From positions 1-47,848 of the IMG/VR virus record IMGVR_UViG_3300025674_007358: a stretch of 47,848 bases of DNA; one strand, given 5' to 3'. Position 1 is the stretch's first letter; each line of letters opens with the position of its first letter. The stretch comes from a virus (lineage: Duplodnaviria; Caudoviricetes). Positions 1 through 47,848 of the stretch are shown in pieces. The notes under the pieces were generated by a model, which saw only the letters and a list, made by a program, of their open reading frames with translations, had not been told where the DNA came from and ran no database searches. The position numbers and the translations under genes were made by a program.

Positions 1-17
1 AGCAAGTTGGTCCGCGT

Positions 18-236
18 ATGTGGGTTGTGTTCCGCAACTCGACCACGCAAGGCAAGCAAGCCGTGATGGACTTTCCTGAGCGCGACTGGGCGCAATCTTT
101 CGCTGATGGCTGCAACGCCGAGTATGCAAACCCTACCAAGATGAGCGCGAAGTCTCTCAAGCGCAAGGATGCTAAGTATCTGACTGATGCCGAGAAGGCT
201 GATCTTGCTGCGCTTGAAGCTGGCGAGGACATTTAA
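18..236 (+). CDS. hypothetical protein, possibly 5'-truncated by the window edge
   Basis: Frame is open upstream of the ATG to the window start; ends at TAA 234-236. Confidence 0.6.
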   Translation: MWVVFRNSTTQGKQAVMDFPERDWAQSFADGCNAEYANPTKMSAKSLKRKDAKYLTDAEKADLAALEAGEDI

Positions 237-240
237 TAAT

Positions 241-410
241 ATTCCACCTAACCCGTAAAGCGCCAAGCGCGAGAGGTCAAGATAATGAAGATCCCCTATA
301 AACGGCTAAAAGAGGACTAGCCACCCTCCTAACTTAGCAGCAATAAAGCTGCACTAATAAAGGACAACGACTCGAAAGGGCTGCGAGCATAAACAAAGAT
401 CCCACCTTTT
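241..410 (+). ncRNA. candidate structured intergenic RNA (hairpins plus possible pseudoknot)
   Basis: GGCTA 304-308/TAGCC 318-322 stem whose loop GAGG 312-315 can pair with CCTC 325-328; GCAGC 337-341/GCTGC 348-352; CTCG 371-374/CGAG 384-387. Confidence 0.35.
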
Positions 411-415
411 ATTTT

Positions 416-724
416 ATGAAATATTACATCTCCCAGACTATCGTTGAAGTTGTTGACGGTCGCTTGACTGGTAGAGAAGTAGTATTAACACGTGCGGACT
501 CCAAGGTAGATGCAGACTCCGCGAGACTAAAAGATATAAAACTATTCAAAGCAAAGTTGGAGGCAATAGGAATACAAAACCTGCACATAAACAAATACGA
601 CAAGACTCGGTACAACAAATTGATCCGAGAGCAAAACAAGCATAGAAATAAGAAAGCCTTAACTGTGGCTGATATATCTGAGATGATCAAACAGTTCGAT
701 GAAGAAGTAGAAACAAAACAATAA
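416..724 (+). CDS. hypothetical protein
   Basis: 102-aa ORF, ATG start, fits the gene-dense + strand. Confidence 0.7.
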   Translation: MKYYISQTIVEVVDGRLTGREVVLTRADSKVDADSARLKDIKLFKAKLEAIGIQNLHINKYDKTRYNKLIREQNKHRNKKALTVADISEMIKQFDEEVETKQ

Positions 725-737
725 TAGGAGTAGATGT

Positions 738-875
738 ATGTTTATTGGTGGTATGTTAGTAGGTGTTGGAACTGTTGGCGCTGTATGGGCAGCGGTTGCA
801 GGGTCAAGGCGAGAGAAAGCACTCGAAAAGCGTTTGCAAGCGATAGAGGCTGTATGTTTCAAGTCGGAGACTTAG
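738..875 (+). CDS. small membrane protein (45 aa; not in ORF track)
   Basis: AGGAG 726-730 then ATG 738; MFIGGMLVGVGTVGAVWAAVAGSRREKALEKRLQAIEAVCFKSET; N-terminal hydrophobic helix. Confidence 0.6.
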   Translation: MFIGGMLVGVGTVGAVWAAVAGSRREKALEKRLQAIEAVCFKSET

Positions 876-1033
876 TAAAAAGAAAAGCATTAGACAATAG
901 CAGAACACGTGCTTACTGTGTAGTGGTAGAGATAACGAGAGACAATTACATTTTATATAATAACTCTCTTAAATGTTTACAGACAATAGCATTACCAGTA
1001 GTGCAAGAGTTATATAGCAAAGTAGTAGTATAG
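854..1033 (+). CDS. small SH3/KOW-like beta-barrel protein
   Basis: GAGG 846-849 then ATG 854; begins MFQVGDLVKRK (start re-called from track ORF 734..1033). Confidence 0.6.
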   Translation: MFQVGDLVKRKALDNSRTRAYCVVVEITRDNYILYNNSLKCLQTIALPVVQELYSKVVV

Positions 1034-1284
1034 TGTCTTACAGTGGATGTAGGTGCAATATAGTGCACATGTAATATGAGTTAATGATGTAGGTTGTTTT
1101 AATAATGTGATAGAAAATGTGATGGGGATGTGGTTGGGGCTTAGTATGTAGTCTCTACCACTCTTTATCAACCTGTAAGTTACATGCGACAGCATAATGC
1201 GCTTACAACCTGCACTCACGTCCAGCGAATGTGACCAGCAATTCCAGCACCTTACGCGACACGATCGTCGCATACAAATATACA

Positions 1285-1313
1285 TTGACGGCACGTGATT
1301 TGCGTGTTATGAT
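1285..1313 (+). promoter_or_regulatory. sigma70-type promoter
   Basis: TTGACG 1285-1290, 17-nt spacer, TATGAT 1308-1313 with extended -10 TG at 1305-1306. Confidence 0.7.
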
Positions 1314-1334
1314 AGTATAAAGAGAGAATAGAGC

Positions 1335-1406
1335 ATGATGAACATATCTGACGGCATTGGCGCTATCATAATTGTGACTGCATTTGTGCTAGTGATGGCG
1401 TATTGA
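1335..1406 (+). CDS. putative 23-aa hydrophobic peptide
   Basis: Directly downstream of the promoter; MMNISDGIGAIIIVTAFVLVMAY. Confidence 0.35.
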   Translation: MMNISDGIGAIIIVTAFVLVMAY

Positions 1407-1434
1407 TGAACAGGGCAGACACTACATATAGTGT

Positions 1435-1836
1435 GTGTGCATACAAATGATTAGCGAATTCCCGTATAAGAGAGAGTGGGAGACACTATATATGGAATTA
1501 CTTATTAAAATAGGAGATGTTAGGTTATCAGCAACAGAGATTGATATCCTGCATGTAATAATAGACACTGACTGTTATGACTGGTCTGTGGCTGGATTCT
1601 CCAAGTGGTTGCCGGCAGATGTCGAAGACATATGGATAGACGTGCAGTCTCTTATCCTTCACGGATTGCTAGCACGCACGGCCATGTCCCAAAGTTTCGA
1701 GAACATAAAAGAAATATCTGTAACAGTTCCAATGACTGCACGTGCTTGGCTATCACAAAATGAGCAAGACATTGAAGACGCATTTGTAATATTAAACCCA
1801 GACATGTTTGAACTAACAGAGGCAGGAGAAGCATGA
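1435..1836 (+). CDS. putative winged-helix DNA-binding protein (start may be ATG 1492)
   Basis: LSATEIDILHVI...SVAGFSKWL...VQSLILHGLL resembles the MarR-type wHTH pattern. Confidence 0.45.
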   Translation: MCIQMISEFPYKREWETLYMELLIKIGDVRLSATEIDILHVIIDTDCYDWSVAGFSKWLPADVEDIWIDVQSLILHGLLARTAMSQSFENIKEISVTVPMTARAWLSQNEQDIEDAFVILNPDMFELTEAGEA

Positions 1837-1967
1837 GAGAAAGAGTAGGAAGACTATTAGATAAAGGATGTATGATATTATCGTTTACTCCTATTGTATT
1901 ATTTGTTTACGTGTGTGCATTAAAGAAAGGGTTTGGCTGTTACAGTAACTGTTCAGTCAATGATTGA
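1833..1967 (+). CDS. small membrane peptide (44 aa)
   Basis: AGGAG upstream; ATGA overlap with the previous stop; hydrophobic core MILSFTPIVLFVYVCAL. Confidence 0.5.
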   Translation: MRERVGRLLDKGCMILSFTPIVLFVYVCALKKGFGCYSNCSVND

Positions 1968-1988
1968 CAATTGCTTGACGAGGTGCTA

Positions 1989-2026
1989 GGGGTACCCCCC
2001 TACCCCCCTACCGGGATGTATGTCCC
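1989..2026. repeat. GGGGTACCCC palindrome with tandem TACCCCCC repeats
   Basis: GGGGTACCCC 1989-1998; TACCCCCC at 1993-2000 and 2001-2008, TACC 2009-2012; GGGA 2013-2016/TCCC 2023-2026; non-coding. Confidence 0.8.
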
Positions 2027-2120
2027 TATGTTCGGTGTGTGCTGGATGTGGTGGCTAAGTACGTTCGATCTACGCCGGTAAAAATTTTGAGATATAAGAA
2101 CCTGAGCACGTATATACTAC

Positions 2121-2399
2121 GTGGCACATCTCAAAGAGTTCTTCGAAAAAGCACCTGCCCATGACTTTGCAGTCGGGGATTTAGTCACATGCGACTGCCA
2201 TGGTGGGCTAGCTATCATAATTCGCCTCTTTGACGGCACTAATGAAAAGGAACCCGACTACCCGTCCATGAATATGGTCGAGATTTGGTGGCTAAGGTAC
2301 CCACACCGCGGAATTAAAGAACGCCAGTGGATACACACCATATCGAGATTAAAAAGGCACACAGGCAAAAATTACGCGCCTAAAAATTTTACAGATTAG
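2121..2399 (+). CDS. SH3/KOW-like small protein
   Basis: FAVGDLVTC...GLAIII...VEIWWL pattern. Confidence 0.6.
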   Translation: MAHLKEFFEKAPAHDFAVGDLVTCDCHGGLAIIIRLFDGTNEKEPDYPSMNMVEIWWLRYPHRGIKERQWIHTISRLKRHTGKNYAPKNFTD

Positions 2400-2413
2400 A
2401 GCATAGTTAGTAT

Positions 2414-2668
2414 GTGGCTAACAACAGTAATAAAAACTCATATTACTTGAGAGGTGACTTGGTTCAGTACGTAGAGTACTTTTATTACCCAGTAAGAGCA
2501 AAGCTAACAGAAGATGACGCAAAGAACGGCGATGTTGGGATTATAATCGACACAGTGTACACTATGTACGGCAATGAGTTGTACGACATATATTGGTTAA
2601 GAACCGGTAAGCGAAGTTTTACGGCAGCTATAAACCTTAAATTGGCTTATTTGGCACCTAGCACCTAA
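2414..2668 (+). CDS. SH3/KOW-like small protein
   Basis: YLRGDLVQY...VGIIID...YDIYWL pattern. Confidence 0.65.
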   Translation: MANNSNKNSYYLRGDLVQYVEYFYYPVRAKLTEDDAKNGDVGIIIDTVYTMYGNELYDIYWLRTGKRSFTAAINLKLAYLAPST

Positions 2669-2676
2669 TTATACAC

Positions 2677-2922
2677 ATGAAAATCAAAAAGTCAGATTTG
2701 CGCAAAATCATCCTTGAAGAACTGACTAAGTCGGACAAAGATGAAATCCAGCGCATGATTTCAAAAGAACTTAAGAAAATGGTCGAAGATGAAGTAGCAA
2801 AAGCTATCAAGTCAAAGGACATCAAGGACGACATTGGTGATATTACCAAGAAAGTTCTTAAAAAGCTATACAAGGATATGTCCGTACATCATCCTTACAT
2901 TATTGACCGAATTAAAGTGTAA
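2677..2922 (+). CDS. hypothetical helical protein with MKIKKSDLRKIILEEL leader
   Basis: ATG start; CTAATTA motif 2665-2671; leader shared with other ORFs in the window. Confidence 0.75.
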   Translation: MKIKKSDLRKIILEELTKSDKDEIQRMISKELKKMVEDEVAKAIKSKDIKDDIGDITKKVLKKLYKDMSVHHPYIIDRIKV

Positions 2923-2969
2923 CTTAGTAACACGCGGGACTATGTATAGACCGCTGTTGGAGATATAAA

Positions 2970-3224
2970 ATGTTTAAAACGCAAGTAATAGCAATAACGC
3001 TGAGCGCATTAGCCGGAACATCTGCGGGACTAGTCGGAGAGCAAGTGGTGTCCAAGCCCGAAATGCTGCCCATTCCTTACGAAACCGTGGGCGACACTGT
3101 TCCCTTACAGCCATTTAATCACTCACCAGTTATTGAATGCAATGGTATTACGCTAGACGATGCTGTAGATATTAAGATCGTCAGCGAGTGTGCTGTTGGT
3201 CGTGTAGGTTGGCTTAAACTGTAG
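2970..3224 (+). CDS. putative secreted protein
   Basis: GGAG SD; signal-peptide-like N-terminus MFKTQVIAITLSALAGTSAG. Confidence 0.6.
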   Translation: MFKTQVIAITLSALAGTSAGLVGEQVVSKPEMLPIPYETVGDTVPLQPFNHSPVIECNGITLDDAVDIKIVSECAVGRVGWLKL

Positions 3225-3242
3225 ACAACACCTAGTTACTAT

Positions 3243-3485
3243 GTGGACCTCAGAAGTGGCATGGTATTGTACGATGTCGTCGATAAAAGTTTTATCATAC
3301 TTGTTCGACGATTTTGGTCATACGAAGGACTAGAAGCGCCGTCGTATGCTAAGATTAATCCCGACTTTTTTAAAGTATGGGTGTGGGAAACTTTGTCGTC
3401 AAAAGAAGGCAAGATGTTTTGGTCGGAAGGTGGCTTGCATAATTTAATCAAGTCGGAGATTATTATCGTATTGGATGATATTTAA
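3243..3485 (+). CDS. small beta-rich (SH3-like) protein
   Basis: LRSGMVLYD...IILVRR...VWVWE; CTAGTTA 3232-3238 upstream. Confidence 0.55.
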   Translation: MDLRSGMVLYDVVDKSFIILVRRFWSYEGLEAPSYAKINPDFFKVWVWETLSSKEGKMFWSEGGLHNLIKSEIIIVLDDI

Positions 3486-3491
3486 GAAACT

Positions 3492-3770
3492 ATGCAAACA
3501 AACTTGCGCGAAGAGTCAGAACGTATTAAGTTAGTACCCGGCGATATGATCGTTGATATTACTTCTAATAATGTCGGCATTCTGATAGAGCGTGTCCGGC
3601 GGATTAGCATGCAAGACGATGATGTTTACTTTTGGATTATTCACTGGACTAAAGAGTCGGATAATATGGTGCCTATGACTCTGCAAATGGAAGAAGATGG
3701 TCTTAAGATCTCGATAGTCGTTGGTTTGTATGACCTTTTCTCAAGTAGTGATTTGCAAAAGCTGAAATAA
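3492..3770 (+). CDS. SH3/KOW-like small protein
   Basis: LVPGDMIVD...VGILIE...WIIHW pattern. Confidence 0.6.
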   Translation: MQTNLREESERIKLVPGDMIVDITSNNVGILIERVRRISMQDDDVYFWIIHWTKESDNMVPMTLQMEEDGLKISIVVGLYDLFSSSDLQKLK

Positions 3771-3784
3771 TTTTAGGAAAAAAT

Positions 3785-3991
3785 ATGGAAAAAATTTCGA
3801 AGTTTGATGTCGGTGATCTGGTATTGATAGGCGACCATCCTCATACCGAACCTGCCATCATACTGAAAATGGGACCTGCGCGGGAAGATAAACAAACGAT
3901 TATGTTCCCTGTATGTCATATTTTAAACCTGCGAACTTCTGCTGTTGAGAGATCTTATTTGTTTAGATTGCGTCTTCTTTCTGCAAGCTAA
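3785..3991 (+). CDS. SH3/KOW-like small protein
   Basis: AGGA SD; FDVGDLVLI...PAIIL pattern. Confidence 0.6.
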   Translation: MEKISKFDVGDLVLIGDHPHTEPAIILKMGPAREDKQTIMFPVCHILNLRTSAVERSYLFRLRLLSAS

Positions 3992-4002
3992 TAGTTACAA
4001 CA

Positions 4003-4170
4003 GTGGACAAGCTTAATAAAATCATGTTTCCAATTGCTGTGGCGGCTTTCTTTGCTAATATATGGATGCTGATATGGGGTTCGATGAATAATCTCCATGA
4101 TCTTGAAATACTATCTCTTTGTAATATGATCCTATTAAGTTTCGTTCTTCTTCGTCGAGAAGGCGACTAG
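4003..4170 (+). CDS. small two-TM membrane protein (55 aa; not in ORF track)
   Basis: GTG 4003 to TAG 4168-4170; MDKLNKIMFPIAVAAFFANIWMLIWG...LEILSLCNMILLSFVLLRREGD; ATAGTTA 3991-3997 upstream. Confidence 0.55.
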   Translation: MDKLNKIMFPIAVAAFFANIWMLIWGSMNNLHDLEILSLCNMILLSFVLLRREGD

Positions 4171-4213
4171 CGACATATTTACTATGTCGTAAGACTGCAT
4201 AGGAGGGTTAAAT

Positions 4214-5233
4214 GTGGGAGTGTTTTTATTTGTTTTAGGATTCTTATCTTGTTACACTGACTACTCAATCGGTCAAGAGAAAAAAGTTATATCCGAAATA
4301 AAAGAAGTGGAAGTAACCGTAGAAGTTCCGGTTGAAACGGTTGTTGAGATTGAGGTTCCAGTTTATATAGAAGTCGAGGTTCCGGTCAACGAAGGCGAGA
4401 TCTGGATTGACTCATTTACTCAACATAACTCTATTGAAGGTATCGATATCTTATGGGTTATTGACCGTTCAGGCTCTATGCATATTTATAACTCGCAGTT
4501 GTTAGCCGGTATTGAAGCGATGTTATTGGCTCTTCCAACAAGCGACTGGCGCCTTGTAATGATTAGTGCCGATCCAAGAGACTCTGTTGTAAGTACTGAG
4601 TTTCCACTTATTCCGGGTGACGATGTAGTCGATGCAGCAGATATGATGTCTACATTAGGAAATGGAGCGTTAGAGGAAGGCTTTGAGTCGGTATTCCAAT
4701 ATATCGTTCTCAATCCTTACTCTTCAACTTGGATGCGACCAGAGGCTGGCTTGTTAGTTGTGTTTGTTTCTGATGAAGAAGAGCAAAGCAATGTTAGATA
4801 TCCATTAGCAATGGAATTTGTAAGTTGGTACCGCTCTTTGCGAGGCGGGTCGGTATTTATGGCTAGCATCGTAAACCATGAATTTGGTACCTCGTTATGC
4901 AGTTGGGCTGTTAGTCCATTAGATGTTGGAGAAAGATATATGGAAGCCACAAATGCTTTTGGTGGGGTTGTGGTAGATATCTGTGATTCTGATTGGTCTC
5001 CGGGCGTGACTGATGCGACACGCTCACTGGATCCAATAGAAAATATAAAATTAACCCACCAAGCAGAAGAGGACTCTATTAGAGTTTTCATCAACGGTTC
5101 TTTAAATTACGACTGGTACTACCAAGCATCAGATAACACAGTTTATTTCACTATTGTGCCATCTGGTGGTGATTTAGTCGAAGTCGGATATAGGTATATA
5201 GCAGCACCGGATACCGGTGATAGTGGCTTATAG
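4214..5233 (+). CDS. VWA (von Willebrand A) domain lipoprotein, myxobacterial type
   Basis: AGGAGG SD; lipobox-like FLSC; MIDAS motif DILWVIDRSGSM; VVFVSDEEEQS; VEVPV repeats; C-terminal DTGDSGL. Confidence 0.8.
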   Translation: MGVFLFVLGFLSCYTDYSIGQEKKVISEIKEVEVTVEVPVETVVEIEVPVYIEVEVPVNEGEIWIDSFTQHNSIEGIDILWVIDRSGSMHIYNSQLLAGIEAMLLALPTSDWRLVMISADPRDSVVSTEFPLIPGDDVVDAADMMSTLGNGALEEGFESVFQYIVLNPYSSTWMRPEAGLLVVFVSDEEEQSNVRYPLAMEFVSWYRSLRGGSVFMASIVNHEFGTSLCSWAVSPLDVGERYMEATNAFGGVVVDICDSDWSPGVTDATRSLDPIENIKLTHQAEEDSIRVFINGSLNYDWYYQASDNTVYFTIVPSGGDLVEVGYRYIAAPDTGDSGL

Positions 5234-5241
5234 GAGATATC

Positions 5242-5976
5242 ATGAAACACTTACCTTTAATATTTGCGATGTTGTTGTCGCTATTATCAAACTCACAAGC
5301 AGCAACAAACACAGCAGCAGTTCCCTTACCTGTTGAACATGCTGACGTGGCCATGAATATGGCACAAAAGAAAGTTAGAGAAGCCGCAGTTAAAGTTGCT
5401 TCTGGTGGAGGGCACGGAAGTGGTTCATATATCGTCCACAAGGGTCTTCACATGGTTTTTACTGCACAACATGTAGCAGACGGTCATATTGGCTCGAAGT
5501 ATCAGGTATTCAAAGGCAAAGAAATGAGAGTTGCCACTCTTGTTTGGTCTAGCGAGTTAACAGACATGGCTGTGCTTTATTTACCCGAGAGATTTATTAC
5601 TGCTGATCCAATGAAGTGGGATCCTCAAAAACGAATTGCTGAAGTTGGAACTGACATAACTTATTCTGGTTTTCCGTCAAGCCATAAGTTAATGACTTTT
5701 GCTGGTAGTGTAGCGGGATATGCCGAACGTCATGGAGCAGGAAAGCAGATTATTCTTAACACATATGGATGGTTTGGTTGCTCGGGCTCTGTTGTTTACA
5801 ATTTAAAAGGTGAGATCATTGGTATCTTATACGGTGTTGATGTTGAATATCATCCAGACATACAAGTTCAAGAGAATATGATTTGGGTCGCCCCTATACA
5901 ACAAATTAAAATAGAAAACATTGTAAAAAGAATTTGTTCTGGTGTACCATATGGAACTGTAAGAGCCTGTAAATAA
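5242..5976 (+). CDS. secreted trypsin-like serine protease
   Basis: Signal peptide; GSGSYI, TAQHV (His), DMAVL (Asp), GCSGS (Ser), GEIIGIL. Confidence 0.85.
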   Translation: MKHLPLIFAMLLSLLSNSQAATNTAAVPLPVEHADVAMNMAQKKVREAAVKVASGGGHGSGSYIVHKGLHMVFTAQHVADGHIGSKYQVFKGKEMRVATLVWSSELTDMAVLYLPERFITADPMKWDPQKRIAEVGTDITYSGFPSSHKLMTFAGSVAGYAERHGAGKQIILNTYGWFGCSGSVVYNLKGEIIGILYGVDVEYHPDIQVQENMIWVAPIQQIKIENIVKRICSGVPYGTVRACK

Positions 5977-5978
5977 TA

Positions 5979-6428
5979 ATGAAATATACTTGGAAGACAT
6001 TTCTTCAAGAAGAAGAGCTAAAATCTGTCGGTATTGTCGCTTGTTTAGACGATAAAGGCAGATTTTTAGTTATTAGACGCTCTAATATAGATCATAGAGG
6101 TGGACAGTGGACCATACCGGGTGGTCATATCGATGAAGAAGATGGTTCTATCGAAGAGGGTGCGATAAGAGAATTGGAAGAAGAAACTGGTTTAACTTGT
6201 AGTGTCTCAGACTTAAAGTATTTGGGTGAACCAAAGCCGCAAAAGTATTATTTCTTAACTAGAAAATGGTCTGGAGATGTAGATGTTGATATTCCAAACC
6301 CTAAAACTGGTGAAATTGAACATGACGATTATAAATGGGCAACAGTTGATGAGATAAAAGAGTTGGAAGGTAATGAGATTCCGATCTATTTATTGGAGAA
6401 AGCTTTGGATATCTCTAAAAATGACTGA
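5979..6428 (+). CDS. Nudix hydrolase
   Basis: Nudix box GGHIDEEDGSIEEGAIRELEEETGL. Confidence 0.92.
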   Translation: MKYTWKTFLQEEELKSVGIVACLDDKGRFLVIRRSNIDHRGGQWTIPGGHIDEEDGSIEEGAIRELEEETGLTCSVSDLKYLGEPKPQKYYFLTRKWSGDVDVDIPNPKTGEIEHDDYKWATVDEIKELEGNEIPIYLLEKALDISKND

Positions 6429-7236
6429 TTTATATGGTGAAATAGAAGACCTCGACGAAAAGAAGAAGCGTAAGAAGAAAAAGAAGAAGTCTGGTAAAAA
6501 AGACGCATGTTATCATAAAGTGAGATCGCGTTATGATGTTTGGCCTTCTGCATATGCCTCTGGTGCTCTTGTTAAATGTCGCAAAGTTGGAGCAAAAAAC
6601 TGGGGAAATTCAAAGAAAGAACAACTTCAAGCAGTAATTGAAGACGAAGTAACCAAGATTTTGCAAGAAAAAGAAGAAAAAGATTATATTCCGGGTGGTT
6701 TGACTGACAAACTAACTGGTAGTATGGAAGATAAACACAAGCAACTTGCAAAAATGCACGATGTTAGCCTCGAAGATATTGAAAAAGAAGTATCAAAGGG
6801 CGTCAAGGTTGAAATGGAACACACAAATGATGAGAATATTGCTCACGAAATCGCAATGGACCACGTTTTTGAAGATCCAAAGTATTATTCCAAACTTTCA
6901 GCACAAAATCTTGAAGAAAATTCTCTTGAAGACATCATTTATTATACTCTTTTTGAGGTATTAGAAGAAAAAAAAAGAAAATTAACCTCCAAACCATCAT
7001 CTGAGACATCTTTACGTGATTGGTTTGGTCGAAAAGGCGCTCCGGGCAAGAAAAAAGGCTGGGTTGACTGTAATACTTGTCGCAAAGATAAGAAAACAGG
7101 TCGTAAAAAGTGTTCTGCTTGCGGAAGATCAGGTGGAGAAAAACGTTCAAAGTATCCTTCGTGTCGTCCAACCCCTGGGGCATGCGGTAAAAGAGGCAAC
7201 TGGGGTAAAAAATCTAAGAGAGGTAAAAAAGGATGA
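6421..7236 (+). CDS. modular Lys/Cys-rich phage protein with DUF5661-like segment
   Basis: Start re-called to ATG 6421; modules DACYHKV..WPSAYASGALVKCRK, GVKVEMEHT..IAMDH..EDPKYY, SLRDWF..GWVDC..CGR..KYPSCRP. Confidence 0.7.
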   Translation: MTDLYGEIEDLDEKKKRKKKKKKSGKKDACYHKVRSRYDVWPSAYASGALVKCRKVGAKNWGNSKKEQLQAVIEDEVTKILQEKEEKDYIPGGLTDKLTGSMEDKHKQLAKMHDVSLEDIEKEVSKGVKVEMEHTNDENIAHEIAMDHVFEDPKYYSKLSAQNLEENSLEDIIYYTLFEVLEEKKRKLTSKPSSETSLRDWFGRKGAPGKKKGWVDCNTCRKDKKTGRKKCSACGRSGGEKRSKYPSCRPTPGACGKRGNWGKKSKRGKKG

Positions 7237-7550
7237 ACAATTTTAGTGAAGAGTACATAAAACAAGTTATTCGTGAAGAACTTGAGGCTGTACTTGATGA
7301 AAAAAAGAAAAAACCATGCAAGCCGTCCAAAGGAAAGCGCTTTGCTAAGCGCGTAAACGGCAAGTGTCGCTCGTTTGGTCAAGCAGGACAAGCGAAAGGC
7401 GGCGGAGATCGCATTCGACCCGGTACAAAGAAGGGAGATGCCTACTGTGCTCGCTCTGCAAAGATTAAAAAGTGCAAAAATCCACCATGCGCCAATGATT
7501 TATCGCGTAAAAAGTGGAAATGTCGTGGTTCTAAGTCGATGAAGGAATAA
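7233..7550 (+). CDS. basic Cys-rich phage protein
   Basis: IKQVIREELEAVLDE leader; SFGQAG...RPGTKKGDAYCARS...KWKC. Confidence 0.7.
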   Translation: MNNFSEEYIKQVIREELEAVLDEKKKKPCKPSKGKRFAKRVNGKCRSFGQAGQAKGGGDRIRPGTKKGDAYCARSAKIKKCKNPPCANDLSRKKWKCRGSKSMKE

Positions 7551-7553
7551 AAA

Positions 7554-9962
7554 ATGCTGTCTGATGAACAAATTCTAGCAAAAGCAGCCAAACTTTTAGA
7601 AAATTTAGACGAAGAATGGTCTAAGTCTGAAAGATCTAAGCGAAAAAGCAAATGCGACAACCCAAAAGGGTTTACAATGAAGCAATTTTGCAAAAATCAA
7701 CGCACAAGATCTAAAAAAGGCGAGAAAACTAACGAAACAATTGACCTTTATGAAGAAAAAGTGCTTCGCGAAGTTACCGAAGACGAAATGCGAGTGCTTG
7801 AAGACGTTTTAGACGACCTTGATCCAGCAAAACTGCCTTTAAATGACCTTTTTGGTGGTAAAATGCGTGTTGTTATACCGTTTCCAACGCTAGATCCCGA
7901 TTCAGACCTTGGAAAATTTGCAAAATTCTTCCGCGATCAAGAATATAAGGTAGATTGGGACAAAGGTATAGTCTCTGCCGAGCGAGATATACGAAATGGC
8001 GATGATTTGTTGAATTCTTTAATTGGCATCACCCAAGGACAGCCATCAGAGAAGAAAACCAAGAAAATTCAGATGAAAATTGGCAAATTATTCGCCAAAA
8101 TAGCCGATATTGGCAGAAAACTGAAAGAAATACAGAAAAATGACCCCGAATTTCAAAAAAATGAAGATTACAAGCGTCTAACACAACAAAGACTCTTATA
8201 TATTCCCAATCCCGGCATAGCTGGACCTGCGGGCTATGATTTAGAGGATTTAGCCACAAAATATGGTGAATACTGGCAGCAGAACGCCGCATACATCAAA
8301 AATAACATTAATGAGATTGATAATGACAAATATTCTATCATTATTAGCCGCCATCCAGTTGATATTCTCAGAATGAGCGACTTTGATAATATTACATCAT
8401 GCCACTCTCCAGCAAGTCGTTCAGGTGCCTACCAAGCATACTATAAATGCGCTGTAGCAGAAGCACAGGGTCATGGAGCCGTAGCATATGTGGTAGAGAC
8501 AGAAGATTTACTCTCGGAAACAAACACAGGCAATATTCAAAGCGCAGAACAAGAAATTCAAGAAGGTGAAGTCTTTTATGATGATAAAAGACCAATGGAA
8601 ACCGGAGATATACGTCCTATTTCTCGCACACGTATCCGTCATATGCGGTATTATGATACTCTTTCTCCAAAACGCTGGGATGATGGACAAGATATTGGTG
8701 TGCCAGAAAAACGTATTTATGGTGCTGCTATTCCGGGCATTAGAGAAAAAGTTGTTGATTGGGCAAGACAAACCCAAGAAGAAATCATTGCTAATATGCC
8801 AAAACAAGACGGCAAAATTGACTTAGATAGAGTTACTATGTTTGGTGGCTCTTATGAAGACACGTCTGGAACAACTGGACGCAGAGAACTTATGATGCAA
8901 CTAACGGGAATAACTGACGTTGATCAATTTGTAGGTTATATTGAACAAAACACCGAAACAGAAGATGAGTTAGACGCAGATTTACTTGGCGATATTCGCG
9001 CACAATATGAGCAAGAATGCAGCGAGATCGAAGAGAACTTTAATATGCGTATGGCTGCTTGCACTGTTAATTACGAAATTCAAGACGATGGTGATGATGG
9101 TGTTTATATTGTTGGTGGGGCTCAAATAAGAATTGTTTGGGACGCTGATGAATGGAGTAAACTTCCAAACTCGTGGGACAATGTTACTCAGCATTCGGTA
9201 AGTGCTATTAATGATATTTATGGTGATTTATTGTTGGACAATGTTTATCTGTCTATGGATCGAGGAAAAAACCAGATAGCGTGGGAATGTGCAATCAACA
9301 CAGAACACCCAGACTTAGGCGGAAGTTCATATTATGCACTTCCAGAAGAATTTCAAGAAATGTGTGAATCAGTTGATACAGTTGTTGACGACAAACGAGA
9401 TGCATTTGAAGAAATATTAACAAACTACTTTGCTCGCGAAGGATATATGCAAGGTGGCGCCTTTATTCAAATGGCTGTTGATATTGAAAACGGCGAGATC
9501 TCTTCATATGAATGGGATGTCGAAACCGATGGAGAATACGAAGATAGTTACGAAGTATATGCAAACCACTCACATTATTATGATCCAGAAGAATACAATA
9601 TCAATCCTGATGTATTAAACGATATTGTTGAGTCTCGCGACTTTAAAATTGCCTTGCGCAGTGCTTTGTTAGAATCACCACGAAAAGAAATAGATACACA
9701 ATATTTCTTACAAATGCGTTTAACAGCACAAGAAGTGGGAGGAGAAATCAAAGTTACCGTTACGTTTGTTACAAATCGTGATGAGCCTGACGAGATGACT
9801 GAATTATTTAAGACTCTTATCGAAGGTGAAATGGACGACGAAGATAATCTTAATGTAGTTTTCAAGAGAGTGTTGGCTCAATTTATAAAAGCACGCCAGC
9901 CGGCATTTATGCAAACAAACGAAAGCGTCGTTAAGAACTGGAAAAACTTCTTGGGCTCATGA
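7554..9962 (+). CDS. large acidic hypothetical protein (802 aa)
   Basis: Long ORF; N-terminal CDNPKGFTMKQFC module; internal ISRHPVDILRMSD..SCH; C-terminal NESVVKNWKNFL. Confidence 0.85.
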   Translation: MLSDEQILAKAAKLLENLDEEWSKSERSKRKSKCDNPKGFTMKQFCKNQRTRSKKGEKTNETIDLYEEKVLREVTEDEMRVLEDVLDDLDPAKLPLNDLFGGKMRVVIPFPTLDPDSDLGKFAKFFRDQEYKVDWDKGIVSAERDIRNGDDLLNSLIGITQGQPSEKKTKKIQMKIGKLFAKIADIGRKLKEIQKNDPEFQKNEDYKRLTQQRLLYIPNPGIAGPAGYDLEDLATKYGEYWQQNAAYIKNNINEIDNDKYSIIISRHPVDILRMSDFDNITSCHSPASRSGAYQAYYKCAVAEAQGHGAVAYVVETEDLLSETNTGNIQSAEQEIQEGEVFYDDKRPMETGDIRPISRTRIRHMRYYDTLSPKRWDDGQDIGVPEKRIYGAAIPGIREKVVDWARQTQEEIIANMPKQDGKIDLDRVTMFGGSYEDTSGTTGRRELMMQLTGITDVDQFVGYIEQNTETEDELDADLLGDIRAQYEQECSEIEENFNMRMAACTVNYEIQDDGDDGVYIVGGAQIRIVWDADEWSKLPNSWDNVTQHSVSAINDIYGDLLLDNVYLSMDRGKNQIAWECAINTEHPDLGGSSYYALPEEFQEMCESVDTVVDDKRDAFEEILTNYFAREGYMQGGAFIQMAVDIENGEISSYEWDVETDGEYEDSYEVYANHSHYYDPEEYNINPDVLNDIVESRDFKIALRSALLESPRKEIDTQYFLQMRLTAQEVGGEIKVTVTFVTNRDEPDEMTELFKTLIEGEMDDEDNLNVVFKRVLAQFIKARQPAFMQTNESVVKNWKNFLGS

Positions 9963-10201
9963 GCAAATACTTAAACAATCCCGAATATCTTTTCAACATT
10001 CTTACAATGTTAGTAAAGAAGTATGGCGGTAAGATAGTAATAACCGAAGAAGACATGAACAATATCTCCAAAGGAGATTTAATAGGCATGTATTATGAGC
10101 CAGAAACAAAAAGCCTCATACTTAAAGAAGTGGACCAAAAGGATATGCTCAAAGCGACTAATTTGGTTAACGATAAAATAGATGAGGAGTACGATAACTA
10201 A
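9959..10201 (+). CDS. hypothetical protein
   Basis: ATGA overlap with upstream stop. Confidence 0.7.
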   Translation: MSKYLNNPEYLFNILTMLVKKYGGKIVITEEDMNNISKGDLIGMYYEPETKSLILKEVDQKDMLKATNLVNDKIDEEYDN

Positions 10202-10446
10202 TGTTTAAGAAGTTTACGGAACACCCCGCAGAACAAGGGGAAACATATCTAGAACACATGGTGGCAGCGTGGAAGATAGTTTACGTTTTAAAGGTCTTGG
10301 AAGCAAAATGTCTTGTGCATTCTGTGTTTCCGTTCTTATATACAGATGCGCTTTCTAGCAAGATAGACTGCTTAACCAAACTAACAAACAGAAAATCACA
10401 AAAACAACAAGAACGTGATTTATATGAGGTGTATGGCGGTGATTGA
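10201..10446 (+). CDS. DUF6356-like protein
   Basis: FTEHPAEQGETYLEH...HSVFPFLYT signature (recognised from memory). Confidence 0.7.
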   Translation: MFKKFTEHPAEQGETYLEHMVAAWKIVYVLKVLEAKCLVHSVFPFLYTDALSSKIDCLTKLTNRKSQKQQERDLYEVYGGD

Positions 10447-10561
10447 TTTGCTCATCATTGGCTTTGCCTGTATGAGTTTGTTGGTTTTTGCTGCCACCCA
10501 AGATAAACACGAGAAAAAAGAAAATGTACAAATACAACGCGAAACTGATACGGGTAATTGA
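10433..10561 (+). CDS. small membrane peptide (42 aa; not in ORF track)
   Basis: GAGGT SD; MAVIDLLIIGFACMSLLVFAATQDKHEKKENVQIQRETDTGN. Confidence 0.45.
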   Translation: MAVIDLLIIGFACMSLLVFAATQDKHEKKENVQIQRETDTGN

Positions 10562-10856
10562 TGGCGATACCATCGATGCGCTCATAGACTTAGGTTTTGA
10601 TGTGTGGATTAAGAAGCGCATTCGATTATATGGTATTAACACGCCAGAAACCCGCACTAGAGACCTCGAAGAGAAAAAGGCAGGGTTAGCCGCAGAAGAA
10701 AGGTTAATCGAGATTCTGTGGGAATCTGGCAATGAATTTGTTTTAGAGTCTCACGGAGTTGGAAAATACGGAAGATGTTTGGGGGTACTATTTATCGGTG
10801 AAACCAACATTAACACTCTTTTATTAAGTGAGGGTTTGGCGGAGGAATATAAATGA
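10524..10856 (+). CDS. thermonuclease (SNase-like)
   Basis: RVIDGDTID...IRLYGINTPE...GKYGRCLG...NTLLLSEGLA; start re-called to ATG 10524. Confidence 0.9.
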   Translation: MYKYNAKLIRVIDGDTIDALIDLGFDVWIKKRIRLYGINTPETRTRDLEEKKAGLAAEERLIEILWESGNEFVLESHGVGKYGRCLGVLFIGETNINTLLLSEGLAEEYK

Positions 10857-11119
10857 AATTTTTCGTATCATTCTTTGCAACATTTTTGTTATTGCTTTTT
10901 TTGTCCAGCATCGCTGAGGCTAATGATGAAGAAGAACCAAAGGTTGTTTATAAAAAGAAAACTGAAATTGACTTTGAAGGTGTAGAAGTTGAAGGAACTC
11001 TAACAAAACCACAAGGGTCCTTGCTTTTAGAACGAAAACATGCTAAATTTAATCCTATGATTAAGTTGCGCACTGACTTTGACGATGAGATGGAACAATC
11101 TGTAAAGGAAGTAAAATGA
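10853..11119 (+). CDS. cglF: adventurous gliding motility protein CglF/GltF-like, secreted
   Basis: Signal peptide ending AEA; YKKKTEIDFEGVEVEGTLTKPQGSLLLERKHAKFNPMIKLRTDFDDEM matches the remembered CglF pattern (IDF...IEG.L.KP...R...F..LI..R..F..E). Confidence 0.75.
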   Translation: MKFFVSFFATFLLLLFLSSIAEANDEEEPKVVYKKKTEIDFEGVEVEGTLTKPQGSLLLERKHAKFNPMIKLRTDFDDEMEQSVKEVK

Positions 11120-11585
11120 AACTCCTACTTGAAAATTGGCGATTATATGTGGAATCACGTAAAAATGCAGTACGGATTCTTGATAATATACCTCGCTGGT
11201 CTATTGTACAAATGGGAGATGATCTGTTTTGGTTCTCCGGCACAAGTTTTACTCCCCTAGATCATATAGATATAGGTACCGGCGACGGAACTGCTGAAAG
11301 ATCGGCTCGGGACTGGCCGGGAGGAGTGATCCACATGAAAAGAGCAGAAATGCTTGATAACATAGAAGAGAATCCTAATTGGATAAAGGTGGTTTTAGAT
11401 CCCACCCAAGCAGAACAGATAATGTCTCAATTTAAATCACTTCGAGACCAAATAGAAAAAGATTATCTTAGCCGCGGCTGGAGGGGATATATGTTCACCG
11501 ACGAATACAAAAGAGATCATCCAGTCAATATTGATCTAAGCAGCTTAAAAGTTGAGCTAAAATGAAACTCCTACTTGAAAATTGG
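11112..11585 (+). repeat. 28-bp direct repeat spanning two gene starts
   Basis: TAAAATGAAACTCCTACTTGAAAATTGG at 11112-11139 and 11558-11585. Confidence 0.95.
11116..11565 (+). CDS. hypothetical protein with MKLLLENWR leader
   Basis: 149-aa ORF with ATGA overlaps at both ends. Confidence 0.75.
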   Translation: MKLLLENWRLYVESRKNAVRILDNIPRWSIVQMGDDLFWFSGTSFTPLDHIDIGTGDGTAERSARDWPGGVIHMKRAEMLDNIEENPNWIKVVLDPTQAEQIMSQFKSLRDQIEKDYLSRGWRGYMFTDEYKRDHPVNIDLSSLKVELK

Positions 11586-12167
11586 AGAAACTACATTTTA
11601 TTAGAAAACATTGAAACTGCTTCTAGACTTTCTATTTTTGATTTCGATGAAACGATTGCATTTACAACTGGATATATCAATGTTATCAATAAAGAAACTG
11701 GTAAGAAATTTCAAATTACCTCTCAAGAAGAATTTGATGAGTTGAAGACTGCTGGTGGTTATGAGTTTGACTTTTCACCGTTGGCTAAGGTAAACAACGC
11801 AGTAGAAAATCCAAACATAACCTCTATTATGCGTGATAGACTTAAAGATCCAAACACACAAGTCATGGTGCTGACTGCAAGAGATCCTGTGTCGGTTGAC
11901 GATATCCATATGACTTTACAAATGTTTGATAAACCAATGGATACTAAAAACGTTATCATTATTGGTAATAGTGGCGGCAATAAAGGCGAATACATCAGAG
12001 ATCTTGTGTTACCAAAATACAATAACATCAAAACAATAGAATTCTACGACGACTCAGATAAAAATATTAGCGACATGCTTGAACTAAAAAAAGAAACATC
12101 TGATAGTGGGCGTATTGAAAACTTCGACATTTATCACGTAGTCGAAGGAAAGCCAAATTTAAGCTAG
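11562..12167 (+). CDS. HAD-superfamily phosphatase-like protein with MKLLLENWR leader
   Basis: Motif I FDFDETI, motif II LTAR, motif III K (GNKG), motif IV FYDDSDKN. Confidence 0.8.
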   Translation: MKLLLENWRNYILLENIETASRLSIFDFDETIAFTTGYINVINKETGKKFQITSQEEFDELKTAGGYEFDFSPLAKVNNAVENPNITSIMRDRLKDPNTQVMVLTARDPVSVDDIHMTLQMFDKPMDTKNVIIIGNSGGNKGEYIRDLVLPKYNNIKTIEFYDDSDKNISDMLELKKETSDSGRIENFDIYHVVEGKPNLS

Positions 12168-12202
12168 CAGCGTCACTACTTATAGGCAGGGAGAAACGCC
12201 TT

Positions 12203-12526
12203 ATGAACACCAACAATGGATGGGAAACCTACTCAAAGTTAGTCTTACAACAACTTGAAACCATGGCTAGTGGTATCGAGTCTCTGCGTACAGAATTACA
12301 AGATGTTAAAGAGCAGTTAACTGAACTAAAAGCCAAGGAAGATCGCGTACAAGATCTCAAGGCTTGGAAAGAAAAGATGGATGATGTTGCTTCTCCCCCA
12401 CAACTTAGAGAAGCACTTTTTGAACTTCAAGAGTTGAAAACCTTCAAGACAAGAGCAACCACAATATTCATGGTCGTACAAGCAGCAGTCGGTTTTGCTA
12501 TGGCTTGGATCATGGAATTGTTTTAG
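12203..12526 (+). CDS. coiled-coil protein with C-terminal TM helix
   Basis: Heptad pattern, then IFMVVQAAVGFAMAWIM. Confidence 0.7.
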   Translation: MNTNNGWETYSKLVLQQLETMASGIESLRTELQDVKEQLTELKAKEDRVQDLKAWKEKMDDVASPPQLREALFELQELKTFKTRATTIFMVVQAAVGFAMAWIMELF

Positions 12527-12616
12527 TTTTTAAACGTTTCTTCAATAATACGTCTTTATTGTTTTCGGTGAGTAACTGTAATAATAAATGTACGTAATAG
12601 CCTCATAGTTACTTTG

Positions 12617-12907
12617 ATGGCTGCTTCTAGAGAATACATAAAAGACTTCATAACAAGAGTTATAAAATATATTGGTGGTGACTTTGACGAAGACGACGAG
12701 ATCATCCCAGAGTATGGTATTGTCGGTTCTGGTCTTTTGTATTGTTCTGAGTACGGAACTAGAAATTTCGTGAAAGTTTCTCGCGGTCAAAAGGCTTGGG
12801 TCATTGATGACGAAAAAGATGATTTAGATAGAATTTTAATTTACACACAGTGTGGTAAAATAGTTAGAATAAACCATGAAGAAGTTATATACACTGGGTG
12901 TGATTAA
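12617..12907 (+). CDS. hypothetical protein, possibly SH3-like C-terminal half
   Basis: ATAGTTA 12605-12611 five nt before ATG 12617. Confidence 0.65.
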   Translation: MAASREYIKDFITRVIKYIGGDFDEDDEIIPEYGIVGSGLLYCSEYGTRNFVKVSRGQKAWVIDDEKDDLDRILIYTQCGKIVRINHEEVIYTGCD

Positions 12908-13059
12908 TGCTTTTTACATTTAATAAATTCTGGAAAACTTTATTTTCTCTTATCCTTGCTTGGGTATCTTGCCATTTTATAGGTTTCGAACTTACCGCCA
13001 TATCATTATTGACATTAATATTAAATAAAAATACACATGACACAGAGCATCTCGTGTAA
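12907..13059 (+). CDS. small two-TM protein (50 aa; not in ORF track)
   Basis: TAATG overlap; MLFTFNKFWKTLFSLILAWVSCHFIGFELTAISLLTLIL... Confidence 0.5.
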   Translation: MLFTFNKFWKTLFSLILAWVSCHFIGFELTAISLLTLILNKNTHDTEHLV

Positions 13060-13076
13060 ATGAGTCTATTTATGGC

Positions 13077-13268
13077 GTGGCTAAATCAAAAACAACGAAA
13101 GGCGATTCGTCTGTTGAGGGCGTTTATCTCGTCAGGCATCTTGTAGATTCTGAGAAAGGAAAAGTTTCTCAAGTCGGGCCGTTTCATAATGAGAAAGAAG
13201 CACTAAATACTTGTGTGCATTTCTTGAAAAAAGGAACGTGCTCTTGGCTTGTGAGATGTGATGGATGA
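13077..13268 (+). CDS. hypothetical protein
   Basis: CTATTTA 13066-13072 before GTG; QVGPFHNEKEA segment. Confidence 0.6.
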   Translation: MAKSKTTKGDSSVEGVYLVRHLVDSEKGKVSQVGPFHNEKEALNTCVHFLKKGTCSWLVRCDG

Positions 13269-13506
13269 AAAACAAGGTTTTGGCGAACTAACGGCTGAAG
13301 ATTTTGAAGCGGGTGACATAGTTGAGTGGTCTACTTGGGATCAAGAACTTGAACAATGGAATACTCACTATGGTATAATAGTGAGAACAGAGAACAGAAT
13401 ACAGTCTAACAGGGTTGTCTCTATATCTAAAGTTATCCCTATTAATGGTCCTCAAATAGAAAGAGAGTTTTTCACATTGACGCTCAAATTAGTAAATAAA
13501 CTTTGA
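13258..13506 (+). CDS. SH3/KOW-like small protein
   Basis: FEAGDIVEW...YGIIV pattern. Confidence 0.6.
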   Translation: MMDEKQGFGELTAEDFEAGDIVEWSTWDQELEQWNTHYGIIVRTENRIQSNRVVSISKVIPINGPQIEREFFTLTLKLVNKL

Positions 13507-13542
13507 GAAACTATTTATATTGATTCTGCTGAGCTTTTTTCG

Positions 13543-14580
<1,038 letters not shown>

Positions 14581-14675
14581 GACGATGACTGGTAAATATA
14601 AAAATCGAACTTAAAAAGATTCGAAATACATTTATCAGACGACTTCTACTATTAGAAATAAACGAGGATAAACCA

Positions 14676-14927
14676 ATGTCATTAGACAAACAGTGGAGAG
14701 ATTTTCTTAACGAGAGTGCAGATGATAAAAACATCTTTACCTATATTCAGGGTCTCCAAGAAATAATTTCCAATCTAAAACCAAAGACCGTTGCAGAACA
14801 GCGCCGACTTCAGTTGGCTAAGCAGCATTTGCGCGAAGTGAAGAGATTCGCTCGACGAATGGAAAATGATATTGGTGTGCTTCAAGAAAAGCTTAATATT
14901 CTAGAAGAATCAGCAGGAAAAGAATAA
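14676..14927 (+). CDS. coiled-coil hypothetical protein with WRDFLNE leader
   Basis: GAGG SD; MSLDKQWRDFLNES. Confidence 0.75.
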   Translation: MSLDKQWRDFLNESADDKNIFTYIQGLQEIISNLKPKTVAEQRRLQLAKQHLREVKRFARRMENDIGVLQEKLNILEESAGKE

Positions 14928-16930
14928 TGGGCGGTGTTGCAGGACATATGGCTCATTTGTCGGAAGATACCGACTTAACGTTCAAAGAAATTGTTGATAT
15001 CCTCGGTAAAGTAGCAAATGCAGAAATAAAAAATGCAACAGAAAAAGTTGACGGTCAGAATTTGTTTCTGACCGTTGACAATTCTGGTGAAATTAAAACA
15101 GCAAGAAACAGCGGTGATATCAAGAAAGGTGGTATGACCACAGATGAGTATATCAGTAAGTGGATAGGTCACCCAGCAGAAAATGCCTTTACAAACGGTT
15201 TTAAGGCGGTCTCAGCGGCTTTACGCAAGTTAAGCCCCGAGGATATAGAGGCTATCTTTGCGGACGGTCAGAGGTACGTTAACATGGAGATAATGTATCC
15301 TAAGAATCCAAACATCATTCTTTACTCTACTCCAAACATCGTTCTTCATGGCTTGCAATATTTTGGTGATGAAGAAGAAACACCAGAAATGCGTCAACAA
15401 ACCAAAAGCAAGTTTGTAAAACTTGCCGGCATGATTGATGGCGCCACTGAACAAGTAGGCGAAGAAGAGTGGAGCGTTAATGGTCCAAAACTGGTCGCAT
15501 TAAAAAATATTGCTGATGGTTCTGCTCTTAAAGACGTTACATCTAAAATCGAGTCATTTGCCGCTCCTGTTGGAATGGATGCAACCATTGGTGACTACGT
15601 AAAACTTGTTGTAGAGCAATATGCTGATTCCGTAGGCTTACCACAAGATGTAACTGAAAAATTGACTACACTTATGCTCGATCCTGAAAAAGCAAAAGAA
15701 CAGGGCATATCTGTCGTACAGTTAAAGAAAGGTTTACCAAAAGAGTTACAAAACACTGTCTCTAACCTTGGCTCTAAAACAAAGACCATGAAGTATATTT
15801 CTAGTGTTCTGAAGCCTCTTGAAGTTGCTATTAGTGATTTTGCTATTGAAGTTCTTCGAGGCGTAAAAAGCTATTTTGTTTCAGACAACGATAAAGAAGT
15901 AGCACGCATGAGAGCAGAATTAGAACAGTCTATCGCTTATCTTAAAAACCTTCAAGCATCCGGTGATGAAAAAATGGGTGAGTTGGTCGATCAACAACTT
16001 GCAAAACTTGGAGACATTGAAAACCTTGCTTCTTCAATGGAAGGTGTAGTATTCGAATACCCACCCGGCTCTGATAAGATCTATAAATTAACTGGTGCGT
16101 TTGCCATGGCTAATCAAATTATTGGTCGAGCCAGACGTTCAGGTATGACTGAGGAAATGGAAGAAGATCCAGTTGCAGAAGTCAGTCGTCCTAAGACAGT
16201 AGCTGTTGTTCCCGGCGCATTTAAGCCGCCTCACAAGGGGCATCTAGATATGGTGCGGAAATATGCTGATATGGCAGATGAAGTTGTAGTAATCATTTCT
16301 AAGCCAACTAAACAGGGTCGATATTTACCAGATGGAACAGAAATAACTTCTGAAGATTCTCTCAAAATATGGCAAACGCTTGCTGCTGGTTTATCTAATG
16401 TTCGAATTGAAGCTTCGAAAGACCATGCTTCACCCGTGACTGCTGCATATGACTTTATTGGCGATAAGGGTCCACTAAATATTGGTGATACAGTCATTTT
16501 AGGCGCCAGCACAAAAGATGATGATTGGAAAAGATGGCTCAGTGCCAAACAATATGTTAAAGATGGAGTAAAACTTATAGATCCCGAGAGATCCGCTGTA
16601 TCTCCTACAACACGCCCTAGCGGAGAGCCATATAGCGCAACTGCATTTAGGAACGCTCTTGGTGGTGCCACAGAAAATCGTGCTGAAATAGCTGATTTTG
16701 TTGGCGAAGAGAACGTAGACACTGTATTAGATATACTTGGTCTCTCAGCAGTTGAAGAAATGTCCGGTGCAGGAGGAGGCGCCGGCGCCGGTCTTACCGG
16801 GGCACCAGTCCCTTTGGCATATGGGTCGGCTAGACCCAAGAAAAAAAGAAGTAAACAAAAGGAATATATCGATTTAAGTTTGATTGATGAAGTTATTGAA
16901 CTAATTATGAAAAGAGGCATTACAAAATGA
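14927..16930 (+). CDS. fusion of an ATP-dependent ligase-like (KxDG) domain and an HxGH nucleotidyltransferase domain
   Basis: EKVDGQN...ARN...NMEIMY...EGVVF...YKLTG; then VVPGAFKPPHKGHLDMV and YSATAFRNAL. Confidence 0.7.
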   Translation: MGGVAGHMAHLSEDTDLTFKEIVDILGKVANAEIKNATEKVDGQNLFLTVDNSGEIKTARNSGDIKKGGMTTDEYISKWIGHPAENAFTNGFKAVSAALRKLSPEDIEAIFADGQRYVNMEIMYPKNPNIILYSTPNIVLHGLQYFGDEEETPEMRQQTKSKFVKLAGMIDGATEQVGEEEWSVNGPKLVALKNIADGSALKDVTSKIESFAAPVGMDATIGDYVKLVVEQYADSVGLPQDVTEKLTTLMLDPEKAKEQGISVVQLKKGLPKELQNTVSNLGSKTKTMKYISSVLKPLEVAISDFAIEVLRGVKSYFVSDNDKEVARMRAELEQSIAYLKNLQASGDEKMGELVDQQLAKLGDIENLASSMEGVVFEYPPGSDKIYKLTGAFAMANQIIGRARRSGMTEEMEEDPVAEVSRPKTVAVVPGAFKPPHKGHLDMVRKYADMADEVVVIISKPTKQGRYLPDGTEITSEDSLKIWQTLAAGLSNVRIEASKDHASPVTAAYDFIGDKGPLNIGDTVILGASTKDDDWKRWLSAKQYVKDGVKLIDPERSAVSPTTRPSGEPYSATAFRNALGGATENRAEIADFVGEENVDTVLDILGLSAVEEMSGAGGGAGAGLTGAPVPLAYGSARPKKKRSKQKEYIDLSLIDEVIELIMKRGITK

Positions 16931-17691
16931 ATTCGAATGAAGAAACCATTCTCAGAGAAAGTATAAGATCTATTATAAGACATGTCAAGTCAAAAAGACT
17001 TGATGAAGAAAAAGAATTACGTCAGATCATTCAAAAAATGATGGACTTTGATTTGCTCGAAGCCCAAACACCAGATGTCGATCCATCACCAAACAAGTCA
17101 ACTGGTATTAACGTACTTGAGGATCTACTCAAGAAGATTATACCCATTCTGGAAATCGATTACAAGTCTCTGACTACAAGTTCTGAACAGAGAGACTCTT
17201 ATCGAGCGCACGTTCTTAATGCTGTTGAGAACTCTTTAACACCCGCTAAGTTGAACAACCAAGCTGGTGAAGAAGAAGCTGCTAGCCTTGAAGAAATAGA
17301 TATTACAGTTGGTGATGATGCCGGCGAAGATAAATTTATCGACATTCGCACTGACGCTGAAAAGGCTGCTGACGAAGAAAAAGAAGAAGCAGACCCTCGT
17401 GATTCTTTTGGAGCCGGTGTTGATGGAGACGAAACTGGTCGTAATATGGCTTATCAGTCTTATAAAAAGGTTGAAAGCAATATCATTGACTCATATGAAC
17501 TTCTTGCGAACCCTGAAGACCAAGAATTATTTTTTGATTACTTGATCGCAAACCTTAAGTTGTATTTTGAAAAGTTCGAAGAAGAATTAGCCAGCGAGTT
17601 GCCGGAACCAACCAACCAAGCATATGATATGGCTAAACAAGAACAGCCGGCTGATCAAGCTGGTCCTGACGATATTGAATTAGATTTATAA
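16927..17691 (+). CDS. acidic hypothetical protein
   Basis: ATGA overlap; ILRESIRSII and LRQIIQKMM leader. Confidence 0.8.
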   Translation: MNSNEETILRESIRSIIRHVKSKRLDEEKELRQIIQKMMDFDLLEAQTPDVDPSPNKSTGINVLEDLLKKIIPILEIDYKSLTTSSEQRDSYRAHVLNAVENSLTPAKLNNQAGEEEAASLEEIDITVGDDAGEDKFIDIRTDAEKAADEEKEEADPRDSFGAGVDGDETGRNMAYQSYKKVESNIIDSYELLANPEDQELFFDYLIANLKLYFEKFEEELASELPEPTNQAYDMAKQEQPADQAGPDDIELDL

Positions 17692-17701
17692 CGGAAAATA
17701 C

Positions 17702-17914
17702 ATGACTCTGCCAACTGAATCCTTGGAACAATTATTAGAAGATAACTTGTATGCGATTGATGCTGAATCGATTGAAGATGACGAAGAACTAGACGATGAC
17801 ATCAAAGAGGATGCGCTCGAAACTATTCGAGACCGAGCACAAAAAATATCACTAGCAATTCAAGAATACATTGAAGCCAAGCTAACACAGTATGGTGTAG
17901 AGAGATCTGAATAA
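17702..17914 (+). CDS. small acidic hypothetical protein
   Basis: 70-aa ORF. Confidence 0.65.
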   Translation: MTLPTESLEQLLEDNLYAIDAESIEDDEELDDDIKEDALETIRDRAQKISLAIQEYIEAKLTQYGVERSE

Positions 17915-17929
17915 TTTCATAATTTTAAT

Positions 17930-17958
17930 TTGACAGTTTTCAGAATCACCATTATACT
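17930..17958 (+). promoter_or_regulatory. sigma70-type promoter
   Basis: TTGACA 17930-17935, 17 nt, TATACT 17953-17958. Confidence 0.8.
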
Positions 17959-17990
17959 CAGAATGTGTTCTGCATGTGATAGTTAATTAA

Positions 17991-18347
17991 ATGACAGTAC
18001 AATCAAAGAAGATCACTACTAAATCTAAAAGTATAATTAAATTACTTAAAGATCAAAATAAAATCAATGATCAGTTATTAGTCTGTATTAATTCTTTATC
18101 TCTTGAAGATGTAATTGCTATCAAATTAGAATTGACTGCAAATAACATTAATAATAGGCTCTATGGTTTTGATATTTGGCGGGCATTACCTAACGTTGTA
18201 AAAGAAGCAACTCTGAAATTTGCTATCTCAACCACCAAGTCTAAAAAAGACGCTTCCAGATTTTTAGGCTTAACATACTTAGAATTCCTAAATATATGTA
18301 AGAAGTATCAAATTAATAACTTTTTTGATGCCTCTGATAAGGACTAA
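17991..18347 (+). CDS. Fis-type HTH protein
   Basis: C-terminal LKFAISTTKSKKDASRFLGLTYLEFLNICKKYQI resembles the Fis/HTH_8 pattern (AL...N...AA..LG.....L...KKY.I). Confidence 0.6.
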   Translation: MTVQSKKITTKSKSIIKLLKDQNKINDQLLVCINSLSLEDVIAIKLELTANNINNRLYGFDIWRALPNVVKEATLKFAISTTKSKKDASRFLGLTYLEFLNICKKYQINNFFDASDKD

Positions 18348-18351
18348 TATT

Positions 18352-18933
18352 ATGTTAATGACACTGCTAATGACTTTACTTGGGTGTGCTCCAGAAATGC
18401 AAGTTGAAGGAAGCGACACAGCACTTGGACCACTTCCATTACCTTTCATAGAATATGGAATTAATAAAACTGATATTTGCAGCCACGATCAATTAGGAGT
18501 CACAGTATGCGACTTCAAGTTCAATGATCAAAACGATGAACCTTGGAGACTATATGAGCACAAAGGAAAAGTTATTGTTTTAGACTTCTCGACTGCATGG
18601 TGTGGTCCTTGTCAAGCAGCAGGTCATTCTGCTCAGCCGGTTCAAGATGATTATAACGGAGAAGTAGTTGTGGTAACTTTAATGTTAGCCAACGTGTTGA
18701 ACATGCCTCCGACCTTGGAAGATGTGCAAGAGTGGGCAGAAGATCACGGAAATACTTCATCTCCAGTGTTGCAATCTCCAGCACATCAGGTTATAGATCC
18801 AAACGGGATAAATGGATATATTGTTCAGGGATATCCCACTTACATTTATTTAAACAGAGACATGGAAATTCATTTAGGTCATACAGGCTTCAGTGAAGAA
18901 TACATGCGAAACACTATCGACGAGTTATTATAA
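18352..18933 (+). CDS. TlpA/ResA-like thioredoxin-fold lipoprotein
   Basis: Lipobox LLGC; KGKVIVLDFSTAWCGPC; GYPT cis-Pro motif; start re-called to ATG 18352 after AAGGA. Confidence 0.85.
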   Translation: MLMTLLMTLLGCAPEMQVEGSDTALGPLPLPFIEYGINKTDICSHDQLGVTVCDFKFNDQNDEPWRLYEHKGKVIVLDFSTAWCGPCQAAGHSAQPVQDDYNGEVVVVTLMLANVLNMPPTLEDVQEWAEDHGNTSSPVLQSPAHQVIDPNGINGYIVQGYPTYIYLNRDMEIHLGHTGFSEEYMRNTIDELL

Positions 18934-19142
18934 TGTGGAAAGTATATAAAGAACATAATGGTTATGTACAAGGAGAGTTAGTAAGTAAACACTCCTCAGA
19001 GGCTGCTGCCCTAAAGGCGGCTGCTAAAAGTATAAAGTTTTCTTTTTCCGAAAAACAAAAAAAAGAGAAAGAAGTAATGATCTGGTTGGATGATGTGAAT
19101 CATTCTCCAATTGGTATCATAATAAAAAACAAAAGGGGATGA
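18933..19142 (+). CDS. hypothetical protein whose 3' end overlaps the tmRNA
   Basis: TAATG coupling with upstream gene; stop TGA 19140-19142 lies inside the tmRNA 5' end. Confidence 0.65.
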   Translation: MWKVYKEHNGYVQGELVSKHSSEAAALKAAAKSIKFSFSEKQKKEKEVMIWLDDVNHSPIGIIIKNKRG

Positions 19143-19471
19143 TTTGGCTTCGACAGGGCAGTGAAGAGGAATAGTGCAAGCAGGTTAGATACGACCTTAA
19201 CAGTTCAAAAATATTAGTTGCAAACAACAACAACCACTTTGAAGACGCTGTTCTTTTAGCAGCGTAATCAGGAGGCTGGTTAGAGCCTTCTTTCCAATCT
19301 AACCAAAACAACAGACAAGTTGTAAAAATCAAAAACTCAATGCAACAGGATGGTAAGCATTGTTTTATAACCATCTATCTTTGTCAGTAGGTGATAGAAA
19401 CTGACTATGCTTGTGAATGACTACAATTGGATTTGTTCTGGACGACGGTTCAATTCCGTCCATCTCCACCA
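19135..19471 (+). ncRNA. ssrA: tmRNA, tag peptide (A)ANNNNHFEDAVLLAA
   Basis: Acceptor GGGGATG 19135-41 pairs CATCTCC 19461-67 with G3-U; 3' ACCA; T-arm GACGG-TTCAATT-CCGTC; GGCTTCGAC near 5' end; resume GCA 19220 to TAA 19267. Confidence 0.97.
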
Positions 19472-20104
19472 TTTACATAAAAAACCCGCCATTTCCATAA
19501 CTCTGGACTATTTATTACATAAGGAGTTATGTTATGGCTAAGGTTTTAATAAATTGCGAAACATGCGATAAAGAGTTTGAGAGAGAAAAAGGAGAAATTA
19601 ACAGAAGCAGGAAACTTGGAAGAAAGATATATTGTTCTTCTAAATGTTCTGGAAAAGGTAACGCTCATCACTTAGGGGAGCATCTCGGTAAAGGACGACC
19701 AGAAAACCTTTTGCAAAATAATGATCTCTCTCGTAGAGATGAATACACTGAATTTAAATGGTTTATGAGAGGCATTAAGAGAAGAAGGAAACAAAGACAA
19801 AAAGAATATGATGTTGACCTGCTTTATCTAAAACAAGTTTGGAACGAACAAAAGGGAATTTGCCCTTTAACTGGTTGGAAACTTGAACTTCCAAAAGACT
19901 CAACTAACTGGAAAAATGAAGAAAATAAAATGTATCGTGCATCACTTGATAGAATTGATAGCAATAAAGGCTATATTAAAGGAAATGTAAGGTACATCTC
20001 AGTTATCGCAAATTATTGCAAAAACGCTTTTACAGATGACGAGGTTATATTATTCTGTGAGTCCGTCTATAAACAGAACAACATAGTTTAACCATCTCCA
20101 CCAT
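19460..20104 (+). mobile_element. putative mobile endonuclease cassette inserted at the tmRNA 3' end
   Basis: 13-bp direct repeat CCATCTCCACCAT at 19460-19472 and 20092-20104 brackets only the endonuclease ORF and its promoter/SD. Confidence 0.65.
19534..20091 (+). CDS. HNH-like (beta-beta-alpha-Me) endonuclease with N-terminal Zn finger
   Basis: CETC...YCSSKC; QKGICPLTG...ASLDRIDSNKGYIKGNV...ANYCKN; AAGGAG SD. Confidence 0.85.
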   Translation: MAKVLINCETCDKEFEREKGEINRSRKLGRKIYCSSKCSGKGNAHHLGEHLGKGRPENLLQNNDLSRRDEYTEFKWFMRGIKRRRKQRQKEYDVDLLYLKQVWNEQKGICPLTGWKLELPKDSTNWKNEENKMYRASLDRIDSNKGYIKGNVRYISVIANYCKNAFTDDEVILFCESVYKQNNIV

Positions 20105-20129
20105 CTATTTATATCATGAGGGATACAAT

Positions 20130-20336
20130 ATGAATATTTTCAAATGGTCTTATTGGTATAAAAAAGACAATAAAACAGAAACTACCAAAGAGCAGTATCA
20201 AACCAATGATTCTATGGAAATTGCGCTTTGGGAAATAAAGGATGTATTTGATCTAGAAACTGAGGAAGTGGATCAAGTTGTAATCCAAAAAAGAAAATAT
20301 GCTGAAATTTTTAAGTTAAGAAACAAAAAGAAATAA
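20130..20336 (+). CDS. hypothetical protein
   Basis: GAGG SD; CTATTTA 20105-20111. Confidence 0.6.
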   Translation: MNIFKWSYWYKKDNKTETTKEQYQTNDSMEIALWEIKDVFDLETEEVDQVVIQKRKYAEIFKLRNKKK

Positions 20337-20380
20337 CTTTGTTAACATCTCGTATAGATATTTTATAAGAGGTACAAATA

Positions 20381-20872
20381 GTGAAAATAACCATCGCATT
20401 TTATAAAGGAAAAGGTGATATTCTCAATAAAATTGTTAGATGGTGGACAAACAGCAAATACAGTCACGCCGAAATGATACTTGATGATCAAGAAACTTGG
20501 ATCAGTATCAGTCCAAAGCTTCTCAGCAAGATAGACTCTACAAGAAGGTTTTTTGCTAGTCATACTGAGTGGGACTTTATACCCTTGGAAGTGACCGAGG
20601 AACAATATAAGACGATATTAGACTTCTTTAACGAAACAAGAGGAAGCAAATATGACTGGTTTGGAATGTTGCTATCTCAGTTTCTACCTTTTAGAATTAA
20701 AACAGAAAACAGATGGTATTGCAGCGAGTGGATAGCATATGCTCTCAGAATTGCTAGTGTTGTTGACTGGAAGACAATTAAAATTTATGAACGAAAAGAC
20801 TTATCACCCAGCGTATTACATGATATAGTAACGAAAATAAAAGAAAATGAAAGGAAGAAAATACAAGGTTGA
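20381..20872 (+). CDS. permuted papain-like NlpC/P60 (YiiX/YebB-like) hydrolase
   Basis: YSHAEM (His) before KYDW...RWYCSE (Cys). Confidence 0.75.
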   Translation: MKITIAFYKGKGDILNKIVRWWTNSKYSHAEMILDDQETWISISPKLLSKIDSTRRFFASHTEWDFIPLEVTEEQYKTILDFFNETRGSKYDWFGMLLSQFLPFRIKTENRWYCSEWIAYALRIASVVDWKTIKIYERKDLSPSVLHDIVTKIKENERKKIQG

Positions 20873-21050
20873 CGAGTGGGTTTATTACGATTTCCTACCC
20901 GAGCAAGATACGACAGGCAATTATCGTAAAAAAGCAGTAATACTTTCAATATGTTCTCAGCGTGATTATTATGACTACGAGATCTATATAGAAGAAACTG
21001 GTGTATACAAGAAGGTCCGTGAGGATTCATTATTTCCAGTTGAACAATGA
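20847..21050 (+). CDS. SH3/KOW-like small protein
   Basis: YKVDEWVYY...AVIL...YEIYIE...VREDSLFP. Confidence 0.6.
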   Translation: MKGRKYKVDEWVYYDFLPEQDTTGNYRKKAVILSICSQRDYYDYEIYIEETGVYKKVREDSLFPVEQ

Positions 21051-21093
21051 AATAAATTTGTAGTATTATAAAAAATACTTATTTGAGGAATAA

Positions 21094-21885
21094 ATGAATA
21101 ATCTCGTTCTTTTTGACGTTGACGGCACTTTGACTGAAGCAAGGGATGCTATCTCTGTTAGGATGCTCAAGGCACTCAGAGAGCTTTGTAGGTACGCTGA
21201 AATAGGGTTTCTCACTGGTTCTGGGCTTGAATACATTAAGGAGCAGCTTTGGCCTGCTTTAAATGATCCAATTATAAAGCAAAATAGCCATCTTTTACCG
21301 TGCAATGGTACCGAATACGTTATAACTGATGGTATTGAAGAACTTATCTTTAACCACATTTCAAAAGCGTCGATGGAAGACGAAATTGGCGATGGCTCCA
21401 TGAGAGAGTTGCTTAAGGTGCTTTGCGAAATGCAAGCACAAGTGGTACAAGAATACAGCATTCCCTTGACGGGCAATTTTATTCAAAACAGAGGCTCAAT
21501 GGTTAATTGGTGTCCTATTGGAAGAGCAGCGAAAGGTGAAGCACGCGAAGCCTTCCTGTTATTAGATGAGCAGCTTGGTATAAGAAGAAAATATTTTGAT
21601 ATACTCTCAAAAGAAATTGCATCAAGAAAGATTGGCTTAACTTTGAAACTTGGCGGTGATACGTCATTTGATATTTATCCAAATGGTTGGGACAAGACAT
21701 ATGCTTTCAAACACTTTAATGAGCACGACTGGAATTTTTGGTTTGTTGGAGACCGATGTTATCCGCAAGGAAATGACTATGAAATATTCGAGCATCTCAA
21801 GCATACCGGTCGAGCGTTTGAAACGTCTGGCCCTCAAGAAACAATAGAAATAATAGATTTTCACATCTTAAGAGACATGTTATAA
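21094..21885 (+). CDS. HAD-type (PMM1/PMM2/SEC53-like) phosphomannomutase
   Basis: LFDVDGTLT; EQL; FIQNRGSMVNWCPIGR; GGDTSFDIYPNGWDKTY; FVGD...GNDYEIF. Confidence 0.88.
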   Translation: MNNLVLFDVDGTLTEARDAISVRMLKALRELCRYAEIGFLTGSGLEYIKEQLWPALNDPIIKQNSHLLPCNGTEYVITDGIEELIFNHISKASMEDEIGDGSMRELLKVLCEMQAQVVQEYSIPLTGNFIQNRGSMVNWCPIGRAAKGEAREAFLLLDEQLGIRRKYFDILSKEIASRKIGLTLKLGGDTSFDIYPNGWDKTYAFKHFNEHDWNFWFVGDRCYPQGNDYEIFEHLKHTGRAFETSGPQETIEIIDFHILRDML

Positions 21886-21896
21886 GGAGTTTAAGC

Positions 21897-22373
21897 ATGA
21901 GTGAAGAAACAAAAACAGTAATGGTATCAGGAGGCTTCGATCCTGTACATGTCGGACACATCCGAATGATTCGTGAAGCGGCTCAATATGGAGATGTGAT
22001 AGTTATTGCTAATTCTGATAACTGGTTACATAGAAAAAAGGGCTTTGTTTTTATGGAGTTTGAAAAAAGGTCTGAAATTTTGAGCGCACTCAAGGGTGTT
22101 ATCTTAGTCGATTCTGTCGATGATACTGATGGTACAGTCTGTGAAGCAATTCGTCGTCACAAGCCAGATTATTTTGCTAATGGCGGTGACAGGGGAAAGA
22201 AAAACACCCCCGAACAAGACGTTTGTGAAGAAATGGGAGTAGAATTACTGTGGGGTATTGGCGGAGACTACAAAGCAGACGCCTCTTCAACACTAGTAAA
22301 CAGGTTCAGAAAAGAACAAGAAAATGTAGAAGTTGCTCCACAACGCTCGAAAATTAAACACTCTGGAAGGTAG
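21897..22373 (+). CDS. cytidylyltransferase-family protein (RfaE/TagD/RibL-like)
   Basis: SGGFDPVHVGH (HxGH); NSD; FANGGDR. Confidence 0.88.
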   Translation: MSEETKTVMVSGGFDPVHVGHIRMIREAAQYGDVIVIANSDNWLHRKKGFVFMEFEKRSEILSALKGVILVDSVDDTDGTVCEAIRRHKPDYFANGGDRGKKNTPEQDVCEEMGVELLWGIGGDYKADASSTLVNRFRKEQENVEVAPQRSKIKHSGR

Positions 22374-22429
22374 GTGACGGTGTGCTACATAAACAAGCAC
22401 TAGTTAAATTAGACGAAGGGCTCTCGTTT

Positions 22430-22960
22430 ATGGACTATATAACATCCAATACTAAAACTTTGAAGCTAGACTCGTCTTACAGGCCGCTTGAGATAGTTGA
22501 TGCTCTCGAAGCCCTAGTTTTGTGCATAATAGGAAAAGCGCACGCCATCGAAACTTACAAAGAAGAAGTCAGATCTGTTTCAGAGTCTTTCAAACTTCCA
22601 GCAGTGATAGTCTTAACGAGATATGTAAAACTTCGTTTTCACTCCATGACTCCAAATAGGGCAAATATTATTTGGCGAGATCAAAACACATGCCAATATT
22701 GCTCAAAAGAATGCGAAAGCAAAGTTTTAACAATAGATCATGTTATACCTCGTTCAAGAGGCGGTGAAAACACTTGGAAAAACTTAGTTGCTGCTTGTAA
22801 GAAATGCAATCAAAAAAAAGGAAACAGAACTCCAAAAGAAGCTAATATGGTTTTACTACGAGAACCAAAAAGACCAAAATCAAACGTTCTTAGAACAGTA
22901 AGCAAAAAACAAATTAGTGATTTATGGAAAAACTATTTATGGGAAACAAATGAAAACTAA
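22430..22960 (+). CDS. HNH endonuclease (McrA-like)
   Basis: RDQNTCQYC...TIDHVIPRSRGG...WKNLVAACKKCNQKKG; start re-called to ATG 22430. Confidence 0.9.
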   Translation: MDYITSNTKTLKLDSSYRPLEIVDALEALVLCIIGKAHAIETYKEEVRSVSESFKLPAVIVLTRYVKLRFHSMTPNRANIIWRDQNTCQYCSKECESKVLTIDHVIPRSRGGENTWKNLVAACKKCNQKKGNRTPKEANMVLLREPKRPKSNVLRTVSKKQISDLWKNYLWETNEN

Positions 22961-23207
22961 AAACAAAGTTTGCTATCTATCAGAATTAGGACACAGAAAC
23001 TTTCAATATCCTAGTAATAAGAAAGCAATAATGAAATCTGAATGTAAATACGAAACACTTGCTTGGGTTCATGGAAGTAGAGATTTAAAACCTGTAAAGG
23101 TAAATGTGTCGTGTATTATTCCAATGGAACTTGACAACGATCCAGCCTATGATATATTGAAAGATAGCAATGAAAACAAAAACATTGTTGTTTGGATAGA
23201 AAAATAA
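22950..23207 (+). CDS. hypothetical protein
   Basis: ATG 22950 preceded by CTATTTA 22933-22939. Confidence 0.55.
   Translation: MKTKNKVCYLSELGHRNFQYPSNKKAIMKSECKYETLAWVHGSRDLKPVKVNVSCIIPMELDNDPAYDILKDSNENKNIVVWIEK
23131..23158 (+). promoter_or_regulatory. sigma70-type promoter, inside the ORF, for the downstream gene
   Basis: TTGACA 23131-23136, 16 nt, TG-n-TATATT 23153-23158. Confidence 0.55.
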
Positions 23208-23226
23208 TAATTTCATAGGAGAAAAA

Positions 23227-23703
23227 ATGTCTATTGTAACAAAACTTCAATCACTTAACCTTGCAGACGATGCAATGATTCATCTTACATACGAAGAGGG
23301 AGCAGATGTATTCGTACATAATGATACAGAAGTAGAGGATGCAATCAACGAAACTAGCGTTATTTATGAGTTTGCTTCACTCGTTGCTCAAACAAAGTTG
23401 GATGTTAGAAATCGTTGGTCTGGAAATATTCTAGAGCACCTTCGCAACGAAAGTTATCTTGATGATTATGAGCGTGGAACATACGGTTTTGAGAATTTTA
23501 TTGCCGAAACCATCCGCGATAACTTTTACGATGTTGATCTAATTGAATATTCAACTGAGAAGTATGACCACAAGCGCGGCTTCACTACCCTTACAGCAGA
23601 AGTTGACATCCCGTTTGCTAACTTCGTACAGGTTAACCCAAACATTACTGGCTGGAAGGTTTCAGTAGAAACAGACAACGGCACTTTGACTTTCGACGCA
23701 TAG
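23227..23703 (+). CDS. hypothetical protein
   Basis: AGGAG SD; 158 aa, acidic. Confidence 0.8.
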   Translation: MSIVTKLQSLNLADDAMIHLTYEEGADVFVHNDTEVEDAINETSVIYEFASLVAQTKLDVRNRWSGNILEHLRNESYLDDYERGTYGFENFIAETIRDNFYDVDLIEYSTEKYDHKRGFTTLTAEVDIPFANFVQVNPNITGWKVSVETDNGTLTFDA

Positions 23704-23804
23704 TGCGCGCTGTCCTGCTCGCGCATTCAATAAGCGGGAGGGGGCTGCCCGACCCAAACGTAGGCAGAGGTTTACGGTTATCCTAGTTCTAGACAAAAAA
23801 CCGT
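23702..23804 (+). ncRNA. candidate structured RNA of tandem H-type pseudoknots
   Basis: PK1: TGCGCG 23704-09/CGCGCA 23720-25 plus TCCTGCT 23713-19/AGCGGGA 23733-39. PK2: GGG/CCC 23753-55 plus CTGCC 23745-49/GGCAG 23763-67. PK3: AGG 23768-70/CCT 23782-84 plus ACGGTT 23774-79/AACCGT 23799-804. Confidence 0.55.
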
Positions 23805-23833
23805 TTCTTTTAAAATAACACATATATACTTAT

Positions 23834-23983
23834 GTGGAAACAGTGGTAGAACTAACAGTACTGGCGTTAGCCATGTTCTTGGTTGCGTTTTTTTGTATGA
23901 AGACGTTAGTAGTTCCAAAAAACACAACTACCGCTATGAATAAAATTTATGAAATCGAAGAGACGCTATACCAAAAACGATAA
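23834..23983 (+). CDS. small single-TM protein (49 aa; not in ORF track)
   Basis: GTG start; VELTVLALAMFLVAFFCMKTLVVP. Confidence 0.5.
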   Translation: METVVELTVLALAMFLVAFFCMKTLVVPKNTTTAMNKIYEIEETLYQKR

Positions 23984-24206
23984 AGTTTTGGTTAAATCAT
24001 TTGCTGGACCTGACGTATGTGTCCGCCTTGTTAAACGTTATCTACCGTCTAAAGCCGAACATAAGCTTGGTGTTGAAGGGTGGGAGGCGATCATAGAGGA
24101 TAGCAAGGAAGTTAACAAGTTGCGCTCTCATGGTGTACCATATAATAAACAAGAAAAACCGAAAGTATGGGTGTTTGATAATCAAATAATAAAAAGATGT
24201 CACTAA
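23949..24206 (+). CDS. small beta-rich hypothetical protein
   Basis: YTKNDKVLV...VWVFDNQII. Confidence 0.6.
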   Translation: MKSKRRYTKNDKVLVKSFAGPDVCVRLVKRYLPSKAEHKLGVEGWEAIIEDSKEVNKLRSHGVPYNKQEKPKVWVFDNQIIKRCH

Positions 24207-24225
24207 TTAAACCAGAAGGTCATTT

Positions 24226-25563
24226 ATGCCCCCAAAAAAGAATTATGTGCTAGACACTAGTGTTTATTTAACTGAAGCTAGTTCTATTTTTAAATTTGAA
24301 AATCACGACATCTTCATTCCACTTAAAGTTCTCGAAGAGGTTGACGGACACAAAAAAAGACAAGACTCGGTTGGTTCCAACGCAAGACACTTTATCAGAA
24401 TACTTGACGAGTTAAGAGCAAAAGGTTCTCTTGAAAAAGGTGTAAGAATAGATAAGGGCTTGGGAACGGTAAGAGTTTTATCTTATTCGTCTTTGGATAA
24501 TGTTATATTTCCACCTGACTTAGATCTACGTCTCCCAGACCACACCATAATAGCGACTGCAATGGCTGCTCAGATGCTTGAGCCAAAACGAAAGACTGTT
24601 CTTGTTTCAAGAGACATCAACATGAGAGTTATTTGTGATTCTCTTGGGCTTCAAGCAGAAGACTACACATCGGAAGAAGCCGTAACGTCTTCTGATGAAC
24701 TTTATAACGGCTTTGTGGTTCAGCCAGTCGATGACCAGATAATTGATAGGTATTATGCTGGCGAGGATGTTTTCATTGATGAAGAAGACATTCAGGAGCC
24801 TTGGTATCCAAATCAATATGTAATGCTAGTATCAAACGAAAATGAAAAGAAGTCTGCACTTGCTCGGTTTAAGAGTCATCACGAGCCATTAGAAAATGTT
24901 ATTCACAAAAACATACCAGACTGGAAGATCGATGCTAGAAACAAAGAACAAGCATTTGCTATCGATATGTTGATGGATCCAGAAATAAAAATAGTTTCAT
25001 TAGTTGGTCGTGCAGGCTCAGGAAAGACTTTGATGGCTATTGCTGCTGGTCTGCAACAGACAATAGGTTTACGAAGCGAGAATAACCACTACAACCGCCT
25101 TATTGTGTCTCGCCCGGTACAACCCCTTGGAAAAGACATCGGATATCTTCCAGGCACCATGGAGGAGAAAATGCTACCATGGCTGATGCCTATTCAGGAT
25201 AACCTCAAGTTCTTGATGGGCGATCGAACATCTCTTGAAATGTATATGGAAAAAGGAAAGATTGAACTCGAAGCCCTCACCTACATCAGAGGTCGCTCCA
25301 TAGCAAACGCATTCATTATTATTGATGAAGCACAGAACCTCACAAAACACGAAGTAAAAACTATTATTACTCGTATTGGTGAGGGCACAAAGATTATTTT
25401 AACTGGTGATGTCGAACAAATTGATAATGTATACGTAAATGAGACATCAAACGGTCTTGCTCACGCAATCGAAAAGTTCAAAGAATACAGAATAGCTGGT
25501 CACGTAACGTTCCGAAAGGGTGAGCGTTCGGAATTAGCTACACTAGCATCAAAAGTATTATAA
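24226..25563 (+). CDS. phoH: PIN-PhoH (PhoH2-like) protein
   Basis: PIN domain YVLDTSVYL...VSRDINMR; Walker A GRAGSGKT; GYLPG...EK; YIRGRS; IIDEAQN; GDVEQID. Confidence 0.93.
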   Translation: MPPKKNYVLDTSVYLTEASSIFKFENHDIFIPLKVLEEVDGHKKRQDSVGSNARHFIRILDELRAKGSLEKGVRIDKGLGTVRVLSYSSLDNVIFPPDLDLRLPDHTIIATAMAAQMLEPKRKTVLVSRDINMRVICDSLGLQAEDYTSEEAVTSSDELYNGFVVQPVDDQIIDRYYAGEDVFIDEEDIQEPWYPNQYVMLVSNENEKKSALARFKSHHEPLENVIHKNIPDWKIDARNKEQAFAIDMLMDPEIKIVSLVGRAGSGKTLMAIAAGLQQTIGLRSENNHYNRLIVSRPVQPLGKDIGYLPGTMEEKMLPWLMPIQDNLKFLMGDRTSLEMYMEKGKIELEALTYIRGRSIANAFIIIDEAQNLTKHEVKTIITRIGEGTKIILTGDVEQIDNVYVNETSNGLAHAIEKFKEYRIAGHVTFRKGERSELATLASKVL

Positions 25564-25610
25564 ACAAAACTTAATTTTTGATTTATATTAATCGAAAGGA
25601 GTGTCTTATT

Positions 25611-25913
25611 ATGACTAACGAGCAAGCACAAACTGAAGCAACATTAATAAACGAAGCAGAACTAAATACGAGTCCTTTACCATCCATAATTGTTGAAAAA
25701 GACTCCGCCCTGAAGAGCTATTTAGTAGAGTATGTCGGTACGAAACTGAATAATGAATTGGTGACGGTAGAGATGATTACAGAAGTACTAGCAACAGAGT
25801 TCCCAGAATTTGTTATTAGTTTAGCAGAAGAGAATTTTTTACTGGGATATGAACAAGGGTTGAGCGATGCTGACGGATTACATTCAAGAAAAGCAGAAAC
25901 AGTTGAAGAGTAA
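25611..25913 (+). CDS. hypothetical protein
   Basis: AAGGAG SD then ATG 25611. Confidence 0.7.
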   Translation: MTNEQAQTEATLINEAELNTSPLPSIIVEKDSALKSYLVEYVGTKLNNELVTVEMITEVLATEFPEFVISLAEENFLLGYEQGLSDADGLHSRKAETVEE

Positions 25914-26556
25914 GTCCATGGACTTTTATACTCCGACTGGGTTACATGTATATATGCAACAACCAGTTGATGGTGTCGATGTGGAAGAAGTTATCCATAA
26001 AATGGAAACGGTATTGCCGCAACACTTCAGAGACGAGATAGAAATGATCATCTTTGGATGGTTTGATGAGTTTGAAGAGAGGAATATCAATGCATTCTAC
26101 AACGATAACGCAATATACGTCTCGCATCTACAAGATGATGCAGCCGACTTATACGATGACTTAATACACGAAATAGCACACTCTTTAGAAGAAGCATATG
26201 GATATGAGATATATGCCGACGAAGACATCAAAGATGAGTTCTTAAGAAAGAGAAAATACCTTCACGATGTTTTGTGGAAGTTAGGATACAGAGCCCCGCT
26301 GTCTTTTTTTGAAGATATAGAGTTCAACCAAGAGTTTGATGACTTCCTGTACAAGAAGATAGGGTACGATAAATTATCAACCATAATGTCTGGTATGTTT
26401 ATCAGCCCATACGCTGCGACTTCTCTGAGAGAATATTTTGCGACAGCCTTTACAGAGTACTTTTTGGACTCGAACCATGAGTTTTTAAAGAAGGTCTCTC
26501 CAGCAGCATTTTATAAAATTAATATGCTTAAAGATATGAAAGAGCTTGACTTTTAA
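25867..26556 (+). CDS. zincin-like metallopeptidase
   Basis: LIHEIAHS (HExxH); YAATSLREYFA third-ligand motif. Confidence 0.75.
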   Translation: MLTDYIQEKQKQLKSKSMDFYTPTGLHVYMQQPVDGVDVEEVIHKMETVLPQHFRDEIEMIIFGWFDEFEERNINAFYNDNAIYVSHLQDDAADLYDDLIHEIAHSLEEAYGYEIYADEDIKDEFLRKRKYLHDVLWKLGYRAPLSFFEDIEFNQEFDDFLYKKIGYDKLSTIMSGMFISPYAATSLREYFATAFTEYFLDSNHEFLKKVSPAAFYKINMLKDMKELDF

Positions 26557-26573
26557 AAAAAAGCGGTTATGAT
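26546..26573 (+). promoter_or_regulatory. sigma70-type promoter
   Basis: TTGACT 26546-26551, 16 nt, TATGAT 26568-26573; AGGAG and ATG 26592 follow. Confidence 0.65.
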
Positions 26574-26591
26574 ATAAAGTTAGGAGACAAA

Positions 26592-27353
26592 ATGTCGCAT
26601 ATATCATATTCTGAATTAAAGGATTGGAGCTTCTGTCCTTTCTACCACAAGCTCACTCGTGTGGATGGTATCGACGGCTTCACCGGAAACGAATACACTG
26701 CTTTTGGTTCTGCTATTCACTCTGTGTGTGAGAAGAAGCTTCTTCAAGAAGAGATAGCTGAAAACTTTTTTGTTGAAGAGTTAAAGAAGAATATAGCTGC
26801 TTTGGATGAGGAAGTTGATAACAAGCTTGTTCACCAGATGATGAAGCAAGGGAATGCTATTATTCCTGAAATTGATGACGCTCTTAGTGAATATTTTGAG
26901 GAGTATGAAGTCCTTGCAGTTGAGATGCCTTTGATGGAACAAATTGACGGTCACGAACACAAGTTTAAGGGCTTTATCGACGCAGTTGTTGCTACACCCG
27001 ATGGAAAAGTACACATCTTCGACTGGAAGACTTGTTCGTGGGGCTGGGACTCTAAAAAGAAAAGCGACAAGATGATCACATATCAACTTACTCTTTATAA
27101 GCATTTCTTCTGCCAAAAGATGGAAGTAGATCCAAAGGATATAGAAACTCACTTCGCACTACTTAAACGTACAGCCAAGAAAAACCATGTGGAGTTTTTT
27201 AGAGTTACTAGCGGTCCAAGAAAAACAGAAAATGCCCTTAAACTTTTAAATACGGCATTGTACAATATTAAAAACCAACGATACATCAAGAACCGTTTGT
27301 CGTGTACCGGTGGTTATGGTTGTAAATTTTATAAGACAGAACACTGTCCTTGA
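26592..27353 (+). CDS. PD-(D/E)xK nuclease (RecB/Cas4-like)
   Basis: HISYS..CP; FGSAIH; GFIDAV; IFDWKT; QLTLY; C-terminal C...C....CP. Confidence 0.88.
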   Translation: MSHISYSELKDWSFCPFYHKLTRVDGIDGFTGNEYTAFGSAIHSVCEKKLLQEEIAENFFVEELKKNIAALDEEVDNKLVHQMMKQGNAIIPEIDDALSEYFEEYEVLAVEMPLMEQIDGHEHKFKGFIDAVVATPDGKVHIFDWKTCSWGWDSKKKSDKMITYQLTLYKHFFCQKMEVDPKDIETHFALLKRTAKKNHVEFFRVTSGPRKTENALKLLNTALYNIKNQRYIKNRLSCTGGYGCKFYKTEHCP

Positions 27354-27360
27354 GGAATAA

Positions 27361-28641
27361 ATGAAAAAGAAAAAAATACTGGTCTTATCTGACCATCCGC
27401 TTTCTCCTTCTGGAGTTGGAACACAAACTCGTTATATGATCGAAGCATTACTTAAGACCGGTCGATACGAGTTTGTTTGTTTAGGTGGCGCTATGAAGCA
27501 CCAAGACTACACACCAGTCAGGGTTGACCCATGGGGCGATGACTGGAGAATTTTTCCAGTAGATGGCTACGGGAACCATGAGATTGTAAGATCTATAATG
27601 CAAAAAGAAAGACCAGATGTACTTTGGTTTATGACTGATCCTCGTTTCTACGAGTGGCTCTGGGAGATCGAGAATGAAGTAAGAGCTAACGTACCGATGG
27701 TGTACTATCATGTTTGGGATAACTTCCCAGTACCACATTTTAACGCACGCTGGTACCGCTCAAATGATCATATTGCATGTATTTCTAAGGTTACTCACCA
27801 AGTTGTACAAGCAGCCGCGCCTGATGTTGATAGCACTTATCTCCCACATGCTGTCCCAAACACGGTATTCCGACCCGCTGAAACAGCAGAAGAAAAGGCT
27901 TCAGCGCAACAAATCAGACAACAGGTTTTTGATTCTAGTTCAATGAAGAACCCAAACAAGAAGATTTTCTTTTGGAACAGCAGAAATGCACGTAGAAAGC
28001 AAAGCGGAACACTTATTTGGTGGTTCAAAGAGTTTCTTGATGAAGTTGGGCACGATAAGGCATCCCTTTTGATGCACACAGATCCGCGAGATCCTCATGG
28101 ACAAGATTTGCCGCATATTATCGAACACCTTGGAATTACAGACGGTCAAGTTTTACTCTCGTCGCAGAAGGTTCCACCAGATGGTTTAGCATCTATGTAC
28201 CGTGCAGCAGACTACACTATTGGTATTAGTGATGCAGAGGGCTTCGGTTTATCAACTTTGGAGTCCCTGTCTAGTGGTACTCCTATCATTGTTAACATGA
28301 CTGGTGGGTTACAAGAGCAAGTTACTGATGGAAAGAACTGGTTTGGATGGGGAATTCAACCGGCTAGTAAGTCTATCATCGGCTCTTTGCAGGTTCCATA
28401 CATTTATGAGGACCGCATAAGCCAAGAAGACTTCAATAAGGTGATGAAAAGCGCACTTAAATTGACCGCTCCGAAATATAAAAAGATGGTCGAGGCGGGA
28501 CTGAAACACGTCAAAGATAACTATAGCTTTGAGAAGTATGAAACTTCATGGGTAAATTTAATGGATGAAATTATAGAAAAACACGGTTCTTGGGAAAACA
28601 GAACCAATCACAAAAGATGGTATCTCATGGAGGTGGCATAA
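27361..28641 (+). CDS. glycosyltransferase, GT4 / GT-B fold
   Basis: SGVGTQ; RNARRK; SDAEGFGLSTLESLSSGTPII. Confidence 0.88.
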   Translation: MKKKKILVLSDHPLSPSGVGTQTRYMIEALLKTGRYEFVCLGGAMKHQDYTPVRVDPWGDDWRIFPVDGYGNHEIVRSIMQKERPDVLWFMTDPRFYEWLWEIENEVRANVPMVYYHVWDNFPVPHFNARWYRSNDHIACISKVTHQVVQAAAPDVDSTYLPHAVPNTVFRPAETAEEKASAQQIRQQVFDSSSMKNPNKKIFFWNSRNARRKQSGTLIWWFKEFLDEVGHDKASLLMHTDPRDPHGQDLPHIIEHLGITDGQVLLSSQKVPPDGLASMYRAADYTIGISDAEGFGLSTLESLSSGTPIIVNMTGGLQEQVTDGKNWFGWGIQPASKSIIGSLQVPYIYEDRISQEDFNKVMKSALKLTAPKYKKMVEAGLKHVKDNYSFEKYETSWVNLMDEIIEKHGSWENRTNHKRWYLMEVA

Positions 28642-29945
28642 TGAAGAAAACTGTATTATTGAGAGGACCAGTTCTCAGCCGCTCCGGATACGGAGAGCAA
28701 ACTAGATTTGCTTTAAGAGCATTGCGCAGTCGCGAGGATATATTTGATATTTTTATTCATCCGCTCGGATGGGGACAAACCGGATGGGTTTCTTCTTCTG
28801 ATGAAGAAAGAAAGTGGATTGATCAAAAGATAGAGAAGACAATTAGTTACGTCCAAAATGGCGGTACGTTTGATATTTCTGTTCAATCTGCACTTCCTAA
28901 TGAGTTTGAGAAGCTGGCGACCACAAACATCGGTTACACTGCTGGAATAGAAACAACAAAGTGTGCGATAGAGTGGATAGATAAAGCAAATTCTTCTGTT
29001 GATGAGATAATTTTTGTTTCAAGTCACTCCAAGAATGTATACGACAACACAACTCATATTGTTGCCGTTAATGCTCAAGGGCAAGGAAAAGTAATTGAAA
29101 ATCAAAACGATCCGATACTGCAAGATCCCAATTTCCAACTTCGAGAAATGAGTTCAACCGTAGAGACGCACGCAGTAAATTACCCAGTTAAAAACTATGA
29201 CGATCTTAGTGCTCTAGATTTGAATCTAACCACCGATTATAATTTTGCTTGTGTTGCTCAGTTTGGACCCAGAAAGAACCTACAAAATACCATTGAGTGG
29301 TTCATTCAGGAATTCCATGACGATGCCGATGTGGGCTTGATAGTAAAGACTAATGTTGTTAAGAATAGTCTCATTGATAGAGAAGCATGTGAGGGTCGTC
29401 TAAAAGGAATAACGTCAAAATATCCAGATAAGAAGTGTAAAATATACCTTCTCCATGGCGATATGACTGATAAGGAGATGCACGAAATTTATTTAAATGA
29501 TAAAGTATTCGCTGCCCTATCTCTAACACATGGTGAAGGCTTTGGTCTTCCGTTGTTTGAAGCAGCTTATATGGGTGTTCCTGTAATCGCCCCAGGCTGG
29601 TCAGGGCAAATGGATTTCTTGTGTGATGAAAATGGAAAAGAACATTTCTATAATGTTGCGTTCGATTTGAATCCTGTGCAAGAAGAGGCGGTTTGGCAAG
29701 GTGTTATTCTTAAAAATTCAATGTGGGCATATGCTCGTGAGACCTCCGCAAAAGAAAAGATGCGCGCATGCTACAATGACGCTAAAGAAGGCAAGCTAGA
29801 TGAATATCAGCAATATGCTGAAGCCCTTAAAGAAAGATTCAACGAGAGCAAGATGTACGAACAATTTATTGCGGCTATGGATGTTGAAGCTTCCTTTAAC
29901 GTTGAGTCTTGGTTGAATGATTTAGATATCGAAGAAATGGAATGA
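28641..29945 (+). CDS. glycosyltransferase, GT4 / GT-B fold
   Basis: SRSGYG; PRKNL; HGEGFGLPLFEAAYMGVPVI; start re-called to ATG 28641. Confidence 0.88.
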   Translation: MKKTVLLRGPVLSRSGYGEQTRFALRALRSREDIFDIFIHPLGWGQTGWVSSSDEERKWIDQKIEKTISYVQNGGTFDISVQSALPNEFEKLATTNIGYTAGIETTKCAIEWIDKANSSVDEIIFVSSHSKNVYDNTTHIVAVNAQGQGKVIENQNDPILQDPNFQLREMSSTVETHAVNYPVKNYDDLSALDLNLTTDYNFACVAQFGPRKNLQNTIEWFIQEFHDDADVGLIVKTNVVKNSLIDREACEGRLKGITSKYPDKKCKIYLLHGDMTDKEMHEIYLNDKVFAALSLTHGEGFGLPLFEAAYMGVPVIAPGWSGQMDFLCDENGKEHFYNVAFDLNPVQEEAVWQGVILKNSMWAYARETSAKEKMRACYNDAKEGKLDEYQQYAEALKERFNESKMYEQFIAAMDVEASFNVESWLNDLDIEEME

Positions 29946-30778
29946 AAATAGTATTTGTCGCTGACTTCTTTGCTGATCAAGTGCTTGGCGGCGGAGAACT
30001 AAACAACGAGGAGCTAATAAATATACTAGTTTCACAAGGACACTCTGTAGAGAAAGTTAATAGCCATGTTGTAACAAGCGAATTCGTTGAACAAAGAAAA
30101 GATCACAAGTTTGTAATTGCTAACTTTGTAGCACTTCCTCATGGAGCCAAAGAACTGTTTTATGATAAGCAGTATATAATATACGAGCATGATCACAAGT
30201 ATTTAAGCACCCGCAATCCGGGTGTTTTTCCTAATTTCAAAGCACCAAGCGAGCACGTCATTAATTTGGAATTTTATCAGAACGCCAAAGCAGTATTGTG
30301 TCAGTCGGCATTCCATACAGACATCGCACTAAAGAACACAAATCTAACAAACCTTGTAAATCTTGGTGGAAACATATGGGACATAGACTCATTGAACTTT
30401 GTATCCGAACAAGCCGATGTAGAAAAAAACGGTAGATACGCTATAATGAATTCAAACATAAGACACAAGAATACCGCTGGTGCAATAAAGTTTTGTAATG
30501 CAAAGGGATATGATTACACTTTGATCCAAAGTGGAGAATACAAGCAGTTTCTCAAAGCAATGGGAGAAAACAAGTCGCTAGTATTCCTTCCAGAAACCCC
30601 AGAAACGCTTTCTAGGATAGTTGTAGAGGCTCGGATGATGAATATGGGGATTGTTACCAATAAGTTAATAGGAGCCGCTAGCGAGCCTTGGTACGCTCTT
30701 AAAGGGCACGAACTGATAGAAGTGATGAAACAAAAGAGAAGTGAAATAACAAACAAGGTTTTGGAGAGTTTAAAATGA
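29942..30778 (+). CDS. putative glycosyltransferase (GT-B)
   Basis: GGGELNN; HD; PETLSRIVVEARMM. Confidence 0.7.
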   Translation: MKIVFVADFFADQVLGGGELNNEELINILVSQGHSVEKVNSHVVTSEFVEQRKDHKFVIANFVALPHGAKELFYDKQYIIYEHDHKYLSTRNPGVFPNFKAPSEHVINLEFYQNAKAVLCQSAFHTDIALKNTNLTNLVNLGGNIWDIDSLNFVSEQADVEKNGRYAIMNSNIRHKNTAGAIKFCNAKGYDYTLIQSGEYKQFLKAMGENKSLVFLPETPETLSRIVVEARMMNMGIVTNKLIGAASEPWYALKGHELIEVMKQKRSEITNKVLESLK

Positions 30779-31743
30779 AAAAAGAAAAAGTTTATTGCCT
30801 TGACTATAATCAACATGCCGGTAAATGGATATATGATGGATATCAAAGTGCTTGGGAACACCTTGGCTACGAATTACAAGTCGGGAGAGATTCTGAAAAT
30901 TCTCAAACGACCTGCCTTTCTCTGATCCCGACCAACTCTGAACTATTAAGCGAAGAGTATTACATGATGTCTGTTGCCTCGCTTTTTGGAGATTCTGATA
31001 GTATTAAAGCCCTACAGCATTCGAAAAAATCGTTTTTGTTTGTACAGCCAAAAGTATTTCCAGAACCATGGGGAAGACACCCAAACTATGTTTGCAATCT
31101 TGAGCAGCAATGGGTTGATGAGATAAGTAAATTAGATAATGTTATTCTGTGGACATTTACAAATGTTAGTGAAGAAGGCCAGCAAAAGTATTTTACTCAA
31201 TGGGATAAAAAAATACACACTTTCCCATTAGCATTTGACTCTATCAACTATAAGCCACAAGAAGTTGAGAAAATGAAACAGTTCGATATATGTTTCGTTG
31301 GCGGTTGGGCGGACAATGGTTTTAATGAGAAAAGAAAGATAATTTTAGATATCTTCAAGAGCTTTATGGAAACTGATTTAAAGTGTGGTTTTTTCGTAAA
31401 CAAAAATCTGACTCACCAACAAGAATGTAATCTTTTAGCAAATAGCAAGCTGACACTGAATATTCATGATGCTTATCAAAGAGTTCTTGGATACGATACA
31501 AACGAGAGGACGTTTAAGTCTTTGGGTCTTAACGGGCTCATGGTATCAGACACGGTCGGACAGTTGAACCAAATATTTCCAGATGTAAGGACAAGTTTGG
31601 AACCAAAGCAACTCGTAGAAATTACGAAAGAAATATTAGCAATGCCGGAAAATGATAGAGAAGAGTTGCGTCAAAAGAACAAAGATGATATATTAAAGAA
31701 CCACACCTATGTGAACAGGCTGCAAGAGATGCTGAAAATATGA
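30775..31743 (+). CDS. CgeB-like glycosyltransferase
   Basis: FDICFVG; LNIH...NERTF; HTYVNR. Confidence 0.75.
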   Translation: MKKEKVYCLDYNQHAGKWIYDGYQSAWEHLGYELQVGRDSENSQTTCLSLIPTNSELLSEEYYMMSVASLFGDSDSIKALQHSKKSFLFVQPKVFPEPWGRHPNYVCNLEQQWVDEISKLDNVILWTFTNVSEEGQQKYFTQWDKKIHTFPLAFDSINYKPQEVEKMKQFDICFVGGWADNGFNEKRKIILDIFKSFMETDLKCGFFVNKNLTHQQECNLLANSKLTLNIHDAYQRVLGYDTNERTFKSLGLNGLMVSDTVGQLNQIFPDVRTSLEPKQLVEITKEILAMPENDREELRQKNKDDILKNHTYVNRLQEMLKI

Positions 31744-32474
31744 GTCCCAAAGTAACCATCATAATACCTTGCTATAACTCAGAGAAGTGGATCGAAGAAT
31801 GTATCATGTCTGCGCTAAACCAAACTTATGATAACAAAGAAGTAATTTTTGTTGATAATGAAAGTTCCGATTCAAGTTTAGAAATAGCAAAAAGAATACA
31901 AGAAACTCACAAAGAATTAGTAGTCGAGACAGCAGAAAACATCTACAAACATTCTTATCAGGAACCAGTAGAAAAGGCGCTGAGTATTTCGACCGGTGAA
32001 TATGCAACAATATTGGGATCTGATGACTTCATCGATGAAGACTATATAAAAAATATAGCCGAAATTTTAAGCAAGTCTGATAAAATTTCCGTATTACAGT
32101 CTCCGGTAAGGGGCGTGAAGGGCGTAGAAAAAACATTTGTAGGGGAGATCTCACATTCTTATAAAAATCTGCAACAGTTTAAAGAACAGCTTTTCATTCG
32201 ATGCCCAGTAACGACACCGACGATAGTGTTTAAAAAATCTTTGTATGATAGTGGAATTGTTAGATGGAAGTCAGAAGAATACCTTGGCGCATGCGACTAT
32301 GAGCTATATTTTAACTTGACAGATAATAATGTTTTCATATATCCTTTTCCGAAATGGATTGGGTACTACTATAGATGGCACGAAGATCAGTGTACTTGGG
32401 GAATGCACAAAGAAAAAACTAACTTCGATCAAAAAATCAAAGACTATTGGAGAAACAAGTGGACACAAACTTAA
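31740..32474 (+). CDS. glycosyltransferase, GT2
   Basis: VTIIIPCYN; VDNESSD; LGSDD. Confidence 0.9.
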   Translation: MSPKVTIIIPCYNSEKWIEECIMSALNQTYDNKEVIFVDNESSDSSLEIAKRIQETHKELVVETAENIYKHSYQEPVEKALSISTGEYATILGSDDFIDEDYIKNIAEILSKSDKISVLQSPVRGVKGVEKTFVGEISHSYKNLQQFKEQLFIRCPVTTPTIVFKKSLYDSGIVRWKSEEYLGACDYELYFNLTDNNVFIYPFPKWIGYYYRWHEDQCTWGMHKEKTNFDQKIKDYWRNKWTQT

Positions 32475-33067
32475 CAGAAGAAGACTTGAGAAATTTTGAA
32501 TTAGAAATATTTGATTTATTCAAGAATAAAAAAATTCATTCTCCAATCCATTTGCGTGGCGGAAACGAGAAACAGTTAATAGAAATTTTCAAAAATATAA
32601 AACACGAAGATTATTGTTTTGCGACTTGGGCTAGCCATTTAGAATGTTTATTGAAAGGCGTTCCAAGAGAAGAATTAAAGAAAGCAATATTGAAAAATAA
32701 ATCTATTTGCCTATCTTTTAAAGAATACAATATTTTGTCTTCTGCAATTGTTGGTGGAAATGCGCCGATCGCCGTTGGTATAGCAAAAGGCTTGAAGATG
32801 AAAGGTTCAACTCAACACGTATGGTGTTTCGTGGGCGATATGTCGTTCTATACAGGTAGCGTACAGGAAAGTTTAAGGTACGCAGAAGTACATGACTTAC
32901 CAATTACTTTTGTGGTAGCTAATAATCACAAAAGCGTTGAAACGCCGACAGAAGAAGTGTGGGGTAATGATATTAAGGAACTTGCAATTAACTCAAAGAA
33001 ATGCATCTATTATGAATATGAAAACCATTTCCCTCATGCTGGAATTGGAGAGAAGGTATTATTTTAA
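32447..33067 (+). CDS. TPP-dependent enzyme, E1 alpha-like subunit
   Basis: PIHLRGGNE; SAIVGG; TPP motif GDMS...ESL...VVANN. Confidence 0.85.
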   Translation: MEKQVDTNLTEEDLRNFELEIFDLFKNKKIHSPIHLRGGNEKQLIEIFKNIKHEDYCFATWASHLECLLKGVPREELKKAILKNKSICLSFKEYNILSSAIVGGNAPIAVGIAKGLKMKGSTQHVWCFVGDMSFYTGSVQESLRYAEVHDLPITFVVANNHKSVETPTEEVWGNDIKELAINSKKCIYYEYENHFPHAGIGEKVLF

Positions 33068-33600
33068 TGACTAACTTAAACTACGCAGAAGAATTAAACA
33101 AAGCAATGTCTTATCTTTCTGAACAGGAAGATACCATTTTTCTTGGACAAAGCATGGTATATGGAGGAATTGCTATCGCTAATTCATTTAACTCTATACC
33201 TTTGGAAAAAAGAATTGAGATGCCTGTCGCAGAAAACCTACAGTTAGGCATCTCAACTGGAATGGCGTTAACGGGTTATATCCCGATATCCGTGTATCCA
33301 AGATGGAACTTTTTGATCTTGGCATCAGACCAGTTGGTGAATCATTTAGACAAACTTTCGGAAATGACTTTGGGGCAATATAAGCCAAAAGTAATTATAA
33401 GAGTGGCAGTCGGAGTAACAAAGCCGGTGGATCCACAAGAACAGCATGTTGGAGACTTTACAGAAGGTTTTCAGAAAATTGTAAAGAATATTAATATTGT
33501 GAAGCTAGAAAAGGCAGAACAAGTTATGGAAGAATACATCAAGGCGTACACACGCACAGATGGAGTTTCGACTATTCTAGTAGAAGAACATCAGTTTTAA
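33067..33600 (+). CDS. TPP-dependent enzyme, E1 beta-like (pyrimidine-binding domain only)
   Basis: EMPVAENLQLGISTGMALTG; DQLVN; QH; 177 aa, no C-terminal domain. Confidence 0.8.
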   Translation: MTNLNYAEELNKAMSYLSEQEDTIFLGQSMVYGGIAIANSFNSIPLEKRIEMPVAENLQLGISTGMALTGYIPISVYPRWNFLILASDQLVNHLDKLSEMTLGQYKPKVIIRVAVGVTKPVDPQEQHVGDFTEGFQKIVKNINIVKLEKAEQVMEEYIKAYTRTDGVSTILVEEHQF

Positions 33601-33601
33601 A

Positions 33602-34507
33602 ATGAAGATACTGTTAGTAGCAAATAAAACTATCAGAGGAAACCCAGATAGTATTTCTTGGTATTTCGCAGACCCGATGAAAAGTCTTGGGCATGAGGTG
33701 TATTTTTACGACACTGTTAGCGGCGATCCATCTGGTACTTTTACATCAGTTCTAGAGAGCTTTAAACCAGATCTGGTGTTCTGTATTACAACAGGAAACC
33801 AAAACATGACGCCATATGAGCCATGGGAAGAACTTCTTAAGGAAACGAAGTCTGGTCGAACTAAAACATTTAATTGGTTCTGTGATGATACATGGAGATT
33901 TGACAACTTTTCTTCAAAAGCATGCGAGAACTTCACGGTGTGTTCGACTCCAGAGAGGAGCCACTTACAAAAATACAAAGAAATAGGTTACGACAATATT
34001 ATATTAGCCAATTGGCATGCTCCTTCTGAGTATTTTCCAAGTGTAAAATTTCAAGATAAGAAATTTGAAACTACTTTTATTGGTAGACTTTCGCAACAAA
34101 GAATAAAGTTTCTTGAAAAAACAAAAGTAAAAATACAAGTCATACACAACTTAACTCAGGAACAAATGTTTCATGCATTTTCAAATACAAAATTTGGAAT
34201 CAACCTATCAGTAAACTACAATGATCCAGAACTGAAAACACAAATGAAACAAAGAATATTTGAAACTACCGCTGGTGCTGGGTTGCTTGTTACTGAATAT
34301 CACCCCGGTATAGAAGAATACTTTGAGATAGATAAAGAAATAATAACGTTCGAAACAACAGAAGAGTTTAGAGAAAAAGTTACTTTCTTACAAAACAAAC
34401 CACAAATAGCTGAGAAGCTAGCAAAAGCAGGTCATGAAAGGTTTTTGAAAGAACATGACTCAAAGATAAGACTAAGCAGAGTATTAGAAGAGATAATGGG
34501 AATATGA
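33602..34507 (+). CDS. CgeB-like glycosyltransferase
   Basis: WFCDDTWRF; QMKQRIFE; IAEKLAKAGHERFLKEH. Confidence 0.8.
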   Translation: MKILLVANKTIRGNPDSISWYFADPMKSLGHEVYFYDTVSGDPSGTFTSVLESFKPDLVFCITTGNQNMTPYEPWEELLKETKSGRTKTFNWFCDDTWRFDNFSSKACENFTVCSTPERSHLQKYKEIGYDNIILANWHAPSEYFPSVKFQDKKFETTFIGRLSQQRIKFLEKTKVKIQVIHNLTQEQMFHAFSNTKFGINLSVNYNDPELKTQMKQRIFETTAGAGLLVTEYHPGIEEYFEIDKEIITFETTEEFREKVTFLQNKPQIAEKLAKAGHERFLKEHDSKIRLSRVLEEIMGI

Positions 34508-35352
34508 ATGTTTTAATCACCGGAGGAAAGGGTTTTCTTGCAAAAGAGATGGTGCGCTATTTTTCGGACAAAAAACAATACACCTTGATGGTCACTGATA
34601 GAAGCACGCTAGATCCTACAGATTATGAGAATGTAAAAGATTTTTTTGATAATGTAACCGTAGATGTTGTTATACACACTGCTGTTAAGGGTGGAAAGCG
34701 TGGGCATTTCGATAACACAAGTAATTTTTTTGATAATATTGCAATGTTTGATAATTTATCAAAATTCTCAAACAAGTTTCAAGTAATGTTTAATTTTGGT
34801 TCTGGTGCTGAATTTGATAGAAGGTTTGATATCAAAAATTCTATAGAGACAGATGTTTTTAAATCAAATCCTGTGGACATGTATGGTTTATCAAAAAATT
34901 TAATAACTAGAAGAATATACGAACTTGATACCAATATCTATAACTTAAGATTATTTGGATGTTTTGGGGTACATGAAGAACCACAAAGGTTGTTTAAAAC
35001 ATGTTATGAAAACTTTGCAAAGGGAATAAACGCGAATATAACCCAAGATAAGTATATGGACTATTTTTACGCACAGGATATCGGTCGTGTTATCGAGTAC
35101 ATCATTGCAAACCACGACATATGGGAAATGTCACCGGACTTTAATCTGTGTTACAGAGAAAAATACAAACTAAGCGAGCATGCTGCAATGATAAAAAGAT
35201 TGACAAATAACACCGAAGATGTTATTATTAAGTCTAACGAGATTGCATATTCCTATACCGGAGATAATTTTCTTCTGGAAGAATTAAATATCGAACTCGT
35301 TGGACTAGAAAAGGGTATAAAAGAATGTCTGAAAAATTGGAGCAAATCCTAA
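34504..35352 (+). CDS. NAD-dependent epimerase/dehydratase/reductase
   Basis: ITGGKGFLA; GSGAEF; YGLSK. Confidence 0.85.
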   Translation: MNVLITGGKGFLAKEMVRYFSDKKQYTLMVTDRSTLDPTDYENVKDFFDNVTVDVVIHTAVKGGKRGHFDNTSNFFDNIAMFDNLSKFSNKFQVMFNFGSGAEFDRRFDIKNSIETDVFKSNPVDMYGLSKNLITRRIYELDTNIYNLRLFGCFGVHEEPQRLFKTCYENFAKGINANITQDKYMDYFYAQDIGRVIEYIIANHDIWEMSPDFNLCYREKYKLSEHAAMIKRLTNNTEDVIIKSNEIAYSYTGDNFLLEELNIELVGLEKGIKECLKNWSKS

Positions 35353-36665
35353 ACTTAGTTTCTGAGTATGTTGCTGAGAAGCAAGAAAACGAGAAGTGGA
35401 TACCCGGTCAAGACTGGGTTTCTTATTCTGGACCGGTCTTTGACGATAAGGAATATCTTGCGGCTATTAGGCAAGTGCTTGACGGTTGGATGATCTTTGG
35501 AAAGAACGCAAGTGAGTTCGAGCAAAAGTTTCCATCAAAGCTTGGAAAATTGTACGGAGCACTCACAAACTCCGGAAGCTCCGCCAACCTTCTTATGGTT
35601 GCAGCTACAAAGTCCAATAGATTCAAGAAACAACTGAAAGACGGTGATAAAATCATTACACCAGTTGTTTGTTTTCCGACAACCATCAACCCCATCATCC
35701 AAAACAATTTGGTTCCAGTATTTGTAGATGTTGAGTTGCCCAGTGTTAACTTGGACCTCGACAAAGTTGAGGAAGCCCTTGAGGCAGACCCAAGCATCCG
35801 AGGAATTATGTTTGCTCATGTTCTTGGAAACCCGCCAGACATGGACCGCTTGATGGCGCTTATTGAAAAGTATGATCTTGTCTTTTTAGAAGATGCCTGT
35901 GATGCTCTTGGTTCTTATTACGACGGTAAGAAACTTGGTTCGTTTGGCGATATGTCTACTTGCTCTTTCTTCCCTGCTCACCACATGACGATGGGTGAAG
36001 GTGGTTTTATCGCAACAAACAGTTTGAGGACAAAGACTATTCTTGCTAGTGTTCGTGACTGGGGTCGTGCTTGTTATTGCAACACGCAGAAGCCCGGAAA
36101 CGTAACAAGCGCGACAGCATGCGGAAACAGGTTTAAGAACTGGTTGCCGGGGCTTAAGGAAGCCGTGTATGATCATCGCTATGTCTTTGACGAAATTGGA
36201 TATAACCTCAAGCCGCTTGATTTACAGGCTGCAATGGGTCTGCAACAGCTTGATAAGCTTGAGATGCTAGATAGTGCTCGTAGGGTTAACTGGGAGAAGA
36301 TGAAGCAAATATTCGCCCCTTACGAGCGTTTCTTTCACATTCCAGAAGCAACAGAAAAGTCTGATCCTTGCTGGTTTGCTTTTCTTCTGACTGTAAAAGA
36401 GGATGCACCGTTCTCCAGAAGCGATATTGTTGAGCACCTAGAAAGCTTCAAGATCCAAACAAGATCTTATTTCTCTGGAAACATTCTTGCTCACCCCGGT
36501 TACATACACATGGCTGAGGAGTATGGCGACATGAACGTTACATTCCCTAATGCTCAGTTGGTTACAACCAACTCATTCTTCTTGGGGACATATGCTGGTC
36601 TGACTGACGAGAAGATTCAGTATATCAAGGAAGCGGTTGATGGTTTTTTGGGAGACTTTGAGTGA
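35325..36665 (+). CDS. rfbH: NDP-4-keto-6-deoxyglucose 3-dehydratase (RfbH/DdhC, DegT family)
   Basis: NSGSSANLL; EDACDALGS; SFFPAHHMTMGEGG (His in place of the PLP Lys); RDWGRACYC; YDHRY. Confidence 0.88.
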   Translation: MSEKLEQILNLVSEYVAEKQENEKWIPGQDWVSYSGPVFDDKEYLAAIRQVLDGWMIFGKNASEFEQKFPSKLGKLYGALTNSGSSANLLMVAATKSNRFKKQLKDGDKIITPVVCFPTTINPIIQNNLVPVFVDVELPSVNLDLDKVEEALEADPSIRGIMFAHVLGNPPDMDRLMALIEKYDLVFLEDACDALGSYYDGKKLGSFGDMSTCSFFPAHHMTMGEGGFIATNSLRTKTILASVRDWGRACYCNTQKPGNVTSATACGNRFKNWLPGLKEAVYDHRYVFDEIGYNLKPLDLQAAMGLQQLDKLEMLDSARRVNWEKMKQIFAPYERFFHIPEATEKSDPCWFAFLLTVKEDAPFSRSDIVEHLESFKIQTRSYFSGNILAHPGYIHMAEEYGDMNVTFPNAQLVTTNSFFLGTYAGLTDEKIQYIKEAVDGFLGDFE

Positions 36666-37612
36666 AACTCGTTTATGTGACTGGATGTCTAGGCTTTATA
36701 GGCTCGTATGTTACTAGAAAGTGTCTTGAGCGCGGCTGGAAAGTTTACGGCATTGATAAGGAAACATATGTCGCCAACAGGTCTTTGTTACAAGAGTTTC
36801 TTGCTCACGACAACTTTCATTATTTAAATGTTGATATAAAAGACCTAGACCATCTATATGACTGTGACTATGTTATTAACACTGCCGCTGAATCTCATGT
36901 TGGAAACAGTATTATTGATAGCAAAGAGTTTATCAACAGCAATATTGTTGGCGTACAAAACCTTCTCGATCTAATCAAAAATAAGCCCGTTAATTGTAAC
37001 CGTCGTCCAATTTTCTTCCATTTTAGTACCGACGAGGTATATGGAGACATTGTTGAAGGCGAGCACACGGAAACAGATTTGCTTCATCCTAGTAACCCTT
37101 ACTCTGCCGCTAAAGCCGCGGCAGACATGCTTGTTCTTGCTTGGGCGAGGACTTATGACTTAGAATACGTCATATTGCGACCAACGAATAACTATGGTAT
37201 TGGACAGTATCCCGAAAAGCTTATACCTCTGTCTGTTAAAAACCTTATGAGAGACAAAAAGATACGCTTGCACAACGGGGGCACTCCAGTTAGAAATTGG
37301 CTTCATGCAGATGATACTGCGGAAGCCGTGATGGCTATTATAGACTCCGGAAATGTAAATGAGATCTATAATGTTGCCGGTGGATTCGAACAAAAAAATA
37401 TTGAGACAGTATTAAAAGTAATTGACTGTTATCATGAAAGTGATTATAAATGGGAAGAACATGTCGATTTCTCATATTCTCGTGAAGGACAAGATGTACG
37501 ATATGCTTTAAATGATGATAAATTGAGAAACTTAGGGTGGTCTCCTAGAAAAGTTTTTGATGATGAAATTAGGTCCATCGTAGAATATTACAAAAATAAT
37601 TTTATATGGTGA
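36662..37612 (+). CDS. rfbB: dTDP-glucose 4,6-dehydratase-like (RmlB)
   Basis: VTGCLGFIG; AAESHV; STDEVYG; PYSAAK; NNYG..QYPEKLIP; D.RYA. Confidence 0.88.
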   Translation: MKLVYVTGCLGFIGSYVTRKCLERGWKVYGIDKETYVANRSLLQEFLAHDNFHYLNVDIKDLDHLYDCDYVINTAAESHVGNSIIDSKEFINSNIVGVQNLLDLIKNKPVNCNRRPIFFHFSTDEVYGDIVEGEHTETDLLHPSNPYSAAKAAADMLVLAWARTYDLEYVILRPTNNYGIGQYPEKLIPLSVKNLMRDKKIRLHNGGTPVRNWLHADDTAEAVMAIIDSGNVNEIYNVAGGFEQKNIETVLKVIDCYHESDYKWEEHVDFSYSREGQDVRYALNDDKLRNLGWSPRKVFDDEIRSIVEYYKNNFIW

Positions 37613-37615
37613 ATA

Positions 37616-38491
37616 ATGAAAACTGAATGGCACAATGGATTGAAGAAGACCATTATAGGTATACCTTTATCGAAGAAGGCGCCGCGATGGCGCTCATCTC
37701 CACCACGACCAGAATTGCAATTGGCTGACCTGGGTTCACGCGGACCATTTGTAGATGGATTCCGAGATTACGTGAAGGATGAGCAGTTAGCAAAATTAAT
37801 CGAAGGCAAAAGAATCGCTTATGTTTGCCCATCTCCTCACTTGAAAGGAATGAAGATGGGAGAGTATATTGATTCTCATGATCTTGTTGTAAGAGTTAAT
37901 CAGGCATACCACATGCGCGAAGAAGACTGGGAAGATTACGGTCAACGGACTGATATATTGATGAACTGCCTCAACATAAACAAGATCAATGCACTCCGCA
38001 AAAATATGGATTACGCACGCTCATTAAAATATATTGTGTGCCCGATGGTATCCATGTGGGATATTCAGAGAGTAAACGATTTCCTTGACGAAACCGGTAC
38101 ACCATGGCATAATGTATGTGATGGTTATTTGTTTAAAGTATTCAAAGAAGTGGGGACTACTTGCAACACTGGGCTGATGGGTGTCATAACACTTTTAAAC
38201 TATGATGTAAAAGAAGTATACGTTACAGGTATGACCTTCTTCAACATGAACACATTTGGGCAAGTATATTATGGGAAGTATTACGAGGAAGCTCTAAAAA
38301 ATGGTAATTTTAACGAAGCATCAAAAAATATCCCCAATTTTGCAGATCTTCGGATTGACATTCATCAACAAGTTCCACAAATAAATTATTTTCACAAGAT
38401 GGTTTATTTTCACTATGACAGAAAACTCACATTAGATGATTATCTGGAAGAAAACTTTAAAAAAACAATAGGATTGATTAAGAGAAAATGA
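37616..38491 (+). CDS. GT29 (sialyltransferase)-like protein
   Basis: Sialylmotif-L-like IAYVCPSPHLKGMKMGEYIDSHDLVVRVN; motif-S-like NTGLMGVITLL...EVYVTGMTF. Confidence 0.65.
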   Translation: MKTEWHNGLKKTIIGIPLSKKAPRWRSSPPRPELQLADLGSRGPFVDGFRDYVKDEQLAKLIEGKRIAYVCPSPHLKGMKMGEYIDSHDLVVRVNQAYHMREEDWEDYGQRTDILMNCLNINKINALRKNMDYARSLKYIVCPMVSMWDIQRVNDFLDETGTPWHNVCDGYLFKVFKEVGTTCNTGLMGVITLLNYDVKEVYVTGMTFFNMNTFGQVYYGKYYEEALKNGNFNEASKNIPNFADLRIDIHQQVPQINYFHKMVYFHYDRKLTLDDYLEENFKKTIGLIKRK

Positions 38492-39627
38492 AGACAGTAG
38501 CAATGATTCCTGCTCGCATGGGCAGCACTAGAATTCCAAAAAAGAATATTCGATTGCTAAACGGTGTTCCAATGATAAGCTATATTATCAGGGCAGCAAA
38601 AGCAGCAAACTGTTTTGATGAGATTTACGTTAACTCTGAATCAGACATCTTGGGCAAGATTGCGCTTGAAGAGGGAGTAAAGTTTTATAAAAGGCCAGAT
38701 GCGCTTTCTACGAATCGCGCAACAAACGATGAGTTTACAGCAGACTTTATGAACAATATTGACTGCGATGTGCTTATTCAATTGCTACCGACCTCTCCTT
38801 TTATATCAAAAGACGATATTGAAAGCTTCACCAGAAAGATGATTGATGACAACCTAGATACACTTATATCTGTTACAAACCAGCAAATTGAATGTGTATA
38901 CAACGGTAGTCCGATTAACTTTGATCAAAAGAAACTGTCTCCTCCCTCGCAAGACTTGACACCAATTCAACCTTATGCGTGTGGATTGATGGGCTGGAGA
39001 ACTGAAAATTATATGAACAATATGAGTAAATATGATTGCGGATACCATGGTGGAGATGGAAACATCGGATTTTACACACTTGATGGTTTTGCAATTGTTG
39101 ACGTTGATAACGAAGAGGATTTCCAGCTAGCAGAAGTTGTTGCACGTTCACTATCCTCTGAACAGTATGCACCACAATACTATGGCGAGGAACACTCGGA
39201 AGTTGATGTTCCATCAATCTTAGCAAAGGATGGGGTGATGAATAATAACTTGCATGATGCGAATAAGGAGATCGTCAGTGTTAACGATATCAGAGCGTCT
39301 TTTGATAGTAGCACATCGTGGAGCCACAGAGTAGTCAACACCGAAAACAACAGTGCTACCATTATTCACCAACAGCCCGGACAAGGAAACCGTCGCCACT
39401 ACCACCCAGATTGGAATGAATGGTGGTTTATTATTGACGGAGAATGGATTTGGGAGATTGCCGGCGAAAAGAAATTAATCAAAAAAGATGACATAGTATT
39501 CATCCAGAAGGGAGTGGTTCATAGGATTGAAGCCACCGGAGACAAGCCTGCAATCAGGCTTGCGGTCAGCAGGGAAGATGTCGCACATGTTTACCCAGAT
39601 GGAGATATGGAAAATGTCGAAAAATAA
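38488..39627 (+). CDS. acylneuraminate cytidylyltransferase (NeuA-like) fused to a cupin domain
   Basis: IPARMGSTRIPKKN; PTSPF; DVDNEEDF; cupin HYHPDWNEWW...GVVHRI. Confidence 0.88.
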   Translation: MKTVAMIPARMGSTRIPKKNIRLLNGVPMISYIIRAAKAANCFDEIYVNSESDILGKIALEEGVKFYKRPDALSTNRATNDEFTADFMNNIDCDVLIQLLPTSPFISKDDIESFTRKMIDDNLDTLISVTNQQIECVYNGSPINFDQKKLSPPSQDLTPIQPYACGLMGWRTENYMNNMSKYDCGYHGGDGNIGFYTLDGFAIVDVDNEEDFQLAEVVARSLSSEQYAPQYYGEEHSEVDVPSILAKDGVMNNNLHDANKEIVSVNDIRASFDSSTSWSHRVVNTENNSATIIHQQPGQGNRRHYHPDWNEWWFIIDGEWIWEIAGEKKLIKKDDIVFIQKGVVHRIEATGDKPAIRLAVSREDVAHVYPDGDMENVEK

Positions 39628-40423
39628 AACAATATTTATAATTGGATCTGGGCCCTCTTTAAAACAAATTGACATGAGCTTACTGAAAGACAAAGACACT
39701 TTTAGTATGAATAGACAATATATTGCTTATGAAGACTGGGGGTTTTATCCAACTTATTACGCAATGATTGATCGTAATCTTATTAAAACCGTGTTTGCAG
39801 ACGATGTTGAGCCAAATATGATAAACAATGATAAATGTAGTATCAGTAAATATATTTTTTCAAACAACTACCAAACTGGACTTACCAACCTCGACAAATA
39901 TCAAGATCCTCCGTTTGATTGTAAAACAAATGTTATGGTGGTTGAAAGACTTTCAAGTGTGTTTACTGAAGAAAAATTAGAGTTCCTCAATAATAGAGAA
40001 AATAATAAATTTTCAATTTTGGAAGGCAAAACCATAGTTCATACCGCGGCATATGGGAATTGTGGAGTATTTGCTACAGCTATGTCTGTTTTAATGGGGT
40101 ATGAGAGAGTTGTCTTACTTGGGGTGGATCTAAAATATGTTGATTGGAAAGAAAGCGTAGAATCCGGAGAGGACCTGTCGCACTTCCATCCAAAGTATTT
40201 TGATGTAGAGTCATTTAATGAAAGCAGAACTCATGGGCCGCCTTCTCGCGAAAACATTACTACTGAGCCGTGGGAGAAAGTAATCAGTTTACTAAACGAA
40301 GCATTCTCCGAAGCCGGCCTTATTCCACCAGAAGTTATATCTGCTACCCCCGGTTCACCTCTTAACTCAGTGTTTAGATATATCCCTTTTGATGAAATCA
40401 TAAGAGAAGAAAATGAAGATTGA
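39614..40423 (+). CDS. Maf/DUF115-like (CstII/GT42-like fold) putative nonulosonate transferase
   Basis: IIGSGPSL...SMNR; MGYERVVLLGVD; SHFHPKYF; start re-called to ATG 39614. Confidence 0.7.
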   Translation: MSKNKTIFIIGSGPSLKQIDMSLLKDKDTFSMNRQYIAYEDWGFYPTYYAMIDRNLIKTVFADDVEPNMINNDKCSISKYIFSNNYQTGLTNLDKYQDPPFDCKTNVMVVERLSSVFTEEKLEFLNNRENNKFSILEGKTIVHTAAYGNCGVFATAMSVLMGYERVVLLGVDLKYVDWKESVESGEDLSHFHPKYFDVESFNESRTHGPPSRENITTEPWEKVISLLNEAFSEAGLIPPEVISATPGSPLNSVFRYIPFDEIIREENED

Positions 40424-41129
40424 TTTTGAAAACAAAAAAGTCCTTGTCACGGGTGGAACCAGAGGCATTGGTAGGCAGATTGCCAAAGATATGCTAGAAC
40501 TCGGTGCGGATGTTACTATCACTGGACGAAGCCCTGAAGTCGATTTCACAGGTGTGGAATATATGCAGGTAGACTTTCTGGATGACGACAATACAAATAG
40601 GTTTATTGAAGAAATTTCAAACCGAACATACGATGTCTGCATAAACAATGCTGGGATAAATAAGATTGATTCATTTTGTGATGTTGAACGAGAGGATTGG
40701 AACAACATTATGAAAGTTAACTTAACGGCCCCATTTCTTGTGCAGCAGGCAGTTGCTCCAAGCATGATTAAGCAACGCTACGGCAAAATAGTGAATATAT
40801 CCTCTATATGGGGTTCTATCAGCATTGCTGAGCGCGCCTGCTACTCTACCAGTAAGTTTGGCTTACGAGGTCTTACACTAGCCTCCGCGGCTGAATTAGC
40901 GCAATTTAATGTACTTGTTAACACTGTGTCGCCCGGATTTACACTGACTGACTTAACTCGGCAAGTACTTGGTTCAGAGAAAATGCAGGAAATATCACAA
41001 AACATTCCCATGGGCCGCATGGCAGAACCAGAAGAGATTTCAAAAACAGTTTTATTTGTAGCAAGCGAACTGAACTCATACATCTCAGGTCAAAACATAA
41101 TTGTTGATGGTGGGTTTGTAAATGTTTGA
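40413..41129 (+). CDS. short-chain dehydrogenase/reductase (FabG-like)
   Basis: TGGTRGIG; NNAG; YSTSK; VSPG. Confidence 0.92.
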   Translation: MKIDFENKKVLVTGGTRGIGRQIAKDMLELGADVTITGRSPEVDFTGVEYMQVDFLDDDNTNRFIEEISNRTYDVCINNAGINKIDSFCDVEREDWNNIMKVNLTAPFLVQQAVAPSMIKQRYGKIVNISSIWGSISIAERACYSTSKFGLRGLTLASAAELAQFNVLVNTVSPGFTLTDLTRQVLGSEKMQEISQNIPMGRMAEPEEISKTVLFVASELNSYISGQNIIVDGGFVNV

Positions 41130-42195
41130 GATTGATTCACTGAAGATTAAGTCATATCGAAGAGAATACACAGTGGATTTCTGCAATCTAAACAAAGAAC
41201 TATTGAGTTCCTATGATGACAGTACGCGCATCATAATCGATTCAAATATATACAAGAAATATCCTATATTTAAACAATACTTTGATGCATCAAATATGTA
41301 CATCATCGAAGCAAGCGAACAAACAAAAACACTCAAAACTTGTGAAGAAATAATAAGTTTTTTGATTTCTAGCAATTTCAAGAGAAACCATAAGTTATTA
41401 GCAATTGGCGGCGGTATAACTCAAGATGTTACTGCTTTTACTGCATCTGTTATTTATCGCGGTGTTGAGTGGGAGTTTATGCCTACAACATTGCTTGCCC
41501 AAGCAGACAGTTGTATTGGGAGTAAGAGTTCTATAAATTTCTTAGACACAAAAAATTCATTAGGGACGTTCTATCCACCATCTTATATTAACTGTTGCCC
41601 AGAGTTTTTGAAGACACTGAGCACTGATGATATTAAGTCTGGTATCGGTGAGATACTACATTATTATCTGATTGAAGATAGTCAACTTATTCTTAATTTT
41701 GTTAGCGATTACAATAACATATTATTGGATCCTGTGCGTCATTTATCTAAATATGTTGCTGAGAGTTTGAGAATTAAAAAGAATATGATCGAGAGAGATG
41801 AGTTTGATCAAAACGAGAGAAGGGTCTTTAATTACGGACACACATTTGGTCATGCGATTGAATCGATAAGCAATTATCGAATACCCCACGGTCTTGCAGT
41901 GACTATTGGTATGAATTTGGCTAACTATGTTTCACTCAGAAAAGGCTTTATCAACAAAAATGAATACGATCAATTGCATTCAGCAATAGTGATGAACCTG
42001 ATTGATTACAGAGTTCCTGCAAACTTACAAGAAGAATACTACTCTCTGTTGATGAAAGATAAGAAAAATGTTGGCAATTGTATAGTTTGTGTGTTACCTT
42101 ATGGTATCGGAGACATACGAGTAACAAAAATCACCGATCATCGAGAACTAAAAAATATCATCCACGAATACATGTCGGGTAATTTATGTCTATAG
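41122..42195 (+). CDS. sugar-phosphate cyclase (3-dehydroquinate synthase family)
   Basis: GGGITQD; PTTLLAQADSCIGSK; KN; NYGHTFGHAIES; PHG; DKK. Confidence 0.88.
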   Translation: MFEIDSLKIKSYRREYTVDFCNLNKELLSSYDDSTRIIIDSNIYKKYPIFKQYFDASNMYIIEASEQTKTLKTCEEIISFLISSNFKRNHKLLAIGGGITQDVTAFTASVIYRGVEWEFMPTTLLAQADSCIGSKSSINFLDTKNSLGTFYPPSYINCCPEFLKTLSTDDIKSGIGEILHYYLIEDSQLILNFVSDYNNILLDPVRHLSKYVAESLRIKKNMIERDEFDQNERRVFNYGHTFGHAIESISNYRIPHGLAVTIGMNLANYVSLRKGFINKNEYDQLHSAIVMNLIDYRVPANLQEEYYSLLMKDKKNVGNCIVCVLPYGIGDIRVTKITDHRELKNIIHEYMSGNLCL

Positions 42196-43355
42196 CACGA
42201 AGCACTAAATTTAATATTAAGGTAGATTTTGAAAAAAGTCACGATTCTTATCTGTTTGACAAAAGAACACAGAGAGAATATCTAGATTTTTTTGGGATGT
42301 ATGCCTCGTTGCCCTTGGGTTATAGTCACCCTATATTCTCCACACCGGAGTTTATAGAAGAGTACTTGAGAGTATCAAAATATAAGATCAACAACTGTGA
42401 GTTTGTATCGGATGAGACTGAAGAATTTGATAGAATGTTTAGTGAATATGCTGGAAAGGGTCGCTTCTCACATTTTCACTATTCCTGCACAGGAGCACTA
42501 GCGGTTGAAGCAGCAATCAAGACATGCCTACAGTACAAAAAATACCACACCTTAAATGTCGTATCTTTCAACAACAGCTTTCACGGTATAAATGGTTATG
42601 GCGGTTTTGTGACTTCAAGGTTCCCCGGCGCCGATGCTAGATTAGATGGTCTTCCAGAGGCTTACTCGACAAAGATATACCCAGATATTAGAGAAGTACA
42701 CAGGACCCTTGGGAGAACCGACGTTACCTGCTTGATTGTTGAGCCTATACAATGCAGTGCCGGAGATGTCTACTTTGACAAGCAGTTTTTCCAAGCCCTA
42801 AGAGAGGCATGCACCAAACATGACGTTCCTCTTGTGTTTGATGAAATTCAAGTTGGTTTCGGAGGCACGGGTAAGCTTTGGTACTACGAACATTTAGGTA
42901 TCGAACCAGACATTGTTATATTCGGCAAGAAAACACAACTTTCTGGGATTATGGCACAAGAAAAGTACGGAGAGATGTTCAGCGCACAAAACTCTATCAG
43001 GCTTGAAGTTACTTGGGATGGTGATATATCTGATATGGTAAGATGCAAATATATTATGAAAGCATATGAAGAAGACAACATACTGGATAATGTAAACAAA
43101 CAAAGTAACACTTTGGTCCATGGGTTATCTGATATAGATGGAATACTAAATTTAAGAAATTGTGGATTAATTATAGGATTTGATTTACCAAATTCTCAAA
43201 AACGTGATATATTGGTAGAAAAGTTGTATAAAAACGGACTAATTTGTAACAAAACGGGTGTTAGATCGATCAGATTAAGACCAAATTTAAATTTGAATGA
43301 GAATGAGGTTGACCACGCACTCCAAATTTTTAAAGGAACAATGGAACAATGTTAA
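42186..43355 (+). CDS. class-III PLP aminotransferase (lysine 6-aminotransferase-like)
   Basis: GALAVEAAIK; FHG; VEPIQ; FDEIQVG; DIVIFGKK. Confidence 0.88.
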   Translation: MSIARSTKFNIKVDFEKSHDSYLFDKRTQREYLDFFGMYASLPLGYSHPIFSTPEFIEEYLRVSKYKINNCEFVSDETEEFDRMFSEYAGKGRFSHFHYSCTGALAVEAAIKTCLQYKKYHTLNVVSFNNSFHGINGYGGFVTSRFPGADARLDGLPEAYSTKIYPDIREVHRTLGRTDVTCLIVEPIQCSAGDVYFDKQFFQALREACTKHDVPLVFDEIQVGFGGTGKLWYYEHLGIEPDIVIFGKKTQLSGIMAQEKYGEMFSAQNSIRLEVTWDGDISDMVRCKYIMKAYEEDNILDNVNKQSNTLVHGLSDIDGILNLRNCGLIIGFDLPNSQKRDILVEKLYKNGLICNKTGVRSIRLRPNLNLNENEVDHALQIFKGTMEQC

Positions 43356-43954
43356 TAGATTTTGAAAACATCGAGGACAAGTGTAACGCCGCAGCCGCTA
43401 GCGACGAATATGCTATTCTGGTGGAAAAAGTAAACAATGCTAAGAAGATATTTCTTATTGGTAATGGCGGGTTACACTATGTTGCGAGTCATATGGCAAC
43501 AGATTTATCACGACTGATACCTAATAAAGCAGTCTATTCCTTCGACAGTGTTGGGTTTATTACATCCAACGCTAACGATCATGGATATAACCAGATCTTT
43601 ATCAGGTGGTTGGAGACAATCGCAAGTGTTGAAAATCCAGAGGAGTGTTTAATTATTGGGCTCTCATGTTCTGGTAACTCTGGAAATGTTATCGACACAC
43701 TACACTGGGGTGAAGACAAAGGATTTGCTACATTTTTGATTAGTGGCGCTGATTCCGAGGTATTGAGAGACGACATCGATGAGTTGCCGATTAAATGCAA
43801 TTATTTCCACACTGTAGAAGTATCTATTCTCATGATTTTCTACGATCTTATTCATCGAACAGGTAACCATTGTCCATCGATTAGGCAAGAGAAAGACAGA
43901 CTCGCAGATTCCCCACTAAGAAAATCAACCGAGGAATCTTGGGAGCCACTTTAA
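43349..43954 (+). CDS. SIS-domain sugar-phosphate isomerase (GmhA-like)
   Basis: IGNGG..ASH; T..AND.GY..IF; SCSGNSGNV. Confidence 0.8.
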   Translation: MLIDFENIEDKCNAAAASDEYAILVEKVNNAKKIFLIGNGGLHYVASHMATDLSRLIPNKAVYSFDSVGFITSNANDHGYNQIFIRWLETIASVENPEECLIIGLSCSGNSGNVIDTLHWGEDKGFATFLISGADSEVLRDDIDELPIKCNYFHTVEVSILMIFYDLIHRTGNHCPSIRQEKDRLADSPLRKSTEESWEPL

Positions 43955-43980
43955 GTGAAAGACAAAAAGGATAAGCCTGG

Positions 43981-44877
43981 ATGACGACTGTGGTAACCGG
44001 AGGTAGCGGTTTTCTTGGACGAAGACTTAAGTTGTCGAAACCAGACTGGACTTACATCTCTTCTAAAGACTGCGACCTAACCAATCCCGAACAAGTAAAG
44101 CAACTATTCGGAGACACAAAGCCAGATGCTGTTTTGCATTTGGCTGCACGTGTTGGTGGCATCAAAGACAACATAGAAAACCAAGCAGACTTTTATCACA
44201 TTAACACAATGATGAACACAAATGTTATTCATCAGGCGTACAAGGCTGGTATTCCTCGCGTTCTTTCATCTTTGAGCACATGCGCGTTTCCAGAAGAAGT
44301 AACGTTCTTTCCGTTTGTTGAAGAAGAATTTTTCAATGGTCCGCCAACAATAACAAACTTTTCATATGGAATGACGAAGAGAATGCTTCACGTATCGTCT
44401 TGCGCTTATCGTGAACAATATAATATGAACTATTCTACGTTTTGTCCGTCAAACATATATGGACCAGAAGACCATTTCGGAAGTCAAGCATCACACTTTG
44501 TAGCAGCACTTATACACAAAATATACAACGCAACTGATGGTGATATCGTAGAGATGTGGGGAACTGGAATGCCTTTACGACAACAGTTGTATGTTGATGA
44601 CCTATGCAAGATCATTCCTATATTACTTGAAAAGCACAACACTAGCATTCCTTTGATAGTTGCACCAAATGAAAACCTTTCTATCTTGGAAATGACCAGA
44701 ACTTTGGTTGAACAAACAGGCAAAAATGTGAGAACATTATTTAATGGGAATATGGATGGACAGTTCCGTAAAGACGGTTCCAACGGTCGTCTACTAGAAC
44801 TCATAGGACCATTCGACTTCACTAGTTTTAGAGATGGAGTACACAAAACATACCAATGGTATTCGGAGAATAAATGA
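43981..44877 (+). CDS. fcl: GDP-L-fucose synthase-like
   Basis: TGGSGFLG; HLAARVGGI; STCAFP; YGMTK; WGTG..LRQ. Confidence 0.88.
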
Positions 44878-45860
44878 GCAAACAAAAGAAAGCATTAGTA
44901 ACAGGCGCCACGGGTCAAGACGGCTCGTATTTGGTCGATCTGCTACTAGATAAAGGCTACGAGGTTGTAGCAGTCAAAAGAAGAACATCGCTTATCAGCA
45001 CAGATAGGATCGATCATGTATTTTCAGACTTAGAAAAGATGGACAATTTTAGTTTAGTTTATGGAAATATGATTGATGCTGGAAACATCCATCGCCTACT
45101 TCTGGACCACAAACCAGATGAAATCTACAACCTAGCCGCCCAGTCGCACGTCCGAGTCTCATTTGATACACCAGAGGAAACTGCTGAGATAGTTGGTATG
45201 GGTACTCTTAGGCTTTTAGAGGCAGCCAGAAACATTTGTCCTGATGTGAAGATCTATCAAGCATCGTCCTCCGAGATGTTTGGCGACAACCCAGAGAACC
45301 CACAGTCAGAAGCCACACGTTTGATGCCTGCTTCGCCTTACGCTTGCGCTAAGGTGTTTGCCCATAACCTTTGTCGAAACTACCGAGAAAGTTATGGTAT
45401 GCACATTTCTAGCGGTATTCTGTTTAACCACGAGTCCCCCCGCCGCGGCGAAACATTTGTAACACGAAAGATCACAAAGGCTGCTGCTCGTATTCGTCTA
45501 GGACAGCAAGATAAATTATATCTTGGTAACCTTGAAGCCAAGCGCGACTGGGGTTTTGCAGGCGACTATGTGGAAGCAATGTGGCTAATGCTACAACAAG
45601 AAAACCCAGATGACTATGTTATTGCAACTGGCGAGACGCACACTGTTGAAGAGTTTCTTCACGAAGTGTTTGACTATGCTGGTTTAGACGTTTCTAAATA
45701 CGTTGAGATAGACGAGAGGCTGTTTAGACCTCACGAGGTACCTCTTCTGCTAGGAGACCCCACAAAAGCCAAGGAACAGCTTGGATGGGAACCAAAAGTC
45801 AAGTTCAAAGAACTGGCTAGGATGATGTATGACGAAGACCTCAAAGCCAGCGCAAAATAG
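44874..45860 (+). CDS. gmd: GDP-mannose 4,6-dehydratase
   Basis: [11 protein letters not shown]; YNLAAQSHV; QASSSEMFG; [17 protein letters not shown]; RDWG. Confidence 0.96.
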
Positions 45861-46083
45861 TAAATTTTCCAAAGGACAACTTATTACTTGGCACGAAAGA
45901 TACGCTGATGGTATTGCTATCAAGAATGTCGGTGTTGGGGTAATAATTGATATTAAAGAATACTCATACAATTCACCCGATGGGAGTGTGTTTGAGTATA
46001 CAAATTTTGAAGTATACAGAAACGAATTTAATGATATAATAACGTTAAGTGAATACGATATACAATCTTTACAGGAGAAATAA
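45829..46083 (+). CDS. SH3/KOW-like small protein
   Basis: FSKGQLITW...VGVIID...FEVY pattern. Confidence 0.55.
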
Positions 46084-46084
46084 G

Positions 46085-46291
46085 ATGCATTTATCAAATC
46101 AAGCCCTTGGAGCTATTATGATGGCGCTCCAAGAGTCACTTTTAAACGAGTTGGACATTGTTCCAATTTTGAGCGGTTTCAAGTTAACTGAGACAGATGG
46201 TGGTCTCGTTGTAGAAAACCCACCAACTGTTAGAGTTAGCGATAACTCAGCCATCACCGAAGAAGACCTCGAAAAACTGGCACAACGATAA
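46085..46291 (+). CDS. hypothetical protein
   Basis: AGGAG SD then ATG 46085. Confidence 0.7.
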   Translation: MHLSNQALGAIMMALQESLLNELDIVPILSGFKLTETDGGLVVENPPTVRVSDNSAITEEDLEKLAQR

Positions 46292-46551
46292 TGCCAATTT
46301 TTAAGTATAATTGTGAAAAGTGTGAAGAAATCACAACCGTCATGCACATGATAGGAGACAATTTGCTTACTTGTCCTCATTGTAATGAGGAGGGTCACAT
46401 GACCCGTTTGCTTAATAAGCCTTACATAACCAAGAAAAAAGAAAACCCAAACAATGTTGGGGACTTAACTAAGAAATTTATTGAAGAGAATAGAGAAGTC
46501 CTCGAACAACAAAAGAAGGAAATAAAAGAACAAACATATGACGAGTCTTGA
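46291..46551 (+). CDS. FmdB-family zinc-ribbon protein
   Basis: MPIFKYNCEKC...CPHC. Confidence 0.8.
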   Translation: MPIFKYNCEKCEEITTVMHMIGDNLLTCPHCNEEGHMTRLLNKPYITKKKENPNNVGDLTKKFIEENREVLEQQKKEIKEQTYDES

Positions 46552-46882
46552 AATCATATTATCAGCAATACTTTTATTGTCCATCGGTTTAAATGGGTTT
46601 CTTGTTTATTACGTCAGAAACGCTATTGTCCGTCTTTTGTCTATATCCGAAGAGATGTATGACTTCAAGACAATGACGGACAACTTTGCGACACACTTAG
46701 AACAAGTTTACGAACTTGAAATGTTCTACGGAGATGAAACACTTGGGGGACTTATGGAGCACGCAAGGTCCTTTAATGAACAATTAGAGACCTTCGAATA
46801 TATTTATGGACTAATTGAAGAAGATGCCCCAAACGAAACAGACGACGCAGCAGACACCGACACCGAAGAAGAAACGTCGTAA
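46538..46882 (+). CDS. membrane-anchored hypothetical protein
   Basis: N-terminal TM helix, acidic tail. Confidence 0.7.
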   Translation: MTSLEIILSAILLLSIGLNGFLVYYVRNAIVRLLSISEEMYDFKTMTDNFATHLEQVYELEMFYGDETLGGLMEHARSFNEQLETFEYIYGLIEEDAPNETDDAADTDTEEETS

Positions 46883-47549
46883 GAAAAATCACTATTTCAC
46901 ACAAGATCACGAAGATGCAATAATAAGATATTGTCAGACGAAGTGTATCCGTGAAAGAACCGAACTTTATGTAAAATGGATCGAACCAGCCTTTGATGAA
47001 ATGGTTGACAAGATTGTATTCACATACAAGTTCACAAATTTACCAAACATCGATTACCTCAGAGACGAGTGTAAGGTTTGGTTAATGACGATCTTAGATA
47101 AGTACGACCCAGCAAAAGGCTCAAAGGCATTCTCTTATTTTTCCGTTATTACAAAGAACTGGTTTATTCACAAAGTCAAAAAGCAACAACGCAAAAACAA
47201 AACAGAAGTTAACTTTGATAATCTAGCCAAAAACTACGAAGAGCAGTATCTCTCCACAGATGAGTCATATGTTACCGAGCGAGAGGAAGACGAGTTCTGG
47301 AAACTGTTCTATAAGGAACTAAAATCTTGGGACACATCCCAAATGAAAGAAAATGACTTGAAGGTTTATCAAGCCATTTGCGTTCTGTTTGACTCAAAAG
47401 AAGATATCCAAATTTTTAACAAAAAAGCTATTTACTTATATCTGAGAGAACTGACTGGTTTGAATACAAAACAAATAGTTAACTCTCTTAAGAAATTTAA
47501 AAAGAAATATTATTACTTCACGCAAAGTTGGAATAGCGGTGTCTTATGA
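46824..47549 (+). CDS. phage sigma factor (gp55-like, sigma region 2)
   Basis: HYFT..E.AI..Y; YKFT; KYDPAKGSKAFSYFSVITKNWFI. Confidence 0.7.
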   Translation: MPQTKQTTQQTPTPKKKRRKKNHYFTQDHEDAIIRYCQTKCIRERTELYVKWIEPAFDEMVDKIVFTYKFTNLPNIDYLRDECKVWLMTILDKYDPAKGSKAFSYFSVITKNWFIHKVKKQQRKNKTEVNFDNLAKNYEEQYLSTDESYVTEREEDEFWKLFYKELKSWDTSQMKENDLKVYQAICVLFDSKEDIQIFNKKAIYLYLRELTGLNTKQIVNSLKKFKKKYYYFTQSWNSGVL

Positions 47550-47845
47550 GTAAAAACGATCTGGAATCATTGATAGCAGAAGCACTGGGAAACATCCGAG
47601 ATGACCGAAAGTCAGCAAGAGAGTTCCTCAATGAGATAGCGAACTGTATCGCTACATCACCAGATCAAAACAAATACCTCAGCCCTGTAGCAGCAAAGCA
47701 TATAGAAACTCTACAACGCTCAAACGAACAACTTGTAAAAATTATTTCTATACAAAAGAAAGATCAGGAAACGTCATTTGAGTTAACAGATGAAGATAAA
47801 GATAATTTGTTTAACCTGATACAGGGAGAGACCGCTGATGGCTAA
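47546..47845 (+). CDS. hypothetical helical protein
   Basis: ATGA overlap with the sigma gene. Confidence 0.7.
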   Translation: MSKNDLESLIAEALGNIRDDRKSAREFLNEIANCIATSPDQNKYLSPVAAKHIETLQRSNEQLVKIISIQKKDQETSFELTDEDKDNLFNLIQGETADG

Positions 47846-47848
47846 AGA

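Follow-up and report, generated by a model that had tools for sequence, protein, structure and literature searches.

An intact, conserved and optional GltF-family gene in a large uncultured T4-like phage

The gltF gene and its neighborhood

The DNA analyzed here, called the window, is the whole 47,848-nucleotide stretch of virus record IMGVR_UViG_3300025674_007358, and Table 1 lists its features. An intact, stand-alone gltF gene was found on the + strand at the positions given by the initial annotation, and its start and stop each overlap the adjoining genes by ATGA. The motif that the annotation had quoted is present letter for letter at residues 33-79 of the protein.

Table 1. Features of the window (positions count from its first nucleotide)
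Feature	Position	Strand	Evidence or remark
vWA/MIDAS lipoprotein-like gene, paralogues in candidate hosts	4214..5233	+	second host-envelope-type gene
802-aa protein; conserved anchor on the upstream side of the variable cassettes	7554..9962	+	
Shine-Dalgarno-like GGAGG, 7 nt 5' of the gltF ATG	10841..10845	+	sequence
gltF/cglF homologue, 88 aa	10853..11119	+	NF033764 E 3.2e-16, 59.1 bits; dN/dS
Likely type I signal peptide, gltF residues 1-23	10853..10921	+	sequence, hydropathy
gltF residues 29-50, predicted contact arm for GltG of the host (C-terminal TonB-like domain)	10937..11002	+	complex model
gltF residues 51-65, middle stretch without confident contact in the model	11003..11047	+	complex model
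gltF residues 66-88, arm and C-terminal helix, predicted in the GltC crevice	11048..11116	+	complex model
107-aa coiled-coil protein, hydrophobic C-terminus, conserved downstream anchor/marker	12203..12526	+	
tmRNA	19135..19471	+	tag start ANNNNHF shared with candidate hosts G008 and G011

The proposed homology to CglF/GltF was borne out by the NCBIfam profile NF033764 (gliding_CglF), which phage GltF matched significantly over profile positions 17-87 of 88, so that the lack of profile similarity which the annotation had named as grounds for dropping its claim was not found. In all, 522 of the 526 candidates collected were GltF homologues, a match beyond chance. The phage protein also has the family traits: a length of 88 residues against about 89, a type I signal-like N-terminus as judged by inspection and, in a low-confidence model, a mostly disordered chain with a C-terminal helix. 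Since its score lies under the curated 90-bit equivalog cut-off of NF033764, phage GltF was not classed as a gliding protein. That cut-off is narrow: in a Myxococcota sample, 188 of 251 genomes matched the profile and only 3 of the 251 reached 90 bits, and cellular copies borne in operons scored 57-68 bits. Searches of the Pfam and PHROG profiles with phage GltF gave no match, and no GltF match was found in 50,697 GenBank phage records.

The protein had been described as secreted, and its N-terminus agrees with this by inspection of the sequence, from which the signal peptide was called: Lys2 is followed by a hydrophobic core (maximum 8-residue hydropathy, 2.99) and by A-E-A at positions 21-23, and a lipobox Cys is absent. 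Alignment A1 has 10 viral rows, each with a hydrophobic N-terminus, and CglF of Myxococcus xanthus has a type I signal (PMC3325183). Phage GltF is likely to be exported to the periplasm of an infected Myxococcota cell. A scan for promoters and terminators stayed at chance level (26 against 28.6; 9 against 6.9). Contigs from RNA libraries covered gltF in one run, in a relative with a shorter signal region; this was not counted as expression because the coverage extended over the whole stretch (27, 20, 15 and 9 of 30 bins), which leaves DNA carry-over possible.

A second gene of host-envelope type encodes a vWA/MIDAS protein with a DxSxS motif, predicted to form a vWA/integrin-I-like fold with a small beta domain (pLDDT 89; Foldseek E 9e-8, TM about 0.5); no related solved structure was found by sequence. 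The gene occurs in 30 viral loci, each of five candidate hosts has two to four paralogues at 25-31% identity, and the protein is possibly a phage-borne adhesin. In a second phage group, a Flp/Tad-like pilin gene, recognized by weak Pfam matches under the cut-off, lies near gltF in 9 viral loci (L085:5731-5934, L109:5177-5389 and 7 more), and these pilins are 77-93% identical; the pilin was not found in the window or in the two related records described below. Positions 27361-45860 of the window hold a sugar cluster of about 18 kb that encodes glycosyltransferases, nucleotide-sugar epimerases, aminotransferases and GDP-mannose dehydratase-like proteins, and this cluster is longer than that of the complete relative G002. 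The window also encodes an exported host-type thioredoxin-like (ResA/TlpA) lipoprotein at 18325-18933, with similar genes in the cassette region of relatives, and a zinc-metalloprotease-like protein at 25867-26556 with weak matches under the cut-off to Pfam ATLF and Peptidase_M90.

Phage origin, distribution and candidate hosts

Of the 71 proteins of the window that were scanned against PHROG, none is a head or tail protein, and the window carries a long sugar-pathway cluster and a tmRNA, as might be expected if the contig were cellular or chimeric. However, a second virus record, G001, equals window positions 20497-47848 at 99.995-100% identity and runs on beyond the overlap into genes for a baseplate wedge, RuvC, primase and SbcCD; PHROG matches were obtained for 4 of the 13 proteins scanned. 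In addition, the 187-kb record G002, rated complete, encodes a GltF homologue and shares with the window the order of genes for a HAD hydrolase, HNH, PhoH, an exonuclease and glycosyltransferases; its gene set includes terminase, portal, prohead protease, capsid, sheath, tube and baseplate. The window was assigned to a T4-like myovirus through the syntenic G002 and the baseplate wedge of G001, and independent assemblies repeat its gene order. The phage origin claimed for the contig is thereby upheld; a cellular chromosome, which would have overturned the initial annotation, is refuted in practice, and we regard a cellular or chimeric contig as extremely improbable.

We then compared gltF loci found by alignment search, keeping the best 80 of 94 stretches from IMG/VR and the best 80 of 123 from the genome collection. 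A GltC, GltD, GltE, GltG or GltH homologue within at most 5 kb on each side was found in 0 of these 80 viral loci and in 79 of the 80 genome loci, the sole exception being L188, a phage-like contig in a genome bin; in a smaller earlier genome set, 12 of 13 gltF loci had glt neighbors. The GltG tail domain was found in none of five virus records, one of them complete. The phage copies of gltF therefore stand alone, without other glt genes. Because gltF was also found in viral contigs with unrelated neighborhoods (some of these loci have only 0-1 homologues of proteins of the window, G001 or G002, and a GC content of up to 0.57), the gene is not confined to close phage relatives.

In the relatives of the window, gltF lies in a cassette region whose slot contents vary. 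An independent marker was provided by the 107-aa gene downstream (80 of 99 loci kept): gltF was present in 23 and absent at the site in 44 of the 67 loci spanning from the upstream anchor to the marker; these 67 include near-identical contigs, and one further contig, L398, carries gltF just beyond its locus. In a set of five relatives, searched without a positive control, 0 of 3 complete and 0 of 2 partial records had gltF (0/5). Since the gene is missing from 44 of the 67 spanning loci and from all three of these complete relatives, it is dispensable for the phage cycle. The marker tree had 46 rows, with duplicates merged and without L398 and the four loci that have no anchoring motif (L368, L387, L390 and L392); on it, gltF presence required 10 changes, 7 of them forced by well-supported branches, and a single gltF clade was rejected (p-AU 3e-48).

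The retained copies are under purifying selection. Among 25 copies of the window clade, the median dN/dS was 0.08 and the maximum 0.22, calculated from the 99 of 300 pairs with dS of 0.1-2, and synonymous sites were near saturation. No broken gltF was found among the best 80 of 94 viral loci, bar one copy cut by a contig end.

Many genes of the cassette slots begin with MKLLLENW. In the window, two such gene starts form a 31-nt direct repeat (97%) at 11112-11142 and 11558-11588, and L004 does not have the 149-aa gene between the repeats, which a contig in run X2 also skips; because of these losses, the shared start is likely to be a recombination site. Many otherwise unrelated proteins begin MKLLLENW...LxE (window 11116 and 11562, and many related loci). 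Capsid-targeting leaders of T4 are cut by the prohead protease, and by analogy this start suggests that the proteins may be packaged internal proteins. The cassette region of one relative without gltF has IscU-like and IscA-like iron-sulfur assembly genes, as judged by inspection (L386:6135-6850).

The best cellular matches to phage GltF (G007, G008, G009, G011 and G269) belong to one GTDB family, among the best 80 of 123 loci, and are 64-74% identical to the phage protein over residues 9-88; the nearest is 80% identical over 61 mature-core residues (12 of 61 differ). Record titles in this group include Myxococcota XB_MAG53, Deltaproteobacteria UBA2957 and SAT32. We take this family to belong to class UBA796. 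Within it, 15 of 16 genomes match GltF, and the four copies tested also score under the NF033764 cut-off (57-59 bits). The nearest cellular gltF sits in a gltC-D-E-F-G-H operon, in a single glt cluster near rplC; in G011 the single cluster consists of two barrels and GltC, D, E, F, G and H, with names assigned from homologous loci. The phage DNA has a GC content of about 0.39, with an AT-rich gltF, against 0.52-0.61 in the nearest cells; at the glt loci of further family members the value is 0.43-0.47. A second, divergent gltF that has no glt neighbor within 1.5 kb is common among members of this candidate-host family (L260-L270; G010 and G260-G268).

A phylogeny with host copies had been proposed, and in it the viral GltF copies fell within the candidate-host group, apart from 29 other Myxococcota rows. 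Two quick trees joined the window clade to three or four candidate-host cells (SH-aLRT 92-94), while a careful tree of 87 thinned rows neither recovered nor rejected (p-AU 0.34) a clade uniting the window copies with four of these cells. The GltF trees have 61 columns and are unstable; the distant paralogues L035 and L041, the truncated L014 and, in some trees, outgroup rows were left out, the careful tree was also built without L252 and L258, and L188 was counted as viral in two trees. They need 4-6 changes, which might point to several independent captures of gltF, yet a single viral origin was not rejected (p-AU 0.29 and 0.17), and either one or several captures would fit.

The phage is likely to infect an aquatic Myxococcota lineage, to judge from these sequence relationships. 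The annotation had named Myxococcota and Bdellovibrionota as the groups with homologues and had taken the gene as a pointer to the host. A Myxococcota host is supported, the closest cellular copies belonging to one Myxococcota family; Bdellovibrionota is not established, and both hits in genomes so labeled have another likely origin. One of them, L131, is a 64% GC locus grouping with Myxococcota copies; the other, L188, looks viral, with a gltF and a GH46 glycosidase like those of the viral locus L109. The tmRNA was also considered as a host marker. The pattern that codes for the tag start was found in 4 genomes among 401 of the phylum, in tmRNAs in every case, but 3 of these 4 genomes differ in the tag ending, leaving a weak hint, and the whole tmRNA gene gave weak matches in 2 of 301 genomes. 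The tmRNAs of the window and of G002 (L049:9954-10285) resemble each other, and their tag starts are host-like.

The label of a gliding-motility protein is not established. In addition to the score of 59.1 bits against a cut-off of 90, the adhesin CglB gave one weak partial match in the five incomplete candidate-host genomes, and Glt-type machines also serve spore-coat assembly (PMC3858216). Matches to GltJ in the candidate hosts were weak and partial (best 52 bits against 450); these genomes hold several GltJ/GltG-like tails. The profile of TraA, part of the TraAB outer-membrane exchange by which Cgl proteins pass from cell to cell, matched 0 of 5 in a search without a positive control, and motor genes of the generic MotA/TolQ/ExbB type were found in 5 of 5.

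Predicted complex with GltG and GltC

Mature phage GltF modeled alone with AF2 gave a mean pLDDT of 62 and a pTM of 0.20, with one helix at residues 76-85, and no related solved structure was found by sequence. GltF of M. xanthus is likewise predicted to be disordered with a C-terminal helix (PMC11761067). In the published AlphaFold model of the M. xanthus proteins, a GltF strand lies in the TonB-like domain of GltG, the C-terminal helix lies in a crevice of GltC, and GltD makes contact between the two arms (PMC11761067); that paper itself states that biochemical evidence for the periplasmic complex is lacking.

The complex modeled here consisted of phage GltF 25-88, GltC 140-626 of G011 and the 105-aa GltG tail of G011. 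The score was 0.84 (0.83-0.85 between runs) against 0.46 for the best of three controls, in which GltC was replaced; replacement of the partner gave 0.00 twice, and the 0.46 may reflect the remaining GltG contact. The runs agreed in at least 84% of contacts, with a partner pLDDT of at least 63. Of 157 solved complexes, 116 attained the mark set for this score, as did 2 of 215 mismatched pairs; these counts apply only roughly to a three-chain job with its own alignments. The predicted interface comprises phage GltF 29-50 and 66-88, GltG 5-39 and 88-105, and GltC 261-565; the best-defined pairs join GltC to phage GltF residues 73-84, and the assignment of residues 29-50 to GltG is a reading of the interface residue lists. 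Because a close cousin of the true partner tends to pass such a test, the result shows a retained interface rather than binding in the cell. The contact with Glt proteins proposed by the initial annotation thus agrees with the complex prediction, in which phage GltF would bridge host GltG and GltC as published for M. xanthus.

Comparison with the nearest cellular copy showed 19 of 22 identical residues in the GltG arm, 10 of 15 in the middle stretch and 17 of 20 contact residues in the GltC arm. Column conservation in 57 viral and 66 cellular rows was 0.78 and 0.78 for the GltG arm, 0.73 and 0.78 for the middle, and 0.74 and 0.84 for the GltC arm. By analogy with the published model, residues 51-65 may touch GltD (PMC11761067).

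Possible roles of the phage GltF

The docking predicted on both host partners suggests that the phage puts its own part into the host machine, and phage GltF very probably engages the GltF site of that machine in some form. The reading that we favor, at a probability of about 0.42, is that phage GltF is a working spare part that keeps an Agl-Glt-type envelope machine of the host coupled during infection. The gene would have been captured from a host glt operon and its product exported by Sec into the host periplasm, where the N-terminal arm would lie on the TonB-like GltG domain and the C-terminal helix in the GltC crevice, so that the protein occupies the GltF site and bridges host GltG and GltC. 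This assumes that, once the host is shut off, so small and largely disordered a linker would run short, and that phage yield would gain from a machine that keeps running, be it for movement on surfaces, contact with prey or transport at the cell surface. In M. xanthus, GltF is found at focal adhesions and is required for GltD clustering (PMC3169522; PMC4488436). Paralogous Glt-type machines build spore coats, and Agl-Glt/Nfs machines move surface glycans (PMC3858216). The position of the nearest cellular gltF in a glt operon and the lack of decay of either arm in viruses are in favor of a working part; the somewhat lower conservation of the GltC arm in viruses than in cells is against it.

The same predicted binding would also allow excess or altered phage GltF to fill GltG and GltC separately, uncoupling the motor from the outer-membrane platform and thereby closing entry to competing phages or halting the cell; we hold this tentatively, as a possibility to be taken seriously. 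The scattered presence of gltF is what would be expected of a conflict gene, and in the other phage group gltF lies near the Flp-like pilin gene. There are precedents: g3p of filamentous phages binds the C-terminal domain of TolA and excludes superinfection, and T5 Llp and Cor block FhuA. On the other hand, both GltF arms are retained, and all three parts of the copy stay host-like under selection. The sole candidate for an inactivating change, at Glu49 (found in 81 of 84 rows from the genome collection but in 25 of 59 viral rows), was dropped because more distant cellular copies also vary there. A role of Glt proteins as receptor of this phage found no support in this analysis. The initial annotation had suggested a decoy, but the conservation of both binding arms and of the middle is at least equally compatible with a working part, and no one-armed decoy was seen among the sequences. 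A working spare part is slightly favored over jamming or exclusion because both arms are kept; over-produced GltF saturating GltG and GltC separately would fit the data as well as a working part does, and patchy presence fits either.

We consider it unlikely that surface parts made by the phage, such as the vWA/MIDAS lipoprotein or glycans from the sugar cluster at 27-46 kb, are instead joined by phage GltF to host GltG/GltC or to a different TonB-like domain (AgmX/PglI type), which would alter the load that the machine carries. The integrin I/vWA-like fold of that lipoprotein, its occurrence in the 30 viral loci, a weak match of all 38 aligned rows to the profile of the MIDAS adhesin of Bdellovibrio, the several GltJ/GltG-like tails of the candidate hosts and the transport of surface glycans by Agl-Glt/Nfs machines (PMC3858216) would agree with such re-targeting, but the vWA gene is also present in complete relatives without gltF, and its product is only 25-31% identical to the host paralogues. 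It is more improbable still that gltF is a passenger without benefit to the phage, or is used apart from Glt, for example in the virion. Its optional presence in a recombination-rich cassette region would suit a passenger; a dN/dS of about 0.08 with near-saturated synonymous sites, the near absence of broken copies, the preserved signal-like N-terminus and the spread of gltF to viral contigs with unrelated neighborhoods all argue against it.

Among known proteins, phage GltF most resembles GltF of M. xanthus, which is the same as CglF (MXAN_4868; NF033764; 89 aa) and has a type I signal, as the phage protein probably does; the likeness covers profile positions 17-87 of 88, the disorder with a C-terminal helix and the predicted GltG-GltC bridge (PMC11761067). 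The two were compared through the NF033764 profile only, and the phage copy differs in being phage-encoded, alone and optional, with 59 bits against 90. The candidate-host GltF lies in the single glt cluster near rplC, whereas the phage copy is AT-rich and shows 12 differences in the 61-residue core. A paralogous linker, NfsF, belongs to the Nfs machine for the spore coat of M. xanthus, and the candidate-host cluster resembles the nfsA-H arrangement (PMC3858216).

Like Ff g3p acting on TolA, T5 Llp and Cor, phage GltF would be a small exported phage protein acting on an energized envelope system; unlike them, it is a copy of a host subunit and keeps both host interfaces. To our knowledge, the known phage genes acting on motility or on Ton/Tol systems are inhibitors unrelated to host parts. 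Cyanophage psbA, an auxiliary gene replacing a labile host subunit, is likewise host-derived, under purifying selection and optional among related T4-like phages, but its target is metabolism, whereas that of phage GltF would be a mechanical envelope machine.

The view that such a gene had not been described in a phage agrees with our search: no report of a phage GltF/CglF was found in the literature, with subscription papers mostly outside its scope, and we have found no phage-borne GltF-family gene in print. The term cglF is absent from the main text of a myxophage preprint whose supplements could list one (bioRxiv 10.64898/2026.09.14.751636); the accessible part of PMC13035462 mentions motility auxiliary genes and names none, and a term search of the available text of PMC8940887 for such a gene gave no match. 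Few viruses have been recovered for class UBA796 (bioRxiv 10.64898/2026.09.14.751636).

A broader idea, which we regard as doubtful, is that aquatic phages infecting uncultured Myxococcota are equipped with a kit of parts from host surface machines: the GltF linker, the integrin-like vWA lipoprotein and, in other lineages, the Flp pilin. Just as speculatively, this kit would keep or steer the adhesion and prey-contact machinery of the infected cell, so that the host moves or feeds for the phage. If so, these would be auxiliary genes for mechanical behavior rather than for metabolism. A host-like structural subunit of a force-transducing envelope machine, kept by purifying selection in several phage groups, would differ in strategy from the known inhibitors. 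Spacer matching largely misses the hosts of a large family of uncultured T4-like phages, for which the gltF gene may also serve as a host marker, and phage GltF provides a natural variant for probing the GltG-GltF-GltC bridge in M. xanthus, which so far has only been modeled.
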